Origin: Bacilli bacterium
Lineage (GTDB): Bacteria > Bacillota_I > Bacilli_A > RFN20 > CAG-826
Length of the DNA: 64,000 bases
Assembly: GCA_024408335.1 (NCBI GenBank)
Contig: JAKSVB010000002.1
Span: forward strand, 90,630 to 154,629
Direction: 5' to 3'
Shown: positions 1-64,000 of the stretch, in pieces
Layout: each line of letters starts with the position of its first letter
Position numbering within the stretch: the stretch's first letter is position 1
Position numbers and translations under genes: made by a program
Notes under the pieces: generated by a model
Databases searched by the model: none
Seen by the model: the letters and a program-made list of their open reading frames with translations, nothing else
Told to the model about the DNA's origin: nothing

Positions 1-369
1 CACAAACCTGATAACGCGATAATGGCAGGATACTGCAAAGGCAACATCATTCACGGCGCTTTCCAACTTGCTTCATGCCTCTTTTTCCCATCGCTAGAGG
101 AGACCGAAGGCATTGTAGTCTTAGAAGCCTTAGCATCAAAAACGCCTCTTGTAGTTAGGGATATCGGCGTCTATGAACCTTGGCTAAAAAACAAAACTAA
201 TGCCCATATATGTAAGGATAACGATGAATTCGTTTCTGAGATTTCTTCGCTCCTAGAAAACGGAGAAACAAAAGAGATAATCGATAATGGTTACGAGACC
301 GCAAAAGAAAGAAGCCTCGATATCATTGGAAGCAAATTAAAAGAGGCCTATGAAAGCCTCCTTAAATAA
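1..369 (+). CDS. glycosyltransferase family 4 (GT1/GT4 fold), C-terminal part; 5' end outside window (no stop upstream of 22 in frame)
   Basis: Motif EETEGIVVLEALASKTPLVVRDIGV is the conserved C-terminal E-x7-E nucleotide-sugar region of GT4 enzymes. The frame is open to base 1. Confidence 0.6.
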   Translation, partial: HKPDNAIMAGYCKGNIIHGAFQLASCLFFPSLEETEGIVVLEALASKTPLVVRDIGVYEPWLKNKTNAHICKDNDEFVSEISSLLENGETKEIIDNGYETAKERSLDIIGSKLKEAYESLLK

Positions 370-1323
370 TTATCCTAACCAGGTTCTCTTTAAGAACTGA
401 GAATAGCTTACTCCAGTTGTCTGAAGTGGCTTTTTCATGTTTTTGACAATCTTCCATTCGTTCATGACCGACTTAAGATATTCTTTGCTGGCACCGTTCT
501 TTTTGTCGATTTTTAAGTCGTATTTGAGCGAGAAATAGAAGCGGAGTCTATGAGCAGCGAATAACTTCAAAAGCTTCTCGTCATTAAAGAAGTTGAAGTG
601 GTGACGGATTAGAGCGAAAGTCCATAAATGTCTTTGAGCTCTATCTGTTCTTTTTGTTGTCGTGAGGCTTGATGGATTATCTTTGTGATAATAATAAAGT
701 GGGTCTTTAATAGTGACGACAGAGTCACAGAATTCTAAAAGCGAAGCAGTGAATGGAACGTCTTCGAAGAGGTCGTCATTCTCTCTTAAAAGAAGAATTG
801 GCCTATATAAGAGAATGTCTCTTTTAAACATTTTTGTCCATACGAATCCACGGAAAGAAATGTCGCTAAAGAAAGCATTCAAAGCTTTGTATTTGTCTAA
901 ACTGCTATTTTTTGCGAAAGGGAACTTTTTGACTTTGCCTTTGCTAGTTACTTCATAGAATGAACAATTGACGCAGTCGGCATCTGTCTCGATGGCTTTC
1001 TTATAGAGAGTGGAAAGGTAGTTTGGCGCAAGCTCATCGTCAGCGTCCATGAAACAGATGTGAGTGCCGTGGCTGATTTGAAAGGCTTCAAGTCTTCCTC
1101 CAGCGCAGCTCATACGTTCCTTCTTGGAAGCGACGTGGATGCTTTTATGTTTTTTCTCATATTGTTTGGCGATCTCGTAGCTTTCTTTGTCGCTGCTACT
1201 TACACCCATAATGAGTTCTACAGGTTCTTCTATGTCCTGGGCTAGGAATGAATCGAGTGCCCTAGCTAATGTTCTTTCGGCCTTATAGACAGGCATGATT
1301 ACTGAAATGACAGGTTTTTTCAT
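370..1323 (-). CDS. glycosyltransferase family 2
   Basis: N-terminal ISVIMPVYKAE...LAQ and a D-A-D-D (MDADDEL) motif typical of GT-A/GT2. The track ORF starts at GTG 1350; the ATG at 1323 (MKKPVISVIMPVY) is the more likely start. Confidence 0.7.
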   Translation of the reverse strand: MKKPVISVIMPVYKAERTLARALDSFLAQDIEEPVELIMGVSSSDKESYEIAKQYEKKHKSIHVASKKERMSCAGGRLEAFQISHGTHICFMDADDELAPNYLSTLYKKAIETDADCVNCSFYEVTSKGKVKKFPFAKNSSLDKYKALNAFFSDISFRGFVWTKMFKRDILLYRPILLLRENDDLFEDVPFTASLLEFCDSVVTIKDPLYYYHKDNPSSLTTTKRTDRAQRHLWTFALIRHHFNFFNDEKLLKLFAAHRLRFYFSLKYDLKIDKKNGASKEYLKSVMNEWKIVKNMKKPLQTTGVSYSQFLKRTWLG

Positions 1324-1434
1324 AGTCCTAAAAACATACCCTAAAGACACTTTAGTGTCAAATCTAAGAAAATAGTTGGCAAAGGAAGTGAGAAAAGATA
1401 GAATATTTGAGCACGAAAGAGAGGTGAATGTTAA

Positions 1435-1611
1435 ATGTCAGTCAAAACTGTTCTTCGCGAAGGTGAAAACCTCGATGAAGCCTTACGTCGTTTCAAGAGA
1501 AGCGTCAATAAGAGCGGCATCCTCCTCGAATCAAGAAAAAGAGAATTCTATCTCAAAACCGGTCTTCGTAGAAAAATGAAGTCCGAAATGGCCCGTCGTA
1601 AAAAATGGTAA
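1435..1611 (+). CDS. rpsU: 30S ribosomal protein S21 (58 aa; missed by ORF track because <60 aa)
   Basis: Translation [58 protein letters not shown] matches bS21 along its whole length. A rho-independent terminator follows. The track ORF 1376..1579 is an overlapping wrong-frame artefact. Confidence 0.85.
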
Positions 1612-1618
1612 AGATTAA

Positions 1619-1647
1619 CCTCTCGTAACTGAGAGGTTTTTTCTTTT
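1619..1647 (+). terminator. rho-independent terminator after rpsU (CCTCTCGTAACTGAGAGG + T-run)
   Basis: GC hairpin followed by TTTTTTCTTTT immediately 3' of the rpsU stop. Confidence 0.7.
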
Positions 1648-1793
1648 CAAATTTTGTGCAAACTGGATTTTCAATCAATCAACCTTCTTATGAAGGTGTC
1701 TTTTTGATGACTTCAGAGCTCATCTTGGGAGTGAAAACGTCATAATCTAAAAAATTTTTAAGTTTTTCGAAAAATTTCTCTTTTCGTCTCTAT

Positions 1794-3017
1794 ATGAAAG
1801 CGATGAGAAATTTTGTTTATCAAGGAGATGAGGATAGCTGCGGCCTTGCTTCCCTCAAAACGCTCCTCTTAGACCTAACTAAGAAAAAAGGTTACCGTTA
1901 CTATAGGCCAGACACTGAGAAGCCGCTTAATCTTGAAGAGATTCGAAGGCTCGCCTGGAAAGAAGGGGTGAACATCGAGTGGAAGAAAGCCCTAAGCAAA
2001 AAGGATATTGTTTGCTGCGAGACTTTTCCTCTCCTGGCTATGTTAGAAGGCGAGAACAAAGGACACTTAGTCTATTTAAAGAAAGGAACGAAAAAGAAGA
2101 TCCTTGTTCTTGATCCTGCTAGCGGACCGAAGTGGTACTTAAGAGAGGAACTCGCTAAAAAGTTCTCTCTTATATATGGTGAGGTTTCACTAATCTCGAA
2201 TGAGAAATGCATCTACAAAAAGCCAAAGATCATACGTCCTATAAGCATGATATTGCCGTGCATCACATCCTTTGTGGGTATTGCGTTCTTATTTGCTTCC
2301 CTCCTATTTATAGGAGATGAGAAAACTCATTTATTTGCCGCAATATGCTTAGCGCTATACGGCGTTTTCACGATTCTCTCGCGTTTTGTAAGCTCAAGAT
2401 TCAGCAAATCGTTTGACAAGAAATGGCTTAAGCATGTTCCGAGTATGGACAAGAAAAAACTTGCAAGGAATTATGAGAGATATTACACGTTTAAGAGCCA
2501 CGTATTCCCTGCTATGACAACTTTATTAGAGTCCGTTTGCTCAGTTTTTGGGATCATGTTTGTCTTTGGAATGAACGATCCGTTTTTCTGTTTGGCGGGT
2601 CTATCCTTGGCGGTTTATCTTTTCGTTGAGAGCCAGTGTTATAGAAAAAAGCAAGAAAAGGAGAAGTGCGAGCTTTCCTTAAAGGAAGAAGACCTTTTTG
2701 ATGCGACTAGATCCAAAAAGGAACAGATGAAATTAATCGGCGAAATCAACGACAAAGCAAGCAAAATAGGGGAGAACACCACTTATGCAAGAGTCATTTA
2801 TCTTGCTGTCATTGGATTCTTGTCAATCATGTCTCCGCTTATAAACGAAAACGTTTCGTTAAATTGCTATCTCTTCCAGTTCTTTGGACTCGTAGGATTA
2901 GGTCAAGCCATACGTTCTCTCTTCTATTTCTTTGAGACAAAAGTCATTAGAGAAAGAGCGTTTATATACTTTTGTGACAATTTCGCAAATAAAGAGAGCT
3001 CAAGATTTAAATCTTGA
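1794..3017 (+). CDS. peptidase C39-like domain fused to a ~6-helix ABC-exporter-like transmembrane domain; no ATPase domain
   Basis: N-terminal Q-x5-C-G (YQGDEDSCGLASLKTLL), then H (GHLVYL) and (I/V)-x-D-P (ILVLDPASG), matching the C39 Cys/His/Asp arrangement. About six hydrophobic segments follow. No Walker A/B motif anywhere in the protein. Confidence 0.55.
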   Translation: MKAMRNFVYQGDEDSCGLASLKTLLLDLTKKKGYRYYRPDTEKPLNLEEIRRLAWKEGVNIEWKKALSKKDIVCCETFPLLAMLEGENKGHLVYLKKGTKKKILVLDPASGPKWYLREELAKKFSLIYGEVSLISNEKCIYKKPKIIRPISMILPCITSFVGIAFLFASLLFIGDEKTHLFAAICLALYGVFTILSRFVSSRFSKSFDKKWLKHVPSMDKKKLARNYERYYTFKSHVFPAMTTLLESVCSVFGIMFVFGMNDPFFCLAGLSLAVYLFVESQCYRKKQEKEKCELSLKEEDLFDATRSKKEQMKLIGEINDKASKIGENTTYARVIYLAVIGFLSIMSPLINENVSLNCYLFQFFGLVGLGQAIRSLFYFFETKVIRERAFIYFCDNFANKESSRFKS

Positions 3018-3044
3018 TTTGTTTTGTGATAAACTAAGTGTCAT

Positions 3045-3503
3045 ATGGAAGTAGTATTTGATAACCCTTTTGGAACTGAATTCGATTGGCTAGAAAAACG
3101 TTACGAAAATATAACGAAAGCAGCTTTCGAACATCTTTTGGTAAACGTCAATTACGAGATCGATGTCTCGCTTGTTGACGAAGAAACAATTCACCAAGTT
3201 AACCGCGATTATCGTGGAGTCGACAGAGTTACTGATGTCATATCTTTCGCCTTTAACGACGACAAAGATCCGCATAACCAAATTCTTTCACCAGAAACTC
3301 CAAGAATGCTTGGAGAAATCCTCATCTGTTTGGAACAAGCAAAAAGACAAGCGAAGGATATCGGCAACACAATCGAAAGAGAACTCTCTTTCCTTTATGT
3401 CCATGGGCTTTTACACCTTCTTGGCTACGACCACATGAAAAAAGAAGATGAGGAAATCATGTTCCCTCTTCAAGAGAAAATCTTAGAACTCACAGGAGAA
3501 TAA
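3045..3503 (+). CDS. ybeY: endoribonuclease YbeY (rRNA maturation)
   Basis: HGLLHLLGYDH zinc-binding motif, about 150 aa, located upstream of era as in Bacillus. Confidence 0.9.
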   Translation: MEVVFDNPFGTEFDWLEKRYENITKAAFEHLLVNVNYEIDVSLVDEETIHQVNRDYRGVDRVTDVISFAFNDDKDPHNQILSPETPRMLGEILICLEQAKRQAKDIGNTIERELSFLYVHGLLHLLGYDHMKKEDEEIMFPLQEKILELTGE

Positions 3504-3504
3504 A

Positions 3505-4392
3505 ATGAAAGTAGGTTTTGTTTCAATTCTTGGCTTACCTAATGTTGGTAAGAGCACTTTAATAAACGCAATTCTTTCAAAAAAAGTCTCAATCGTTACC
3601 TGTAAATCACAAACCACACGTGACGCAATCATGGGTGTTTATAACGAAAAAGACCTTCAAATCGTCTACATCGACACTCCAGGTCTTTTCCCAGGCGATG
3701 AGGCTTTGTATCAACTTATGGAAAAGAGCGCACGCCGCTCAATTTCAGGCGTTGATGCTATTCTCTATGTCATCGACTCAACAAGCAAAAACTATAGCAA
3801 AGATGAGGAAATCCTCTCTTCAATCAAAACCGATTCCCCAATCATCTTATTATTTAATAAGATCGATGACGTGAGAGTCGAACAAATGGAAGCTCTCTTA
3901 GCTCATTACAACGAGAAATATCCTGATTACGAGAAGATCCAGATATCCGCTAAAACGAACTTCGGTCTTAAGGATATCAAGAAAGCGGTTCTCGCTCACC
4001 TCCAAGAAGGTCTTCCTTTCTACCCAGAAGAAGTCATCACCGATAAAGATGAGCCATTTATGGCAAAAGAAGTCATTCGCGAAGAAATCCTTCGCTTCCT
4101 TAACGATGAGATCCCTCATGAATGCGCCGTCGAAATCATGGACTTCCAAAAAAGAGATGGTGGAGTCTTTATCAAAGCTACAATCGTTTCCGAGAAAGAA
4201 GGCCAAAAGGCCATCATTATCGGCAGAAACGGAGAAATGGTTAAGAAGATCTCCATGGCTGCCCGCCACAATTTAGAGAAAATGTGGAAGACCCACGTTA
4301 CTTTAATCTGCCGCGTTGAATGCGTCCCAGGCTGGAGAAACGACCCACGCAAGCTTCAAAAGCTAGGATATGGCAGGAAGCAAGAATTTTAA
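3505..4392 (+). CDS. era: GTPase Era
   Basis: G1 GLPNVGKST, DTPG, NKID motifs and a C-terminal KH domain. Follows ybeY. Confidence 0.95.
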   Translation: MKVGFVSILGLPNVGKSTLINAILSKKVSIVTCKSQTTRDAIMGVYNEKDLQIVYIDTPGLFPGDEALYQLMEKSARRSISGVDAILYVIDSTSKNYSKDEEILSSIKTDSPIILLFNKIDDVRVEQMEALLAHYNEKYPDYEKIQISAKTNFGLKDIKKAVLAHLQEGLPFYPEEVITDKDEPFMAKEVIREEILRFLNDEIPHECAVEIMDFQKRDGGVFIKATIVSEKEGQKAIIIGRNGEMVKKISMAARHNLEKMWKTHVTLICRVECVPGWRNDPRKLQKLGYGRKQEF

Positions 4393-5107
4393 GAATATCG
4401 AAGGCTTTGCCCTTCGCATAAGCGCATACAAAGAAAACGATGCAATGGTCACCGTTCTTTCAGGCGATGGTCTCTTTTCGTTTTTGGCTCGAGGAGTTCA
4501 AAAAAGCACAAGCAAAAATTTTGCTAGTTGCACGCTTCTTGCTAAAGCAAAGTATTCCCTTAACGAGTCAGCAAGCGGCAACTTAACCCTTGCCGAAAGC
4601 GAAGTCTTAAGTGTTCCAGATGGAGGAGACGATCTAATTAGGCTCTCTTTGTTTAGCTTAATTAGCGAGATTTGCCTCAAACTCGTTTCCGAAGAGGAAG
4701 CTGCTTCGATTTACCCGTGGCTAGAAAAGGCGATGGAGCACACGAAAGAAAAAGGCAAAGAGGCCTCCGCAGTCCTCATTTTGTTATGCCACGTTTTAAA
4801 AGGAGCAGGATACGCTCTTGAAGTTGATGGATGTGTTAAATGTGGTTCAAAAACCGCAATTCAAGGCGTTTCTTTTAACGATGGTGGTTTTGTTTGCAAA
4901 GATTGCGTTTTGCCTAGCGAGAAACTCGATACAAGAAACCTAAAGATCTTACGTTTCTGCTTCAAGTGCGAACTTAGCGATATGGACCGCGTCTCTTTTG
5001 AGAACAAGGAATCGGTCGCAATGATTAGAAGACTTGCCCAATACATCGACGACTATACCGGCGTTAAACTAAAAAGTTTAAGTCTATTGACAAATTTTGC
5101 ATTTTAA
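4370..5107 (+). CDS. recO: DNA repair protein RecO
   Basis: C-terminal Cys4 zinc motif CVKCGSK...CKDC. Position era-recO-glyQS is conserved in Firmicutes. Confidence 0.85.
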   Translation: MAGSKNFKNIEGFALRISAYKENDAMVTVLSGDGLFSFLARGVQKSTSKNFASCTLLAKAKYSLNESASGNLTLAESEVLSVPDGGDDLIRLSLFSLISEICLKLVSEEEAASIYPWLEKAMEHTKEKGKEASAVLILLCHVLKGAGYALEVDGCVKCGSKTAIQGVSFNDGGFVCKDCVLPSEKLDTRNLKILRFCFKCELSDMDRVSFENKESVAMIRRLAQYIDDYTGVKLKSLSLLTNFAF

Positions 5108-5217
5108 ACAAAAAGTACACTCATAGTAGGTTGACTCGTTTTTGATTTTTGTTAATATTAACAAGGCTCTCAAGTCAGAACCTTTTTTATTTAATAAAAA
5201 ACGAAAGGAAAAAATCA

Positions 5218-6599
5218 TGGCAAACAAATTTTCTTTTGAGAAAATCACTACACACCTTCAACAAACAGGTTATGTTTACCCAGGCTCACAAATCTATGGT
5301 GGCCTCTCCAATTCATGGGACTATGGCCCATTAGGCGCAGAACTTAAGAAGAATGTTCGCGAAGCTTGGTGGAAGAAATTCGTTCAAGAATCACCAACCA
5401 ACGTCGGTATCGATGCTGGCATCCTTATGAACCCACACGTTTGGGAAGCAACAGGACACGTTTCAACTTTCAACGACCCAATGGTCGACTGCAAAGCTTG
5501 TAAAGCCCGTCACCGCGCTGACCAACTCATTAAATCAGAACATCCAGACGCAAACGTTGACGCAATGTCATTCGAAGAGATGGATGGATTCATCAAAGAA
5601 CACGGCGTCACTTGCCCAGAATGTGGCAAAGCTGACTTCACACCAATCCGTAAGTTCAACATGATGTTCAAAACCCATATCGGCGTCACCGAAGATAACG
5701 CAAGTGTCGTCTATCTCCGTCCTGAAACCGCTCAAGGTGTCTTCGTTAACTTCAAAAACGTTCAAAGAACCATGAGAAAGAAACTTCCTTTCGGTATCTG
5801 CCAAACAGGCAAAGCCTTCAGAAACGAGATCACTCCTGGAAACTTCACCTTCCGTATTCGTGAATTCGATCAAATGGAAATGGAATTCTTCTGCAAGCCA
5901 GGAACCGACCTTGAATGGTTCAATTACTGGAAAGAATACTGCCTCAAGTTCGTCGAAAGCCTCGGACCTAAAGCAGAAAACCTCCGTTTCAGAGATCATG
6001 AACAAGCCGAACTCGCCTTCTACTCAAAAGCTACAACCGACGTTGAATATGATTTCCCTAACCTTGGTTGGGGTGAAATCCTCGGTGTCGCTGATAGAAC
6101 CGACTACGATTTAGGCCGTCACCAAGAATTCAGCAAAGAAGACTTAACTTACTTCGATCCAGAGACAAATGAGAAATACCTTCCATACGTCATTGAACCT
6201 TCAATGGGTCTCGACCGTTTGATGCTCATGGTCATGATGGATAGCTATGACGAAGAAGTCCTTAACGAAAAAGACACTCGTGTCGTCATGCACATCGCTC
6301 CATTCCTTGCTCCATACAAAGTCGCAGTCCTTCCACTTTCTAAGAAACTCGAAGGAAAAGCAGAGGAAGTTCTCAATATCTTAAACAAGCACTTCGTCAC
6401 AACCATGGACCTTACTGGTTCAATCGGTAAGAGATATCGCCGTCAAGACGAAATCGGCACACCATACTGCGTTACCGTCGACTTCGATACAGTCGAAAAG
6501 GATAACGCTGTTACCATCCGTGACCGTGACACAATGGAACAAATTCGTTTACCAATCGATGAACTCGTCAAATATTTCGAAGAAAAACTCTTCTATTAA
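5218..6599 (+). CDS. glyQS: glycine--tRNA ligase, single-chain alpha2 type
   Basis: [10 protein letters not shown]...[11 protein letters not shown]-terminus and class II motifs. The start is chosen at MANKF preceded by AAAGGAAAAAATC; the track ORF begins further upstream at 5142. Confidence 0.9.
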
Positions 6600-6641
6600 T
6601 CATTAACTTAACAAACACGCTAAAGAAAAGGAGGTGAGAGA

Positions 6642-8459
6642 ATGGCTTATCCAAAGGAACTTGTAGATGAGATATTGTCTAAGGCTGACATAGTCCAAGT
6701 CATCAAGGCATATATCCCTGTAAACAAAAAAGGTCGTAACTATATGGCGATCTGTCCTTTCCACGATGACAAACATCCTAGCCTTTCCATCTCACCAGAG
6801 CGTCAAATCTTCAAATGCTTCGTATGTGGAACAGCCGGTAACGTATTCACTTTCGTTTCGAAATACGAAAATATTTCGTATCAAGAAGCCATTAAGAAAG
6901 TCGCTGACATTATCGGTTTCCACGATGAGCGTTTAGAAAAGGAAGCGTTCGTTCCCAAGAAAGACTCGACACTAGAGCCTTTATACAAGTGTATTGATGA
7001 CCTTCAAGGGCTTTACCAATATGGCTTAAACATCCCAGAAGGCAAAGAAGCCAAGGATTATTTAGGGGCAAGAAACATCGATCAAGAACAAGTCAAAAAA
7101 TACAAGATTGGCTATGCTCTTATGGATGGAAGAAAAACCGTCGAATACCTTATTGGCAAAGGCCATTCACTCAAATCGATTCAGGATATCGGTATCGCTT
7201 TAGCTAGCGCGAACGCCAAAGACGGCAATGCTGGAAGACTTATCTTCCCGCTTTGCGATCCTAATGGACAAGTCGTTGGTTTTAGCGCAAGAAAGCTAAA
7301 GAAAGAACAAGATCCTAAATACGTCAACTCACCAGAAACGCCTATCTTCCACAAAGGACGCATTCTCTATAACTACCATAACGTTAAGGGAAGCGCTCGC
7401 CATGCTGGATACGTCTATGTCCTTGAAGGGTTCATGGATGTTATGGCGTTAGATAAAGCAGGAATCCCTAACGCAGTCGCTTTAATGGGAACAGCCCTCT
7501 CGAATGAACAAATCAAGCTCCTTAGAAGACTTGGCTGCGAACTTAGACTTTGTCTAGACGGCGATGCCGCAGGTCAAATGGGTATGATGAAAATGATCAC
7601 CCAACTCCATGACTCAGGCATACCGTTTAGGCTTGTAAGTAACCCTAATGACTTAAGGGACCCTGATGATATTCTTCAGGAAAGCGGTCCAGAGGCCTTA
7701 AAAGAGGCGATGTCACATCTAGTTGACTCGATGGATTTTCAAATCAATTACTATCTTAACGTCAAAAAGCTAGATACCGCCGAGGAAAAGAAAAGAGTCC
7801 TTCTCTATTTCGTTAAGTTCCTTCAATCGATGGAACCTGGCATCGAACGTGAGAACTATATCGCTAAACTTGCCTCTGCAACCGGTTATAGAGCGGAAGC
7901 CATTAGAAGCCAACTTAGCGTTAAGAAACAAACAAAAGAAGAATATGAAGAAATCGAATTCGCCGTCGACCAAGAAAACTTCGGTCGTCTTCACCCAGAG
8001 AAAACGTACCTCAAGCGTCTTGTGATGGCGGAAAAAGAAGTGCTTTATTACATGCTCAAAGAGATGGGGGCAATCAAGTACTTCCAAGACGATGTTGACC
8101 ATTTCTACACCCCAATCTATCAATCGTTAGCCAATTACATCATTGACTACCAAGCAACAAGAAACGGCAACATTGCCATTCCGCTTCTGATTAACGATAT
8201 CGAACAAGCGGAAGATAACGAAACGGATGCCCTCGTTTCCCAGATCACAAAGATCTATAACGATGAACTTCATCCTCCGTATGACGACGCTCACATGAAA
8301 GAAGTCGTCCAGACAATCAAAGAGGAAAAAGAGAAGATATTCATCAAGGAACAGGCTGAAAAGAGCATTAACAAAGAGGGAATAACCGACAAAGAAAGAG
8401 GCGAGATACTTAAAAAGTATGCCGCCAGCAGAAAAAAGATTCTCGATAGCAGATCGTAA
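6642..8459 (+). CDS. dnaG: DNA primase
   Basis: Zinc ribbon CPFHDDKHPS...CFVCG, a TOPRIM region and a C-terminal helicase-interaction domain. Lies upstream of the sigma-70 gene. Confidence 0.95.
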   Translation: MAYPKELVDEILSKADIVQVIKAYIPVNKKGRNYMAICPFHDDKHPSLSISPERQIFKCFVCGTAGNVFTFVSKYENISYQEAIKKVADIIGFHDERLEKEAFVPKKDSTLEPLYKCIDDLQGLYQYGLNIPEGKEAKDYLGARNIDQEQVKKYKIGYALMDGRKTVEYLIGKGHSLKSIQDIGIALASANAKDGNAGRLIFPLCDPNGQVVGFSARKLKKEQDPKYVNSPETPIFHKGRILYNYHNVKGSARHAGYVYVLEGFMDVMALDKAGIPNAVALMGTALSNEQIKLLRRLGCELRLCLDGDAAGQMGMMKMITQLHDSGIPFRLVSNPNDLRDPDDILQESGPEALKEAMSHLVDSMDFQINYYLNVKKLDTAEEKKRVLLYFVKFLQSMEPGIERENYIAKLASATGYRAEAIRSQLSVKKQTKEEYEEIEFAVDQENFGRLHPEKTYLKRLVMAEKEVLYYMLKEMGAIKYFQDDVDHFYTPIYQSLANYIIDYQATRNGNIAIPLLINDIEQAEDNETDALVSQITKIYNDELHPPYDDAHMKEVVQTIKEEKEKIFIKEQAEKSINKEGITDKERGEILKKYAASRKKILDSRS

Positions 8460-8480
8460 CCATATAGAAAGGAGACACTT

Positions 8481-10019
8481 ATGGCAAAGAAGAAAGTTGA
8501 AGAAGTCGAAGAAACCGACACAAAGAAGAAGGAACCAAAAGCTCCAAAAAAGGAAAAGGTTTCCAAGAAAGAAGAAATTGAGGAAGAAGAAGCCCTTGAT
8601 TTCGATGACGTCTCAATCGATGACGAAGAAGACGCAACCTTAATGCAAAACCTTGAAATCATCAAAAAGCAATTTTTGAAGAAAGGCAAAGCAGCAGGAC
8701 AAATCAGCCAAGAAGAAGTCATGGACGTCGCATCTAAATACGATATCGGCGATAATGACCTCGAATCCCTTTTCACCTTCTTTAATGAAAATGAAATCAA
8801 AGTCATCACAGACGAAGAAGAAGCAGGGGTCGACGATTTTGATCCTAACCTCGTTGATTTAGAGAAAGCAAACGCTGAAGCAGAAGCGGCTGAACTCGAT
8901 GATGAAGACATCGAACTCGACGAAAGCGACAAAGAAGCAGTCGACAGCATCGATGAATTCGCCCGCGTTCAATCTGGCGAAGTCAAAGTCAACGACTCTG
9001 TCAAAATGTACCTTAAGGAAATCGGTAAGGTACGCCTTCTCACCGCTAAAGAAGAAACAGAACTCGCTAAGCAAATCGTCGAAGGCGATAACAAGATGGC
9101 TGAGTACCAAGCACACATCGATAATGAAGAAGCCGAACTCGCTGAACTTGCCGCTAAATGCGAAGCAGAAGGTCTTGACCTCAAAATCGAAACAGCAAAA
9201 AGAACAATGAAGCTTCGTGCTTTGAAATATGACGCCGACGAAGGACAAAACGCTAAGAATCGCCTTATCACAGCCAACCTTAGACTTGTCATCGCTATCG
9301 CTAAGCACTACGTTGGCCGTGGCATGCACTTCCTTGATCTTATTCAAGAAGGCAACATGGGCTTAATCAAAGCAGTCGAAAAGTTTGACTACACCAAAGG
9401 TTTCAAGTTCTCAACATACGCTACCTGGTGGATCCGTCAAGCCATCACCCGTGCCATTGCTGACCAAGCAAGAACAATCAGAATCCCAGTTCACATGGTC
9501 GAAACCATCAATAAGATGACCAGAGTCCAACGTCAACTCGTCCAAGAACTTGGCCGTGAACCTACACCAGAGGAAATCAGCGCGAAGATGGAAGGAAGCT
9601 TAACACCTGAAAGAATTCGCGAAATCCAAAGAATCGCTCTTGAACCAGTTTCACTTGAAACCCCAATCGGTGAAGAAGACGATTCACACCTTGGTGACTT
9701 TATCGAAGATAAAGAAGTTCAATCTCCAGAGGAATTCACAACCAAATCCCTCTTAAAGGATGAACTTTACGAGATCATGCGTGACCTCACTGACCGTGAA
9801 GAAAAAGTCCTTAGACTTCGTTACGGTCTTGATGACAACCGTCCAAGAACCCTTGAAGAAGTCGGTAAGGAATTCGGCGTCACTCGTGAACGTATCCGTC
9901 AAATCGAGGCTAAAGCAATTCGTAAGCTTCGTCACCCAACAAGAGCAAAACGTCTTGGTGACTACCAAGATGCATATTACCCAGAGGGACCAGAAACCCA
10001 CTCAAAGGGAAAGAAATAG
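8481..10019 (+). CDS. sigA: RNA polymerase primary sigma factor (sigma-70 / SigA), with long acidic N-terminal region
   Basis: Regions 2-4 are conserved ([34 protein letters not shown], helix-turn-helix [18 protein letters not shown]). Confidence 0.95.
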
Positions 10020-10030
10020 TAACGCTAACG

Positions 10031-10708
10031 ATGAAGAACCTTTCTAAGAGACTTTTAACCATTGCTTCTTTTGTTAAGGAAGGTTCTTTCATCGCGGACA
10101 TCGGAAGCGATCATTGTTTGCTTCCGATTTTTCTTTGTAAGGAAGGAAAGATATCTGGAGCCTTTGCCGTTGATAACAAACCTGGACCATATGAGCGTAT
10201 GGTTTTGGCAATTAATAGCAGTGGTTTCAAAGAGATTATCTCCGCCTCTTTAAGCAGCGGCATTGAGAAGCTTGACCCTCGTGCAGACACTGTGATTCTT
10301 GCGGGTATGGGAGGAATCCTAATCTCCGAAATTCTCCTTAGCCACAAGGAAAATCTTAAGAATGTAAAGAATATCATCGTTGACGCTCATACTGATATGC
10401 ATGAAGTTTATAAAGCTTTAAGTAGTCTAGGTTATGCCTTAAAAGATAGCCGTTTCTTATTAGATAACGAGAAACCATATGACGTTATGCTTTGGGAAAA
10501 GGCTAGCGAAAAAGTAACCTACAGCGACAAAGAGATGAAGTATGGTTTATTCAATCTCTCTAAGCCTAATGAGGATTGGAGACAATACTATACCCACAGA
10601 ATTGAAATTAACAAAAAGCTCATTTCGATGCTTCCTAAGGGCAACGAAAAAATTGCTCTTTTGGAAAAAGAAGACAATGAAATCGAAGAGATTCTAAATA
10701 CTCTCTAA
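10031..10708 (+). CDS. trmK: tRNA (adenine22-N1)-methyltransferase TrmK (YqfN family)
   Basis: ADIGSDHCLLPIFL SAM-binding N-terminus, about 225 aa, downstream of sigA as in Bacillus. Confidence 0.8.
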   Translation: MKNLSKRLLTIASFVKEGSFIADIGSDHCLLPIFLCKEGKISGAFAVDNKPGPYERMVLAINSSGFKEIISASLSSGIEKLDPRADTVILAGMGGILISEILLSHKENLKNVKNIIVDAHTDMHEVYKALSSLGYALKDSRFLLDNEKPYDVMLWEKASEKVTYSDKEMKYGLFNLSKPNEDWRQYYTHRIEINKKLISMLPKGNEKIALLEKEDNEIEEILNTL

Positions 10709-11566
10709 ATAATCTTTTACTGCGTCGAATTCTTTTAAACTCGTGGAGGCTCCGCTGATTAAGGCAGCCTTTTTATTTTTGCTTAGGTCGTAGTCCTTTA
10801 GTTCGTTAACGTCTAAGGCTCTAATGACCATTGCATTAGGGTATTTCTCTTTTGCGAGATTAAAAAGCTTGATTGTGTTGTTGCTCGTTTTAGAACCCAT
10901 GATGACATAAAGATCTATATCAGTAGGGGCATTAGATATAGCGTTTTGCCTCTTTTCTGTCGCATCGCACGCTTTAGCGGCAAGAACAGCTTTGGCAAAT
11001 TTCTCTTTTAAGAGATGAACTGTTTCTTCGATCTCGTCTAATCCCATGGTTGTCTGAGAAACAAGAAGAGGCTCATCGTCCTTGACTGATTCATAGTCAA
11101 AAGGCTTATTTGGCTCACAAAGAAGGATGGCGTTCTCATCGATTCCTAAGGCGCCCATCGCTTCGGCGTGTCCTTTTTGACCGATATAGATGACTTGTCC
11201 GCCTTCGAGCACTTTGTTTTTGATGAATAGTTCATTGGCTTTAACAAATGGGCAAGTCGCATCATATACTTTTAATTTTTTGGTTTTCGCGAGTTCATTT
11301 AGTTTTGGTGAGTGGCCATGGGCGCTAAAAACTACGACATCGCCTTCATTTAGTAATGTTATCCATTCTTCTAAAGAATGTTCTTTTTCATGGAGTATAT
11401 TAAAACCGTCAGCCTTCAAATCTGAGATGACGCATTCATTATGAACAAGCGTTCCAAGGATGTTTATCTGACTGTTTGGGTTCTCGTTTTTAGCTTTATA
11501 GGCAAGTTCGATAGCCTTATCGACGCCTCTACAAAAGCCATGTGGATTGATAACAATTACTTCCAT
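10694..11566 (-). CDS. ispH: 4-hydroxy-3-methylbut-2-enyl diphosphate reductase (MEP pathway)
   Basis: N-terminus MEVIVINPHGFCRGVDKAIE and the conserved Cys-containing segments of IspH/LytB. Confidence 0.9.
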   Translation of the reverse strand: MEVIVINPHGFCRGVDKAIELAYKAKNENPNSQINILGTLVHNECVISDLKADGFNILHEKEHSLEEWITLLNEGDVVVFSAHGHSPKLNELAKTKKLKVYDATCPFVKANELFIKNKVLEGGQVIYIGQKGHAEAMGALGIDENAILLCEPNKPFDYESVKDDEPLLVSQTTMGLDEIEETVHLLKEKFAKAVLAAKACDATEKRQNAISNAPTDIDLYVIMGSKTSNNTIKLFNLAKEKYPNAMVIRALDVNELKDYDLSKNKKAALISGASTSLKEFDAVKDYLESI

Positions 11567-11627
11567 AACTTCATTATCACGCAGAAATGGTATGAATAAA
11601 AGAAAAGTCCTCTATAATATAGAGGTT

Positions 11628-12983
11628 ATGAGTTTCAAATCTTTCAATTTATCAGATAACATGACCAACGCCTTAAGTAAGCTTGGATATCATGAACCTT
11701 CACCTGTCCAAAAGGCCGTCATTCCTAAGGCTTTAAGAGGAACATCTCTCTTAGCACAATCAGAGACAGGAAGCGGAAAGACCCATTCTTTCCTTATCCC
11801 TCTTATCGAGAAGATCGACATGAACCTTAATCGTCCACAGGCTCTTATCATCTCCCCAACTAGAGAACTTGCTAGACAAACATATGAATTTGCCTTTGCT
11901 TTTACTCGTTTCTTCCCAAAACTCAAAGTTCGTTTATACACCAGCGAAGCTGATGTTTCAGACAACCTTGAAGGAAAAAGCGTTCCTCCTCAATTAATAA
12001 TCGGCACACCTGGCCGTCTTGAAGACCTTCTTATCACCAAACATATCTTCTTCTTAGGAAATATGAAAAGAGTGGTCCTCGATGAGGCCGATATGCTTCT
12101 TGATATGGGGTTCTTCGATTCCATTGAGAAGATCTTCGCTAACTTAGATGAACCACAAACAATGGTTTTTAGCGCTACCCTCAAACAAAACCTCAAAGAC
12201 GAACTTCTCAAATTCGTAAGAAGCGACTTCGAATTTGAAAACGACAAAGTCATGACTTCATCCGGCGTCAAACACCACCTTGTCGATATCAAACACTCAG
12301 GTGAGAATCCTGCTATTCTTTCATTCTTGAACATCAGAAAACCATATCTATGTTTGATCTTCGCCTCAACAGTCGAAAAGGTTAACTCAATCAATAGATT
12401 CCTTAAAGAAAACGGAGTCCAAACCATTTACTTCACAGGATCTCTTGATGACCGTTCAAGAAAGAAAGCCCTTAGAGAAATCAAGAGCAACAAATATAGC
12501 GTTATCGTAGGAAGCGACATCCTTGCTAGAGGTATTGATATCCCTGATATCACAGATGTCATTTCAATCGATTTACCAAACGATCTCGAATTCTATCATC
12601 ATAGAGCAGGCCGTACTGGAAGATTCGGAAAATCCGGTGATTCCTGGGTTTTCTACAACGCTGACAGCGTTGCAGGACCTCTTGCCCTCCAAAAAGAAGG
12701 TGTTAAGTTTGACTATTTCTCTCTTAGAGGAGATGAACTTAAACCTGAAACTCTTGGACCAACTGAAAAGAGAAAGTTAACTCATAAGAAAGAACTTCCT
12801 GAGAATGAGATGAAAGACATCAAAATCGCAAAGGCTCTTTCTAGAACCAAAGGCGTTGAACCAGGCTATAAGAAGAAAAAGAAACTTGCGATTGAGAAAG
12901 TCAAAAGAAAATACCGCCGTAAGGCAATCAGGGAAAGCGTTAGAAAACAATTAAATAAGAGCTTTAAGGGAGACGAAGATTAA
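11628..12983 (+). CDS. cshB: DEAD-box ATP-dependent RNA helicase (CshB-like)
   Basis: Q-motif F...PSPVQ, AQSETGSGKT, PTRELA, DEAD, SAT and HRAGRTGR motifs. Start is uncertain between TTG 11547, ATG 11592 and ATG 11628. The 11628 start places the Q-motif at the N-terminus as in CshB. Confidence 0.8.
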   Translation: MSFKSFNLSDNMTNALSKLGYHEPSPVQKAVIPKALRGTSLLAQSETGSGKTHSFLIPLIEKIDMNLNRPQALIISPTRELARQTYEFAFAFTRFFPKLKVRLYTSEADVSDNLEGKSVPPQLIIGTPGRLEDLLITKHIFFLGNMKRVVLDEADMLLDMGFFDSIEKIFANLDEPQTMVFSATLKQNLKDELLKFVRSDFEFENDKVMTSSGVKHHLVDIKHSGENPAILSFLNIRKPYLCLIFASTVEKVNSINRFLKENGVQTIYFTGSLDDRSRKKALREIKSNKYSVIVGSDILARGIDIPDITDVISIDLPNDLEFYHHRAGRTGRFGKSGDSWVFYNADSVAGPLALQKEGVKFDYFSLRGDELKPETLGPTEKRKLTHKKELPENEMKDIKIAKALSRTKGVEPGYKKKKKLAIEKVKRKYRRKAIRESVRKQLNKSFKGDED

Positions 12984-14029
12984 TCTCTGTTGATCTCTTG
13001 GATGAGGGCGTCAAACGCGTCCTCATCTTTTACTTTTGTTACGACCTCGCCTTTACGGAAGATGACCCATTCGCCATTTCCTCCGGCAATGCCAATATCA
13101 GCGTGTCTTGCTTCGCCTGGACCATTGACGATGCAGCCCATAACAGCGACTGTTTTATAGATTTTATGTTCCTCAAGGTAAGACATTACCTTTTTAGCAA
13201 GTGGAATGAGGTTAACTGCGGTTCTGCCGCATGTTGGACAAGAAATGAAAGTAGGCCAATTCTTGTTTAAGCCTAAATCATGGAGCAAGCGTGATGCTGC
13301 TTTGATTTCTTCTTCTGGATCTTCTGTAAGTGAGATTCTAATCGTGTCGCCAATTCCTTCTAAAAGAAGAGGAGCAAGTCCTGCTGCGCTTCTAATTAAT
13401 GAAATCTCCATTGGACCGGCTTCCGTGATGCCTAAATGAAGTGGGTAAGGGAATCTTTCGGAGGCTAAACGGTATGCGGCAAGAGTCTCTTGGACATCGC
13501 TTCCTTTTAAAGATATGACAATGTCATGGAAGTCATGTTTTTCAAGAATCTCAACGTGCTTTTTGGCGCTTTCATAGAGCCATTCGCCTTTGATTTTCTC
13601 TTTTCCGAAGTAGATTGATTTATCTAATGAGCCACCATTAACGCCGATTCTAATAGGGGCGTGGCAGGCTTTTGCTTTCTCGACGACTTCTTTGATGTGC
13701 TCTTCGCTTCCGATGTTGCCTGGGTTGATTCTAATTGCATCAACGCCTGCATCTAAAGCAGCAAGAGCGAGTCTGTAATCAATATGAATATCCGCAACAA
13801 GAGGAATGGAGACTCTTTTTTTGATCTCCCTAAATGCTTCTGCGTCTTCAAAATCGAGAACGCTGCATCTCATAAGCTCTGCGCCTAAAGCAGCGCATCT
13901 ATTGATTTGAGCGCTTACTTCCTCGACTTTCGAGGTTTTGATGTTACACATCGATTGGATAACGATGTGATCGCTAGAACCCATAGATAATGGGCCGATT
14001 TGCACTTTTCTTGTTTGATTGCGTTTCAT
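12980..14029 (-). CDS. ispG: 4-hydroxy-3-methylbut-2-en-1-yl diphosphate synthase (flavodoxin), MEP pathway
   Basis: TIM-barrel N-domain and a C-terminal [4Fe-4S] motif ISCPTCGRT...GCIVNGPGE typical of GcpE/IspG. Confidence 0.9.
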   Translation of the reverse strand: MKRNQTRKVQIGPLSMGSSDHIVIQSMCNIKTSKVEEVSAQINRCAALGAELMRCSVLDFEDAEAFREIKKRVSIPLVADIHIDYRLALAALDAGVDAIRINPGNIGSEEHIKEVVEKAKACHAPIRIGVNGGSLDKSIYFGKEKIKGEWLYESAKKHVEILEKHDFHDIVISLKGSDVQETLAAYRLASERFPYPLHLGITEAGPMEISLIRSAAGLAPLLLEGIGDTIRISLTEDPEEEIKAASRLLHDLGLNKNWPTFISCPTCGRTAVNLIPLAKKVMSYLEEHKIYKTVAVMGCIVNGPGEARHADIGIAGGNGEWVIFRKGEVVTKVKDEDAFDALIQEINRD

Positions 14030-14128
14030 ATATGAAACATTTTAATAAAATTGATGTATTTATTGTAGATAAATTTGTTTACCTATGGTATTCTTCTTGT
14101 CGCACAAGAAAGTGAGGAAGAACTATTT

Positions 14129-14290
14129 ATGGCTAACAGCAAACGTGACCAAGTCATTCTCGCCTGCAGCGAATGTAAAGAACACAACTACATTACAACC
14201 CGCAATAAGAAACTTCATCCAACCAAAATGGAAATCAAAAAATATTGCAGACGCTGCAATAAGATGACTCTCCATAAGGAATGCAAATAA
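14129..14290 (+). CDS. rpmG: 50S ribosomal protein L33
   Basis: [28 protein letters not shown]...CRRCNK has the bL33 zinc-ribbon signature. A GAGGAAG RBS precedes it and a terminator follows. The track ORF starts earlier at 14075. Confidence 0.85.
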
Positions 14291-14291
14291 T

Positions 14292-14313
14292 AAGGCTACG
14301 GCCTTATTTTTTT
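14292..14313 (+). terminator. rho-independent terminator after rpmG
   Basis: AAGGCTACGGCCTT hairpin plus a T8 run. Confidence 0.7.
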
Positions 14314-14347
14314 ATTCTTTGCCTAGTTTATCTAGAAAGAGAAGATT

Positions 14348-14995
14348 ATGAAAATCGCAAAATTTCAACCTGGTGATGATAAGACCTGCAATGTCTATAT
14401 TATCGGAGAAGAAGGAAAGCCATGCATCGTCGTGGATCCTGGAAGCAACGATAAGGATTTCATTGATAGATATGTCGACAAACATCACGCAGGAGAGATT
14501 CTTGGAATCCTCTTAACCCATGGTCACTATGACCACATCAGAGGGCTTGTTACCCTCAAACACAAATGCACCGTATTCCTTCATGAGGATGAAGCCGAGC
14601 ATTTGGTTGAGCCAGCATATAATGGCAGTGGGTGGCACGAAGAGATGGATGATATTGTCTTAGACAATATAAACACCTATCTTCTTAGCGATGAGGATGA
14701 GATAACTCTTGGAGAATACACATTCAAGATCATCCATACGCCATTCCACACTAGAGGCAGCTCTTGCTACTACGTCGAGAGCGAAAAAGTCCTTTTCTCA
14801 GGAGACACATTGTTCCATTTGGCCGTTGGGAGAACTGATCTTCCTACAGGTTCAAGTAGAAGCATGATGGCTTCTTTATCAAAGCTTGCAGCCCTCCCAG
14901 GAGACGTAAAAGTCTATCCAGGACACGCTGAAAGCACAACAATAGCTAACGAGTTGGCATTCAATCCATACCTTTCTGAGGTTAAATGTAGATAG
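14348..14995 (+). CDS. MBL-fold metallo-hydrolase (YqgX-like)
   Basis: HxHxDH motif LLTHGHYDHIRG with downstream His/Asp ligands, about 215 aa. Confidence 0.8.
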   Translation: MKIAKFQPGDDKTCNVYIIGEEGKPCIVVDPGSNDKDFIDRYVDKHHAGEILGILLTHGHYDHIRGLVTLKHKCTVFLHEDEAEHLVEPAYNGSGWHEEMDDIVLDNINTYLLSDEDEITLGEYTFKIIHTPFHTRGSSCYYVESEKVLFSGDTLFHLAVGRTDLPTGSSRSMMASLSKLAALPGDVKVYPGHAESTTIANELAFNPYLSEVKCR

Positions 14996-15046
14996 TCAAC
15001 TTAATTTGGTATAAAATACCAATTAGATTTTCAAAGGAGAATTAAA

Positions 15047-15604
15047 ATGAACGTTACAGAATTACGCCCTGGCAACTATTTCGAAGATGAAAATACCCTT
15101 TATCAAGTCATCGACATCCTTCTTAACAAAACCGCAATGAGAAAGATGGTTGCAAAGGTCAAAGTTAAAAATGTCCGTAGTGGTGCAATCACCGAACTCG
15201 CACGTAACTCAGGTTACGATGTTACCCTTGTCAGCGTTGGCAAGAGACAAATGCAATATCTTTACGATGGTGGAACAACACTTGTCTTCATGGATCCAGA
15301 AACCTATGAACAAGTCGAAATCTCAAAAACAACTCTCGAAAGAGAAATGAATTTCTTAGCTCCAAACGGAACTGTTACCATCAACTTCTATGATGAAGAA
15401 ATCCTTGGCGTCGAACTTCCAGCAAAAGTCGCTCTCGAAGTCATCGAATGCGAACCAGGCGTCCGTGGTGACACAGTTACAAACGCAGGTTCAAAAGAAG
15501 CAACTCTTGAAACTGGTTTAAAGATCAGAATCCCACTCTTCATCGAACAAGGTGAAAAGGTTATCGTTGATACTGCAAGCGGAAAATACGACAAGAGAGG
15601 CTAA
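15047..15604 (+). CDS. efp: translation elongation factor P
   Basis: Alignable end to end with EF-P (185 aa, KOW-OB-OB). The loop carrying the normally modified residue reads NKTAMRKM instead of the canonical KPGKG. Confidence 0.85.
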   Translation: MNVTELRPGNYFEDENTLYQVIDILLNKTAMRKMVAKVKVKNVRSGAITELARNSGYDVTLVSVGKRQMQYLYDGGTTLVFMDPETYEQVEISKTTLEREMNFLAPNGTVTINFYDEEILGVELPAKVALEVIECEPGVRGDTVTNAGSKEATLETGLKIRIPLFIEQGEKVIVDTASGKYDKRG

Positions 15605-15609
15605 TTAAG

Positions 15610-15834
15610 ATGGTTAGCATGCCAATTGTTGGCTTCATCTTTACATTATTAGGTCTCGCACTCGCCGGTGCTGTTGGCGGCTTCTTCCTTGCTAGATACC
15701 TCATTCAAAAGGAACTCAAGAAGAACCCACCTATTAACGAAAAGCAAATTCGTGCTATGTACGAACAAATGGGCCGTAAGCCTAGCGAAAAGCAAATTCG
15801 TGCAATCATGAATTCTGTCAAAAACAACAAATAA
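15610..15834 (+). CDS. yneF: UPF0154 family small membrane protein (YneF-like)
   Basis: One N-terminal TM helix followed by KKNPPINEKQIRAMYEQMGRKPSEKQIRAIM, matching the YneF/UPF0154 pattern. Neighbours plsY (yneS) as in Bacillus. Confidence 0.75.
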   Translation: MVSMPIVGFIFTLLGLALAGAVGGFFLARYLIQKELKKNPPINEKQIRAMYEQMGRKPSEKQIRAIMNSVKNNK

Positions 15835-15851
15835 GTAAGTTGAAGAACTTA

Positions 15852-15877
15852 AGCCGAAAGAAATTTCGGCTTTTTTT
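15852..15877 (+). terminator. rho-independent terminator after yneF
   Basis: AGCCGAAAGAAATTTCGGCT hairpin plus a T7 run. Confidence 0.75.
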
Positions 15878-15899
15878 AATGTTTTTCGAAAAATTTTGA

Positions 15900-16275
15900 A
15901 TTTGGGCAGTATATGAATGTGAGGACGGTTAAGAACACACTTAGCTAAGTATCTCTAAAAGCTTTATTGTCGTCTTCGTGGCGGGCATCCTTCCCTAATA
16001 GCAATATTAATTAGTCTAAAAGACGGTGGCAAAGCGGATAGAGGTAGTGTTAGTAATCGAACTCAGGCTGACTCCCTTATATATAATAAGGATATAGAGT
16101 CGGTTAAGGCTGCCTAGCTAGCGGCTATAAAAGTCGGCGTCACAGGTTGAGTGCCGTCTCCCTATAAAAAGCCTTTTCCTTCTTCTTTGTGCTTGCTACC
16201 TTTATTTCATTGGAGAAAGTACTCCCTTTTAGCGGCAAAGAAGAGGGAAGAGGTGGAGGGTTCTCAAATTTCCAT
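15900..16275. ncRNA. candidate structured non-coding RNA or long structured leader (class unrecognised)
   Basis: About 390 nt with no ORF of at least 60 aa in any frame. It is visibly GC-richer than flanking intergenic DNA. It contains several hairpins, including a 12-bp stem CCTTCTTCTTTG / CAAAGAAGAGGG at 16179-16238, CGGCG...TGCCG, and CTTATATATAATAAG. Confidence 0.35.
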
Positions 16276-16289
16276 CTATAATAGGACAC

Positions 16290-16748
16290 ATGAAATATAA
16301 TCCTCTTAGATCATCTAACTCATATTACTTCTATCTCATGAGCGCTCTCTACGTCGCTGGGACGGTTGTGCTGTTCCTTTTTAAGGTTCTTGAGAACACT
16401 CCAGCCGTTTGGTTTTACTTCATCTTGTCAAGCGTTGGAGAACTCTATTTTTTGATTACTACAATCATTGAGATTAGAGATTATTTGAAAGGCAAAAAGC
16501 TTGTCATAACAGACAAAGAAATCACCTTCTATTTAGAAGAGGAAAAGAAAACAAAAACCATCAGCGTGGATGATCTTCTTGAATTCAAATACGATAAAAA
16601 AGGAAAGATATCATTCGTATATAAGAAGCATGGAAGAGCCTCATTTGAGTTCCTTGGACACGTCTATAACAAGAAGGAATGCGCTTTATTTGATTCGATA
16701 ATAGAGAAGGTTAGAAACACGGAGGCAGGGGTAAATCTCCGTAAGTAA
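16290..16748 (+). CDS. hypothetical membrane protein, two N-terminal TM helices plus PH-like (bPH/YdbT-like) C-terminal domain
   Basis: Two hydrophobic helices followed by a lysine-rich beta-rich domain (KKLVITDKEITFY...). No SD is visible. TATAAT lies 7 nt upstream of the ATG, so the mRNA may be leaderless. Confidence 0.5.
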   Translation: MKYNPLRSSNSYYFYLMSALYVAGTVVLFLFKVLENTPAVWFYFILSSVGELYFLITTIIEIRDYLKGKKLVITDKEITFYLEEEKKTKTISVDDLLEFKYDKKGKISFVYKKHGRASFEFLGHVYNKKECALFDSIIEKVRNTEAGVNLRK

Positions 16749-16789
16749 TAGGCCTCTAATAACATTAGTTTCTTTGAAGAAATAGTTAA

Positions 16790-16813
16790 GAAGCAGATTT
16801 TCTGCTTCTTTTT
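16790..16813 (+). terminator. rho-independent terminator
   Basis: GAAGCAGATTTTCTGCTTC plus T-run. Confidence 0.75.
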
Positions 16814-16871
16814 ATCTATATTAACTATTGTCCAGTGAGAAAGTGTAGGTGCCATCGAAAGAATACAGGAA

Positions 16872-16893
16872 AAGGCGCCATTCCTGACGCCTT
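16872..16893 (-). terminator. terminator downstream of plsY (AAGGCGTCAGGAATGGCGCCTT on - strand)
   Basis: Inverted repeat AAGGCG/CGCCTT with a weak T-rich tail on the - strand. Confidence 0.5.
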
Positions 16894-16923
16894 ATAGATA
16901 TTTACTTAAAAACTACTAATTAA

Positions 16924-17643
16924 TTACTTCCATTCTAAAGGTTTCTCTTCACCTTTTCTAATTCTTTGGATATTAGCTGAGTGACGAATAACGAGAAGGA
17001 CATAAGCGGAAACCATGGCGATCATCATCTCCCATCCGAAGTAGACACCGCCGCCTGCTCCGAAGTTCCACATAAGAGGATCGAAGAGTTTGTAGTTGCC
17101 TGTTGCCATTGTTATTGTTGCGAACACTCCAGCAATCAAAACAAGAATCGCACCAGAAAGGATTGAAGCCTTTGACATGACTTTCTTTAAGCCGAAGAAA
17201 CTAACGAAGAAGACGACGAGTGAAATGGCAAAACCAGCCCAGCTTGAACCACCGAAAATCGCCATGAAGCAAGCGACTGCCTTTCCACCTTTGAAGTGAA
17301 GCCAAGGTGAGAAGCAGTGGCCGAAGCATGCAGCAGCTTGTGCGAAATATGCATAAAGGACGCCGCCATCAAATAACTTAGCAGGTCCGATTGCGAATCT
17401 TAAGATAGCCCAGACGCTCCAGAAAGCGACAACGTTTTTGGCAATGTCGAGGACCATGACAAGGATTCCGACTTTCTTTCCTAAGACACGACCAGTGTTA
17501 GTTCCGCCTGAATTGTGGGAGCCAAATTCTCTTGGGTCTTTTCCAAAGAAGACTTTTCCAACGACGACGCCTGTTGGGATGCTTCCTAATAAGAAGCCAT
17601 AAACAACGCATCCGATTGCGACAATGATATTTAGTAGTAACAT
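16924..17643 (-). CDS. plsY: glycerol-3-phosphate acyltransferase PlsY
   Basis: N-terminal LLGSIPTG...HNSGGTNTGRVLG acyl-phosphate transferase motifs. About 30 aa longer at the C-terminus than typical PlsY. Confidence 0.85.
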   Translation of the reverse strand: MLLLNIIVAIGCVVYGFLLGSIPTGVVVGKVFFGKDPREFGSHNSGGTNTGRVLGKKVGILVMVLDIAKNVVAFWSVWAILRFAIGPAKLFDGGVLYAYFAQAAACFGHCFSPWLHFKGGKAVACFMAIFGGSSWAGFAISLVVFFVSFFGLKKVMSKASILSGAILVLIAGVFATITMATGNYKLFDPLMWNFGAGGGVYFGWEMMIAMVSAYVLLVIRHSANIQRIRKGEEKPLEWK

Positions 17644-17760
17644 TTTTTACCTCGCCCTAAGCAGACTATTATTAATAATAGGGTCTACTTTTCGTTCTGT
17701 TTCTTTGCTATAATAACTAAAAATTGAGAAATACTCAATATTTGAGGCATTTGAATACAG

Positions 17761-19692
17761 ATGGACGAGATGAATTATACTGCGAAAGACATAGAGGTTT
17801 TATCAGAACTCGAAGGCGTTAGAAAGCGCCCTGGCATGTATATCGGCAGTACCAACCTTAATGGTCTTCACCACTTAGTTTGGGAAATTGTTGATAACGC
17901 TGTGGACGAAGCCGTCAACGGTCATGGTAAAAAGATTACCGTCACCATGATGTCCGATGGATCGATTACCGTCGAAGACGAAGGACGTGGTGTCCCTGTT
18001 GACGTTCATGAAAAAACCGGAATACCAGCTATTCAGTTAATTTACACAACCCTTCATAGCGGTGGTAAATTCAATAGCAAAAACTACAAGACCAGCGCTG
18101 GTTTACACGGCGTCGGCGCTACAGTTACAAACGCTTTAAGCGAAGCTTTGGACGTAACTGTTTTTAGAGATGGAAAAATCCACGAAATCAAATTCGCTAA
18201 CGGCGGACAACTCGTCAGTCCTTTAACCGTTATCGGAACAACCAACAAACATGGCACAAAAGTCCATTTCAAACCAGATCCAACAATCTTCCCTAACACT
18301 AAATTCAGCTGGGATACCATTTATCATCGCTTAGAAGAGAAATCATTCCTTTTAACTGGTGTTCATTTCATTCTTAAAGACCAAGCCTCTGGCAATTCAC
18401 ATGAATTCGTCACCGAACACGGCTTAAGAGAATACGTCGAATCACTCACTGCTGAGAAGACACCTTTGGCAGACACCATTGACTTTATTGATGAAGTCAG
18501 CTCAATCAAAATCGAAGTCGCTATGAAATGGTGCGTCGGTGATTATGGCGAAAACGTCTATAGCTATGCTAACGACGTCCGTACTGCTGATGGCGGTACC
18601 CATGAAACGGGATTTAAGACATCATTAACCAAGATTCTTAACGACTGGGCATCAAATAACGAACTCCTTAAAGGCAACCAATCAATCGATGGTGCGGATA
18701 TTCGTGAAGGCTTAACCGCCGTTCTTTCTGTTCAAGTCCCTGAGAACAAACTCGAATACGAAGGACAAACAAAAGGAAAACTCGGAACCCCAGAAGCTAC
18801 AGCAGCAGTTGCTACAGCAATGGCAGGCTTCCTCCCATATTACTTAACCGAACACAAAGAGTTTGCAGTCGCCTTGATCAAGAAGTGCGCTCAAGCAAAA
18901 GAGGTTCGTGAAGCAGCTAGAAAAGCCCGCGAACAAGCTAGAGGCGCTAAGAAAAAAGTCCAAGACGTCATGATTAGCGATAAACTCGCAAGCGCCCAAA
19001 GCAAGGATTACAAGAATAACGAGCTCTTTATCGTTGAGGGTGATTCTGCAGGCGGCAGCGCAAAATCAGGACGTGATAGACTCCATCAAGCTATCCTCCC
19101 ATTACGTGGTAAACCTTTAAATACCCATAACGTTTCTAACCAAGCCATCATTGATAACCTCGAATTCTCAACGCTTATCCAAACAATCGGCGCTGGATTT
19201 GGTGACGACTTCCATCCTGAACAAAGCAGATATGGAAAAATCATCATCATGACAGATGCTGACACCGATGGCGCTCATATTCAGACTCTTCTCTTAACGT
19301 TCTTCTATAACTACATGAAGCCGTTAATCGATTTAGGCATGGTTTACATCGCTCAACCACCTCTCTATAGAGTTTTCAAAAAGAGCGATCCTTCAAAACA
19401 CATTTACTGCTGGAGCGACGAGGATCTCGAAAAAGCAAAAGCCAAGATCGGTGCCGGTTATGGCGTTAACCGTTACAAAGGTCTTGGTGAAATGAACGCA
19501 GACCAACTCGCTATGACCACAATGAACAAGAAAACCCGTGTTCTCTGTCAGGTCAAAATAGAAGATCCACTTTTAGCAGAAAAGCGCATCAATACCTTAA
19601 TGGGTAAAGACGCTGGCCCACGTTGGAATTGGATTCAAGAGAATGTCACCTTCAACGAGGTTGACGAATTCATTAAGGAAGTGAAGAAGTAA
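17761..19692 (+). CDS. parE: type IIA topoisomerase ATPase subunit; assigned as topoisomerase IV subunit B (GyrB not excluded)
   Basis: GHKL ATPase N-terminus ([17 protein letters not shown]), TOPRIM EGDSAGG, and PLRGK. Divergent from plsY, as yneS-parE-parC in Bacillus. Confidence 0.7.
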
Positions 19693-19694
19693 CG

Positions 19695-22325
19695 ATGGCA
19701 AAGAAGAAGATTATCGAAACCGAAGTAATTAAAGAAAACATCATCACCGACACCCTTGATGAACTCATGGGCGTCAAATTTGCGATTTATGCAAAAGACG
19801 TCATTCAAGATCGTGCTATCCCTGATGCAAGAGACGGCTTAAAGCCAGTTCAACGCCGTATTGTTTTCGATATGTGGAATACCGGAAACACAATTGATAA
19901 ACCAACAAAGAAATGTGCCCACATCGTCGGTGACGTCATGGGTAATTACCACCCTCATGGCGACTCTTCAATCTATGAAGCTCTCGTCCACATGTCACAA
20001 ACATGGAGCTACCGTTATCCTCTTATCGATTTTCAAGGAAACAACGGTTCAATCGATGGCGATAGCGCTGCTGCGTACCGTTACACCGAAGCCCGTTTAG
20101 CGGCAATCGCCAATGAACTCGTCGCCGATATCGATAAAGAAACCGTCGATATGGAACTCACTTACGACGACAAACATGAGGAACCAATCGTTCTCCCATC
20201 TCTTTATCCAAACCTTTTCGTTAACGGCTCTGAGGGTATTGCTGTTGGTATTTCAACATCAATCCCACCTCATAACCTCCGTGAAGTCACTAACGCTGTC
20301 ATTTATAGAATCAAGCACCCAAACTGCGAAATCGAAGATCTCATGAAATTCGTTCCTGCTCCTGATTTCCCAACAGGCGGCATCATCTACAAGTCTGAAG
20401 GTCTTGAAGATATTTATAGAACAGGCCGTGGCAAGCTCATTATGAGTAGCAAATGCTCTATCGAGACCGATGAAGAAGGAACAAAGCAAATCATCATCAC
20501 CGAAATCCCATATCAAGTTAACAAATCGATGCTTGTCAAATCCATCGACAAGATTCGTCATGACAAAACAATCCCTGGTATCGTTGAAGTCAGAGACGAA
20601 ACTGATAAGCAAGGCTTAAGAATCGCCATCGACTTAAAGAACGAAAGCAATCCAGAAGCTATTTTGGCTTTCTTAATGAGCAAGACTCAACTTAAGACCT
20701 CTTTCAGCGCTCAAATGGTCGCAATCGTCGATGATAGTCCAAAGACACTTGACCTTATCACGTACTGCGATTGCTATATCCAACACCAACTCGATGTCAT
20801 TACCAGAAAGAGTCACTTCCTTTTAAACAAATACACAGCAAGACTATCGATCGTCGAAGGCTTAATCAAAGCCATCAGCGTTCTTGATAGAGTCGTCGAA
20901 ATCATTAAAGGCAGCAACGATAAAGCCGATTCCAAAATCAATATCGAAAAGGAATTCGGATTCACCGAGCCTCAAGCAGAAGCCATCGTCATGATGCCTT
21001 TATACAAACTCTCGCATACTGACATCAAGGTTTTGGAAGAAGAAAGAGTTAAACTCCAATCTGACATTGATTACCTTAATGGCATTCTTAATGACCAAAC
21101 CAAACGTGAGGCCGTCATTATTAGCACCCTTCAAGGCATCGCTAAGAAATATGGCGATAATCGTAAATCAGAAATCGTTGACGAAGAGAAGAACGTCGTC
21201 ATCGATAAGAGAGACCTCATCGCTAAAGAGACGATTAAGCTTGTCGTCACTCAAGACGGCTACATGAAACGTTCCTCAATCAAATCATGGAAGAGCTCAG
21301 GCGGACATAACGGCGTTAGAGCAGGTTTGAAAGCAGGGGACTCATTCATCTTTGATGGCGAATGTGAAACAACAGACACCCTCCTTGTTTTCACCGCAAA
21401 CGGTAACTACCTCTATATCCCAGTTAACGAAATCAAAGATAACAAATGGAATGATGAAGGCTTCCACGTCAATACGATGGTTAGCTTAGACGCTGACGAT
21501 AGACTCCATAGCGCATTCGCTATTAGAAATTTCAGAAGCGACCTCTACATTGTCCTTTTAACCAGAAACGGATCGATCAAGAGAATCAGACTCGACTCAT
21601 TCCCAGTCGTAAGAAGAAGCAAGCCAATCGCCGCAATCAAAATGAGCAAAGGCGATACCCTTGTCGGCGTCGCTTTAACTAGTGGCAATAGCAACCTCTT
21701 CGTCATCAGCGAAGAAGGAAGAGCTTCTTTCTATAACGAAAACGACATTTCCGTCTCTAATCCTAAGAGCGGTGGCGTCAAAGCCGGTTCCTTCTTAGGG
21801 AAACCTATGGCAGGACTTGTTGCCTTTGCGCCAAACGAAGAAGAGAAGAAGATCCTTTTCTTAACTAACCGCGCTCACACAAGAGTCTTCTCAATCACAA
21901 ATATCGAACTTGGAAAACGCGTTGGCAAATCAATCGAACTCTATAGCATGTTCAAAAAAGAGCCTCATAAGCTTATCAGCGTCATGAAGCTTAATGGACA
22001 AGAAGCCCCATATGAAATCGATACCGTCTTAGAAGATGGAACCGAATACAAAGCCAAATACGAAGACTTCTATTTGACTCCGATGGAGAAATACGCGAGA
22101 AAGCCTGATGACTTTGCCGCTAAAAACATCATCGCTAGAGTTAGCAAAGACAAATTCTATTCGCCTCTTGTCGATGACTCCATCGTTAGCTTTGCGCCTC
22201 CTGTAGTGGAAACCCCAGTGGAAGAGGTTGAGGAAAGCGAAAAGATCACCATCGAAAGCGCTGGATCATTTGAGCAGATTTCTCTCTTTGATGACCTTAT
22301 GGGTGAGGATGACAATAAGGAATAA
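19695..22325 (+). CDS. parC: type IIA topoisomerase subunit A; assigned as topoisomerase IV subunit A
   Basis: Active-site region AARYTEARL with catalytic Tyr. N-terminal [14 protein letters not shown] is ParC-like. There is no canonical GyrA box QRRGGKG; it reads KSSGGHNG instead. Confidence 0.7.
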
Positions 22326-22327
22326 CC

Positions 22328-22858
22328 ATGAATAAGAAGAAGATTTGGGTACCAACATATCAAGCTTCATCTATCTATGACATTCCTATGTCCTTTTTCC
22401 TTGAGAAAGGCATAACCACAGTCTTATCGGACTTAGATAACACATTAGACGCGTATAACGTCAAGGACCCTTCTCCTAGGGCCTTTGAGCTTGTCGCTAG
22501 ATTCAAAGAAGCTGGCATCGCCTTTTATATTGCGTCCAACAATACCTCGAAACGTGTTAAACGTTACGCCCAAAACCTTGGAATCAAGGCATTCTGTGGC
22601 TTAAAGAAACCTTTTAGTGGACCATTAAAGAAAACCATCGCTAGTGAAGGGTTTGACAAAGCAAAGACCGTTCTTATTGGCGATCAAGTCCTTACCGACG
22701 TCATCGCAGGTAATGGAGCGGGAATCTTAACCATTCTCACTAACCCTGTTTCAAAACTTGACGCCCCATGGACTAGAGTCAACCGCATCCTCGAAAAAGG
22801 AAAACGAAAGAGACTAAATAAAGAACCGTATAATTCTAAAGAGAGGGTCATTGTATGA
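22328..22858 (+). CDS. yqeG: YqeG-family HAD-IIIA phosphatase
   Basis: DxDxT (LSDLDNTL), GDQVLTDV motif, and position immediately before yqeH. Confidence 0.8.
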   Translation: MNKKKIWVPTYQASSIYDIPMSFFLEKGITTVLSDLDNTLDAYNVKDPSPRAFELVARFKEAGIAFYIASNNTSKRVKRYAQNLGIKAFCGLKKPFSGPLKKTIASEGFDKAKTVLIGDQVLTDVIAGNGAGILTILTNPVSKLDAPWTRVNRILEKGKRKRLNKEPYNSKERVIV

Positions 22859-24021
22859 GTTTAGTTACAGCAGTTCGCCGTTGTTACAGGTGTGGTAATG
22901 CTTTACAGGGTGAAAACCCTAATGAGAAAGGCTATTGTGAGCCTGCTCTTCTTGCTAATGATTCAAAATTCCAGATCATCCTTTGCAAGGAATGCTATGA
23001 AGAGCTTCATTACAACCAAAAGCCAGCCGGAGCAGAAGCACCAAGTGGTTTCGCTAAGATGCTCATCGACGCCAAAAGACAAAACGCCCTCATTGTCTAT
23101 CTTGTCGATTGCTTAAACTTCGAATGCTCATTCATCCCTGACGTTCTTGAAATGATTGATGAGCTTCCAGTCATCGTGGTCGGCTCAAAATTTGACTTAA
23201 TGCCTTCTGGCGCAAGCCAAGAACACGTCAAAGAATACATCGCTCACCGTTTTAGGGGAGAAGGATTCAAAAACGCGAAAGCAGAAGACGTAGTTCTTAT
23301 GGATTACACTAGCCACGCTGACGCTAGTAAAGCTAAAGAGCTCATCGAAGAGAAAAGAAAAGGCAAAAACGTCTTCGTTATCGGCGCAAAAGGAGCGGGA
23401 AAGAGTAATTTCATCACTAGTTTCTTACGTCAATACAAAAACCAATCATCGCATGGCGTCTCGATCTCCAATTACCCTGAGACCGATCTTGAAGTTTGGC
23501 AAATCCCGCTCGACGAGAATTCATGGATCTATGACACTCCTGGCACAGGAATCAAAAACATGATGATCGGCATCGAAGGTTTCCCAAAAGAAATCATGAT
23601 GACGACAAAAGTGGCTCCTCGAAAAGAAGAAATTGCAGAAAAAGGAAGCCTCTTTATTGGTCTTTTAGGAAGAATTGACCCTATTAGTATCAAGAACCCA
23701 AAGAAAAAAGTGACATTCACCTGTTACTTTGCTCCAAAAGTCGAACTCAAAAGCGTTTCGGCCAAAAAAGATATGAATTCCTTATGGAACAAATACCTTA
23801 AGAAGAAAGCGATGAAGCCAAAACTCATCTCAATCGCCTCTATAGCCGATATGGATGTCTTCGATATAACTTTAGTGGAAGATGGTCCAAGAGATATTGG
23901 CATCGCAGGTTTAGGCTGGGTTTCCTTTAACGGAATGACCGGCGACATTTACCGTGTCTACGTTCCAAAGAACATAGGCGCATACGCGTCACGCGCGAAA
24001 GTAATTAATAATAAGAAGTAG
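22855..24021 (+). CDS. yqeH: ribosome biogenesis GTPase YqeH (circularly permuted GTPase)
   Basis: N-terminal zinc finger CYRCG...C..C, permuted G-motif order (NKFD before GAKGAGKS), and a C-terminal domain. Confidence 0.85.
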   Translation: MSLVTAVRRCYRCGNALQGENPNEKGYCEPALLANDSKFQIILCKECYEELHYNQKPAGAEAPSGFAKMLIDAKRQNALIVYLVDCLNFECSFIPDVLEMIDELPVIVVGSKFDLMPSGASQEHVKEYIAHRFRGEGFKNAKAEDVVLMDYTSHADASKAKELIEEKRKGKNVFVIGAKGAGKSNFITSFLRQYKNQSSHGVSISNYPETDLEVWQIPLDENSWIYDTPGTGIKNMMIGIEGFPKEIMMTTKVAPRKEEIAEKGSLFIGLLGRIDPISIKNPKKKVTFTCYFAPKVELKSVSAKKDMNSLWNKYLKKKAMKPKLISIASIADMDVFDITLVEDGPRDIGIAGLGWVSFNGMTGDIYRVYVPKNIGAYASRAKVINNKK

Positions 24022-24029
24022 GTAAGAAT

Positions 24030-24323
24030 ATGTTAGCTCCAAAAAATCGTGCTTATCTCAAAGGATTAGCAAATACATTAAAACCATCACTCAACATCGG
24101 TAAGGGCGATATCAATGAAGGCGTCCTTGACGTCCTCGACAAAGCCTTAGAGGCCCATGAACTCGCAAAAGTCCGTCTTCTTGACACCGTTGGCTCAACC
24201 GCTGACGAAGTCGTCGAAGAACTTTGCAAAGGCGTAGGCGCTGAGTTTGTAGGTAAATGTGGTCACATCATCACCCTTTACCGCCCAAGCAAGAAGAATA
24301 AGAGAATTACCCTCCCTAGATAA
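24030..24323 (+). CDS. yhbY: CRM-domain RNA-binding protein YhbY/YqeI
   Basis: LKGLANTLKPSLNIGKGDI...KVRLL CRS1/YhbY signature, 97 aa. Confidence 0.85.
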   Translation: MLAPKNRAYLKGLANTLKPSLNIGKGDINEGVLDVLDKALEAHELAKVRLLDTVGSTADEVVEELCKGVGAEFVGKCGHIITLYRPSKKNKRITLPR

Positions 24324-25447
24324 TGAAAAAGCTTATAGTCTACGGTGGAAGCTTCGATCCGCCTCATAACGGTCATTTGGCAATCGCTAAAGCGGCAGCC
24401 AAGTCTTTTGGTTGCTCTTTATGCTTAATGCCTGCTAAACACGCTAGATGGAAAGACAATGAAGCATCGACCGAAGATAGACTTAAGATGGCATCTATTG
24501 CCGCGGATATCTTAAACAAAGATATGCCTGGCACCTTTTTCGTCTCTGATTATGAAATTAGACAAGAGGAAGAAGGGGAAACTCATTCAATCGATGCCGT
24601 TAGACACTTCGCGAAAGAATATGAGAAACTCTATTTTATTATCGGTGCTGACCAAGTTGCCCTCTTCGACAAATGGTATAAGCCTGATGAGATAGCATCG
24701 CTTGCTCAAATCGTCTACGTTTCTAGACCTGGTAATGAGATAAGTGACTCTAATGTCGCTAAATACCATATGATTAAGCTAGAAATGGAAGAATACCCTG
24801 TTTCTAGCACCCAAATAAGAAACCTTGAGTCGATTGATTACCCTGATGAGATTCGTCATTACGTCGAGGTGAAGAGACTCTACTTATTAAGTAAGTTTGG
24901 CAACTACCTTAAGCCAAAGAGATTAGAGCATTCCATATCTGTCGCTAACGTGGCTTTAAAGATTGCTATAAATAATCCTGAAGCAGCATTGCCGATCGAA
25001 GCGTATAGAGCAGGTCTTCTCCACGATTTAGGCAAATACGTTAATGATGAGGCTGCTATAGCAATGATTAAGGAGAATTTTGATGAGAAATACACCAAAT
25101 ATCCTTCTTGGGCGTATCACCAGTGGACTGGTGCGGTCATAGCAAAAGACGTATTTGGCGAAAAGAACCAAAAAGTCTTAGACGCAATTACTTATCACTG
25201 CACAGGCCGTCCCAAAATGGGGCCTTTAGAGCAAATCATTTATAGTTCAGATAAGATTGATCCATTGCGTGGATACGATTCGTCTGGATTCATCAAATCT
25301 TGCATAAATGATTACCATCAAGGTTTCATTGATGTCCTTGCCGCGAATAGAATCTATTTAGCGGAGAAAGATCTTCATCAAGATGATTCGAAAGATCTCA
25401 AAGACATGTGTTACGAATACTATTTAGACAAAGGAGAAAAAGAATAA
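24323..25447 (+). CDS. nadD: fusion: nicotinate-nucleotide adenylyltransferase NadD (N-terminal) + HD-domain YqeK bis(5'-nucleosyl)-tetraphosphatase (C-terminal)
   Basis: N-terminal GGSFDPPHNGHL (H/TxGH nucleotidyltransferase). The C-terminal half has HD-domain residues LEHS...LLHDLGKY...YHC in the YqeK pattern. One ORF of 374 aa. Confidence 0.8.
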   Translation: MKKLIVYGGSFDPPHNGHLAIAKAAAKSFGCSLCLMPAKHARWKDNEASTEDRLKMASIAADILNKDMPGTFFVSDYEIRQEEEGETHSIDAVRHFAKEYEKLYFIIGADQVALFDKWYKPDEIASLAQIVYVSRPGNEISDSNVAKYHMIKLEMEEYPVSSTQIRNLESIDYPDEIRHYVEVKRLYLLSKFGNYLKPKRLEHSISVANVALKIAINNPEAALPIEAYRAGLLHDLGKYVNDEAAIAMIKENFDEKYTKYPSWAYHQWTGAVIAKDVFGEKNQKVLDAITYHCTGRPKMGPLEQIIYSSDKIDPLRGYDSSGFIKSCINDYHQGFIDVLAANRIYLAEKDLHQDDSKDLKDMCYEYYLDKGEKE

Positions 25448-25776
25448 TGGAATATCCAAAATTAATACAAGAAACAATTGCCTTATTAGAAGAAAAGAAA
25501 GGCGAAGAGATTGTCGCGATTGACGTTAGAGAAAGAACTCCGTTCACAGATTTCTATATTCTTGTCACCGCGCCAAACATGAGAGCAGTAGGTGCTTACG
25601 CTGAATCTCTTGAAGAGTTCTTTGAAGGCAAAGTTGAAGACCTTAGAAAGATCGAAGGACAACCTGAATCCGGTTGGGTTCTAGTTGACGGAGGCGAAGT
25701 CGTCGTTCATATCTTCACCGAACAAAAGAGAAGAGAACTTAGCCTTGAGGACTTGTTCTTGAAGAGCTTAGCCTAA
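25447..25776 (+). CDS. rsfS: ribosome silencing factor RsfS (Iojap/YqeL)
   Basis: MEYPKLIQETIALLEEKKGEEIVAIDV...DFYILVTAPN...GWVLVDGGEVVVHIF. The start is taken at MEYPK; the track ORF starts at 25408, inside nadD. Confidence 0.85.
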   Translation: MEYPKLIQETIALLEEKKGEEIVAIDVRERTPFTDFYILVTAPNMRAVGAYAESLEEFFEGKVEDLRKIEGQPESGWVLVDGGEVVVHIFTEQKRRELSLEDLFLKSLA

Positions 25777-25798
25777 TTGATTCTCATAAATAAACAAT

Positions 25799-25828
25799 GG
25801 GTTCTAGATAAGGAACCCTTTTCTTTTT
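25799..25828 (+). terminator. rho-independent terminator after rsfS
   Basis: GGGTTCTAGATAAGGAACCC hairpin plus TTTTCTTTTT. Confidence 0.75.
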
Positions 25829-25960
25829 GCCTATCTATAACTGGCGGAAAGTGATAGCAGTGGACCACGAAATTCAAACTCAAAAACAAGAGCAAAAATA
25901 ACAGTCAATTAGTAGATTTGGTTTCTTTGGATTTTTGAGCGAACCTAAGAAATCAATATA

Positions 25961-25988
25961 ACTACGCATAATAGCCCTTATGTTAACC
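25961..25988. other. dif: candidate dif site (Xer chromosome-dimer resolution site): ACTACGCATAA-TAGCCC-TTATGTTAACC
   Basis: The right arm matches the XerD-arm consensus TTATGTTAAAT (E. coli) and TTATGTAAACT (B. subtilis) at 9/11. The left arm carries CGCATAA, as in GGTGCGCATAA. The central region is 6 bp. It lies in an AT-rich intergenic region about 145 bp 3' of a xer gene and exactly at the gene-orientation switch. Confidence 0.55.
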
Positions 25989-26131
25989 AAACAATAAAGA
26001 AATAGCGACAAATAGCCGTTTTCTAAATATTGTCTATTATTGTGTTCTTACTTTATCAACTGAAAATACTAGGTTATCAACACTATTTAGAAACTACTAA
26101 ATAACTACTAATCTATAATTGATTCCTGAAC

Positions 26132-27013
26132 CTATTTTCTAGAACTAAACTTGTCGTAAGCCGCCATGATTCTGTTCGTAGATAAATGTGTGTAGATTTG
26201 GGTTGTTGAGATTTTGCTATGTCCTAACATTTCCTGGACCGCTCTAAGATCTGCGCCGTTGTTTAATAAGTGAGTCGCAAAACAATGTCTTAATGTGTGA
26301 GGCGATATTGCATCATCGACTCCAGCGATTTCCGCGTATCTCTTTATCTGCTTAAAGAAATAAATTCTTGAGATTGGTTTGCCTTCTCTATTTAGGAATA
26401 TGTAATTGGATGAATGACCTTTGTTCTTTCTTCTTGTTCCATCAATATACTTTCTTAAATAATCCATTGAGAAACTGGAAACCGGAACGCTGCGTTGCTT
26501 ATTGCCTTTGCCGTATACTGTTATGACTCCTGATTCAAAATCAATGTTCTTAAACTGCAATGTGATGAGTTCAGAAACACGTAATCCGGTCGCATACATG
26601 ATTTCGAGCATCACTCTATCTCTTTGGCCGGTTTCCTTTTTCATATCTGGCGCCTCAAGAAGCAAATCGATGTCTTCAGTCGATAAAACAAATGGCAGTT
26701 TTTTGTCGCCTTTTGGTTTTTGGAGATTTGGAATATCGACATCGATGATTCCTTCGCCGACTAAAAACTGAAAATAGTTCTTTAGACAGCTATATCGCCT
26801 AAGGATTGTTGAGGCCGCTTTAAGATCTTCGCTCTCTTTTTGAATGAAGCCAGATATTTGTTCGACCATTAAGTCATCCGTTGTCTTGATGTCCTCAAAA
26901 ACCGAGAAAAAGAGTTTAAGATCTTCTCTATAGTTTTGGATTGTTATCCTCGAAACGCCTTTTTCAACTTGAAGATGCTGAAAATAAAGGGAAACAGAAT
27001 CATTTATTTCCAT
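26132..27013 (-). CDS. xerD: tyrosine site-specific recombinase, XerC/XerD-like
   Basis: N-terminal SAM-like core-binding domain. Catalytic R...HxxR...Y region is LRHCFATHLL...GHSKISTTQIYTH. 293 aa. Confidence 0.8.
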   Translation of the reverse strand: MEINDSVSLYFQHLQVEKGVSRITIQNYREDLKLFFSVFEDIKTTDDLMVEQISGFIQKESEDLKAASTILRRYSCLKNYFQFLVGEGIIDVDIPNLQKPKGDKKLPFVLSTEDIDLLLEAPDMKKETGQRDRVMLEIMYATGLRVSELITLQFKNIDFESGVITVYGKGNKQRSVPVSSFSMDYLRKYIDGTRRKNKGHSSNYIFLNREGKPISRIYFFKQIKRYAEIAGVDDAISPHTLRHCFATHLLNNGADLRAVQEMLGHSKISTTQIYTHLSTNRIMAAYDKFSSRK

Positions 27014-28187
27014 TTTTCTTTACCTCACTAGCCATAACCAAGAGTTTCTTGTTGGCTTTTCTGTTTAATGAATTGACGAGTAGCTTTGTTTCGTCTTCTT
27101 TTTCGTATGATTCATAGTTCCATAAAGACATCTGGACGTTCTTTTCTTTTAAAGGGACTAAGTTACCTGCTGTAACGCCGATAAGTCGAATTACGATACC
27201 TAAAAACGTGTTGTTATAGATTCTATTTGCTACTTTGATTATATCTTCCTCTTCAAATATAGGTTCATCCAAAGAAACGACCTTTGAGAATGACTTAAAG
27301 TGTTCATCTTTGATGTTCACGGTTATCGAACGAGCCTTTTTCTTTTCTCTAGCGATTCCTCTAGCGACTCTTGCACACAAATTATTGAGCATTTCGCGAA
27401 TTTCATCAGGATCATTCGTGTCAAATAGGAAGGTTTGGCTATGCCCTAAAGACTTTTGGTCAGGATATTCGGTAATGACTACGTCATCGCCGTTTCCTCG
27501 AATGTTATTTAGATACCAATCGTATGACTTCCCGAAATGTTTTCTCATTTCGTCTTCTTTTGTTTCGAGAATATTAACGAAATCGCCAATTGTCTTAACG
27601 CCTAATGTATCTAGGTAGGCTGCGCTTTTCTTTCCAACTCCAAAGAAATCGCCGATTTTCAAAGGATAGAGCATCTTTTTGATGTCTCTACGCCTAATTA
27701 CCGTGATGCCCATAGGTTTTTTCATATCGGAGCCCATCTTCGCTAAAAACTTTGTTGGAGCAACGCCTATGGAGCACTTGAGACCGAGCTCTTTATATAG
27801 ACCTTCCTGAAGTTCCTTGAGGCATTTTATAGGATCTTTCTCTTTTTGAAGGTATTTGGTCATATCGACAAACCCTTCATCGATGGATGCTTCCTCGATA
27901 AGCGATGAATAGTTTCTAAGATAACCGAAAAACGATCTAGAAAGGAGTTCGTAGTATTCAAAATCTGGAAATAAGTAAATTCCTTGAGGGCAAAGTCTTC
28001 TTGCTTCGCCAATAGGCATAGCCGAATGCACGCCGAAAGCTCTAGCTTCATAAGAACACGTTGATACAACGCCTCTAAGGCCTAAACCGCCTACAATGAC
28101 AGGCTTTCCTTGATATTCAGGGTTCTTGATTTGTTCTGCGGTCGCATAGAACGCATTCAAATCAATGTGCATGATGATTTTCGACAT
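27000..28187 (-). CDS. dinB: DNA polymerase IV (Y-family)
   Basis: N-terminal IMHIDLNAFYATAEQ...KPVIVGG, matching the UmuC/DinB palm. About 395 aa. Confidence 0.85.
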   Translation of the reverse strand: MSKIIMHIDLNAFYATAEQIKNPEYQGKPVIVGGLGLRGVVSTCSYEARAFGVHSAMPIGEARRLCPQGIYLFPDFEYYELLSRSFFGYLRNYSSLIEEASIDEGFVDMTKYLQKEKDPIKCLKELQEGLYKELGLKCSIGVAPTKFLAKMGSDMKKPMGITVIRRRDIKKMLYPLKIGDFFGVGKKSAAYLDTLGVKTIGDFVNILETKEDEMRKHFGKSYDWYLNNIRGNGDDVVITEYPDQKSLGHSQTFLFDTNDPDEIREMLNNLCARVARGIAREKKKARSITVNIKDEHFKSFSKVVSLDEPIFEEEDIIKVANRIYNNTFLGIVIRLIGVTAGNLVPLKEKNVQMSLWNYESYEKEDETKLLVNSLNRKANKKLLVMASEVKKNGNK

Positions 28188-28226
28188 GTCTATATTCTAA
28201 AAGATATGTTCCGTTATGTTAACAAA

Positions 28227-30080
28227 TTATAAGATTTCTTTTAAAACGGAATCGACGTCAACGCCGTATTCCTTTTCTTGTTCAGCAATCGTTGAATGTT
28301 GAACGAATGTGTTTGGTATGGCAAACGATTTGAATTCGCCTTTGAATCCGTTTTCTAAAAGCGATGACGCTACAGCTTCAGCAAAGCCGTTTTTGGTGCC
28401 ATAGGAATCGTAAACCGTCACTTTTTCGTAGCCTAAAAGGCTCTTAATATCTTTCTCATCAACTGGTAAGAGTCTTAAGGCTTTGATTAGCGAGCCTTTA
28501 TAGCCATTATCTTTAAGCGTCTTAAGTAATTCAGCGCCTTTAGGCCCAACAGCGATCACAGCCTCTTTTGAATCACCTTTTTCGAGCACATTCCAAGGCT
28601 TGATCTCAACTTCGTTATAGGAATCTTGTTTTGGCATTAAGGTATGTGGGTATCTAATTGCAACGATTCCACTGCCTTTTGTCATAGACATATCCATAAG
28701 AGATTTAAGTTCGTCAAACGTTGTAGGCATGTATAAATTGATGCCTGGGATGGATTTTAGGTAAGCCTCATCGTAAATACCCATATGGGTATCACCATCT
28801 TTGCCAACTAAACCGGCTCTATCGATGAGTAAGGTCAAATCCGATTTGTTTCTAGCGCAGTCATGGAGAAGCTCATCGTAGGCTCTTTGCAAGAAAGTTG
28901 AATAAAGACAAACGATTGGGTGATATCCAGCTGCAAATGTAGCGCCAGCCATCGTTAAAGCGTGTTCTTCAGCGATACCAACGTCGATACATCTATCTGG
29001 ATATGCCTCAAAAGCGCCTTCAAGATGACTGCCTTTGATCATCGCAGGACAAATAAGAACGCTGTCTTCGTGTTTGGCCATCTCTTCTTTAACGAAATCA
29101 CCAACGATATGTGGCCAGGAAACCGTTGTTGGGTGAACGTTCAAAGGTTCGCCTGTTTCTTTATTAAATGGTGTTGCGCCATGCCAATAACCTGTTTTGT
29201 CATTCTCTGCAGGAGCATAACCCTTTCCTTTTTGGGTTACGACGTGAAGAACAACGCTTTTGGTTGAGTTTTTGGCACGTTTAAAGGCTTTATCTAAGGC
29301 TTTGATATCGTGTCCGTTAAATGGACCCATATACGTGTAGCCTAAGCCATCGAATAAGGTTAACGGAACCAAAGTACGTTTGATTCTTTCTTTAACTGCT
29401 TTTGAGAAGCGGTAAATCGCTCTTCCTGGAGCATTCGAATAAAGAAGCTTACGGTATCCGTTTTTGAATTTGTTATATGACTTAGCGGTTGAGATGCCTC
29501 TAAAGAATTTGCCAACGCTGCCGACTGGTCTAGAGATAGACATATCGTTATCGTTAACGACGATGATGAACTTCTTGAAACGTCCGCCGATGTGGTTCAA
29601 GGCTTCGAATGACAAACCGTTAACTAAGGATGAGTCACCGATTAAGGCGACAATATAGATGTCTTCTTTTTTGAGATCACGGACATTGGCGAATCCTTCA
29701 GCGACAGATAATGATGTTGAAGAGTGTCCAGCGCCGAATGCGTCGTATTCAGATTCATCAGGTCTAATGAATCCGCTAGTTGAATCTTTTGCGTTAAGAT
29801 TCTCCAAACTCCTGCCTGTCAAAATCTTGTGAGCGTAGCATTGATGCGAGACGTCAAAGATGAGTTTGTCTTTTGGGAAATCGAAGTTTCTATGAAGCGC
29901 GACGGTGAGTTCAACGACTCCAAGATTCGAGCTTAAATGGCCTCCATGTTTGGAGACGACGTCAATGATTTCGTTTCGAATATCGTGACATAGAACTGCC
30001 AAAGACTTGTATCCTAACGTTTTGACAAAGGACGGTTCTTTGATAGCCTTTATGTCGACACGCTCTATCTTCTCTTTCAT
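28227..30080 (-). CDS. dxs: 1-deoxy-D-xylulose-5-phosphate synthase
   Basis: TPP-binding GHSSTS...GDG...N motif and transketolase-like domains, 617 aa. Confidence 0.9.
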   Translation of the reverse strand: MKEKIERVDIKAIKEPSFVKTLGYKSLAVLCHDIRNEIIDVVSKHGGHLSSNLGVVELTVALHRNFDFPKDKLIFDVSHQCYAHKILTGRSLENLNAKDSTSGFIRPDESEYDAFGAGHSSTSLSVAEGFANVRDLKKEDIYIVALIGDSSLVNGLSFEALNHIGGRFKKFIIVVNDNDMSISRPVGSVGKFFRGISTAKSYNKFKNGYRKLLYSNAPGRAIYRFSKAVKERIKRTLVPLTLFDGLGYTYMGPFNGHDIKALDKAFKRAKNSTKSVVLHVVTQKGKGYAPAENDKTGYWHGATPFNKETGEPLNVHPTTVSWPHIVGDFVKEEMAKHEDSVLICPAMIKGSHLEGAFEAYPDRCIDVGIAEEHALTMAGATFAAGYHPIVCLYSTFLQRAYDELLHDCARNKSDLTLLIDRAGLVGKDGDTHMGIYDEAYLKSIPGINLYMPTTFDELKSLMDMSMTKGSGIVAIRYPHTLMPKQDSYNEVEIKPWNVLEKGDSKEAVIAVGPKGAELLKTLKDNGYKGSLIKALRLLPVDEKDIKSLLGYEKVTVYDSYGTKNGFAEAVASSLLENGFKGEFKSFAIPNTFVQHSTIAEQEKEYGVDVDSVLKEIL

Positions 30081-30116
30081 ATTGTAAATACTTTAAAACT
30101 ACTAATTATCTACTTA

Positions 30117-30314
30117 TTACTTATCAGCCTTAATTAACGCGATTTTTGCTTCTGCTTCATTCAAAGTCTTCTGGAGGTCTTTAATTAAGAGGTTACCTTC
30201 TTCATAAAGTTTCATAGCTTCATCTAAAGGAAGTAGCTCATTCTCAACCTTATTAACGATCTCATTAAGCTTATTTAGTTTCTCTTCAAAACTGAGTTCT
30301 TTCTCTTGTTCCAT
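30117..30314 (-). CDS. xseB: exodeoxyribonuclease VII small subunit
   Basis: 65-aa helical protein LSFEEKLNKLNEIVNKVEN..LPLDEAMKLYEEG. Immediately downstream of xseA. Confidence 0.85.
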   Translation of the reverse strand: MEQEKELSFEEKLNKLNEIVNKVENELLPLDEAMKLYEEGNLLIKDLQKTLNEAEAKIALIKADK

Positions 30315-30317
30315 AAG

Positions 30318-31520
30318 TTACTCCTTTGCTGATACTGTGCTGATTATAATACCATCTTTCAAAACTGTATGCAGTTTTTCTCCGACTTTAATCTCGGTCG
30401 ATGATGTGATGACTTTCCCTTCATCGTTTGTTGTCATTGAGTATCCCCTGCTAATGACGTTTTTTGGGTTTAGGGATTTTAGTTTTCCTTCTAAGTTTGT
30501 TATCTCGCTAGCCTTCTTTTCTAATTGGTGTGTAATGGCGAATTCTAGTCTAGAAGAGAGTTGGCTCACTTGTTCGATTGCTTTCTCGTAACTAGATGCA
30601 GGATTCTTGAAGAATGGCCTTTCTGATAATCTTAGAAGCATTTCTTTCTTTCTACTTAGAAGATAGCCGATCGATGTGTCTAAGGATTCTTCTGCCCCCA
30701 TTAGAATTGATCTAATCTCATTTTGATCTGGCGTTGCTGCTTCTGCGGCCCCTGTTGGAGTTGAAACCCTTAGGTCTGATACGTAATCGATTAATGTTGT
30801 ATCTATTTCGTGACCGACTGCTGAGATGCATGGAATCTTACATGAATAGAGTTCCCTGGCAAGAGCTTCATCATTAAAGGCGTCTAAATCCTCATTTGAG
30901 CCACCGCCTCTAGCGATAATTAGCGTATCTAGAGGATAACTCTCCGCAAGCTTTAACGCGCGTAATAAGTCTTTTGGTGCTTCTTTGCCTTGAACGAGGG
31001 ATGGGAATACATAAATCTCGCATATTGGCCAACGTCTATTGATGTTGGTGATAAGATCCGCCTCTGCAGCGCTACTTGCGCCAACGATAAGGCCAATCTT
31101 CTTAGGGAAGGCTGGGATTTCTAGTTTATGCGAAGGATCGAATAACCCTTCTGCCATGAGTTTCTTCTTTAGAGCCTCTAAAGCAAGGAGTTTGGCTCCT
31201 TGGCCAAATTGCTCCATGGTTCTTACTGTTAGGTTATATGTTCCTCTACCGACATAAACGCTCACGGAACCTAAAACAACTACTTGATCGCCGCTTTTTG
31301 GCTCAAAAGGAAGATACATGTAGTTATTTCTCCATATAACGCAGGAAATAACGCTGTCCTTGCCTTCAATCAAATTAAAAAAGAAACCGGAACTATATTC
31401 TTTCCAGTTGCTGATTTCTCCTTTGACGTAGATGTTTTTGAGGTCGTAATCACCCTCAAGCTTGTTTTTGATTAAAGTATTGAGTGTTGCGACGGTTATA
31501 TAGTTTTTGATTTCCATCAA
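30318..31520 (-). CDS. xseA: exodeoxyribonuclease VII large subunit
   Basis: N-terminal OB fold followed by a catalytic region, about 400 aa. Located nusB-xseA-xseB as in Bacillus. Confidence 0.85.
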   Translation of the reverse strand: MMEIKNYITVATLNTLIKNKLEGDYDLKNIYVKGEISNWKEYSSGFFFNLIEGKDSVISCVIWRNNYMYLPFEPKSGDQVVVLGSVSVYVGRGTYNLTVRTMEQFGQGAKLLALEALKKKLMAEGLFDPSHKLEIPAFPKKIGLIVGASSAAEADLITNINRRWPICEIYVFPSLVQGKEAPKDLLRALKLAESYPLDTLIIARGGGSNEDLDAFNDEALARELYSCKIPCISAVGHEIDTTLIDYVSDLRVSTPTGAAEAATPDQNEIRSILMGAEESLDTSIGYLLSRKKEMLLRLSERPFFKNPASSYEKAIEQVSQLSSRLEFAITHQLEKKASEITNLEGKLKSLNPKNVISRGYSMTTNDEGKVITSSTEIKVGEKLHTVLKDGIIISTVSAKE

Positions 31521-31933
31521 TTAAGGGTCTTGTCCAAGATTGCGTTGACGAATTTGTAATCGTTGGCATCAAGATACTTTTTAGCGAGTTCAACTGAAAC
31601 GTTGATAACGATAGCTTTGTCAGTCTTCTCTCTGCTATAGAAGTACTGGCAGTATGCGAGCATAAGAAGAGATTGCTCTAAAAGATTAAGACGGTCGAAT
31701 GTCCACTTTCTCATGCGTGATTCAAAGGCTGGAATGATATCTTTGTAGTGTTTAAGCATACAAACGACCATTTCTTTGACGAAATAATCACTATCGGCAT
31801 ATTCGGTTTCACATAAACCACTCACGATGTCCATAACTGGTGCTTCGAGATTGATTTTTGAGTATGTAAGGATGTCGTAGATTGCGAATAATGCGACTTC
31901 GTGTGCTTTGTTACGTGATAATTCTTTTTCCAT
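31517..31933 (-). CDS. nusB: transcription antitermination factor NusB
   Basis: 138-aa all-helical NusB pattern (AHEVALFAIYD...). Synteny with xseA. Confidence 0.8.
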   Translation of the reverse strand: MEKELSRNKAHEVALFAIYDILTYSKINLEAPVMDIVSGLCETEYADSDYFVKEMVVCMLKHYKDIIPAFESRMRKWTFDRLNLLEQSLLMLAYCQYFYSREKTDKAIVINVSVELAKKYLDANDYKFVNAILDKTLN

Positions 31934-32022
31934 TGTTAGATCAAGCCTTTGATTTTTTAGGCGCCTAAGTTTAACACATTTCTCTTGATTGTGAATATTA
32001 AATGTAATTTATTTACATAAAC

Positions 32023-32053
32023 AAGAAAAAAGCGTGGCCTTTTTGACCACGCT
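32023..32053 (-). terminator. rho-independent terminator after asp23-family gene
   Basis: On the - strand: AGCGTGGTCAAAAAGGCCACGCT followed by TTTTTTCTTG. Confidence 0.75.
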
Positions 32054-32068
32054 TTAACGGAAATTTAG

Positions 32069-32467
32069 TTATTTATGCTCTTTTGTAGCTTTTAGTGGCC
32101 TAACTTTTTCTTTCGATACATGGATTTCGACTGAGAAAGATAGGGTCTCGCACATCATAGAGACGACATTAGAGACCTCTTCTTGAATCCTTGTGCAAAG
32201 AGCGGCTATTTGAGTGATTTTTGGGTTCACTACGGTGTCGATTACGAAATCAACACGTCCGTCTTTTCTGAAAGACGCATGCACTGGGCGGACAAGAGAG
32301 AAGATTGAATTTAATTTGGCAATGATATTGTCTTGAACTAAGTCCTTGATCTTAACGTTTTGGAGGTTGTTGCTTGCGATTGTAGCAATCGTCTCAAACG
32401 CTTTTCTTGAGATGCCGCATTTTCCAGCGCGGTTTTTATATGTATCTAAGTAGTAAAATTCTGCCAT
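32069..32467 (-). CDS. Asp23/Gls24-family alkaline-shock-like protein (YqhY-like)
   Basis: 132 aa, DUF322/Asp23 pattern (GISRKAFETIA...). A YqhY-like gene sits in this xseA-nusB neighbourhood in Bacillus. Confidence 0.6.
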   Translation of the reverse strand: MAEFYYLDTYKNRAGKCGISRKAFETIATIASNNLQNVKIKDLVQDNIIAKLNSIFSLVRPVHASFRKDGRVDFVIDTVVNPKITQIAALCTRIQEEVSNVVSMMCETLSFSVEIHVSKEKVRPLKATKEHK

Positions 32468-32505
32468 GTATTAATATTAACTATTTAATGAGTGTAAATA
32501 AAGAA

Positions 32506-34470
32506 TTAAGCAAGAAGAGCTGCAATTTTTTCTGCAACCTTTTCTGCTGTGAAGCCGCATTCTGCCATAACTAAGTCAGCTGGGCCGCTGTAACCGAATT
32601 CATCTTGTGAGATGACGTTATCAGCGTATTTGTACCATGAGAGGCCGCTAAGCATTTCGATTGCGACGCGCTTTGCCTTTGGAAGAGTGATGATTGCATC
32701 TTTTTCTTCTTTGCTAAGAGCTTCGAAACGTTCGACGCTTGGCATTGAGATGACTGAGCACTTGATGCTTTTTTCTTTTAAGAGCTTAGCTGCGTTGACG
32801 GCAAGACCGACTTCGCTACCAGTAGCGATGAGTTCGAGGTCAGCTGCTTCTTCCTTAACGGTGACGTAAGCGCCTTTAGCGACTGCTTCTAAGCATGAAC
32901 CTTCGATGTTTTGGAGGTTTTGACGTGAAAGGATGAGACAGACTGGGTGATCTTTGGTTGCAATAGCGAGTTTCCAAGCTGCAATGCATTCACGGGTGTC
33001 AGCTGGTCTAATGACTTCGACGCCTGGGATTGATCTAAGAGCAACGAGTTGTTCAATTGGTTCGTGTGTTGGGCCATCTTCGCCGACTGCGATTGAGTCG
33101 TGTGAGAAGAGGTAGATTGCAGGTAAGTGTTGGATAGCACTCATACGGATAGCGTTTTTCATATAGTCACTGAAGACTAAGAATGCGCCGACGTATGAAA
33201 TGACGCCGCCATGGAGAAGCATACCGTTTTGAGCTGCTGCCATGACGAATTCACGGATACCGAAGTTGATGTTCTTAGCTGCACGGTGTTCTGCATCGAA
33301 ACCTGCATCGCCTGGGATAGCGGTTTTGACTGATGAAGCGACGTCAGCACTGCCGCCAAAGGTGAATGGGACTGCTTTAGCGATTTCGACTAACATCTTG
33401 CCGCTGCTATTACGGGTTGCGTCTGGTTTTTCGCCAACTGCTGGTTCAGCGATAGCAAATGGAGTGACGTCACGAGCAAATGCTGCTTCGAAGACTTTTG
33501 CATCTTCTGGGTGGGTTGCTTTGTATTCTGCGTAAGCTGCTTGGTAAGCCTTGTAAGCTTCTGCGCCACGCTTGCCAAATGATTCAGCAAGGACTTCATA
33601 AGTTGAAGCAGGAACGGTGAATTCTGGTTCGTTCCAGCCGAGGTTGGCTTTGGTTTGTGCACCAAGTTCTGCGCCAAGAGGGCTGCCATGTGTGGTGTGG
33701 CTTCCAACTTTTGGTGTGCCATAACCGATGATGGTGTTGAGTTGGATCATGGTTGGCTTGTCGCTCTTCTTAGCAGCTTCGATTGCTGCGTCGATTTCTT
33801 CAAGATCGTTGCCGTCTTTGACTTCGATGGTGTTCCATTCTGAAGCTTGGAAACGAAGCATTTCGTCTTCTGTCATTGAGTTGGTGGTTGGACCATCAAG
33901 AGTTGATTGGTTCTTATCATAGATAAGAATGAGTTTGTTGAGCTTTTGTTTGCCAGCAAGAGAGATAGCTTCTTGTGAGATGCCTTCTTCTAAGCAGCCA
34001 TCGCCACAGAGACAGTAGGTATAGTGATTCATGATCTTCTCACCTTCTTGGTATGAAGCAGCAATGTGAGCTTCTGCCATAGCCATACCAACAGCTTGAG
34101 CAACGCCTTGGCCTAATGGGCCACCAGTTGCATCAACGCCTTTTGTCCAGCCGAATTCTGGGTGGCCTGGGGTCTTTGAATGCATTTGACGGAATGATTT
34201 GATGTCATCCATGCTGACTTCGTAGCCTGCAACGTGGAGCATAGCGTAAAGAAGTGCGCTATTGTGGCCGCTTGAAAGGACGAAACGATCACGGTTGATC
34301 CATTCTGGGTTCTTTGGATCTGCAACGAGGTGGTTCTTGTAAAGAACGTACATTGCTGGGGCAATATCAAGAGCCATGCCTGGGTGGCCGCTGTTTGCTT
34401 TGTTGATTTCGTCAATCAAGAGAGCACGGATTGCGCTAACAGCAAGCGCGTCGGTTTTGTCGAATTTCAT
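32506..34470 (-). CDS. tkt: transketolase
   Basis: N-terminal TPP motif SGHPGMALD...GDGCLEEG, 654 aa. Confidence 0.95.
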   Translation of the reverse strand: MKFDKTDALAVSAIRALLIDEINKANSGHPGMALDIAPAMYVLYKNHLVADPKNPEWINRDRFVLSSGHNSALLYAMLHVAGYEVSMDDIKSFRQMHSKTPGHPEFGWTKGVDATGGPLGQGVAQAVGMAMAEAHIAASYQEGEKIMNHYTYCLCGDGCLEEGISQEAISLAGKQKLNKLILIYDKNQSTLDGPTTNSMTEDEMLRFQASEWNTIEVKDGNDLEEIDAAIEAAKKSDKPTMIQLNTIIGYGTPKVGSHTTHGSPLGAELGAQTKANLGWNEPEFTVPASTYEVLAESFGKRGAEAYKAYQAAYAEYKATHPEDAKVFEAAFARDVTPFAIAEPAVGEKPDATRNSSGKMLVEIAKAVPFTFGGSADVASSVKTAIPGDAGFDAEHRAAKNINFGIREFVMAAAQNGMLLHGGVISYVGAFLVFSDYMKNAIRMSAIQHLPAIYLFSHDSIAVGEDGPTHEPIEQLVALRSIPGVEVIRPADTRECIAAWKLAIATKDHPVCLILSRQNLQNIEGSCLEAVAKGAYVTVKEEAADLELIATGSEVGLAVNAAKLLKEKSIKCSVISMPSVERFEALSKEEKDAIITLPKAKRVAIEMLSGLSWYKYADNVISQDEFGYSGPADLVMAECGFTAEKVAEKIAALLA

Positions 34471-34499
34471 TTTCAGTTCTCCTTATATATAGAAATTTG

Positions 34500-36233
34500 T
34501 TAATCCTTTTTGATTTGAATGCCAACGTCATCAAGAGCGCCTTGGCTAACTTCGCCTGGAGCTTTTGACATTGGGTCGACTGCTTGAAGGTTCTTAGGGA
34601 AAGCGATGACATCACGGATGTTTTCGGTGCCGCTAAGAATCATTGATAAACGGTCAAGGCCAAGAGCGAATCCGCCATGAGGAGGAGCGCCATATTTGAA
34701 GGCATCAATGAACCAGCCGAACTTTCTAGCGGCGTCAGCATCGCTAAGACCCAAGAGTTTGAAGATCTTCCATTGGGTATCGTGGTCGTAGATTCTTAAT
34801 GTTCCACCACCAGCTTCGTAACCGTTGATGACGATGTCGTAAGCATAGGCTAAGACGCGTTCAGGATCTGTGTCAAGGTATTCAAGGTCTTCATCACGAG
34901 GACGTGTGAATGGATGGTGTTCTGCGGTGTATTGATTATCGCTTCCTTCGATCTTGTCGAACATTGGGAAGTTGATAATCCAGAGAAGATCATATGTGTT
35001 AGGTTTGATTAAGCCAAGTTCCTTAGCGAAGCGTGTTCTTAAGGCACCAAGACCGAAATCAACGAAACGTCTATTTGTTGAAGCTGCGATGAGGATGAGG
35101 TCATCTTCATTAAGGTTAAGGGTTGCAGCAAGTTCCTTTTGGCAGGCTTCGTCCATGAATTTGGCGAATGAACCATTTAAGGCACCTGCGTTATATTTGA
35201 GGATTGTTAAGCCCTTAAGGCCAAATTTCTTAGCTTCGTTAACGAGTTCATCTTGGACTTTGCGGCTTGCTTTTGCGCCATATCCAGGAACGACGATCGC
35301 ACGCATGTATTTTGCGTCTTTGAAGCCTTCGAATGAACTCTTCTTCATGACGTCATAGACGTTTTGGAGGAGTAAGCCATAACGAGTGTCAGGCTTATCG
35401 CTACCATAGTTATCCATAGCATCCCAGAAATCCATTCTTCTTAAAGGAAGCTCGATATCATAATTGACGATTTCCTTGAAGTAACGTTTGAGCATGCCTT
35501 CACACATGGTAAGAATCTCATCTTGACTCATGAATGAGGTTTCGACGTCGATTTGGGTGAATTCTGGCTGACGGTCAGCACGTAAGTCCTCGTCACGGAA
35601 GCATTTTGCGATTTGGTAGTAACGCTCAATGCCACCAATCATAAGAAGTTGTTTGAATAACTGTGGTGATTGAGGGAGAGCGTAGAAGTTTCCATGGTGA
35701 AGTCTAGCAGGAACGATGTAGTCTCTAGCGCCTTCTGGGGTAGCGAGGTTAAGGATTGGTGTTTCAACCTCTAAGAAGCGATTGCTATCGAGATATTCGT
35801 GGGTGATTTTGACGATTTGGCTTCTGACTCTGAGTTTTCTTTGAACTTCAGGACGGCGAAGATCGAGATATCTATATTGAAGTCTTGTGTCTTCGAGAGC
35901 GTCTGTTTTGTCAGCTATGATGAAAGGAGGGTTTTCCGCTTTGTTGATGACTTTGAGTTCGGAAACCACTACTTCGATTTCACCAGTCTTGAGTTTTGGG
36001 TTTGGAACGTCTTTCTTCGAGACGACGCCGGTAACAGAAATGACATATTCGTTTCTGGTATCAGGGACTTCAACGCCTTCCTTGACGTAAAGTTGGACGA
36101 TGCCGGTGTTATCACGGAGATCAATGAACTCAATAGCGCCAAGTCTTCTTCTTGTGGAGACCCAGCCGACGAGTTTGACTTCGCGTCCAACGTCCTTTAG
36201 CGATAATTCGCCATTGTAATCTGTTCTTTCCAT
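34500..36233 (-). CDS. aspS: aspartate--tRNA ligase
   Basis: N-terminal OB anticodon-binding domain and class IIb motifs (FRDEDLRADRQPEFTQID; GGGTLRIYD), 577 aa. Downstream of hisS. Confidence 0.95.
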   Translation of the reverse strand: MERTDYNGELSLKDVGREVKLVGWVSTRRRLGAIEFIDLRDNTGIVQLYVKEGVEVPDTRNEYVISVTGVVSKKDVPNPKLKTGEIEVVVSELKVINKAENPPFIIADKTDALEDTRLQYRYLDLRRPEVQRKLRVRSQIVKITHEYLDSNRFLEVETPILNLATPEGARDYIVPARLHHGNFYALPQSPQLFKQLLMIGGIERYYQIAKCFRDEDLRADRQPEFTQIDVETSFMSQDEILTMCEGMLKRYFKEIVNYDIELPLRRMDFWDAMDNYGSDKPDTRYGLLLQNVYDVMKKSSFEGFKDAKYMRAIVVPGYGAKASRKVQDELVNEAKKFGLKGLTILKYNAGALNGSFAKFMDEACQKELAATLNLNEDDLILIAASTNRRFVDFGLGALRTRFAKELGLIKPNTYDLLWIINFPMFDKIEGSDNQYTAEHHPFTRPRDEDLEYLDTDPERVLAYAYDIVINGYEAGGGTLRIYDHDTQWKIFKLLGLSDADAARKFGWFIDAFKYGAPPHGGFALGLDRLSMILSGTENIRDVIAFPKNLQAVDPMSKAPGEVSQGALDDVGIQIKKD

Positions 36234-36250
36234 AACAAATTTACCTTTCT

Positions 36251-37660
36251 TTATTCATCGTCATGATGATGGCAATGGCAGCCTTCTTCATGGCAGTGAC
36301 ATTCATGTTCTTCATCGCCGCATTCGCAATCGCATTCTTCGCAATCGCAATCGCATTCGCATTCGTGGCAATGGCAGTGATGTTCTTCTTCGCAACCGAA
36401 GATGTCATGGAGTTCTTCTTGAAGGTTCTCAAGAGAGATCTCCTGTTGTTCTTGTGTGGCGATGTTCTTGATCTTAAGGACTCCGTTTTCGAGTTCTTCT
36501 TCACCGACGATGAGGGCGTATTTAGCGCCAAGCTTCTCAGCTTTCTTGAACATCGTTCCGAATTTCATGCTTTGGAATGGTGAATCGGTTGAGTAACCGA
36601 AGGATCTACAAGCCATGGTGATTTCGAAAGCGTCGTTTAAGACTTTTTCGCCGACTGGCATGACATATAAATCAAGACCTTCTTCAATATCGTCTAAGAG
36701 ATGGTTTTCCATCATTAAGCTATAAAGACGTTCGACGCCCATTGCAAAGCCAACGCCTGCAAGATCTGGACCTCCGAGCTCTTTGAGGAGTCCGCCATAG
36801 TGGCCACCGCCACAAACAGCGCCGTAATCCTTGCCCTCAGGGCTAGTAAGATGGATTTCGAAGACGAATTCGCTGTAATAGTCTAAGCCACGGACGAGAT
36901 TCTCATCGAGTTCATATTCGATGCCCATAGCGTTGATGATTGAAAGGGTTTCATAGAATCTCTTTTCGCTAGCTTCGGTAAGGTAATCTTTGATTCTTGG
37001 AGCGCCTTTTGCGATCTCTTGGTCATGTTCGACTTTGCAATCGAGGATTCTAAGAGGGTTGAGTTCAAGACGTTCTTTGCAATCGCTACACATCTCGTCG
37101 ATATGGCCTTTGAAGTATTCGACAAGAGCTTCACGGTAGTTTGCTCTGGTTTCAGCATCTCCTAATGAGTTGATTTTGACTTTGACGTTTTGGAAGCCAA
37201 GCATTTGGAGGCCGCTGACGGCGAGAATGACGCATTCTGCATCTGCTCTAGCGTTATCTGATCCGACTTGTTCAATACCGAATTGATGGAATTGGCGGTA
37301 TCTTCCAAGTTGTGGTCTTTCATAACGGTATGCAGCGCCTGAATAGAATAATTTGAGTGGGAGATCACCAGCATAGAGTTTGTTGCTGATGATTGAACGC
37401 ATGACGCCTGCTGTGAATTCTGGACGCATGGTGACGCTTCTATTTCCTTTGTCGAGGAAGGTGTACATCTCTTTACGGACGATGTCACTTCCTGCGCCTG
37501 TGCCACGTGAGAAGACTTCTGTGTATTCAAGGGTTGGAAGCATGATCTCTTTGTAGTTATAAAGTTCGCAAGCAGCCGCTAAAACTGTCTCGATGTAGCG
37601 CATGCCTAAGACTTCTTTGCCATAAATATCATGTGTGCCTTTAACTGGTTGATATTGCAT
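36251..37660 (-). CDS. hisS: histidine--tRNA ligase with ~45-aa Cys/His/Glu/Asp-rich C-terminal tail
   Basis: Class IIa HisRS motifs (TLRPE..; GGGRYDGL-like GGGHYGGL) and an anticodon-binding domain. It ends with an in-frame tail ...EEHHCHCHECECDCDCEECDCECGDEEHECHCHEEGCHCHHHDDE. Confidence 0.9.
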   Translation of the reverse strand: MQYQPVKGTHDIYGKEVLGMRYIETVLAAACELYNYKEIMLPTLEYTEVFSRGTGAGSDIVRKEMYTFLDKGNRSVTMRPEFTAGVMRSIISNKLYAGDLPLKLFYSGAAYRYERPQLGRYRQFHQFGIEQVGSDNARADAECVILAVSGLQMLGFQNVKVKINSLGDAETRANYREALVEYFKGHIDEMCSDCKERLELNPLRILDCKVEHDQEIAKGAPRIKDYLTEASEKRFYETLSIINAMGIEYELDENLVRGLDYYSEFVFEIHLTSPEGKDYGAVCGGGHYGGLLKELGGPDLAGVGFAMGVERLYSLMMENHLLDDIEEGLDLYVMPVGEKVLNDAFEITMACRSFGYSTDSPFQSMKFGTMFKKAEKLGAKYALIVGEEELENGVLKIKNIATQEQQEISLENLQEELHDIFGCEEEHHCHCHECECDCDCEECDCECGDEEHECHCHEEGCHCHHHDDE

Positions 37661-37672
37661 ATGATTTCCTTT

Positions 37673-39922
37673 CTATTTCATAACGCGTTCACAGCTGTAA
37701 ACGCCTTTGACTTCTTGTATTGCTTGGAAGACCGTCGCTATCGTCTCTTTGTCTGGGACATAGATAGTGAGGTTAACGATATCGTGCATCGTCTTTGGGG
37801 CAAGGTGGATCTTAAGGTCGGTGACCAAGATTCCTTTTGATGAGAGGACACCCATCAAGTCGACGAGCAAGTTGCTTCTATCGTTCGCCGAGATTCTAAC
37901 CATTACCGGGAATTTGGCGGTCTTTCCTAAATTTTTGTTCCAGCTTACTGGGATTAGACGAGGTTTGCTCTTAAGTAAGTTAGGGCAATTCTCTCTATGG
38001 ACGACGATTCCTTTGCCATTAACGACATAGCCTACTATTTCGTCTCCCGGAACTGGCGTGCAGCACTTACCCATCGTAATGTGTAAGTTATCCGCGCCTT
38101 CGACGATGATTGGCGTATCAGCGTCGTTTTTGACATTGGATACGAGGTTCTTAGTGAATGATTGGCTCTTCTTCTTTCTAATGCCAAGGTAATCGATGAG
38201 GGCAAATGGCGCTGGATTTCTATTCGCGATAAGCTCATAGAGGTTTTCAAGCGATTTGGCCCCAAAGTGCTCCATGAGGACTGGGTCGTTGAGATATTTT
38301 TCCATCTCACCGCTTCCAATGCCTTGGGAAGCAAATGCCTCAAGCGCGTTTTCTTTGCCTTTTTCGATGATTTCCTCTTTGAGATATTCGTTCTTCTTTT
38401 GGAGGAATCTTCTAATATGGGCCTTAGCGCCTGATGTTTGAGCGATATCTAACCAAGATGGGTTAGGGCCGCTGGCGTTCTTGACCGTCCTAATTTCGCA
38501 GACATCACCGGTCTTTAAGGTTGTGCTAAGCGAGCAATGGGCGCCGTTGACGATTGCGCCAACCGCGCTTTCTGCGACTTTTGTGTGGATTCTATAAGCG
38601 AAGTCGAGGACCGTTGCCCCTGCTGGAAGATCGATGACCTTACCTAGTGGGGTGAAGACATAGACGTTAGCGTTGAAGACGTCGTGTTCGAGAGCTTCAA
38701 TGTATTCCTTAGCGTTTGTGTCGCTTGTGGCGTTAGACATCGAGACGAAGTCGCGGAACCAGTGAAGTTTCTCTTCGATATCCTTTTGTTCGGCTTGAGC
38801 GTTGTAGTTGCCGCCATCTTTGTATCTCCAGTGAGCGGCGACACCGCTTTCTGCGACTTCATCCATCTCCTCGGTTCTGATTTGAACTTCGTAGACGTTT
38901 CCGTCTCCAGAGATGATTGATGTATGGAGTGATTGATATAAGTTAGGTTTTGGGGTTGCTATATAATCCTTGAAACGTCCTGGGATTGGCTTATATGTCG
39001 CGTGGATGGTACCAAGAATCGTGTAGCAGTTAAGGACTGTGTCAGTGATGATACGAACCGCGAGGATGTCATATAGTTCATCGAATGAATGGTTTTTCTG
39101 ATACATCTTGCGGTAGATTGAATAGATTGATTTAACACGGGATTCGATTCTGAACTGGATTTTGTTTTCAAAGAGCAAGTCAGCGATTCTCTTTTGAAGG
39201 GCTCTAAGAGATTCCTGTCTATTCTCTTCTCTAGCGTTTAGAAGATTAAGGATTTCCGCGTATTTCTCAGGTTCGAGATACTTTAATGAGAGGTCTTCCA
39301 TCTCGCTTTGCATCTTGTAGATACCAAGACGGTGAGCGATAGGAGTAAAGACATCTAGCGTTTCTTGCGATAGAGCATGTTGTCTTTCAGGCTTTAAGGC
39401 ATCGAGTGTACGAAGGTTATGGAGACGGTCAGCAAGCTTAACGAGAATGACACGGACATCTCGGGCCATTCCAAGGAAAATCTTCTTATGGTCTTCCGCT
39501 TCAAAGTCTTGCTCGGTTCTATGTGAGAGCTTCATGCGTTGGATCTTAGTTAACGCATCAACGATCATAGCGACGTCTGGGGTAAATTCCCTTTTAATGT
39601 CCTCTACCGTTGTCTCCGTGTCTTCGACGACGTCATGAAGGAATCCTGAGGCCAGAGTTTCAGGACCGCCTTGAAGCTCGGCTAAGATGTAGGCGACTTC
39701 GAGAGGGTGCTGGATATAAGGCTCACCGCTTTTACGGAAAACGCCTTCATGTTGGCTCTTAGCGAACCTATATGCCTTAGCGACCATTTCCCTGTCTTTT
39801 GGGTTTTTGATGTAGGTATAGTAAAGATCTCTAAATTCCTCAAACGTATGCATTTTGTAGCCGCCATTTGGGACAAGAGCCTTAGGTTCAGTTGTGCTAA
39901 TTTCCTTCTTGATTTCTGACAT
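37673..39922 (-). CDS. relA: bifunctional (p)ppGpp synthetase/hydrolase (RSH; Rel/RelA)
   Basis: HD hydrolase domain (HPLEVA...HD), synthetase domain, TGS and ACT domains, 749 aa. Confidence 0.95.
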   Translation of the reverse strand: MSEIKKEISTTEPKALVPNGGYKMHTFEEFRDLYYTYIKNPKDREMVAKAYRFAKSQHEGVFRKSGEPYIQHPLEVAYILAELQGGPETLASGFLHDVVEDTETTVEDIKREFTPDVAMIVDALTKIQRMKLSHRTEQDFEAEDHKKIFLGMARDVRVILVKLADRLHNLRTLDALKPERQHALSQETLDVFTPIAHRLGIYKMQSEMEDLSLKYLEPEKYAEILNLLNAREENRQESLRALQKRIADLLFENKIQFRIESRVKSIYSIYRKMYQKNHSFDELYDILAVRIITDTVLNCYTILGTIHATYKPIPGRFKDYIATPKPNLYQSLHTSIISGDGNVYEVQIRTEEMDEVAESGVAAHWRYKDGGNYNAQAEQKDIEEKLHWFRDFVSMSNATSDTNAKEYIEALEHDVFNANVYVFTPLGKVIDLPAGATVLDFAYRIHTKVAESAVGAIVNGAHCSLSTTLKTGDVCEIRTVKNASGPNPSWLDIAQTSGAKAHIRRFLQKKNEYLKEEIIEKGKENALEAFASQGIGSGEMEKYLNDPVLMEHFGAKSLENLYELIANRNPAPFALIDYLGIRKKKSQSFTKNLVSNVKNDADTPIIVEGADNLHITMGKCCTPVPGDEIVGYVVNGKGIVVHRENCPNLLKSKPRLIPVSWNKNLGKTAKFPVMVRISANDRSNLLVDLMGVLSSKGILVTDLKIHLAPKTMHDIVNLTIYVPDKETIATVFQAIQEVKGVYSCERVMK

Positions 39923-39964
39923 ATCAAAAAGATTATACTCTTATTGCTATAATTCTAAACAAGT

Positions 39965-41512
39965 TTAGAAAGTCTTTTCACAAATAATGTCTAAAGATTT
40001 GCGACCTTTGTACTCATTTATTCTAAATGTCGCAACGAAATCGACCTTGGATTCACCGACAAAACTGTCTTGGCTGATCGAGAAAGAAAAGAGCCTCGAA
40101 TCGGTTGATATTTTAGTTGAAAGATATTTGCCTTCTTTGATGTAAGTGAAGGTTCTTGGATCAAGATTATTTAGTAGAAATTTAGGAGTTTCCCAACAGA
40201 AGCCAAAAGGCGCAAAAGTCTCGATGATTCGGTAACTTTGCATTGTGCATTCACCTAAAGAAAGAGGAATTCCCGTCTTCTCTTTTGGAGAGAGTTTGTG
40301 CTTAACTGCGGCATAGAGATAATCCTTCTTGAAAGCCGCAAAATCCTCCACTCTGATTGACACTCCTCCAGCGCATGGATGGCCACCTTTTGAGAGTAAA
40401 TTTACCTTCGTTCCTTCAAGTGCTTTAAGGACATCAAAACCCTCTTCGCTACGCATCGAACCAACTAAAATATTTTCGTCGTTTTCTTTTTTCGAAAAGA
40501 CAATTACAGGCTTGTGATAGTTAGAAAGGAGTCTTGAAGCGAGTAAACCGTTAAGTCCTTCAGGGATTTCCGCGTTAACGATAATGGCAGGTTCGTCCTC
40601 ATTAATCACGAGGTTTTCAAAGGATTCTTTGGTTATTTCTTTCCTTCTTTCATATACCTCATTTATATAGTTTGCGATAAGCGTTTTGTCACTTTCTGGG
40701 TTACCGAAATACGCCAAAAGCCTATTTGGTTCAGTGCCTTTTTCAAGTCTTCCGATGGAGTTAAGCTTAGGGTTAATTCCCATTTGGAAAGTCGATGCAT
40801 CGAACTCTTTCGCGTCACTAAGAAGAGCAAATTCTTCATATCTATTCTTGTTAACGATGTCTAACATCAAACGAACGATTTCGCGGTTGTATTTCCTTAG
40901 CGGCATCATGTCGCTAATTGTGGAAATTGCGCCTAAGGAAAGAAGATAATCATCCACTCTATTTAATAAGGCGACACTAAAAACGAAAGAAAGATATCCA
41001 GCACTAATTGGTACATCTCCATAAGAAACGGTTTCTGGGTGAATTACGATATCCGTTTCCGGCTTAACTAAGTCAAATTCGTGGTGATCAAGAATGATGA
41101 CTTCCACTCCTAGGTTCTTAGCTTCTAGCAATGCCTCATGGGCTGTAACGCCATTATCGCAGGTGAAAATGATTTTAAATCCTTTGGCTGCGATTTTCTT
41201 TACATTAGCGACTGTTAAGCCATAACCATCGAGATATCTTGAAGGTATGTATCCAGCGCAATCAAGACCGAATTCTTTGAATGCACGAAGAAGAATCGAA
41301 GCGCTAGCAATGCCATCGACATCGTAGTCGCCATAGATAAGAATCCTCTCTTCGGTATCACGCGCCTTCTTAAGCCTTTCTATCGCTTTCTTGACCTCTA
41401 TTTGGTCATCGATCAAAGGGATATTACTAAAAGAAGGAGGAAGTATGAGTCCTTCATACTCCTCCTTCGTAATGCCGTAGTATGTAAGTAATCTATCGAG
41501 AAGGCTTTCCAT
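39965..41512 (-). CDS. recJ: single-stranded-DNA-specific exonuclease RecJ-like DHH/DHHA1 protein
   Basis: DHH motifs ILIYGDYDVDGIAS, ILDHHE and the DHHA1 GGGH. 515 aa. Located secDF-recJ-relA as in Bacillus. Confidence 0.8.
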   Translation of the reverse strand: MESLLDRLLTYYGITKEEYEGLILPPSFSNIPLIDDQIEVKKAIERLKKARDTEERILIYGDYDVDGIASASILLRAFKEFGLDCAGYIPSRYLDGYGLTVANVKKIAAKGFKIIFTCDNGVTAHEALLEAKNLGVEVIILDHHEFDLVKPETDIVIHPETVSYGDVPISAGYLSFVFSVALLNRVDDYLLSLGAISTISDMMPLRKYNREIVRLMLDIVNKNRYEEFALLSDAKEFDASTFQMGINPKLNSIGRLEKGTEPNRLLAYFGNPESDKTLIANYINEVYERRKEITKESFENLVINEDEPAIIVNAEIPEGLNGLLASRLLSNYHKPVIVFSKKENDENILVGSMRSEEGFDVLKALEGTKVNLLSKGGHPCAGGVSIRVEDFAAFKKDYLYAAVKHKLSPKEKTGIPLSLGECTMQSYRIIETFAPFGFCWETPKFLLNNLDPRTFTYIKEGKYLSTKISTDSRLFSFSISQDSFVGESKVDFVATFRINEYKGRKSLDIICEKTF

Positions 41513-44256
41513 TAGTCGTTGATACCAATGAAGATAGCTTCTTCAGGTTCGCTGCTCTTACGTTGGTTGGCTTTGTTAGCGGCTTTTCTAGCTTCTTGGG
41601 CTTTCTTGTAGCTTCCAGAAATTGAATTGCCTGCTGCTTTGAACCATTTACCAAAGGTAACAGCGAGTGGGACAAGAACAAAGAGAGCAAGTGCTGTAGC
41701 GATTGCTAAGCCAATGATTGCTCCAACGAACATGATCCAGTATTGTCTTGGACCAAATGCGACGAACGCTAAGAGGAATGCGCATAACATTCCAGCGAAG
41801 ATAAGGATTTCCCCTGCTTCTTCGCCAACGCCTTTTTCTAAGCAAGCGTTGCGGAAGGCGAGAGCGCTCTTATCGCGTTCACGTGAATCCTTAACGATTT
41901 CGTTTCCTCTATTAAGGAGATAGATAGCGAAATAAAGGAATGCAAGCGAAGCAACGACTGCTGCGATTGAAGCGATTGGAGTGACTGGTAATCTTGTTAA
42001 AGCGAAGAAACCAACGGTAACGACGCTTGTGCCAAGACCAAGGAGTCCAGTGACGAAGCCACGGGCAAGGCCGAATCTGAACATCATGTAGACGGCTGCT
42101 GCAACGAAGCCAAGGCCGAGGCCAAGATAAACAGTGCCAAGGTTTGGAGTGCCTGCTTGATAACGGACTGTAGCGCTTGTTGCGTAGATTGATGTGCCAC
42201 CGAATTCTTTAGCGGCTTCTTCGATAGCTAAGTTAAGGTTATTGAAGGTTGTGCCTGCAACTTTGAATGTTTCTTTTTCGTTATTGTCAGCGAAATAGAC
42301 GCTAAGTGGGATTTCGAAGTTATAGACATTGTAGGTTGTTTCGTCGTCGTTAAGATAGACGCTTGATTGTTCAAGGACGATCTTATCGGCGCTTGTTAAG
42401 TCTGCTAAGGTGCCATCTTTGTATTCGACCGTTGAAAGGAAGTCCATAGCTTGATCTTTCTTATAAAGAAGCTTGGTGCCTTGTGATTCTGTGTCGACAC
42501 GGTATTCGACTAAGAGTGATGTGGTGTTGTCGTATGCACCGCTGTAGTTATAGACATTACCAAGGGCATTGGTGACAATGATGCCACCAAGAGCAGCAAC
42601 AAGAAGAGCGATAGCGCCGATTAAGAATGGGCGTTTTGCTTTCTTGAAGTCTTTGTTAGCGAACTTACCGAAGTATGTTTGCTTTTCGTCTTTAAGAGAA
42701 TTTGGAATGACGCTGGTGTTGATTCCATAGAGTTTGCCATAGCTCTTTTCTGTGGAAGCGTCATTAGCAAGGAGTGCGCCTTGGATACGGAGAAGGATAA
42801 GGTTAAGGACTAAGCCGACTGCGGTTGTAAGGATGAGAGCTAAGCCTAAGTTACCGATTGTTGAGTGGACAAAGGCATAGACGAAGATACCGACAAGGAT
42901 TGAAACGACAGAGATGTCGATGGTTGGCCATAAAGCCTTCTTCATGCCTTCTTGGTGAGCTTTCTTGATTGTACGTCCTTCGTAGATTTGTTGTTTGAAT
43001 TTGTGGAAATAGTACATGCCACCGAATGAAGTGACCATTGCGCCAAGAGCGAAGCCGACGAGAGCGCCGATACCGAATTGTGCGCTGAAGTAAGCAAACA
43101 TAAGGATTGCGCCTTCGGTTGCAACTGCTGCGTTAGCTAAGATTGAGACAGCGCCGATTCTGTAGAATAAGCAAAGGGCTACGATGCCAAGAGCAAGAGA
43201 AACAAGAGCTGCGATTGCTGTTGGGCCGAAGTTGATGGCTAAGTGCCAATCGCCTGCTGTGACGAGTGGATCAACGCTTGGTGAGACGACGGTAGCGTGT
43301 GAGAATGAGACGTCATAGTCATATTCGCTAGCGTTAAGAACGTCGCGGTAGAATTTAGCAGCTTTGAATGCAGCGTTTGCTTTGCTTGGGTCGTAGCTGC
43401 CATCTTTAATAGCTGCGCTTGAAGGAATGAGCTGGATCTTCTTGTAGTTGTTGTCATCGTCAGCTGGGTCAACCCACCAGGAGTTGGCTGCTTCTTGACC
43501 GAAGAGAAGACGTGAACCCATGTTGACGTTGAAGTCTTCGTGGTTTGTATCTGAAGCAATAGCATAGCTATCATTTTCTTGTTTGTGATCCCAGAGACAG
43601 AAGAGAGTGCTCTTTGCTGCGACTGTTTCATTGCCGTCTTCATCGGTTTCAGCATCGTTAGTGTTGTCTTTGCAGTATTTGATGAGTTCGTTTAATGGGC
43701 CGTTTTCACCTTGGAAGGTTTCCTTGACTGGGATAGTAACGACTGGGATTGAGTTAACGTATTCGATTTGAGCGTTTGTTCCTTCTTCGAAGAGGCCGTT
43801 ATCAGCGAATTCAGGGCTGTTTGGTGCTTCAGCCATGATGTCTTCGTCACGTGATCCTGCTTCAACGGTGACGTGTTGGCCACTGTAAGCAAGATAGGTT
43901 TGAAGGTAGCTATATTCAACATCGTCACTGCCTTGGGTACGGACAGAGATTTTGACGGTGTGATAACCTTCTTTGATGACACTGGCATTGATGTCCCAGA
44001 ATTCGAGACGTTTTTCCATTTCTTTTGCGACTGCGTCAACTGCACCGTAGTTACGGGTTGTTGCATCTGCACCAATGTAACTTTCTGGGTTGACACCTTC
44101 GTATGTGGAATCTTTGACGGAAATGTTGAAATACAAATCCTTACCGCTGCCATAGCTGACATCGGTGTCCATTTTACTAAGCGATGAAGTGATGGTGACA
44201 CCAACTCCTAAAAGGAGGGAAGCACCAAGGAATAAATAAGCTAATCTTCTACGCAT
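41512..44256 (-). CDS. secDF: protein translocase subunit SecDF (fused SecD-SecF)
   Basis: Two RND-like 6-TM modules, each after a large extracytoplasmic domain. Start is chosen at MRRRLAYLFLG (44256) with GGAGGA RBS 7 nt upstream; the track ORF starts at 44304. Confidence 0.8.
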   Translation of the reverse strand: MRRRLAYLFLGASLLLGVGVTITSSLSKMDTDVSYGSGKDLYFNISVKDSTYEGVNPESYIGADATTRNYGAVDAVAKEMEKRLEFWDINASVIKEGYHTVKISVRTQGSDDVEYSYLQTYLAYSGQHVTVEAGSRDEDIMAEAPNSPEFADNGLFEEGTNAQIEYVNSIPVVTIPVKETFQGENGPLNELIKYCKDNTNDAETDEDGNETVAAKSTLFCLWDHKQENDSYAIASDTNHEDFNVNMGSRLLFGQEAANSWWVDPADDDNNYKKIQLIPSSAAIKDGSYDPSKANAAFKAAKFYRDVLNASEYDYDVSFSHATVVSPSVDPLVTAGDWHLAINFGPTAIAALVSLALGIVALCLFYRIGAVSILANAAVATEGAILMFAYFSAQFGIGALVGFALGAMVTSFGGMYYFHKFKQQIYEGRTIKKAHQEGMKKALWPTIDISVVSILVGIFVYAFVHSTIGNLGLALILTTAVGLVLNLILLRIQGALLANDASTEKSYGKLYGINTSVIPNSLKDEKQTYFGKFANKDFKKAKRPFLIGAIALLVAALGGIIVTNALGNVYNYSGAYDNTTSLLVEYRVDTESQGTKLLYKKDQAMDFLSTVEYKDGTLADLTSADKIVLEQSSVYLNDDETTYNVYNFEIPLSVYFADNNEKETFKVAGTTFNNLNLAIEEAAKEFGGTSIYATSATVRYQAGTPNLGTVYLGLGLGFVAAAVYMMFRFGLARGFVTGLLGLGTSVVTVGFFALTRLPVTPIASIAAVVASLAFLYFAIYLLNRGNEIVKDSRERDKSALAFRNACLEKGVGEEAGEILIFAGMLCAFLLAFVAFGPRQYWIMFVGAIIGLAIATALALFVLVPLAVTFGKWFKAAGNSISGSYKKAQEARKAANKANQRKSSEPEEAIFIGIND

Positions 44257-44372
44257 AAATATCCTCCAAGCAATTTGCCCTGCACAAAAAGAATGTGCTG
44301 GCAAGCCCTACAAGTTTACAACATACGCGAGCACGCGTACAAGAACAAAACATAGTTTTGTATTAAAAATCG

Positions 44373-45398
44373 TTAAAATAAGAGTCCCTGATAGGAGATT
44401 TTGAGGTGTTCATATGCCTTTGGGGTGGCAATTCTTCCTCTTGGGGTACGGTTAATGAGGCCAATCATGGTGAGATATGGTTCATAGACGTCTTCAAGGT
44501 TGGTGATCTCTTCGCCGATGGCGCTAGCAATTGATTCAAGGCCTACTGGGCCGCCATGGTATCTCTCGATGATGGCGCGAAGGTATTTGATATCGACATC
44601 GTCTAATCCGAGGTTGTCGATTTTCAAGGCGTTAAGAGCTTTATTGGCTAAAGCCATATCGATCATCTCAAGTCCATCAAACGAAGCAAAATCACGAACG
44701 CGCTTATAGATTCTATTGGCGATACGTGGGGTTCCTCTGCTTCTTTGAGCAAGAAGTTTGATGGCTTCTTTTTCCATAGGCATTCCTAATACTTTTGATG
44801 TTCTTTCGATAATCATCGCAAGCTCATCTTCCGTATAGAAATCGATTTTGGCGCTGATACCAAATCTAGCGCGAAGAGGCGAAGAAAGATCACCTGCTCT
44901 AGTTGTTGCGCCAACGAGAGTAAATGGAGGGAGAGGCATATTAAGAGATTTGGTTGCGCCATCCCTATTGATTGTGATCGAAAGCTCGAAGTCTTCCATT
45001 GCGGAATAAAGAACTTCTTCGACTTGTCTAGGAAGCCTATGAATTTCATCAATAAATAAGACATCCCCTGGTTCGAGATCGCATAAAATAGCGGCTAAAT
45101 CTCCACTTTTTTCGATTGAAGGACCATTGACGACTTTGATTTTGCCACCCATTTCATTGGCAATGACATGGGCTAAAGTAGTCTTTCCTAGTCCTGGTGG
45201 GCCATAAAGCAAAACGTGATCTAAGCACTCTTCTCTCTTTTTGGCCGCACCAATGAAAACGCTTAAGTTTTCTTTTAAAGCAGCTTGGCCAACATATTCT
45301 TTTAGGGTTTGAGGACGCAAAGTTAAATCAGTGGCGTTATCTCCACTTTCTTTTCTTGCATCTAAGATGCGTTCGCTGTCCTCTACTCTCTTTTTCAT
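44373..45398 (-). CDS. ruvB: Holliday junction branch migration ATPase RuvB
   Basis: AAA+ Walker [10 protein letters not shown], Walker B DEIHRL, and sensor motifs. 341 aa. Confidence 0.95.
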
Positions 45399-45400
45399 AA

Positions 45401-45961
45401 TTATTTCTTAAGTTTCTTTAAAGCTAGACGGAGGACTTCTTGGTTAGAAAGACCTGGTTCGCTAATGCTAGCAAGAACGTCATCAATGGCTTTGACTTTG
45501 AAGCCAAGTGACTTTAAGCCCTCACGAACTTCGTCATATTGATCAGGATTTCCCTTAACTCCGTTATCAGCAAGTCTACCTTTAAGATCAAGGATGATTT
45601 GGGCAGCAGCCTTAGGGCCAATGCCAGGGAGTTTCTTTAAGAACGAGGTGTTATTAGCCTCGATCGCTTTCATTAAATCGTTAGGGTTTGTGGCACCTAA
45701 TGCGTTGATGGCGGTCTTTGGACCAATGCCCTTAACTTGAATAAGGGACTTGAAAGCGTCTTTCTCAAGTTTGTCTTTGAAGCCGACTAAGTAATGATCG
45801 TTTTCATTAAAGACCTCATGGACGAAAATCGTTGTTTCCTCGTTTAAAGCATAGTCGCTAGTTCTAGCAACGAGAAGCTCATAAGCTATACCGCTATTAA
45901 CGAGAATAGCGACGCTTTCTTTGTCGATGTTGACGATTTTTCCTAAAAATGAGTAATACAT
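45401..45961 (-). CDS. ruvA: Holliday junction DNA helicase subunit RuvA
   Basis: OB fold followed by HhH motifs (GIGPKTA) and a C-terminal domain. Directly upstream of ruvB. Confidence 0.9.
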
Positions 45962-46073
45962 AATCTATTTATAAATGATACCAAACGTGACTGAAATGAT
46001 GAACATTACCGCTATAGCTGTTAAGCCAAGAAGCACTATCTGAACGCTCTTTTTCATGACTTATTATATAGCC

Positions 46074-47348
46074 TTATTTGAAGTAATCGAAGATGAAGTC
46101 GTTGATCTGAACTTTATCGCCGTCTTGGACCCCTGCTTCTTCAAGTTTCTCTTCGATTCCAATGTTATCGAGGTATCTGATTAAGCGCATGATACCTTCG
46201 TCAGTTGATGTGTTAATGAGGCCTGCATCTCTTTCAACTTTTTGGCCTTTGATGAGCCAGCCATTAGCGCCTCTAACGATTTCGTAATCTGAAGCTTCTT
46301 CTATCTCGCGGGCGTTATAGACCTTCATCTTGGTTTCTTCATTGACGCCTTTGATCTGGAATTCAGGAGTGTTTTCAATGAGTTCAATCGCTTTCTTTAA
46401 GAGCTCATTGACACCTTTATGGGTAAGGCTTGATAAGGCAATCGATTCGAATCCGAGTTTTGCATCGAATTCCTTTTTGATCTCTTCTGCGCCTTCCATA
46501 TCCATCATAGATGCGACGACGATTTGAGGTCTCTTTTCGAGGAATGCATCATAGGCTTTAAGTTCCTCGTTGATGGTGCAGTAATCCTCATATGGGTCAC
46601 GTTCACCGCTCATTGAGACAAGATGAATTAAGATTCTAGTTCTTTCGATGTGTCTAAGGAACTGAATACCAAGGCCTTTTCCTTCGTGAGCGCCTCTGAT
46701 TAACCCTGGCATATCGGCTAAGACGAAGCTTCTGCCATCTGGGAGATTACAAACGCCAAGGTTTGGGATAAGGGTAGTGAATGGATAATCAGCTGTTGGT
46801 ACATTAGCTTTGCTAACGACATTAAGGAATGTTGACTTACCAACGCTAGGGAAACCAACGAGACCTGCATCGGCTAAAAGCTTAAGCTCAAGGATGAGAC
46901 GCTTCTTCTCTCCTGGGTGTCCATTTTCGGCGATTCTAGGGATTCTATGACGTGATGATTTGAAACAAGCGTTGCCTCTGCCACCTCTTCCGCCTTTAGC
47001 AGCGAGAACTTTTTGGTTCTCTTCTTTGATATCTGCCAAAACACGTCCTGTGGCTTCTTCGGTGATGATGGTACCAACAGGAACTGGGATGATGATGTCC
47101 TCAGCGTTAGCGCCATATTTGTTCGTTTTCATTCCTCTTTCGCCATCTAAAGCGATGAACGTGCGGGAATGTCTGAAGTTATAAAGGTTATTAAGGTTCT
47201 TCTTGCCGATGAAATAGACAGAGCCACCACGGCCTCCGTTACCTCCATCAGGTCCACCTTTTTGGGTTTGCTTATCACGAAGGAAAGAAATGGCGCCATC
47301 GCCACCTTTTCCGCTTCTAACCTCAATTACGCAACGATCGATTAACAT
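46074..47348 (-). CDS. obg: GTPase Obg
   Basis: Gly-rich N-terminal Obg fold (GGDGGNGGRGGS), G domain GFPSVGKST, and a C-terminal OCT domain. Confidence 0.95.
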   Translation of the reverse strand: MLIDRCVIEVRSGKGGDGAISFLRDKQTQKGGPDGGNGGRGGSVYFIGKKNLNNLYNFRHSRTFIALDGERGMKTNKYGANAEDIIIPVPVGTIITEEATGRVLADIKEENQKVLAAKGGRGGRGNACFKSSRHRIPRIAENGHPGEKKRLILELKLLADAGLVGFPSVGKSTFLNVVSKANVPTADYPFTTLIPNLGVCNLPDGRSFVLADMPGLIRGAHEGKGLGIQFLRHIERTRILIHLVSMSGERDPYEDYCTINEELKAYDAFLEKRPQIVVASMMDMEGAEEIKKEFDAKLGFESIALSSLTHKGVNELLKKAIELIENTPEFQIKGVNEETKMKVYNAREIEEASDYEIVRGANGWLIKGQKVERDAGLINTSTDEGIMRLIRYLDNIGIEEKLEEAGVQDGDKVQINDFIFDYFK

Positions 47349-47350
47349 AA

Positions 47351-48118
47351 TTAGGCCTCCTTGACTTCTAAACCAAGACTCTTTCTTTCGTCATTGGTAA
47401 GAATGTAATTCTTTTTGTTCTTTTTGATTCTCTTCATGTCTTTCATGAAGTTCATGCTGGTGCTTCCAGCGTGTTTGATGGTGCTCTTTTCACCATCATT
47501 CCAGATACATGGAACTTCTTTGATCTTAAAGCCGTTAAGCTTACAGAAATAAAGGTATTCGACATCGAAAGCAAAGCCATCGATGATTTGTTTCTTCGCT
47601 AGGATCTTTGCGAGGTCTTTTCTAAAGAGTTTGTAGCCGCATTGAGTTTCTTTGAATCCAAGACCGAAAGATAATTTGATTAATAATCTGCTCATCCAGC
47701 TCACGATTCTTCTAAGAACGGTTTGTTTATTCATGATTTTGGCGCCCTTGCAGCGGCGTGAAGCGATAAATCCATCGTAATTAGAAATCTCAGGAAGGAT
47801 TTGATCAAGAACATGGAGATCTGTAGCAAAGTCAGCGTCCATAAAGAGGACAAAATCTCCAGTAGCTTCATTAAAGCCATGTTGGACGTTATGGCCTTTT
47901 CCAAGCTTTGGTTCATAATCAACTAACTTGATTTGCTTAGGCATATCCGCCATTTTCTCGTTAGCGATTTTGATGTTTTCCTCGTCGCTTCCATCAATAA
48001 CAAGCAAAAACTCATAATCGACTTTTAAAGCGTCGAAATATGGGATGCCAAGCTTCTCGATATTGCTAAAGAGAACGGCAGATTGGTTTTTGCAAGGAAT
48101 GACTACGGATAATTTCAT
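47351..48118 (-). CDS. glycosyltransferase family 2 (Dpm1-like)
   Basis: KLSVVIPCKN...DGSDE...FMDADFATD are GT2 DxD motifs. 255 aa, inserted between rpmA and obg. Confidence 0.7.
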   Translation of the reverse strand: MKLSVVIPCKNQSAVLFSNIEKLGIPYFDALKVDYEFLLVIDGSDEENIKIANEKMADMPKQIKLVDYEPKLGKGHNVQHGFNEATGDFVLFMDADFATDLHVLDQILPEISNYDGFIASRRCKGAKIMNKQTVLRRIVSWMSRLLIKLSFGLGFKETQCGYKLFRKDLAKILAKKQIIDGFAFDVEYLYFCKLNGFKIKEVPCIWNDGEKSTIKHAGSTSMNFMKDMKRIKKNKKNYILTNDERKSLGLEVKEA

Positions 48119-48160
48119 ATGTTAATTATAAGGGAATATTCCCTTATTGGGTAGACTAAA

Positions 48161-48194
48161 GAAAGAAAAAACGGACCTATTTTCAAGGCCCGTT
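48161..48194 (-). terminator. rho-independent terminator after rpmA
   Basis: On the - strand: AACGGGCCTTGAAAATAGGTCCGTT plus TTTTTCTTTC. Confidence 0.6.
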
Positions 48195-48216
48195 TAAATA
48201 ATCGTTTTTAAATCAA

Positions 48217-48498
48217 TTACTTTGCGTAGACAGAGACTTTCTTGCCTTTTTTGCCGACACGTTCAAATTTGACGATGCCTTCGACTAAAGCGTAGATTGT
48301 GTCGTCTCCACCCTTAGCGGTGTTGAGGCCAGGTTGGACACGGGTTCCTCTTTGTCTGTAAATGATGTTGCCAGCGAGAACGTGTTGTCCGTCACCGACT
48401 TTAGCGCCAAGACGTCTTCCTGCGGAATCACGTCCGTTTTTGGTGCTAGAGACACCTTTCTTAGAAGCAAATAATTGGAGATTAAGAACAAATTTCAT
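48217..48498 (-). CDS. rpmA: 50S ribosomal protein L27 with N-terminal pro-peptide (LNLQLFA|SKKG cleavage-type sequence)
   Basis: [22 protein letters not shown]... core of bL27, preceded by the [11 protein letters not shown] extension characteristic of Prp-processed L27 in Firmicutes. Confidence 0.9.
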
Positions 48499-48809
48499 TC
48501 TTCAATTTTCCTTTCTAGACTCACAAACTTCGAATAGGAAGTTGCTATGTCATTCAGCTGAGATTCAATCGTCTCAGTAACGATTTGGTCATGTGTGCTT
48601 TGCTTGCCTTTGACGGTAAGCTTCACGTCGCCTTCTTCTACCTTCGCTTCATAAATAGATTCATCTTTGAAGGCGTTGAGTCCTCCAACGACGACTGCGC
48701 TTACAGCAGCACAAACGAGATCTTCACCATAAGGTGCGCTATTTGCGTGACCTTTGACGGTGATTGATTTCAAACCCGATTTTGAATAAACGAACGTAGC
48801 TTTAATCAT
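48495..48809 (-). CDS. prp: ribosomal-processing cysteine protease Prp (YsxB/DUF464)
   Basis: 104 aa with conserved His (GHAN) and Cys (DLVCAAVS). Sits between rplU and rpmA. Confidence 0.85.
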
Positions 48810-49117
48810 TAGGCGTTAATGGCTTTGACGACCAATAAGGTGTAAGGTTGACGGTGACCGTGTTTGCGGCGGACGTTTGCCTTTGCCTTGTAGCGATAGA
48901 CTGTTAATTTCTTGCCTAATCCTTGTTTTTCAACTTTGGCGACAACAGTGGCACCTTTAACGTAAGGTTCGCCGACTTTGTTGGTCTCGCCGCCGATGAA
49001 GAGGACCTTGTCAAGAGTAACGTCTGATCCGGCTTCTGCTTCAAGTTTTTCGACGAAGATCTTGTCTCCGACTGCAACTTTCATTTGCTTGCCACCGGTT
49101 TCGATAATGGCGTACAT
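48809..49117 (-). CDS. rplU: 50S ribosomal protein L21
   Basis: [25 protein letters not shown], 102 aa. Confidence 0.95.
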
Positions 49118-49260
49118 GCTTTTTCCTCCTTATAGCTTAAGACTCGCTCCGTGCGGTTAATTACAAAGTAATTATTAGGGACCGTAGAAATGCGGTTGAG
49201 GCCCTATAGGGAGGGCGACAACGTGATTATCATACACGCGTAAAGGCAACTTGTGAAGAA
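49118..49260 (-). promoter_or_regulatory. putative L21-operon leader (autoregulatory leader upstream of rplU)
   Basis: About 140-nt structured 5' UTR on the - strand between a promoter-like region and the rplU RBS (AAGGAGG). Position is analogous to the Firmicutes L21 leader. I could not confirm the consensus by eye. Confidence 0.35.
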
Positions 49261-49335
49261 AAAACGAGCTTTTTATTATATAAACTTTCTTGGGCACCTT
49301 ATGTGCAACGTGCACACTCATCAAATTTTGGGCTG

Positions 49336-49518
49336 CTATTCCCAGTTAAACTGCCAGCCGCCAGGAACTTTCGCAGTGCCTTTTCTTGACTTCAAAAGAC
49401 GGTAAACGACAACAGAAATTATGCTGATTGATAAGACGGCTAAGACCGCTGTTAAGGCTAGTGCTTCACCAGGACAAATCTCTTCGCGTTCCTTCAAAGT
49501 TAAAGATCTTCCATTCAT
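49336..49518 (-). CDS. hypothetical small membrane protein (60 aa)
   Basis: MNGRSLTLKEREEICPGEALALTAVLAVLSISIISVVVYRLLK... has one TM helix. GAGGAGG RBS sits 6 nt upstream. The longer track ORF (to 49590) overlaps the valS terminator. Confidence 0.35.
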   Translation of the reverse strand: MNGRSLTLKEREEICPGEALALTAVLAVLSISIISVVVYRLLKSRKGTAKVPGGWQFNWE

Positions 49519-49570
49519 AGATTTTTCCTCCTCAATTACATATAGAGGCGAAAATCGAAATTTTTTTCGA

Positions 49571-49599
49571 AAAAAGAAAAACCGCCACAAAGTGACGGT
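49571..49599 (-). terminator. rho-independent terminator after valS
   Basis: On the - strand: ACCGTCACTTTGTGGCGGT plus TTTTCTTTTTT. Confidence 0.65.
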
Positions 49600-49619
49600 A
49601 AATCCTTAACTTTTTTTGA

Positions 49620-52205
49620 TTATAAAGATGCGAGTTTGTTGAGAACTGACTCAAGAAGAGCTTTGTTTTTCTCGAGTTTCTGAGTCTCGTTTTCGATCTT
49701 TTCTTTTGGAGCTTTTGCAACGAATCCAGGGTTTCCGAGCATCTTCTCACTACGAGCGATTTCGAAGCTTAAAGTCTCTTTGTCTTTAAGGAGTTTTTCC
49801 TTTAAGAGAGCTGGATCAACATCCTCTTCCACCATCATTTCGAATCCTGGGTAAAGGAAGCTTGAACCACCTAAGTTTTCTTTCTTGACTTCATATGATG
49901 AAGCGAAGGTGAAGCGCTTTAAGTAGTCGCCGTAACCTTTGAATGGCTCAGCTGGTGAGATGACGAGTTTGACTTTAGCGTTTGGAGCCATACCACCTGT
50001 TGATTTGTAGTTACGGATGTCTTTGATCATGCCTTCTAAGATAGCAAGTTTTTCGACAGCTTTCTTGTTAAGAAGGGTGCGGTCATATTCTGGATAGAGT
50101 TCATCCATGATGCTTTCTTTGTGGGCAGGAAGGGAAAGATACATTTCTTCTGTGACAAATGGAGTGTATGGATAAATCATGAGGATGATGTCCTTCATGA
50201 CGGTATAGAGAACGTCTTTTGTGACTTCTTTTTCTTCGCCTTCTTTAGCTAAAGCAACCTTACTCATTTCAAGATATGATGAGCAGAAATCGTCATAGAC
50301 GAAGTTATAAAGAATCGATGAGGCCTGACTAAAGTGGTATTTATCCATTTCAGCGCGGACTGCTTTGATTGTCCTCATAAGCTTATCGACGATAGCGGCA
50401 TCAAGAACGCCGAGAGTCTTCTTGTTTAATGGTCTAGGAGTGTAGTCCTCGCCAAGAACGCCTTCAACATAACGGCAGGCGTTCCAGATCTTATTGAGGT
50501 AGTTTTGAGCGCTTGCGACCTTTTCATCGATGTAACGCATATCCATGCCTGGAGTGGTGTTATTGGTGATGAAGTAACGCAATGCGTCAACGCCATATTT
50601 CTCAATGACGTCGATTGGGTCAACGCCGTTTCCAAGTGACTTAGACATCTTTCTGCCTTGTGCGTCACGGATAAGACCATGGATGACGACCTCATGGAAT
50701 GGTGATTTATCGGTGAAGTGAAGAGATTGGAAAACCATACGGCTAACCCAAAAGAAGATGATGTCATAGCCAGTGACTAAGACGCTAGTTGGGAAGTAAC
50801 GTTTGAAATCAGCTGCTTCCTCGTTTGGCCAGCCAAGGGTTGCAAATGGCCAAAGAGCGCTGCTGAACCATGTATCAAGGACGTCTTCGTCTTGCTTCCA
50901 AAGAGTTGGATCCATTGCCTCTTCTGTGACAACGAGTTCGCCTGTTTTGATGTTTGTGTATGCTGGAATACGGTGTCCCCACCAAAGTTGACGGGAGATG
51001 CACCAATCCTCAACGCCGCTCATCCATTGGATAAGGACTTTTTCGAAACGTTTTGGGATGAAATTGACTTTGTCGCTTCCTTTTTGGGTTGCAAGAACCT
51101 TCTCAGCAAGAGGTTTCATACGGACGAACCATTGTTTCGAAAGCATTGGCTCAACGACGGTGTCACTTCTTTCTGAGTGGCCGACTGAGTGAGTGATCTT
51201 TTCAATTTTGATGAGTTTGCCTGCTGCCTTAATATCTTCGACAAGGGCCTTACGGCATTCATAACGGCTCATGCCTTGGTATTTGCCAGCTTTCTCATTC
51301 ATATGGGCTGTTTCATCGATGCACTTAATGAATTCGAAGCCGTATTTCTTTCCTAGAAGGAAGTCGTTAGGGTCGTGAGCTGGTGTGCACTTCATCGCGC
51401 CGGTACCGAATTCGATATCGACATATTCATCTGCCATAAGAGGGATTTCCTCGCCATTGGCAGGGTTAATGACCATCTTACCGACTAAATGTTTGTATTT
51501 CTTATCGTTAGGGTTAACGAAGACCGCTGTATCGCCAAACATGGTTTCTGGACGGGTCGTGGCGACGGTTAATGATTCGTTAGTGCCAACGATATCATAC
51601 TGGAAGTAGAAGAACTCGCCTTCATCATCTCTATGTATGACTTCAATGTTACTTAATGCGGTTCTAAGTTCTGGGTCCCAGTTGATGATCTTTTCGCCTT
51701 GGTAGATGAGACCTTCGTTATAAAGAGTGACGAAAACGTGTCTAACAGCTGCGCTTAAGCCTTCATCAAGTGTAAATCTTTCTCTTGAGTAGTCGACGGA
51801 AAGACCTATTTTGGCCCATTGAGCGTGGATTGTGTCAGCGTATTCGTGTTTCCATTCCCAGGCTTTCTTAAGGAATCCTTCTCTTCCGAGATCAAAACGG
51901 GAAACGCCTTCTTCAGCGCGAAGCTTAGCTTCGACTTTGGCTTGGGTTGCGATACCTGCGTGGTCCATTCCAGGAACCCAAAGGACATCGTATCCAACTT
52001 CTCTTTTGTATCTTGCGATAATGTCTTCGATCGTTGTGTCCATGGCGTGTCCAAGATGGAGCTTACCAGTGACGTTTGGTGGAGGAATAACCATTGAGAA
52101 AGGCTTTTTGCTTAAGTCTCTTCCACCTTTGAAGTAATCGTTTTCTTTCCATTTCTCGTATTTGCCTGCTTCGACAGTACGAGGGTCATAGTGCTTATCT
52201 AACAT
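49620..52205 (-). CDS. valS: valine--tRNA ligase
   Basis: HIGH (PNVTGKLHLGHA) and KMSKS motifs, editing domain, C-terminal coiled coil. 861 aa. AGGAGG RBS. Confidence 0.95.
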   Translation of the reverse strand: MLDKHYDPRTVEAGKYEKWKENDYFKGGRDLSKKPFSMVIPPPNVTGKLHLGHAMDTTIEDIIARYKREVGYDVLWVPGMDHAGIATQAKVEAKLRAEEGVSRFDLGREGFLKKAWEWKHEYADTIHAQWAKIGLSVDYSRERFTLDEGLSAAVRHVFVTLYNEGLIYQGEKIINWDPELRTALSNIEVIHRDDEGEFFYFQYDIVGTNESLTVATTRPETMFGDTAVFVNPNDKKYKHLVGKMVINPANGEEIPLMADEYVDIEFGTGAMKCTPAHDPNDFLLGKKYGFEFIKCIDETAHMNEKAGKYQGMSRYECRKALVEDIKAAGKLIKIEKITHSVGHSERSDTVVEPMLSKQWFVRMKPLAEKVLATQKGSDKVNFIPKRFEKVLIQWMSGVEDWCISRQLWWGHRIPAYTNIKTGELVVTEEAMDPTLWKQDEDVLDTWFSSALWPFATLGWPNEEAADFKRYFPTSVLVTGYDIIFFWVSRMVFQSLHFTDKSPFHEVVIHGLIRDAQGRKMSKSLGNGVDPIDVIEKYGVDALRYFITNNTTPGMDMRYIDEKVASAQNYLNKIWNACRYVEGVLGEDYTPRPLNKKTLGVLDAAIVDKLMRTIKAVRAEMDKYHFSQASSILYNFVYDDFCSSYLEMSKVALAKEGEEKEVTKDVLYTVMKDIILMIYPYTPFVTEEMYLSLPAHKESIMDELYPEYDRTLLNKKAVEKLAILEGMIKDIRNYKSTGGMAPNAKVKLVISPAEPFKGYGDYLKRFTFASSYEVKKENLGGSSFLYPGFEMMVEEDVDPALLKEKLLKDKETLSFEIARSEKMLGNPGFVAKAPKEKIENETQKLEKNKALLESVLNKLASL

Positions 52206-52214
52206 CGATATAGC

Positions 52215-52440
52215 CTCCTAAAATATAAAAACCGCGCCCAACATAGGGACGCGGTGCGCGGTACCACCCTAATTCCTTATTAACATAAGGCTCTTAGATA
52301 ATCTTTAACGCAGATTGACGGGTATCTCTACCGTTCTATGGTTACGACTCACTTTGATTCCTATCCGCCTTTGCACCATCTAGCGGCTCTCTAAGTAGGA
52401 AGAGCAAAGATCCCTTAACCGTCATTGAACTGATTTATTA
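52215..52440 (-). promoter_or_regulatory. T-box riboswitch leader of valS
   Basis: The - strand carries the T-box consensus GGAATTAGGGTGGTACCGCG (plus coordinates 52251-52276). It overlaps an intrinsic terminator ACCGCGTCCCTATGTTGGGCGCGGTTTTTAT directly upstream of the valS RBS. Confidence 0.75.
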
Positions 52441-52477
52441 TAAGTTAGAGATTCTTAAAAAAGAATAACTAAGTTGA

Positions 52478-55306
52478 TTATTCGCTTCTTAAGGCTTTGA
52501 CAGGGTCTTGACGTGCTGCGCTTCTAGCAGGAGTTAAACCAGCGATTGTGGTTAAGCCAATGCTACAAAGGAGAACGACTAATGCGGCTGTCCAAGGTAA
52601 GTTAGCAATCATTCCTAAGTTATAGGTAACACCAACTGTGACGTTAAGAATGAATTCAAGGAGATACGTAACGGCTAAGCCAAAGAGGCCACCACCCATA
52701 CCGATGATGAAGGTTTCAGCGTTGAATAAGTGTGAAACGTCTTTCTTTCTGCCACCAAGCGATCTAATGACACCGATTTCTTTGACACGTTCCATAACAG
52801 AAACATAGGTGATGATGCCAATCATGACGGTTGAAACGACAAGAGATAACGCGGTGAAGCAAACAAGAGCGATTGTGACGATATCGACCATGCCGTTAAT
52901 CATGCCGATGATGAGCTCAAGGTTGTCGGTGTAATTGACTTCGCCTCTATCTGCAGCAGCTAATGGTGTTTGGCTATTACTTAAAGTAATAGGTTTATCT
53001 CCGTTCCAGGCTGAAAGGTAGTCAGTTACTAAGAATTTGTTATCGAAATCAAGAGGGTATATCTCAATTCTGCTTGGAAGCTTTTCGCCACCCGCTTGAC
53101 GAGGAGAGATTGAAGCGGTCTTAAGGATCTTAAAACTTTCGGATGAACCAGTTCCACCACCTTGTCCTTCTTCTCCTCCTTGGCCAGAACCTGAAGCGCT
53201 TGAAAGCATTGAGAAGAGACTAGACATGTTGTTTGTCGAACCGACTAAGAAAGTGCTTGTGCATCTCTTTCCTTCGAAATCGACGTTCATGTCATAACCA
53301 ATGCCTGAGATGATTTCTCCTAAACCACTAAGGTTAACAAGAGTTGAAGTGTATTCGCTTGCGCCTTTGTCGCTAGCGTTAAGTGTGTCACGGAGGAATG
53401 TGGTAAGTTCAGAGTCATAATTGTCTTCAATGAACTTTTGAGCGAATTTTGGTGTGTAGAATAAGCCGCTTGATAAGCAACCATAACGGACGTTCTCTTT
53501 TGGAGTAAGGACGCCTGTGACTTTCATCTTCATGCCGTTTTGAAGGTTACCATTATCAAGGTAATCATAGAAGAATGGCTGATAGACGGTCTTATCTAAT
53601 GGGTTGGCGTCAGGATCGTTATATGAAGGGTTCTTTCTAAAGATCGAATCGTTTGGATAATAGGTATATTCTTTACCGACGAGCTTTGAGACATCGATCG
53701 ATTGTTGCTTAGCCCAAAGTTCCTTGTCATAAGTGCCTTCTTTGCCTTCGTTGCTGAAATAGTAGATAGCGTTAGCAAATTCGTCTTGGCCATAGTAACC
53801 AAGAAGGGTAAGCACGAATTCTGTGACTTCGTTTTGGTGGTTAAGAACTACCATAAGCTCATTTGCTTCATGAGGATAGGTGCCTGCAACGACATTGTAT
53901 TGGGATAAGACGTATTCCTCGTTGTCGATGCATTGGCCAAAGGCGTTTGTATAACCGTCAACCATCGATCCGAAAGACTTGAATTCGCCATCGCGGCAGT
54001 TTTCAAGGATGGTTGTACAGATATTTGTGATACCTGAAATACTATATTGAGCGGTTTTGTAATTGATGCCTTCGTAGATAAGGCCAGTTTGAGTGTTCGT
54101 GAAGAGGTTGTTCTTAATATTAAGACCATAATCCATCGTCATGGCGTTGTAGTATGAGGAAGGCATGTCCTTAAGATATTGGATGTAATTCTCATCAATA
54201 TCATTCTCTTGGAGGGATTCTGAAACGCCGGTTGCGGTTTTGACAAGCGATTCCATTGCGAATTGGATATCGATTTTGCCATCTTTCCAGCTTTCGGAAA
54301 TGATCTTGGATTGAGTTAAGTTTGAAGCGCTTTGGAGAAGCTTAAGATAGTCCACGGAATTTTGGGTGATTTGGACTGGGTTGCCAGAAAGCATGTCGTC
54401 TTGGATGGAAGCAAGATAGCCTCTAACGCCATAGGAGACCGCTAAAACGGCGGAAACGCCAACAATGCCGATTGACGAAGCAACGACGGTCATGAATGTA
54501 CGTTTGAATTTGGTGATGAGGTTCTTTGTTGAGAGCTTGAAAGCAGTCCACCAGCTCATTTTGGCTTTTTCTTTGGCCTCATCGAATGCTGGAAGTCCTT
54601 TTTCGTATTCTTTTGCCTCTTCTTCCTCGGTATATGGGTTAGTGTCACCCACTACTCTGCCATCGAGAAGGGAGATGATACGGGTTGAGTATTCTTTGGC
54701 GAGTTCGTTGTTATGGGTAACCATGATGACGAGCTTATCTTTGGAAACTTCTTTGATAAGCTTCATGATCATGACTGAAGTTTCGCTATCTAAAGCGCCT
54801 GTAGGTTCATCGGCTAAGATGATGTCTGGTTCATTGACAAGAGCACGAGCGATTGCGACACGTTGGCACTGACCACCAGAAAGCTCATTAGGCTTTTTGG
54901 TGTACATGCCTTTTAAGCCGACCCTATCCAAGGCGGCTTTTGCTTTGGCGGTTCTTTCGGCTTTGCCCATACCAGCAATTGTTAAAGCAAGCTCAACGTT
55001 TTCGAGGATGTTTTGGTGTGGAATGAGGTTATAGGCTTGGAAAATGAAGCCAATTCTATGGTTACGGTAAACGTCCCATTCTCTATCGTGATAGTCTTTG
55101 GTTGATACGTTATTAATAAGAAGATCGCCGGTTGTGTATTTGTCTAAGCCGCCGATGATGTTTAAAGTCGTTGTTTTACCGCATCCTGAAGGGCCAAGAA
55201 TAGAAACGAATTCGTTCTTTCTAAAACAAAGAGAAACTTCGTCTAAGGCTTTAACTTCAAGAGTCGCTGTTTTGTAAATTTTTGAAATCTTTTTTAACTT
55301 AAGCAT
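52478..55306 (-). CDS. fused ABC transporter: N-terminal ATPase + MacB/FtsX-type permease with ~500-aa extracytoplasmic domain
   Basis: Walker A GPSGCGKTT, LSGGQCQRVAIARAL, Walker B ILADEPTGALD. One TM helix, a large external domain, a Gly-rich linker, and a C-terminal FtsX-like 3-TM module. 942 aa. Confidence 0.85.
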   Translation of the reverse strand: MLKLKKISKIYKTATLEVKALDEVSLCFRKNEFVSILGPSGCGKTTTLNIIGGLDKYTTGDLLINNVSTKDYHDREWDVYRNHRIGFIFQAYNLIPHQNILENVELALTIAGMGKAERTAKAKAALDRVGLKGMYTKKPNELSGGQCQRVAIARALVNEPDIILADEPTGALDSETSVMIMKLIKEVSKDKLVIMVTHNNELAKEYSTRIISLLDGRVVGDTNPYTEEEEAKEYEKGLPAFDEAKEKAKMSWWTAFKLSTKNLITKFKRTFMTVVASSIGIVGVSAVLAVSYGVRGYLASIQDDMLSGNPVQITQNSVDYLKLLQSASNLTQSKIISESWKDGKIDIQFAMESLVKTATGVSESLQENDIDENYIQYLKDMPSSYYNAMTMDYGLNIKNNLFTNTQTGLIYEGINYKTAQYSISGITNICTTILENCRDGEFKSFGSMVDGYTNAFGQCIDNEEYVLSQYNVVAGTYPHEANELMVVLNHQNEVTEFVLTLLGYYGQDEFANAIYYFSNEGKEGTYDKELWAKQQSIDVSKLVGKEYTYYPNDSIFRKNPSYNDPDANPLDKTVYQPFFYDYLDNGNLQNGMKMKVTGVLTPKENVRYGCLSSGLFYTPKFAQKFIEDNYDSELTTFLRDTLNASDKGASEYTSTLVNLSGLGEIISGIGYDMNVDFEGKRCTSTFLVGSTNNMSSLFSMLSSASGSGQGGEEGQGGGTGSSESFKILKTASISPRQAGGEKLPSRIEIYPLDFDNKFLVTDYLSAWNGDKPITLSNSQTPLAAADRGEVNYTDNLELIIGMINGMVDIVTIALVCFTALSLVVSTVMIGIITYVSVMERVKEIGVIRSLGGRKKDVSHLFNAETFIIGMGGGLFGLAVTYLLEFILNVTVGVTYNLGMIANLPWTAALVVLLCSIGLTTIAGLTPARSAARQDPVKALRSE

Positions 55307-55309
55307 ATC

Positions 55310-55876
55310 TTACCTCTGTAAAGTTTTTGCAAAAACTGCACGTAGTTGCTCTGCTTTTAACCCTTTACCGCTGAAGAGCACGTTATTAATTTGCTCTTCT
55401 ATCGCGAATTTCTTTCTTGCGGCGATTTCACTTTGTTTAGCTTGATCGCTTTTTGTGAAGATGATGGAGAATGGTGTGCCACTTTCCTTTAGGAACGAGA
55501 GGAACTCAAGGTCATCTTTTCCTGGCGCGTGACGGCAGTCAAGAAGCAAGAACGACATCACGAGCTGTGGATTTTCGAAATAGTGTTCCATCATGTCACC
55601 AAACGATGCGTCCTCTTTGCTTCCATAGGTGGTGTAACCATACCCAGGCGTGTCGACAAGGTAGAAAGTATTGTCGATTAAGAAGTAGTTTAGAAGTTTT
55701 GTCTTACCAGCTTGCTTACTAGAGAAGGCTAACTTCATGCCTGTAAGAAGATTAATCAAAGTCGACTTACCGACGTTACTTTTTCCGAATACGGCAATTT
55801 CAGGCATGCCGTTAATTGGTCTCATTTTGTAATCTGGCAATGAGATTATGTATTTCGCATTCCTAAAATTAATCAT
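55310..55876 (-). CDS. engB: ribosome biogenesis GTPase EngB/YsxC/YihA
   Basis: G1 GKSNVGKSTLIN, DTPGYG, TKSD. 188 aa, downstream of lon as in Bacillus. Confidence 0.9.
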   Translation of the reverse strand: MINFRNAKYIISLPDYKMRPINGMPEIAVFGKSNVGKSTLINLLTGMKLAFSSKQAGKTKLLNYFLIDNTFYLVDTPGYGYTTYGSKEDASFGDMMEHYFENPQLVMSFLLLDCRHAPGKDDLEFLSFLKESGTPFSIIFTKSDQAKQSEIAARKKFAIEEQINNVLFSGKGLKAEQLRAVFAKTLQR

Positions 55877-55914
55877 ACTTACTCCTTTTGGGCACTATAA
55901 TATGCCATTTTTCT

Positions 55915-55944
55915 TATTTAAGAAAGAGGAGCGAAATGCTCCTC
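55915..55944 (-). terminator. terminator after lon
   Basis: GAGGAGCATTTCGCTCCTC hairpin with T-runs on both sides. Confidence 0.6.
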
Positions 55945-55975
55945 AACTCTTTTTTAGCGTTTCGTATATTTTGTA

Positions 55976-58315
55976 CTATTCCTTCATAAGAGCAATTTCT
56001 AAGGCGTCATCGACATTTTTCATGTAAATGATCTTTAGAGCGCTCAAAACTTCTGGTGGAAGTTCAGATACGTCTTTTTTGTTCTCAAGAGGGACGATGA
56101 TAGTCTTGATTCCACTACGCAGTGCTGCAAGAGATTTTTCTCTTAATCCGCCAATCGCAAGAGCCTTGCCACGAAGGGTAACTTCGCCTGTCATTGCGAC
56201 GTTATTGTCAACGTGTTTGCCAGTTAAGCAAGAAATAATTGCTGTCGTGATTGCGACACCAGCGCTAGGGCCGTCCTTTGGAACAGCGCCTTCTGGAACG
56301 TGGATATGGATATCCTTTTTCTCAAACATCTCTGGAGCGATGCCATACTTTTCAGCGTTGGCTCTAACATAGTCAAGAGCGATTGTGCAGCTCTCTTTCA
56401 TGACGTCACCAAGCTTACCAGCAAGGACGAGCCCGCCCTTTCCCCCCCTCTCATTGACTTCCATTGCGAGCACGTCTCCACCGAATCCACTATAGGCAAG
56501 TCCAGGAACGACACCGACTTGCGGTTCTTTTTCTTTCTTTGTGTCTTCGAAGATCTCAACACCAAGATACTCTTGAACTTGTTTTGCGTCGATGACGATT
56601 GGTTTTGGGTGATTTGGGTTCTTGATGAGCTCAACAACGGCTTTTCTAGCGCATGAAGCGACAAGTCTTTCGAGATTACGGACGCCAGCCTCACGGGTAT
56701 AGCATTCGATCATCTCTTTGATGCCTTCTTCTGTGAACTCAATATCCCCTTCTTTCAAACCATTAGCCTCCATTTGTTTCTTAACTAACCAGCTTGAGGC
56801 GATTTTGATCTTCTCAAGTTCGGTATAGGAAGGAACTTCAATGAGCTCTAAACGGTCACGGAGTGGAGCAGGAACGTTCTCAAGGTAGTTCGCTGTCGCG
56901 ATAAAGAGAACGTTTGATAAATCATATGGTTCTTCTAAGAAGTTGTCGTTGAACTGGGAATTTTGCTCCGGGTCAAGAACTTCAAGAAGGGCGCTTGCAG
57001 GGTCGCCATGTAAGGAATTGCCTCCAACCTTGTCGATTTCGTCAAGAAGGAAGAGAGGGTTAACAACGCCTGCTTTGGTCATGCCGTGGATGATACGGCC
57101 TGGCATTGAGCCAACGTATGTTCTACGGTGGCCTCTAATTTCTGATTCGTCAGAAACGCCGCCTAAAGAAGCCTTGAAGAACTTTCTTCCAAGGGCTCTG
57201 GCGATTGATTTAGCAAGAGATGTCTTACCACATCCTGGCGGGCCATAGAAACAAAGGATAGGAGCTTTGAGGGAACCTGTAGCTTGTTTGACTGCAAGAT
57301 ATTCGATGATTCTCTTTTTGACCTTATCAAGACCAAAGTGATCTTCGTCTAAGATCTTTTGAACGTTATCGAGGTCATCATTGTCTTCGGTCCTCTCCCA
57401 CCATGGAGCATTCATGATGGTATTTACGTAGTTAAGGATAAGAGAGCTCTCAAGCGATGCTTCAGGCATCATGCTATAACGTTTGAGTTCTTTGTTGACC
57501 TTATCTTTGATGTTTTGTGGATAAGGATTCTCAGCGAGTTTCTTTCTAATTAGATCGACATCGCTTTCTTCGTTTGCGCCTTCGCCAAGTTCATCGCGGA
57601 TGGCCTTCATCTTCTCACGGAGAATGTATTCTTTTTGTTGCTTTTCAGCACGTGTTCTCACTGTTTCGTCGATTTTCTTATCGATGTTGGTGATTTGGAT
57701 TTGTTCATCAAGAAGTTCAGCGATCTTTAAAAGACGAGCGTTAACATTAGCTTCTCCTAATAAATCGATCTTGGCTTCTGGAGAGAATGGGAGATAGGCG
57801 CTTAAGGTATCACCGATTTCAATCGATGATTCTCCTCTGCCTAAGGTATTTAAAGCGGTCTTAGGGATGTTATGAGCGAGTTGAGGATTTTGTTCAACGG
57901 ATCTCACGATTCTTCTAACTAAGGCTGTTTCTTCTGTAACGTCTCCGAGTTCGTCTTCGACGACGTATCCTGTTCCTTTCCAAGAACCATCAGCGAAGAA
58001 GACTTCTTTTAATGAGATACGTTTGGAGCCGATGACTCTAATTCTATAAGTACCATTGCTATTAACAAAGTTAACGATACGGCATAAAGCGACATTCATG
58101 AAAATGTCCTCTGCTCCTGTAACTTCGTCTTTTTGGATGGATCTTTGAGTGCCTACGAAAAGCAAAGAGTTGCTTTGTTGTCTTGCTAAATCGATTGCTT
58201 TGATGCTGTAGCTTCTTGCGGCATCAATCGATTCAGTCATATTTGGGAATACCACGAGCCCACGCGTAATTAATAAAGGAAGAGTGAGCGTTTTTGGTTG
58301 ATAGTAATTGTCCAT
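55976..58315 (-). CDS. lon: ATP-dependent protease Lon (LonA)
   Basis: LON N-domain, AAA+ GPPGCGKTS, and a protease domain with catalytic Ser (DGPSAG) and Lys. 779 aa. Confidence 0.95.
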   Translation of the reverse strand: MDNYYQPKTLTLPLLITRGLVVFPNMTESIDAARSYSIKAIDLARQQSNSLLFVGTQRSIQKDEVTGAEDIFMNVALCRIVNFVNSNGTYRIRVIGSKRISLKEVFFADGSWKGTGYVVEDELGDVTEETALVRRIVRSVEQNPQLAHNIPKTALNTLGRGESSIEIGDTLSAYLPFSPEAKIDLLGEANVNARLLKIAELLDEQIQITNIDKKIDETVRTRAEKQQKEYILREKMKAIRDELGEGANEESDVDLIRKKLAENPYPQNIKDKVNKELKRYSMMPEASLESSLILNYVNTIMNAPWWERTEDNDDLDNVQKILDEDHFGLDKVKKRIIEYLAVKQATGSLKAPILCFYGPPGCGKTSLAKSIARALGRKFFKASLGGVSDESEIRGHRRTYVGSMPGRIIHGMTKAGVVNPLFLLDEIDKVGGNSLHGDPASALLEVLDPEQNSQFNDNFLEEPYDLSNVLFIATANYLENVPAPLRDRLELIEVPSYTELEKIKIASSWLVKKQMEANGLKEGDIEFTEEGIKEMIECYTREAGVRNLERLVASCARKAVVELIKNPNHPKPIVIDAKQVQEYLGVEIFEDTKKEKEPQVGVVPGLAYSGFGGDVLAMEVNERGGKGGLVLAGKLGDVMKESCTIALDYVRANAEKYGIAPEMFEKKDIHIHVPEGAVPKDGPSAGVAITTAIISCLTGKHVDNNVAMTGEVTLRGKALAIGGLREKSLAALRSGIKTIIVPLENKKDVSELPPEVLSALKIIYMKNVDDALEIALMKE

Positions 58316-58407
58316 AGGTTTCCTCCTGTTGCGATTATTATACTTAGCAAATTAGCACTGTCAATAAAAGAGTGCCAAATTGTTAGCGGTTCTAAAATAT
58401 TTTTAGA

Positions 58408-58438
58408 AAAGAAAAAGGGCCAAGCTTCAGCAAGGCCC
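58408..58438 (-). terminator. rho-independent terminator after tig
   Basis: On the - strand: GGGCCTTGCTGAAGCTTGGCCC plus TTTTTCTTTTC. Confidence 0.75.
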
Positions 58439-58456
58439 TAATTAACAAAGATTAGA

Positions 58457-59881
58457 TTATTCAGCTTCTTTTTTAGCAGCGGTTTTCTTGGCTGCAGGTT
58501 TTTTAGCAGCTGGTTTCTTTGCGGCTGGCTTTTCTTCGCCTTCTGTAACAGCGGCTTTCTTAGCAGGTGCTTTCTTTGCAGCAACACCTTCAGGTTTGCT
58601 GACACTTAAGATGAAGTCGTGAATCTTCTTTTGGAAGAGGTTGTTCTTGAAGCCATCGAGATCGCGGTTGATGAATCCACGGACTTGTTCTTCTTCCATC
58701 TTGTATTGTTCTGCCATTGCTTTGACTTCGGCATCGACATCAGCATCGGTGACGTAGAGTTTTTCAACTTCGCCAACGGTGTTGGTTGCGACGTAGACTT
58801 TAAGGTTAGCTTCAGCTTGTTTCATGAAGTTAGCTCTTAAATCTTCGAGCTTTGTAGCAGTGATGTCACAGTATTGGTCGAATGTGATACCGTTTTGTTC
58901 GACTTGCTTCTTAAGGTTTTCTTCCATTTGAGCAGCTTCGTTAGCGATGATAGCCTCATCAAGAGCGAAGGTTGCATTAGCAACGATCTTGTCGACGATT
59001 GCTTGGTAGAATCTTTCTTCGCTGTCACGAACTTTACGTTCGAGCATAGCTTTCTTTTCGAATTCTTTGAGTTCGTCCATGGTGTTGACGTTAGCGATGC
59101 CAAGTTCCTTGACTGCTGCATCATCAGCGGTTGGGACGACTTTCTCTTTGACTTCGTGGACTTTGACTTGGAATTGAGCGTGCTTGCCAGCGAGTTCTTT
59201 GACATAGTTCTCTGGGAAGTTGACTTTGAAAGATTTGGTTTGGCCAGCTTTCATGCCGACGATGCTATCTTCGAAGCCAGGGATGAATGAGCCTGAGCCA
59301 AGGAGAAGGTTGTAGTTTTCAGCCTTACCGCCATCGAATGGCTTAAGGTTGCCTTGTTCATCTGGTAAGAATCCGTCGAAGTCGATGGTGACGGTGTCGC
59401 CCATCTTAGCTTCGCGTTCGACTAAAACGAGTTCAGCATTGCTTTCGAAGCGGCGTGCGACTGCAGCAGCGACTTCTTCTTCGGTGACGCTGTCTGCTGG
59501 GCGTGGAGCTTCGAGTCCTTTATATTCACCAAGAGTTGCGGTAGGAACTGTGATGACTTGGAAAACGAGTTCAAGTTCGGTATCGCTGATTTTGGTAACG
59601 CCGACTTCTGGACGGAAGAATGGGCGTAATTGGGTTTCTTGAAGGACTGCAGCGAAGGTTGGGTTTAAGAGAGCATCAATAGCTTCATTCCAAACAGCTT
59701 CGTGGTTGATGTTCTTTTCAACGAGAGCTCTTGGAGCTTTGCCTGGACGGAAGCCAGGGACTTTGACCTTAGCGGCAACTTTCTTGAAAGCCTTTTCTTG
59801 GGCTTCTTTCCATGCGTCTGCTTCGACTGCGACTGCAACCTTGACGCGTGATGGAGAGACTTGTTCAATTGTGTGTTTCAT
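58457..59881 (-). CDS. tig: trigger factor with Lys/Ala/Pro-rich C-terminal tail
   Basis: Ribosome-binding N-domain, FKBP-like PPIase domain, C-domain, then (A/P)AKK repeats. The start is chosen at MKHTIEQ; the track ORF starts 10 codons earlier. Confidence 0.9.
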   Translation of the reverse strand: MKHTIEQVSPSRVKVAVAVEADAWKEAQEKAFKKVAAKVKVPGFRPGKAPRALVEKNINHEAVWNEAIDALLNPTFAAVLQETQLRPFFRPEVGVTKISDTELELVFQVITVPTATLGEYKGLEAPRPADSVTEEEVAAAVARRFESNAELVLVEREAKMGDTVTIDFDGFLPDEQGNLKPFDGGKAENYNLLLGSGSFIPGFEDSIVGMKAGQTKSFKVNFPENYVKELAGKHAQFQVKVHEVKEKVVPTADDAAVKELGIANVNTMDELKEFEKKAMLERKVRDSEERFYQAIVDKIVANATFALDEAIIANEAAQMEENLKKQVEQNGITFDQYCDITATKLEDLRANFMKQAEANLKVYVATNTVGEVEKLYVTDADVDAEVKAMAEQYKMEEEQVRGFINRDLDGFKNNLFQKKIHDFILSVSKPEGVAAKKAPAKKAAVTEGEEKPAAKKPAAKKPAAKKTAAKKEAE

Positions 59882-59967
59882 AAAAATGTAACCTCTTTTT
59901 GCGTTTAGCAACTGAAATAATATATCTTATCTTAAGATACTTTTACAAATAATATCGGCAATAATTC

Positions 59968-60897
59968 TTAAAAAGAAAGAATTTCTTCCTTTTCGCGGAC
60001 CTTTTTGATCGTTTCTTTGAGTTTTTTGACCTCTTCAAGGGAGAGATTTTTCTCTTTTGCCGCCTCTTCTAAGTCGAAGTCGCTAGCGAGTAACTCATGA
60101 CCGATAGCAGAAATCGCCAAAAGATAGGCGTCGTGCTTGTTTTTTAGATCAGGGAGTTCTGGATAAATATCGAAAATGTAGTTGTCCAAAACCTTTCTGG
60201 AAGCGCTTGCGACAGATGGGTCAGGGTTATATTCGCTTAAAGAAAGAGCAAAACGATTAAAATTGTCGCCTGTATATGGAGGTATGAGGTCTTTTGGAAC
60301 GACATTAAAGACTTTTCCTCTCTTTTCGAAAGTGATTTGTTTCTCGCTTTTCGCTGCGACTAAGAAAAGAAGAGCGTAAGTCCTTACTATTTCGCCTTTC
60401 TTTCCTTCCGCGAGCCCTATGAGTTCTTTGATGTATTGATTCGCTTTCAAAGGGCCGATCATGTTGAGGATGGCAATGATTTCATAATCGTCTTTTGCGA
60501 GTATGAGCTTGTCCTTAATCTCATCGGCATCATAATCTCTATTAATGAAAGCGTTTCTTTCTTCTGCTCTAATGAGTTTTGGGAGTTCTCTAAGATATTC
60601 TTCAACTTCTTGGCTAACATAAGGAAGATTCTCGAAATAAAGCATCTCATCATAAGCTTCCTCGAATTGCTTCAAAATGAACCTCATATCAAATAAGGAT
60701 TTCATATACGCGAGAGGATTGTCTTCATAGAGCTTCTTCTCGTTATTTTTAAAGATTTTTAGAGCGGTCTTTGCTTCGCCTTTCGCTAAAAAAGCAGCGG
60801 CTCTATAGATTAAACCTTGCGGTGAATCATCCCCATCAGTAAGAGTGATGAGTAAGTCGTAGTCTTTCTTCTCTAATATTGTTTTGTAGCTATCCAT
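59968..60897 (-). CDS. hypothetical protein, predicted all-helical (TPR-like?), 309 aa
   Basis: Complete ORF with good codon usage. No motif I can recognise. Confidence 0.5.
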   Translation of the reverse strand: MDSYKTILEKKDYDLLITLTDGDDSPQGLIYRAAAFLAKGEAKTALKIFKNNEKKLYEDNPLAYMKSLFDMRFILKQFEEAYDEMLYFENLPYVSQEVEEYLRELPKLIRAEERNAFINRDYDADEIKDKLILAKDDYEIIAILNMIGPLKANQYIKELIGLAEGKKGEIVRTYALLFLVAAKSEKQITFEKRGKVFNVVPKDLIPPYTGDNFNRFALSLSEYNPDPSVASASRKVLDNYIFDIYPELPDLKNKHDAYLLAISAIGHELLASDFDLEEAAKEKNLSLEEVKKLKETIKKVREKEEILSF

Positions 60898-60899
60898 AA

Positions 60900-61541
60900 T
60901 TATCTAAAAGCCTTTGGAGCGATCTCTAAGAGATCTTTGAACTCCTTTAAAGTGTATTCCGGATTCTTCGCTTTTCCAAAGCCAAATGAGGCAAAAACAA
61001 ACGGAAAGCCCGCTAAATGGGTCTCATTTTCGTCCATTTCGGTGTCTCCGACATAAACGCAATTCTCGTATCCGCCTCTTTCTAAAAGGACTTTGATGTT
61101 CTCGTGTTTCTTTTTTAGATTATCGCCCCAACAGACGTGATCCTTAAAAAGATATCCTAGACCCGTTCCTTCTAAGAACACTTCGATGTAATTCTTTTGG
61201 CAGTTTGAAAGAAGCAAAAGATCATAGTCATTTTTTAATATTTCTAAAGTTTCTTTAACATCTTTATAAAGAGTGCCTGGATGGGTTTTCAAATACTCGT
61301 TCTCAAAGAGTAAACAATCTTCAAGCATCTTAAGTTTTTCTTCGTGACTCATCTCATCAGGGAACAAGACATGAGCGAATTCCGTCATCGGTTTCCCCAT
61401 CAAAGGAACGATTTCTTTCTCTTTAATAATAAAAGGATTATGAAATTTTGAGGCTACGATGTTCCAGGATTCCGCCACTTGTTTAGTCGAGTCCCATAAG
61501 GTTCCGTCTATATCAAAAATAATCGCGTTTTTCATAACCAC
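60900..61541 (-). CDS. HAD-IA family hydrolase/phosphatase
   Basis: DxDGT (IIFDIDGTLWDS) motif I, motif III K, motif IV GDTEMD. Confidence 0.8.
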   Translation of the reverse strand: MVMKNAIIFDIDGTLWDSTKQVAESWNIVASKFHNPFIIKEKEIVPLMGKPMTEFAHVLFPDEMSHEEKLKMLEDCLLFENEYLKTHPGTLYKDVKETLEILKNDYDLLLLSNCQKNYIEVFLEGTGLGYLFKDHVCWGDNLKKKHENIKVLLERGGYENCVYVGDTEMDENETHLAGFPFVFASFGFGKAKNPEYTLKEFKDLLEIAPKAFR

Positions 61542-61619
61542 TATTTAATCTCATTACATCAATTTCTACAAAGAGAAAGTGTTGATGTCGTGCAATATTT
61601 TTGAAAATAACGCTAATTC

Positions 61620-61652
61620 ATAACATTATTAGCATTTTTTTGTACTCTAATA
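61620..61652. promoter_or_regulatory. inverted repeat GCTAAT-N10-ATTAGC in the divergent HAD/tetR promoter region (possible TetR operator)
   Basis: Perfect 6-bp arms separated by 10 bp, about 100 bp upstream of the tetR start. Confidence 0.3.
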
Positions 61653-61739
61653 CGCGTGCAAAAGGTTGTTTTAAGAAATATTTACCATATAATTTCTCCC
61701 ATAAGGATATAAATTTCTTATACATACAAGGAGAAAATT

Positions 61740-62375
61740 ATGCGTACAGAAAAAATGAGACAAAGAAACATTCAAAAAGTCTTTGCAGCAGCCCCAATCC
61801 TATTTGCTAAATACGGCGTCTTTGAGACAACCCTCCAAATGATCGCTCGTCAAGCTGGCTTAAGCACCAGATCAGTCGTCAACTATTTTGCGACAAGAGA
61901 AAACCTTCTTTATGAAGTCTATGCACGTTACTACAGACTCAAAGCCGAAGAAGTCAAAAACTATGGCGAAGAAACAAAGTACTTAAAGCGTACAGGTAAA
62001 GAACAAATCCTCACCGCTTTAAAGGCTTACTTAGATGACGTCAAGACTAACTACCAAGACCTCTGCTCACTCATCGAAATCCAAGCAGTCCTCGTTTCAA
62101 GCGGCAAGCTTAACGAAAAGACCCTCCACAAGGAATGGGCAGATGCAATTGAAATGCTCATCAAAGACGCTTACGAAAAAGGCGTTGAAGATGGTTCAAT
62201 CCACAACAAAGATCTTGATGCAGATACAGAGATCCCACTCTTACTCTTCACCGTTAAAGGTCTTTATAGACAATACGCTACCGCTTTAAAGACTGGCGAC
62301 AGAAAGAGCTCAAAAGCTTACGCCGCTGCTATTGAAGCCTTATTCGGTCACGTTAGCGTTCTCCTCGACAAGTAA
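61740..62375 (+). CDS. TetR/AcrR-family transcriptional regulator
   Basis: N-terminal HTH FETTLQMIARQAGLSTRSVVNYF. 211 aa. Confidence 0.85.
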   Translation: MRTEKMRQRNIQKVFAAAPILFAKYGVFETTLQMIARQAGLSTRSVVNYFATRENLLYEVYARYYRLKAEEVKNYGEETKYLKRTGKEQILTALKAYLDDVKTNYQDLCSLIEIQAVLVSSGKLNEKTLHKEWADAIEMLIKDAYEKGVEDGSIHNKDLDADTEIPLLLFTVKGLYRQYATALKTGDRKSSKAYAAAIEALFGHVSVLLDK

Positions 62376-62395
62376 TAGTCAACAAGTATAAGTTT

Positions 62396-64000
62396 ATGGC
62401 CGACCTCCAATTCGATAGGAACAACGGAAGTATCTTATTTATTGGAACTTCCCAACAAGAAAAGATGCTCTTTGCGTCTCTTTTTGGGTCTTTCTACAAA
62501 GTAGAATTCGTTGATCTTCCTTTGCCAAGTGAGGTCGGCCTTTCTTTTGATTTATACATCGTCAATGTCGACGCCCCATTAGGATGTGATTTCATTAAGG
62601 AATCGCTCGATGGAGAAAAGAAGAGAAACGTCCTCGTTTATGGTGACATTGCGAGCTTAACAAAAGACGAGATTGTCGTTGTTAGTCGCGCTTTAGATCA
62701 ATTCCAAACCCCTCTTGACCGCAAAACATTTGCAAAACGCATTAAGAACAATTTGGAATTCATCACCGCGAAAGAAAAGCCAAACGTAGTCTCAACGGAA
62801 AGAGATAACCTTACAGGCTTACAAAACCGCCAAGGATTCGTCAAAACCGTTGGACAAGCTATTGCCTCCAGCAGCGCTGGATCATGGGTTGTTACCTGTA
62901 TGGACATCGATGGCTTTAAGCACATCAACGAACGTATGGGCCATACCGAAGGCAATAACGTCCTTAAGACGGTCGCTGAGATTAGAAAAAGAGAAGTCTC
63001 CAAAGTAGGCGGCTATGTCTGTCGTGACATGGGTGACATATTCTTCGCTCTCGTCCCAAATGACGATGCTATTTTAGAAGAGATCACTAATGACCTTCAT
63101 GAACGTTTGAAGGAAATCAAAACTACATTCCCTCTTGGTTGCCATATCGGTAGATATGCAATCACCGACAAAGACACCAACGTCAACTCAATCCTTGACC
63201 GTGCCTTATTTGCTTGTAAATCAATCAAATACAGCACCACAAAACGTGAAGTCTGGTTCAATGAGAAGATGCTTGGCAACTACATCCTCGATCAAGAAAT
63301 GACCGAAGAGATGGAAAACGCTCTCGAAAACAGAGAATTCGTTGTCCATTACCAACCACAAATCAGATACGTTGATGGCACCCTTTCAGGTGTTGAAGCC
63401 CTTGTCAGATGGCAACATCCAAGAAGAGGCCTCATCCGTCCAAAGAACTTCATCGAATTATTTGAACGTAATGGTTTCATCGCAAAACTTGATCCATACG
63501 TTTGGGAAGAAGCCGCCAAATCGTTAGCGAAATGGAACGAAGAAGGACGTAAGATCCCTTCCATTTCCGTTAATGTGAGCTACGTTGACTTCGTTAACCT
63601 CGATTTAGTTGAAACTCTTCAAGACATTGTCATTAGAAACGGCATCAAACCATGGCAAATCCACCTCGAGATCAAAGAATCAACCTTCATCAATAACAAA
63701 GAGACAGTCCTTAAGACAGTCAATCACCTTAGAGAAATCGGATACATCATCGAAATGGATGATTTTGGTTCCGGCTCATCATCTTTAAATATATTAAAAG
63801 ACGTTCCTGCCCATTTCTTGAAGCTCGATAGTTCTTTCATCCGCGATTCCGAGACAAACGAAAAGAGTGGAATCATTCTTTCTTCAATCGTCAGAATGGC
63901 TAACTGGCTCCATCTTCCAGTCATTGCTGAAGGCGTTGAAAAACTCGAACAAGCAGAATTCCTTAAGACAATCGGTTGCCCTTACATGCAAGGCTACCAT
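62396..64000 (+). CDS. REC-like / degenerate GGDEF / EAL protein (predicted c-di-GMP phosphodiesterase); 3' end outside window; not in ORF track
   Basis: My own translation from ATG 62396 is open to the window end. The GGDEF-domain start is NLTGLQNRQGF, with a degenerate signature RDMGDIFF in place of GGDEF. EAL-domain motifs are EALVRWQHP, NVS, E..E, DDFGSG, LKLD, AEGVE and QGY. Confidence 0.8.
   Translation, partial: MADLQFDRNNGSILFIGTSQQEKMLFASLFGSFYKVEFVDLPLPSEVGLSFDLYIVNVDAPLGCDFIKESLDGEKKRNVLVYGDIASLTKDEIVVVSRALDQFQTPLDRKTFAKRIKNNLEFITAKEKPNVVSTERDNLTGLQNRQGFVKTVGQAIASSSAGSWVVTCMDIDGFKHINERMGHTEGNNVLKTVAEIRKREVSKVGGYVCRDMGDIFFALVPNDDAILEEITNDLHERLKEIKTTFPLGCHIGRYAITDKDTNVNSILDRALFACKSIKYSTTKREVWFNEKMLGNYILDQEMTEEMENALENREFVVHYQPQIRYVDGTLSGVEALVRWQHPRRGLIRPKNFIELFERNGFIAKLDPYVWEEAAKSLAKWNEEGRKIPSISVNVSYVDFVNLDLVETLQDIVIRNGIKPWQIHLEIKESTFINNKETVLKTVNHLREIGYIIEMDDFGSGSSSLNILKDVPAHFLKLDSSFIRDSETNEKSGIILSSIVRMANWLHLPVIAEGVEKLEQAEFLKTIGCPYMQGYH

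What the first reader, a model, noticed from the sequence alone, without database searches (positions are those of the whole stretch)
36251..36400. HisRS carries a Cys/His/acidic CxC-repeat C-terminal tail
The last about 45 residues (EEHHCHCHECECDCDCEECDCECGDEEHECHCHEEGCHCHHHDDE) are in frame with a normal histidyl-tRNA synthetase. They resemble metal-binding tails (metallochaperone or His-rich Ni/Zn-binding tails), not any HisRS domain. The DNA is a GCAATCGCATTC-type imperfect repeat, so the tail may be evolutionarily labile.
Basis: seen in the sequence. Interest (0 to 1): 0.5.

Follow-up and report, generated by a model that had tools for sequence, protein, structure and literature searches.

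The report
Metal-ligand-rich tail on histidyl-tRNA synthetase
A normal histidyl-tRNA synthetase from an uncultured gut bacterium ends in a real, fast-evolving 48-residue tail made almost only of cysteine, histidine and acidic residues; nearly all its close relatives have such a tail, and it most likely binds metal ions, though this has not been tested.

Summary
ORF 36251-37660 (- strand, 469 aa) is a bona fide HisRS (TIGR00442, 455 bits). Residues 422-469 form an in-frame tail with 14 Cys, 11 His and 20 Asp/Glu (chance P about 7e-26). It is encoded partly by a TGCGAN hexamer repeat.

It is not an artefact. Two independent metagenome assemblies carry the same gene with 6- and 12-nt in-frame deletions inside the repeat, while the 420-aa body is 99.8-100% identical.

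Of 121 close homologues (56-100% identity, uncultured 'Bacilli/Mollicutes' gut MAGs), 106 have at least 2 Cys+His in the tail (60 Cys+His, 46 His-only). Eight more have one to three such residues, and seven have none; those seven sit in a nested subclade that has largely lost the tail. About 140 of 150 diverse bacterial HisRS representatives, and all solved HisRS structures, lack it. His and Cys substitute for each other, from 0 His/12 Cys to 6 His/0 Cys. AlphaFold gives the tail pLDDT <50.

Best reading: a disordered, composition-selected metal-binding extension (Zn/Ni/Cu), analogous to H. pylori HspA or the plant HMA4 C-terminus. Its physiological role is inferred only. The same tail type occurs on DUF1292/YrzB proteins of other Firmicutes, which argues against a HisRS-specific codon-sensing device. 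I rate it a new variant of a known kind, of moderate interest.

The parts
36251..37660 (-). hisS, histidyl-tRNA synthetase, 469 aa including the tail
   Evidence: TIGR00442 hisS equivalog 455 bits (cut-off 287) over aa 4-409. The HisZ model reaches only 160 bits against a cut-off of 272. Pfam hits: PF13393, PF00587, PF03129. Best PDB match is S. aureus HisRS 1qe0, E = 6e-114. AF2 mean pLDDT 88.6.
36410..36670 (-). Anticodon-binding domain (aa 331-417), the last globular domain before the tail
   Evidence: PF03129 matches aa 331-417. In the AF2 model the last helix is aa 413-425 at high confidence.
36254..36397 (-). Cys/His/acidic C-terminal tail, aa 422-469 (14 Cys, 11 His, 20 Asp/Glu, 3 Gly)
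   Evidence: Direct translation. No Pfam or PDB match even at E<=10. AF2 pLDDT <50 with no secondary structure for aa 428-469. Tails of the same composition are present in 106 of 121 close homologues.
36319..36376 (-). Imperfect tandem hexamer repeat (TGCGAN)n encoding Cys-Asp/Glu dipeptide repeats
   Evidence: TRF reports periods 6, 12, 21 and 27 with 76-94% matches.
36354..36365 (-). Site of strain-level in-frame length polymorphism (6-nt and 12-nt deletions in two other assemblies)
   Evidence: DNA alignment A2 of the window with L082 (SRR17543907) and L081 (SRR21576090). The gene bodies are 98% identical in DNA and 99.8-100% identical in protein.
36251..36253 (-). TAA stop codon of hisS, 17 nt upstream of the aspS start
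   Evidence: The AGAAAGG ribosome-binding site of aspS lies in the gap.
34500..36233 (-). aspS (AspRS, 577 aa), the downstream operon partner; it has no Cys/His tail
   Evidence: ORF list. In syntenic loci the product carries PF01336, PF00152 and PF02938. C-terminal 30 residues hold 0 Cys+His.
37673..39922 (-). relA/spoT-family (p)ppGpp synthetase/hydrolase, 12 nt upstream of hisS; there is no room for a T-box leader
   Evidence: Synteny and Pfam in L081 and L083. The Rfam gathering scan of the whole window found 0 families.

Best explanation
The tail is a genuine, translated, lineage-specific extension of an otherwise ordinary, essential HisRS. It is disordered when metal-free, and what is conserved is its composition rather than its sequence: thiolate (Cys), imidazole (His) and carboxylate (Asp/Glu) ligands at high density. 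I infer that it wraps several soft or borderline metal ions into small thiolate/imidazole clusters. Zn(II) is the most likely metal; Ni(II), Co(II) and Cu(I) are possible. That would make each HisRS dimer a cytosolic metal buffer or store, and perhaps a donor, as shown for the His/Cys-rich C-terminal extension of H. pylori GroES (HspA) and the di-Cys plus His-stretch C-terminus of plant HMA4. Length and sequence drift quickly through replication slippage in the TGCGAN / CAY codon repeats, while selection keeps the reading frame and the ligand-rich composition.

Shown here: reality of the tail, its reading frame, its clade-wide presence, its hypervariability, Cys/His interchangeability, predicted disorder, and its absence from other HisRS.

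Inferred only: metal binding, which metal, and the physiological role.
For: (1) The tail is real and in frame in three independent assemblies, and the indels are multiples of 3 inside the repeat.

(2) Across 121 homologues the tails are 10.9% Cys, 13.7% His and 36% Asp+Glu. The bodies are 1.4%, 1.6% and 16.5%.

(3) Tail sequence is unalignable but composition is kept down to about 46-50% body identity (P0130, P0131, P0137). Short Cys/His tails also occur in some Erysipelotrichaceae and Anaeroplasmataceae MAGs.

(4) About 140 of 150 diverse HisRS representatives, and all solved HisRS, end at about residue 420 without a tail.

(5) His and Cys replace each other. There are Cys-only tails (P0009, P0019, P0037, P0089), His-only tails (46 of 121) and every mixture, with about 30 state changes on an NJ tree. 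The property these two residues share is metal ligation.

(6) A frameshift to +1 would give an open Ala/Ile-rich tail, yet no homologue shows one. This implies protein-level selection.

(7) Cys is normally strongly depleted from prokaryotic low-complexity regions (PMC6821194), so drift is an unlikely source.

(8) A subclade has a discrete H-x(2,3)-C-x-C-P-x-C motif, i.e. four ligands.

(9) Experimentally characterised analogues exist: HspA (PMC4671568), mycobacterial GroEL1 (PMC10170517) and HMA4 (PMC6255694).

(10) The same tail type appears on all 45 retrieved members of an unrelated family, DUF1292/YrzB. This points to a portable, host-independent function.
Against: - No metal-binding measurement exists, and AF2 gives no fold for the tail.
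- There is no homology to any curated metal-binding family. The best result is PF00131 Metallothionein at E = 0.58, and only for a relative's tail.
- One nested subclade (P0049, P0050, P0052, P0061, P0062, P0088, P0103) lost the tail cleanly with the operon unchanged, so it is dispensable.
- Short tails such as 'EGHED' carry too few ligands to matter as a store.
- No metal-homeostasis gene is linked to hisS among the window ORFs I annotated.
- Why HisRS is the carrier is not explained.
- RF39/RFN20-type gut lineages are reported to use [FeFe]- rather than [NiFe]-hydrogenases (PMC7301438), so the Ni-delivery logic of HspA may not apply.
Confidence: 0.55

Rival explanations
1. The tail is a functionless by-product. 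It would be a slippage-prone low-complexity expansion of the naturally acidic, disordered C-terminus of HisRS, tolerated because it does no harm.
For: - Extreme length and sequence variability, even between strains with identical bodies.
- Clean loss in one subclade.
- Predicted disorder.
- The tail is encoded by tandem hexamers.
- The nearest tail-less relatives (L001-L005) already end in acidic runs.
Against: - The composition is held across more than 100 orthologues and down to about 46-50% identity.
- It is enriched about 8-fold in the two rarest and most reactive residues.
- Cys is otherwise avoided in prokaryotic low-complexity regions (PMC6821194).
- The open +1 frame is never observed in any homologue.
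- The same composition has arisen on DUF1292 proteins.
Confidence: 0.15
2. The tail gates the enzyme itself. An acidic, metal-responsive tail on the anticodon-binding domain would act as a nucleic-acid mimic or a redox/metal switch that tunes tRNA-His binding or aminoacylation according to metal or thiol-redox status. Binding of an Fe-S cluster is one possible version.
For: - The tail leaves the last helix of the anticodon-binding domain.
- It carries a net charge of about -20.
- It is Cys-rich and belongs to a strict-anaerobe-type organism.
- The window has no T-box in front of hisS, so another form of control would be plausible.
- The HisRS body carries an all-or-none C-x2-C-x13-C triad that may itself be a metal site.
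Against: - Tails vary from 4 to 90 residues with no conserved docking motif.
- His-only tails have no redox chemistry.
- The same tail is found on DUF1292, which has no tRNA-binding domain.
- C-x-C spacing is not a typical 4Fe-4S motif.
- Nothing here tests activity.
Confidence: 0.12
3. The tail works at the level of translation. A run of His codons (plus Asp codons) at the 3' end of hisS, just before aspS, would sense charged tRNA-His/tRNA-Asp by ribosome pausing, like a his-leader peptide, and so replace the missing T-box.
For: - Many relatives end in 3-6 consecutive His codons.
- hisS-aspS is a tight operon with a 17-nt gap.
- No T-box was found in the window.
- The RNA of the region folds somewhat better than shuffles, z = -3.1.
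- The idea that HisRS level limits His-rich proteins has been raised in the literature (PMC2923632, title and abstract seen).
Against: - Several tails have 8-12 Cys and no His at all.
- Glu and Cys are as abundant as His and Asp.
- DUF1292 proteins in an alaS operon carry the same composition.
- No terminator-like element lies between hisS and aspS.
- Pausing at the end of hisS would lower HisRS output exactly when more is needed.
- The RNA stem is a by-product of self-complementary UGCG repeats and cannot be conserved, given the sequence turnover.
Confidence: 0.05
4. The tail is an assembly or sequencing artefact: a frameshift or chimera that fuses non-coding repeat DNA to hisS.
For: The region is a low-complexity repeat in a metagenome-assembled genome.
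Against: - The exact protein is deposited in NCBI as MCQ2799504.1 and is seen on two contigs.
- Two other assemblies from different sequencing runs give the same tail with in-frame indels.
- More than 100 orthologues from JGI, ENA, NCBI and Logan have equivalent tails.
Confidence: 0.01

Closest known systems
H. pylori HspA (GroES) C-terminal His/Cys-rich extension
   Same: It is a lineage-specific C-terminal extension on an essential housekeeping protein. It is rich in both His and Cys and absent from orthologues outside the lineage. It has been shown to sequester Ni and to act as a metallochaperone (PMC4671568).
   Different: The host protein differs (co-chaperonin versus class II aaRS). The HspA tail is about 27 residues and conserved within Helicobacter, whereas this tail is 4-90 residues, hypervariable even between strains, and far more acidic and Cys-rich. 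The Ni-enzyme context (urease, [NiFe]-hydrogenase) is not evident here.
Hpn / Hpn-2 and mycobacterial GroEL1 His-rich tail
   Same: These are low-complexity His runs with Cys pairs and acidic residues. P0002-type tails (CCCGHHHDDEE repeats) resemble the His-run/Cys-pair style reported for Hpn. They act as metal storage or buffering by composition rather than by fold (PMC4671568, PMC10170517).
   Different: Hpn is a stand-alone small protein. The GroEL1 tail is His-only and binds Cu(II). There is no sequence homology to either.
Plant HMA4 C-terminal extension (di-Cys motifs plus terminal His stretch)
   Same: It has the same architecture as many of these tails: repeated CC / CxC motifs followed by a terminal His run. 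The di-Cys motifs give nanomolar Zn(II) affinity (PMC6255694).
   Different: HMA4 is a eukaryotic membrane P1B-ATPase. Its tail regulates or feeds a transporter, not a soluble enzyme.
Metallothioneins (e.g. PF00131; bacterial SmtA/MymT types)
   Same: About 30% Cys, C-x-C and CC(C) motifs, no aromatic residues in the tail, and a disordered apo state.
   Different: The tail is not a stand-alone protein, and half of its ligands are His. It is very acidic and has no significant profile match.
Canonical bacterial HisRS (S. aureus 1qe0, T. thermophilus 1adj/4rdx, E. coli 1kmm)
   Same: The body aligns end to end (aa 4-421) at E = 1e-82 to 6e-114, with class II core, insertion domain and anticodon-binding domain.
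   Different: All solved HisRS end at about residue 420-424 and none has the tail. This clade also reads GGGHY instead of the usual GGGRY in the HisB motif.

Membership tests
Histidyl-tRNA synthetase (class IIa, hisS) | Scores above the curated cut-off of the hisS equivalog model over its full length | tested here: met
   TIGR00442: 455.4 bits against a cut-off of 286.75; aa 4-409 match model positions 1-405 of 406.
Histidyl-tRNA synthetase (class IIa, hisS) | C-terminal HGTP anticodon-binding domain is present (this distinguishes HisRS from the paralogue HisZ) | tested here: met
   PF03129 at aa 331-417, E = 1.4e-14. The HisZ model TIGR00443 gives only 160 bits against a cut-off of 271.65.
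Histidyl-tRNA synthetase (class IIa, hisS) | Conserved catalytic motifs (motif 2 RYERPQ..RYRQF, HisA RGLDYY, HisB GGGRYD, motif 3 GFAMGxER) | tested here: inconclusive
   Motif 2, HisA and motif 3 are present and invariant in alignment A1. HisB reads GGGHYGG, an R->H change shared by the whole clade and by a few other HisRS. The effect on activity is unknown. The gene sits in the conserved relA-hisS-aspS operon, and no second hisS is visible in the window.
His/Cys-rich metal-sequestering C-terminal extensions of housekeeping proteins (HspA type) | Lineage-restricted C-terminal extension that is absent from orthologues elsewhere | tested here: met
   Present in 106 of 121 close homologues. Absent from about 140 of 150 diverse representatives and from all PDB HisRS.
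His/Cys-rich metal-sequestering C-terminal extensions of housekeeping proteins (HspA type) | High density of His and Cys ligands | tested here: met
   25 of 48 residues are Cys or His, P = 7e-26. Clade-wide the tails are 24.6% Cys+His against 3.0% in the bodies.
His/Cys-rich metal-sequestering C-terminal extensions of housekeeping proteins (HspA type) | Demonstrated stoichiometric metal binding and a metal-related phenotype | not testable with these tools
   This needs ICP-MS or ITC on the protein with and without the tail, plus genetics. The organism is uncultured.
Metallothionein | Match to a metallothionein profile; small stand-alone Cys-rich protein | tested here: not met
   No Pfam hit for the window tail at E<=10. 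The best hit for any tail tested was PF00131 at E = 0.58, 10.7 bits against a cut-off of 23. The tail is fused to a 420-aa enzyme.
Zinc ribbon / zinc knuckle | Two ligand pairs with CxxC / CxxH spacing that fold into a knuckle | tested here: not met
   The window tail has C-x-C spacing throughout and no CxxC pairs. A related subclade has H..CxCPxC, but AF2 gives that tail pLDDT <50 as well.
Leader-peptide / attenuator-type amino-acid sensor | Short regulatory ORF with codon run upstream of the regulated gene, coupled to alternative terminator/antiterminator RNA structures | tested here: not met
   The codon run is the 3' end of a 469-codon gene. No terminator-like site lies between hisS and aspS. 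There is no Rfam family in the window. Several orthologous tails have no His codons.

The most novel reading that the evidence does not exclude
The tail makes HisRS a metal-coupled synthetase. Histidine is a major low-molecular-weight ligand of Zn/Ni in the cytosol. A high-capacity Cys/His tail tethered to the enzyme could strip metal from His-metal complexes, or report metal load. tRNA-His charging, and through the adjacent relA the stringent response, would then track metal status. In genome-reduced gut Bacilli without T-box control this would be a new way of linking metal homeostasis to translation. A wider version: these lineages spread their metal buffer over tails on several housekeeping proteins (HisRS, DUF1292/YrzB and others) instead of using dedicated metallothioneins.
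Probability: 0.1. Interest if true: 0.75.

Novelty: new variant of a known kind. Interest (0 to 1): 0.42.

Why it matters
Appended domains of bacterial aminoacyl-tRNA synthetases are few and mostly tRNA-binding or editing modules. A clade-wide metal-ligand tail on HisRS did not turn up in the literature I could search. If it binds metal, it extends the HspA/GroEL1 principle to the translation apparatus of abundant but uncultured gut bacteria: an essential, abundant protein doubling as a metal buffer. It would also give a natural set of hundreds of variable-length Cys/His tags for studying how composition alone sets metal affinity.

Two practical points follow. The strain-level length polymorphism is a possible marker for strain tracking. 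These proteins would also co-purify on IMAC and may confound metalloproteomics. If the tail does nothing, it is still an unusually clear case of a Cys-rich low-complexity region maintained in bacteria, where such regions are otherwise rare.

Tried and rejected
- **Tail-only word search.** Searching the 5.8-billion-protein index with the tail alone returned nothing, apparently because low-complexity words are not indexed.

- **Genome-contig scan with the full protein.** The source species and its named GTDB lineage could not be fixed. 'RF39-like' rests on source names ('Bacilli bacterium', 'Mollicutes bacterium', 'Candidatus Enteromonas sp.') and my own recollection. NCBI taxonomy has no bacterial Enteromonas entry.

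- **Metagenome DNA pattern scan for (Cys-Asp/Glu)4.** It hit mostly microsatellites in non-coding or eukaryotic DNA. Only L090, and perhaps L111, were informative.

- **Same-genome test for DUF1292 tails.** I looked for a DUF1292 gene in the window and in all hisS loci with an HMM and found none. The DUF1292 contigs have 29% GC and sporulation genes, so they come from a different lineage.

- **Profile and structure searches with tail sequences.** Pfam and PDB searches gave no significant hit.

- **AF2 of a 'knuckle-type' tail, P0117.** No confident fold.

- **Codon-sensing idea.** Rejected for the reasons listed under the rival explanations.

- **RNA-element idea.** The fold z-score is -3.1, but this is explained by self-complementary UGCG repeats, and there is no Rfam hit.

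- **Literature.** Six searches found no description of a HisRS or DUF1292 Cys/His tail.
Full report
**What is in the sequence**

The window's - strand carries the operon recJ (39965-41512), relA/spoT (37673-39922), hisS (36251-37660), aspS (34500-36233) and tkt (32506-34470). The hisS product is 469 aa.
- The NCBIfam hisS equivalog TIGR00442 scores 455 bits (cut-off 287) over aa 4-409.
- The HisZ model falls well below its cut-off.
- Pfam places the class II core at aa 8-312 and the HGTP anticodon-binding domain at aa 331-417.
- Solved bacterial HisRS align to aa 4-421 and then stop. S. aureus 1qe0 is 420 aa (E = 6e-114); T. thermophilus and E. coli HisRS also end there.

After the last helix (aa 413-425 in the AF2 model) the ORF continues in frame with GCEEEHHCHCHECECDCDCEECDCECGDEEHECHCHEEGCHCHHHDDE and a TAA stop.

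**More than chance**

The tail has 14 Cys and 11 His in 48 residues. The other 44 proteins of the window contain 1.05% Cys and 1.87% His, which gives a binomial P of 7e-26. None of those proteins has more than 3 Cys+His in its last 30 residues. That includes three other synthetases in the window: GlyRS, AspRS and ValRS. So this is not a genome-wide compositional habit. On the DNA, TRF finds an imperfect hexamer array at 36319-36376. On the coding strand this array reads (TGC GAN)n, i.e. Cys-Asp/Glu repeats.

**Not an artefact, and labile**

The exact protein is in NCBI as MCQ2799504.1 ('MAG: histidine--tRNA ligase [Bacilli bacterium]'). Its 90% cluster holds variants of 465, 467 and 469 aa.
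- Three of them have a 420-aa body that is 99.8-100% identical to the window protein.
- Their tails differ by 2- or 4-residue indels plus C->S, H->N and E->D changes.
- I fetched two of these from independent sequencing runs (L082, L081). The DNA is 98% identical through relA and hisS: 25 differences in 1260 nt of hisS body, all synonymous in L082 and one non-synonymous in L081.
- The only length differences are 6-nt and 12-nt deletions inside the hexamer array, at about 36354-36365.

A second cluster (80% identity, P0002) varies from 459 to 477 aa. The variation comes from the copy number of a CCCGHHHDDEE-like unit.

**Distribution**

I examined the 120 best database homologues plus the query. 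They share 56-100% identity and come from NCBI, JGI, ENA and Logan metagenomes. Where named, they are called 'Bacilli bacterium', 'Mollicutes bacterium' or 'Candidatus Enteromonas sp.'. Tail classes:

| Tail class | Number of 121 |
|---|---|
| Cys+His (at least 4 ligands) | 60 |
| His only (e.g. ...EEDHHHHE) | 46 |
| Fewer than 4 Cys+His | 8 |
| No Cys or His | 7 |

- Residues beyond the anchor near the C-terminal helix number 8 to 97.
- Pooled tail composition is E 22%, H 14%, D 13%, C 11%, G 9%. The bodies have C 1.4% and H 1.6%.
- On an NJ tree of the bodies, the seven tail-less sequences fall in one nested subclade, together with one near-tail-less sequence. This indicates a secondary loss.
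- That loss is clean: P0049 keeps the same recJ-relA-hisS-aspS-tkt synteny (L083).
- The Cys/His/both/none state changes about 30 times on that tree.

A phmmer scan of 1.84 billion representatives returned 150 diverse HisRS. Only the ones nearest the query carry Cys/His-rich ends: P0130, P0131, P0133, P0137, P0139 and the fragments P0177, P0209 and P0258. In GTDB genomes, Paenibacillus, Clostridia and Negativicutes HisRS have no tail. A few Erysipelotrichaceae, Anaeroplasmataceae and Anaerorhabdus MAGs have short ones, e.g. HDDHHGECHNENCKCKGE.

**What the pattern implies**

- The tails cannot be aligned, yet their composition is maintained over deep divergence.
- Frame +1 of the tail DNA is open and would give an Ala/Ile/Asn-rich tail, but no homologue shows that. 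Selection therefore acts on the protein frame.
- Cys is normally among the most depleted residues in prokaryotic low-complexity regions (PMC6821194).
- His and Cys are interchangeable. P0009, P0019, P0037 and P0089 have 8-12 Cys and no His. P0075 has 6 His and no Cys.

What Cys, His, Asp and Glu share is metal ligation. One subclade has condensed the tail to a four-ligand motif, H-x(2,3)-C-x-C-P-x-C (P0097, P0110, P0115, P0117, P0120). Another subclade has H-C-H-C-H/Y-x-C, which is also how the window tail begins (HHCHCHEC). The long tails therefore look like tandem expansions of such a unit.

AF2 predicts the body with pLDDT >90 and the tail with pLDDT <50 and no secondary structure. This holds for the window protein and for a knuckle-type relative. 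It fits a region that is disordered without metal. No Pfam or PDB entry matches any tail tested.

**Mechanism proposed**

The best-supported reading is a polydentate metal-binding extension. Zn(II) is most likely; Ni, Co and Cu(I) are possible. It would act as a cytosolic buffer or store, and possibly as a donor. Documented analogues are:
- the His/Cys-rich extension of H. pylori GroES (HspA), which sequesters Ni and serves hydrogenase maturation (PMC4671568);
- the His-rich tail of mycobacterial GroEL1, which binds Cu (PMC10170517);
- the di-Cys plus His-stretch C-terminus of plant HMA4, which has nanomolar Zn affinity (PMC6255694).

All of this is inference from composition, evolutionary behaviour and analogy; no binding was measured. 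The Ni-delivery logic is doubtful, because RF39/RFN20-type gut lineages are reported to have [FeFe]-hydrogenases (PMC7301438). Why HisRS is the carrier remains unexplained.

**A second carrier**

A metagenome scan for DNA encoding (Cys-Asp/Glu)4 mostly hit microsatellites. It also found L090, an alaS-ruvX-DUF1292 operon. Its 122-aa DUF1292/YrzB protein ends ...AEEHECDCECDCDCDDEDEDDCDCCCCHHHHDDEE. All 45 database homologues of that protein (PF06949, 107-140 aa) carry the same kind of tail, with 5-15 Cys and 0-7 His in the last 45 residues. These contigs have about 29% GC, and one carries spoVA genes. They therefore belong to a different, spore-forming Firmicute lineage. The tail type is thus a recurrent, portable device rather than something peculiar to histidine charging.

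**Rivals**

1. *Neutral slippage junk.* Favoured by the variability and by the clean loss in one subclade. Opposed by the conserved, improbable composition and by frame maintenance.
2. *A switch on the enzyme itself* (acidic tRNA mimic, redox or Fe-S sensor). Not excluded, but there is no conserved docking motif, and DUF1292 carries the same tail.
3. *A His-codon sensor replacing the absent T-box.* In its favour, the Rfam scan found no RNA family at all in the window. Against it are the His-free tails, the identical composition in an alaS operon, the lack of any terminator between hisS and aspS, and the wrong sign of the feedback. The RNA fold z-score of -3.1 is explained by self-complementary UGCG repeats.
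4. *Artefact.* Refuted above.

**Comparison and novelty**

The protein is a member of HisRS by every sequence test except one clade-wide substitution: GGGHY in place of GGGRY in the HisB motif. The tail works like, but is not homologous to, HspA/Hpn/HMA4/metallothionein-type ligand-rich regions. Six literature searches found no description of such a tail on HisRS or DUF1292. The searchable library is incomplete, so this is absence of evidence only. I rate it a new variant of a known kind, with interest about 0.4. It is a solid, clade-wide and previously unremarked feature with a plausible but untested function. It does not challenge current understanding unless the tail proves to couple metal status to tRNA-His charging.

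Noticed in passing
L090:10974-11342 (+); proteins P0280-P0324; L204:10001-10381: DUF1292/YrzB (PF06949) proteins in alaS-ruvX-DUF1292 operons of low-GC gut Firmicutes (one of the two contigs read carries spoVA genes) all end in the same kind of Cys/His/acidic tail (...CxCxC...CCCC-HHH-DDEE). All 45 retrieved homologues have it, making this a second, unrelated carrier family.
   Followed up: partly
window 36791-36811 (aa 284-290 of HisRS): The HisB motif reads GGGHYGG instead of the usual GGGRYD. All 129 close homologues share the R->H change, as do L001-L005, P0140, P0147 and P0254. By contrast, 108 of about 119 diverse representatives have Arg at this position. The change is not strictly tied to the tail.
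   Followed up: partly
window 37034-37090 (aa 191-209 of HisRS: CSDCKERLELNPLRILDCK): The insertion-domain triad C-x2-C-x13-C is all-or-none across 150 diverse HisRS: CCC in 99, SSS in 20, other Cys-free combinations in 10, and only 1 partial. This pattern suggests an unremarked metal site (or a disulfide) in the HisRS body of many bacteria.
   Followed up: partly
whole window 1-64000: The Rfam gathering-threshold scan finds no RNA family at all. There is no T-box leader, although the window holds four aaRS genes: glyS 5142-6599 (+), hisS, aspS and valS 49620-52205 (-). In Bacillus these genes are T-box regulated. relA stops only 12 nt before hisS.
   Followed up: no
window 41512-44304 (-) and 32069-32467 (-): A 930-aa ORF between ruvB and recJ, and a 132-aa ORF between tkt and nusB, have no Pfam match at E<=1e-5.
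   Followed up: no
proteins P0003, P0014, P0024, P0025, P0026, P0209 (C-termini): A subclade with very long tails (58-97 residues) shares a conserved terminal motif, L(V/M)KEGCACSDAD(F/Y)...KGKK, after the variable Cys/His part. This is the only alignable element seen in any tail.
   Followed up: no
window 36215-36410 (-): The mRNA of the tail region folds better than shuffled controls (-54.3 kcal/mol, z = -3.06). The stems are formed by the self-complementary UGCG(A/U) Cys-codon repeats. This is probably a by-product of the repeat, but it could affect slippage or translation.
   Followed up: partly
window 1794-3017 (+): A 407-aa protein has only a Peptidase_C39 domain hit (aa 6-125) and no recognisable ABC-transporter part. 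It sits next to ybeY-era-recO.
   Followed up: no
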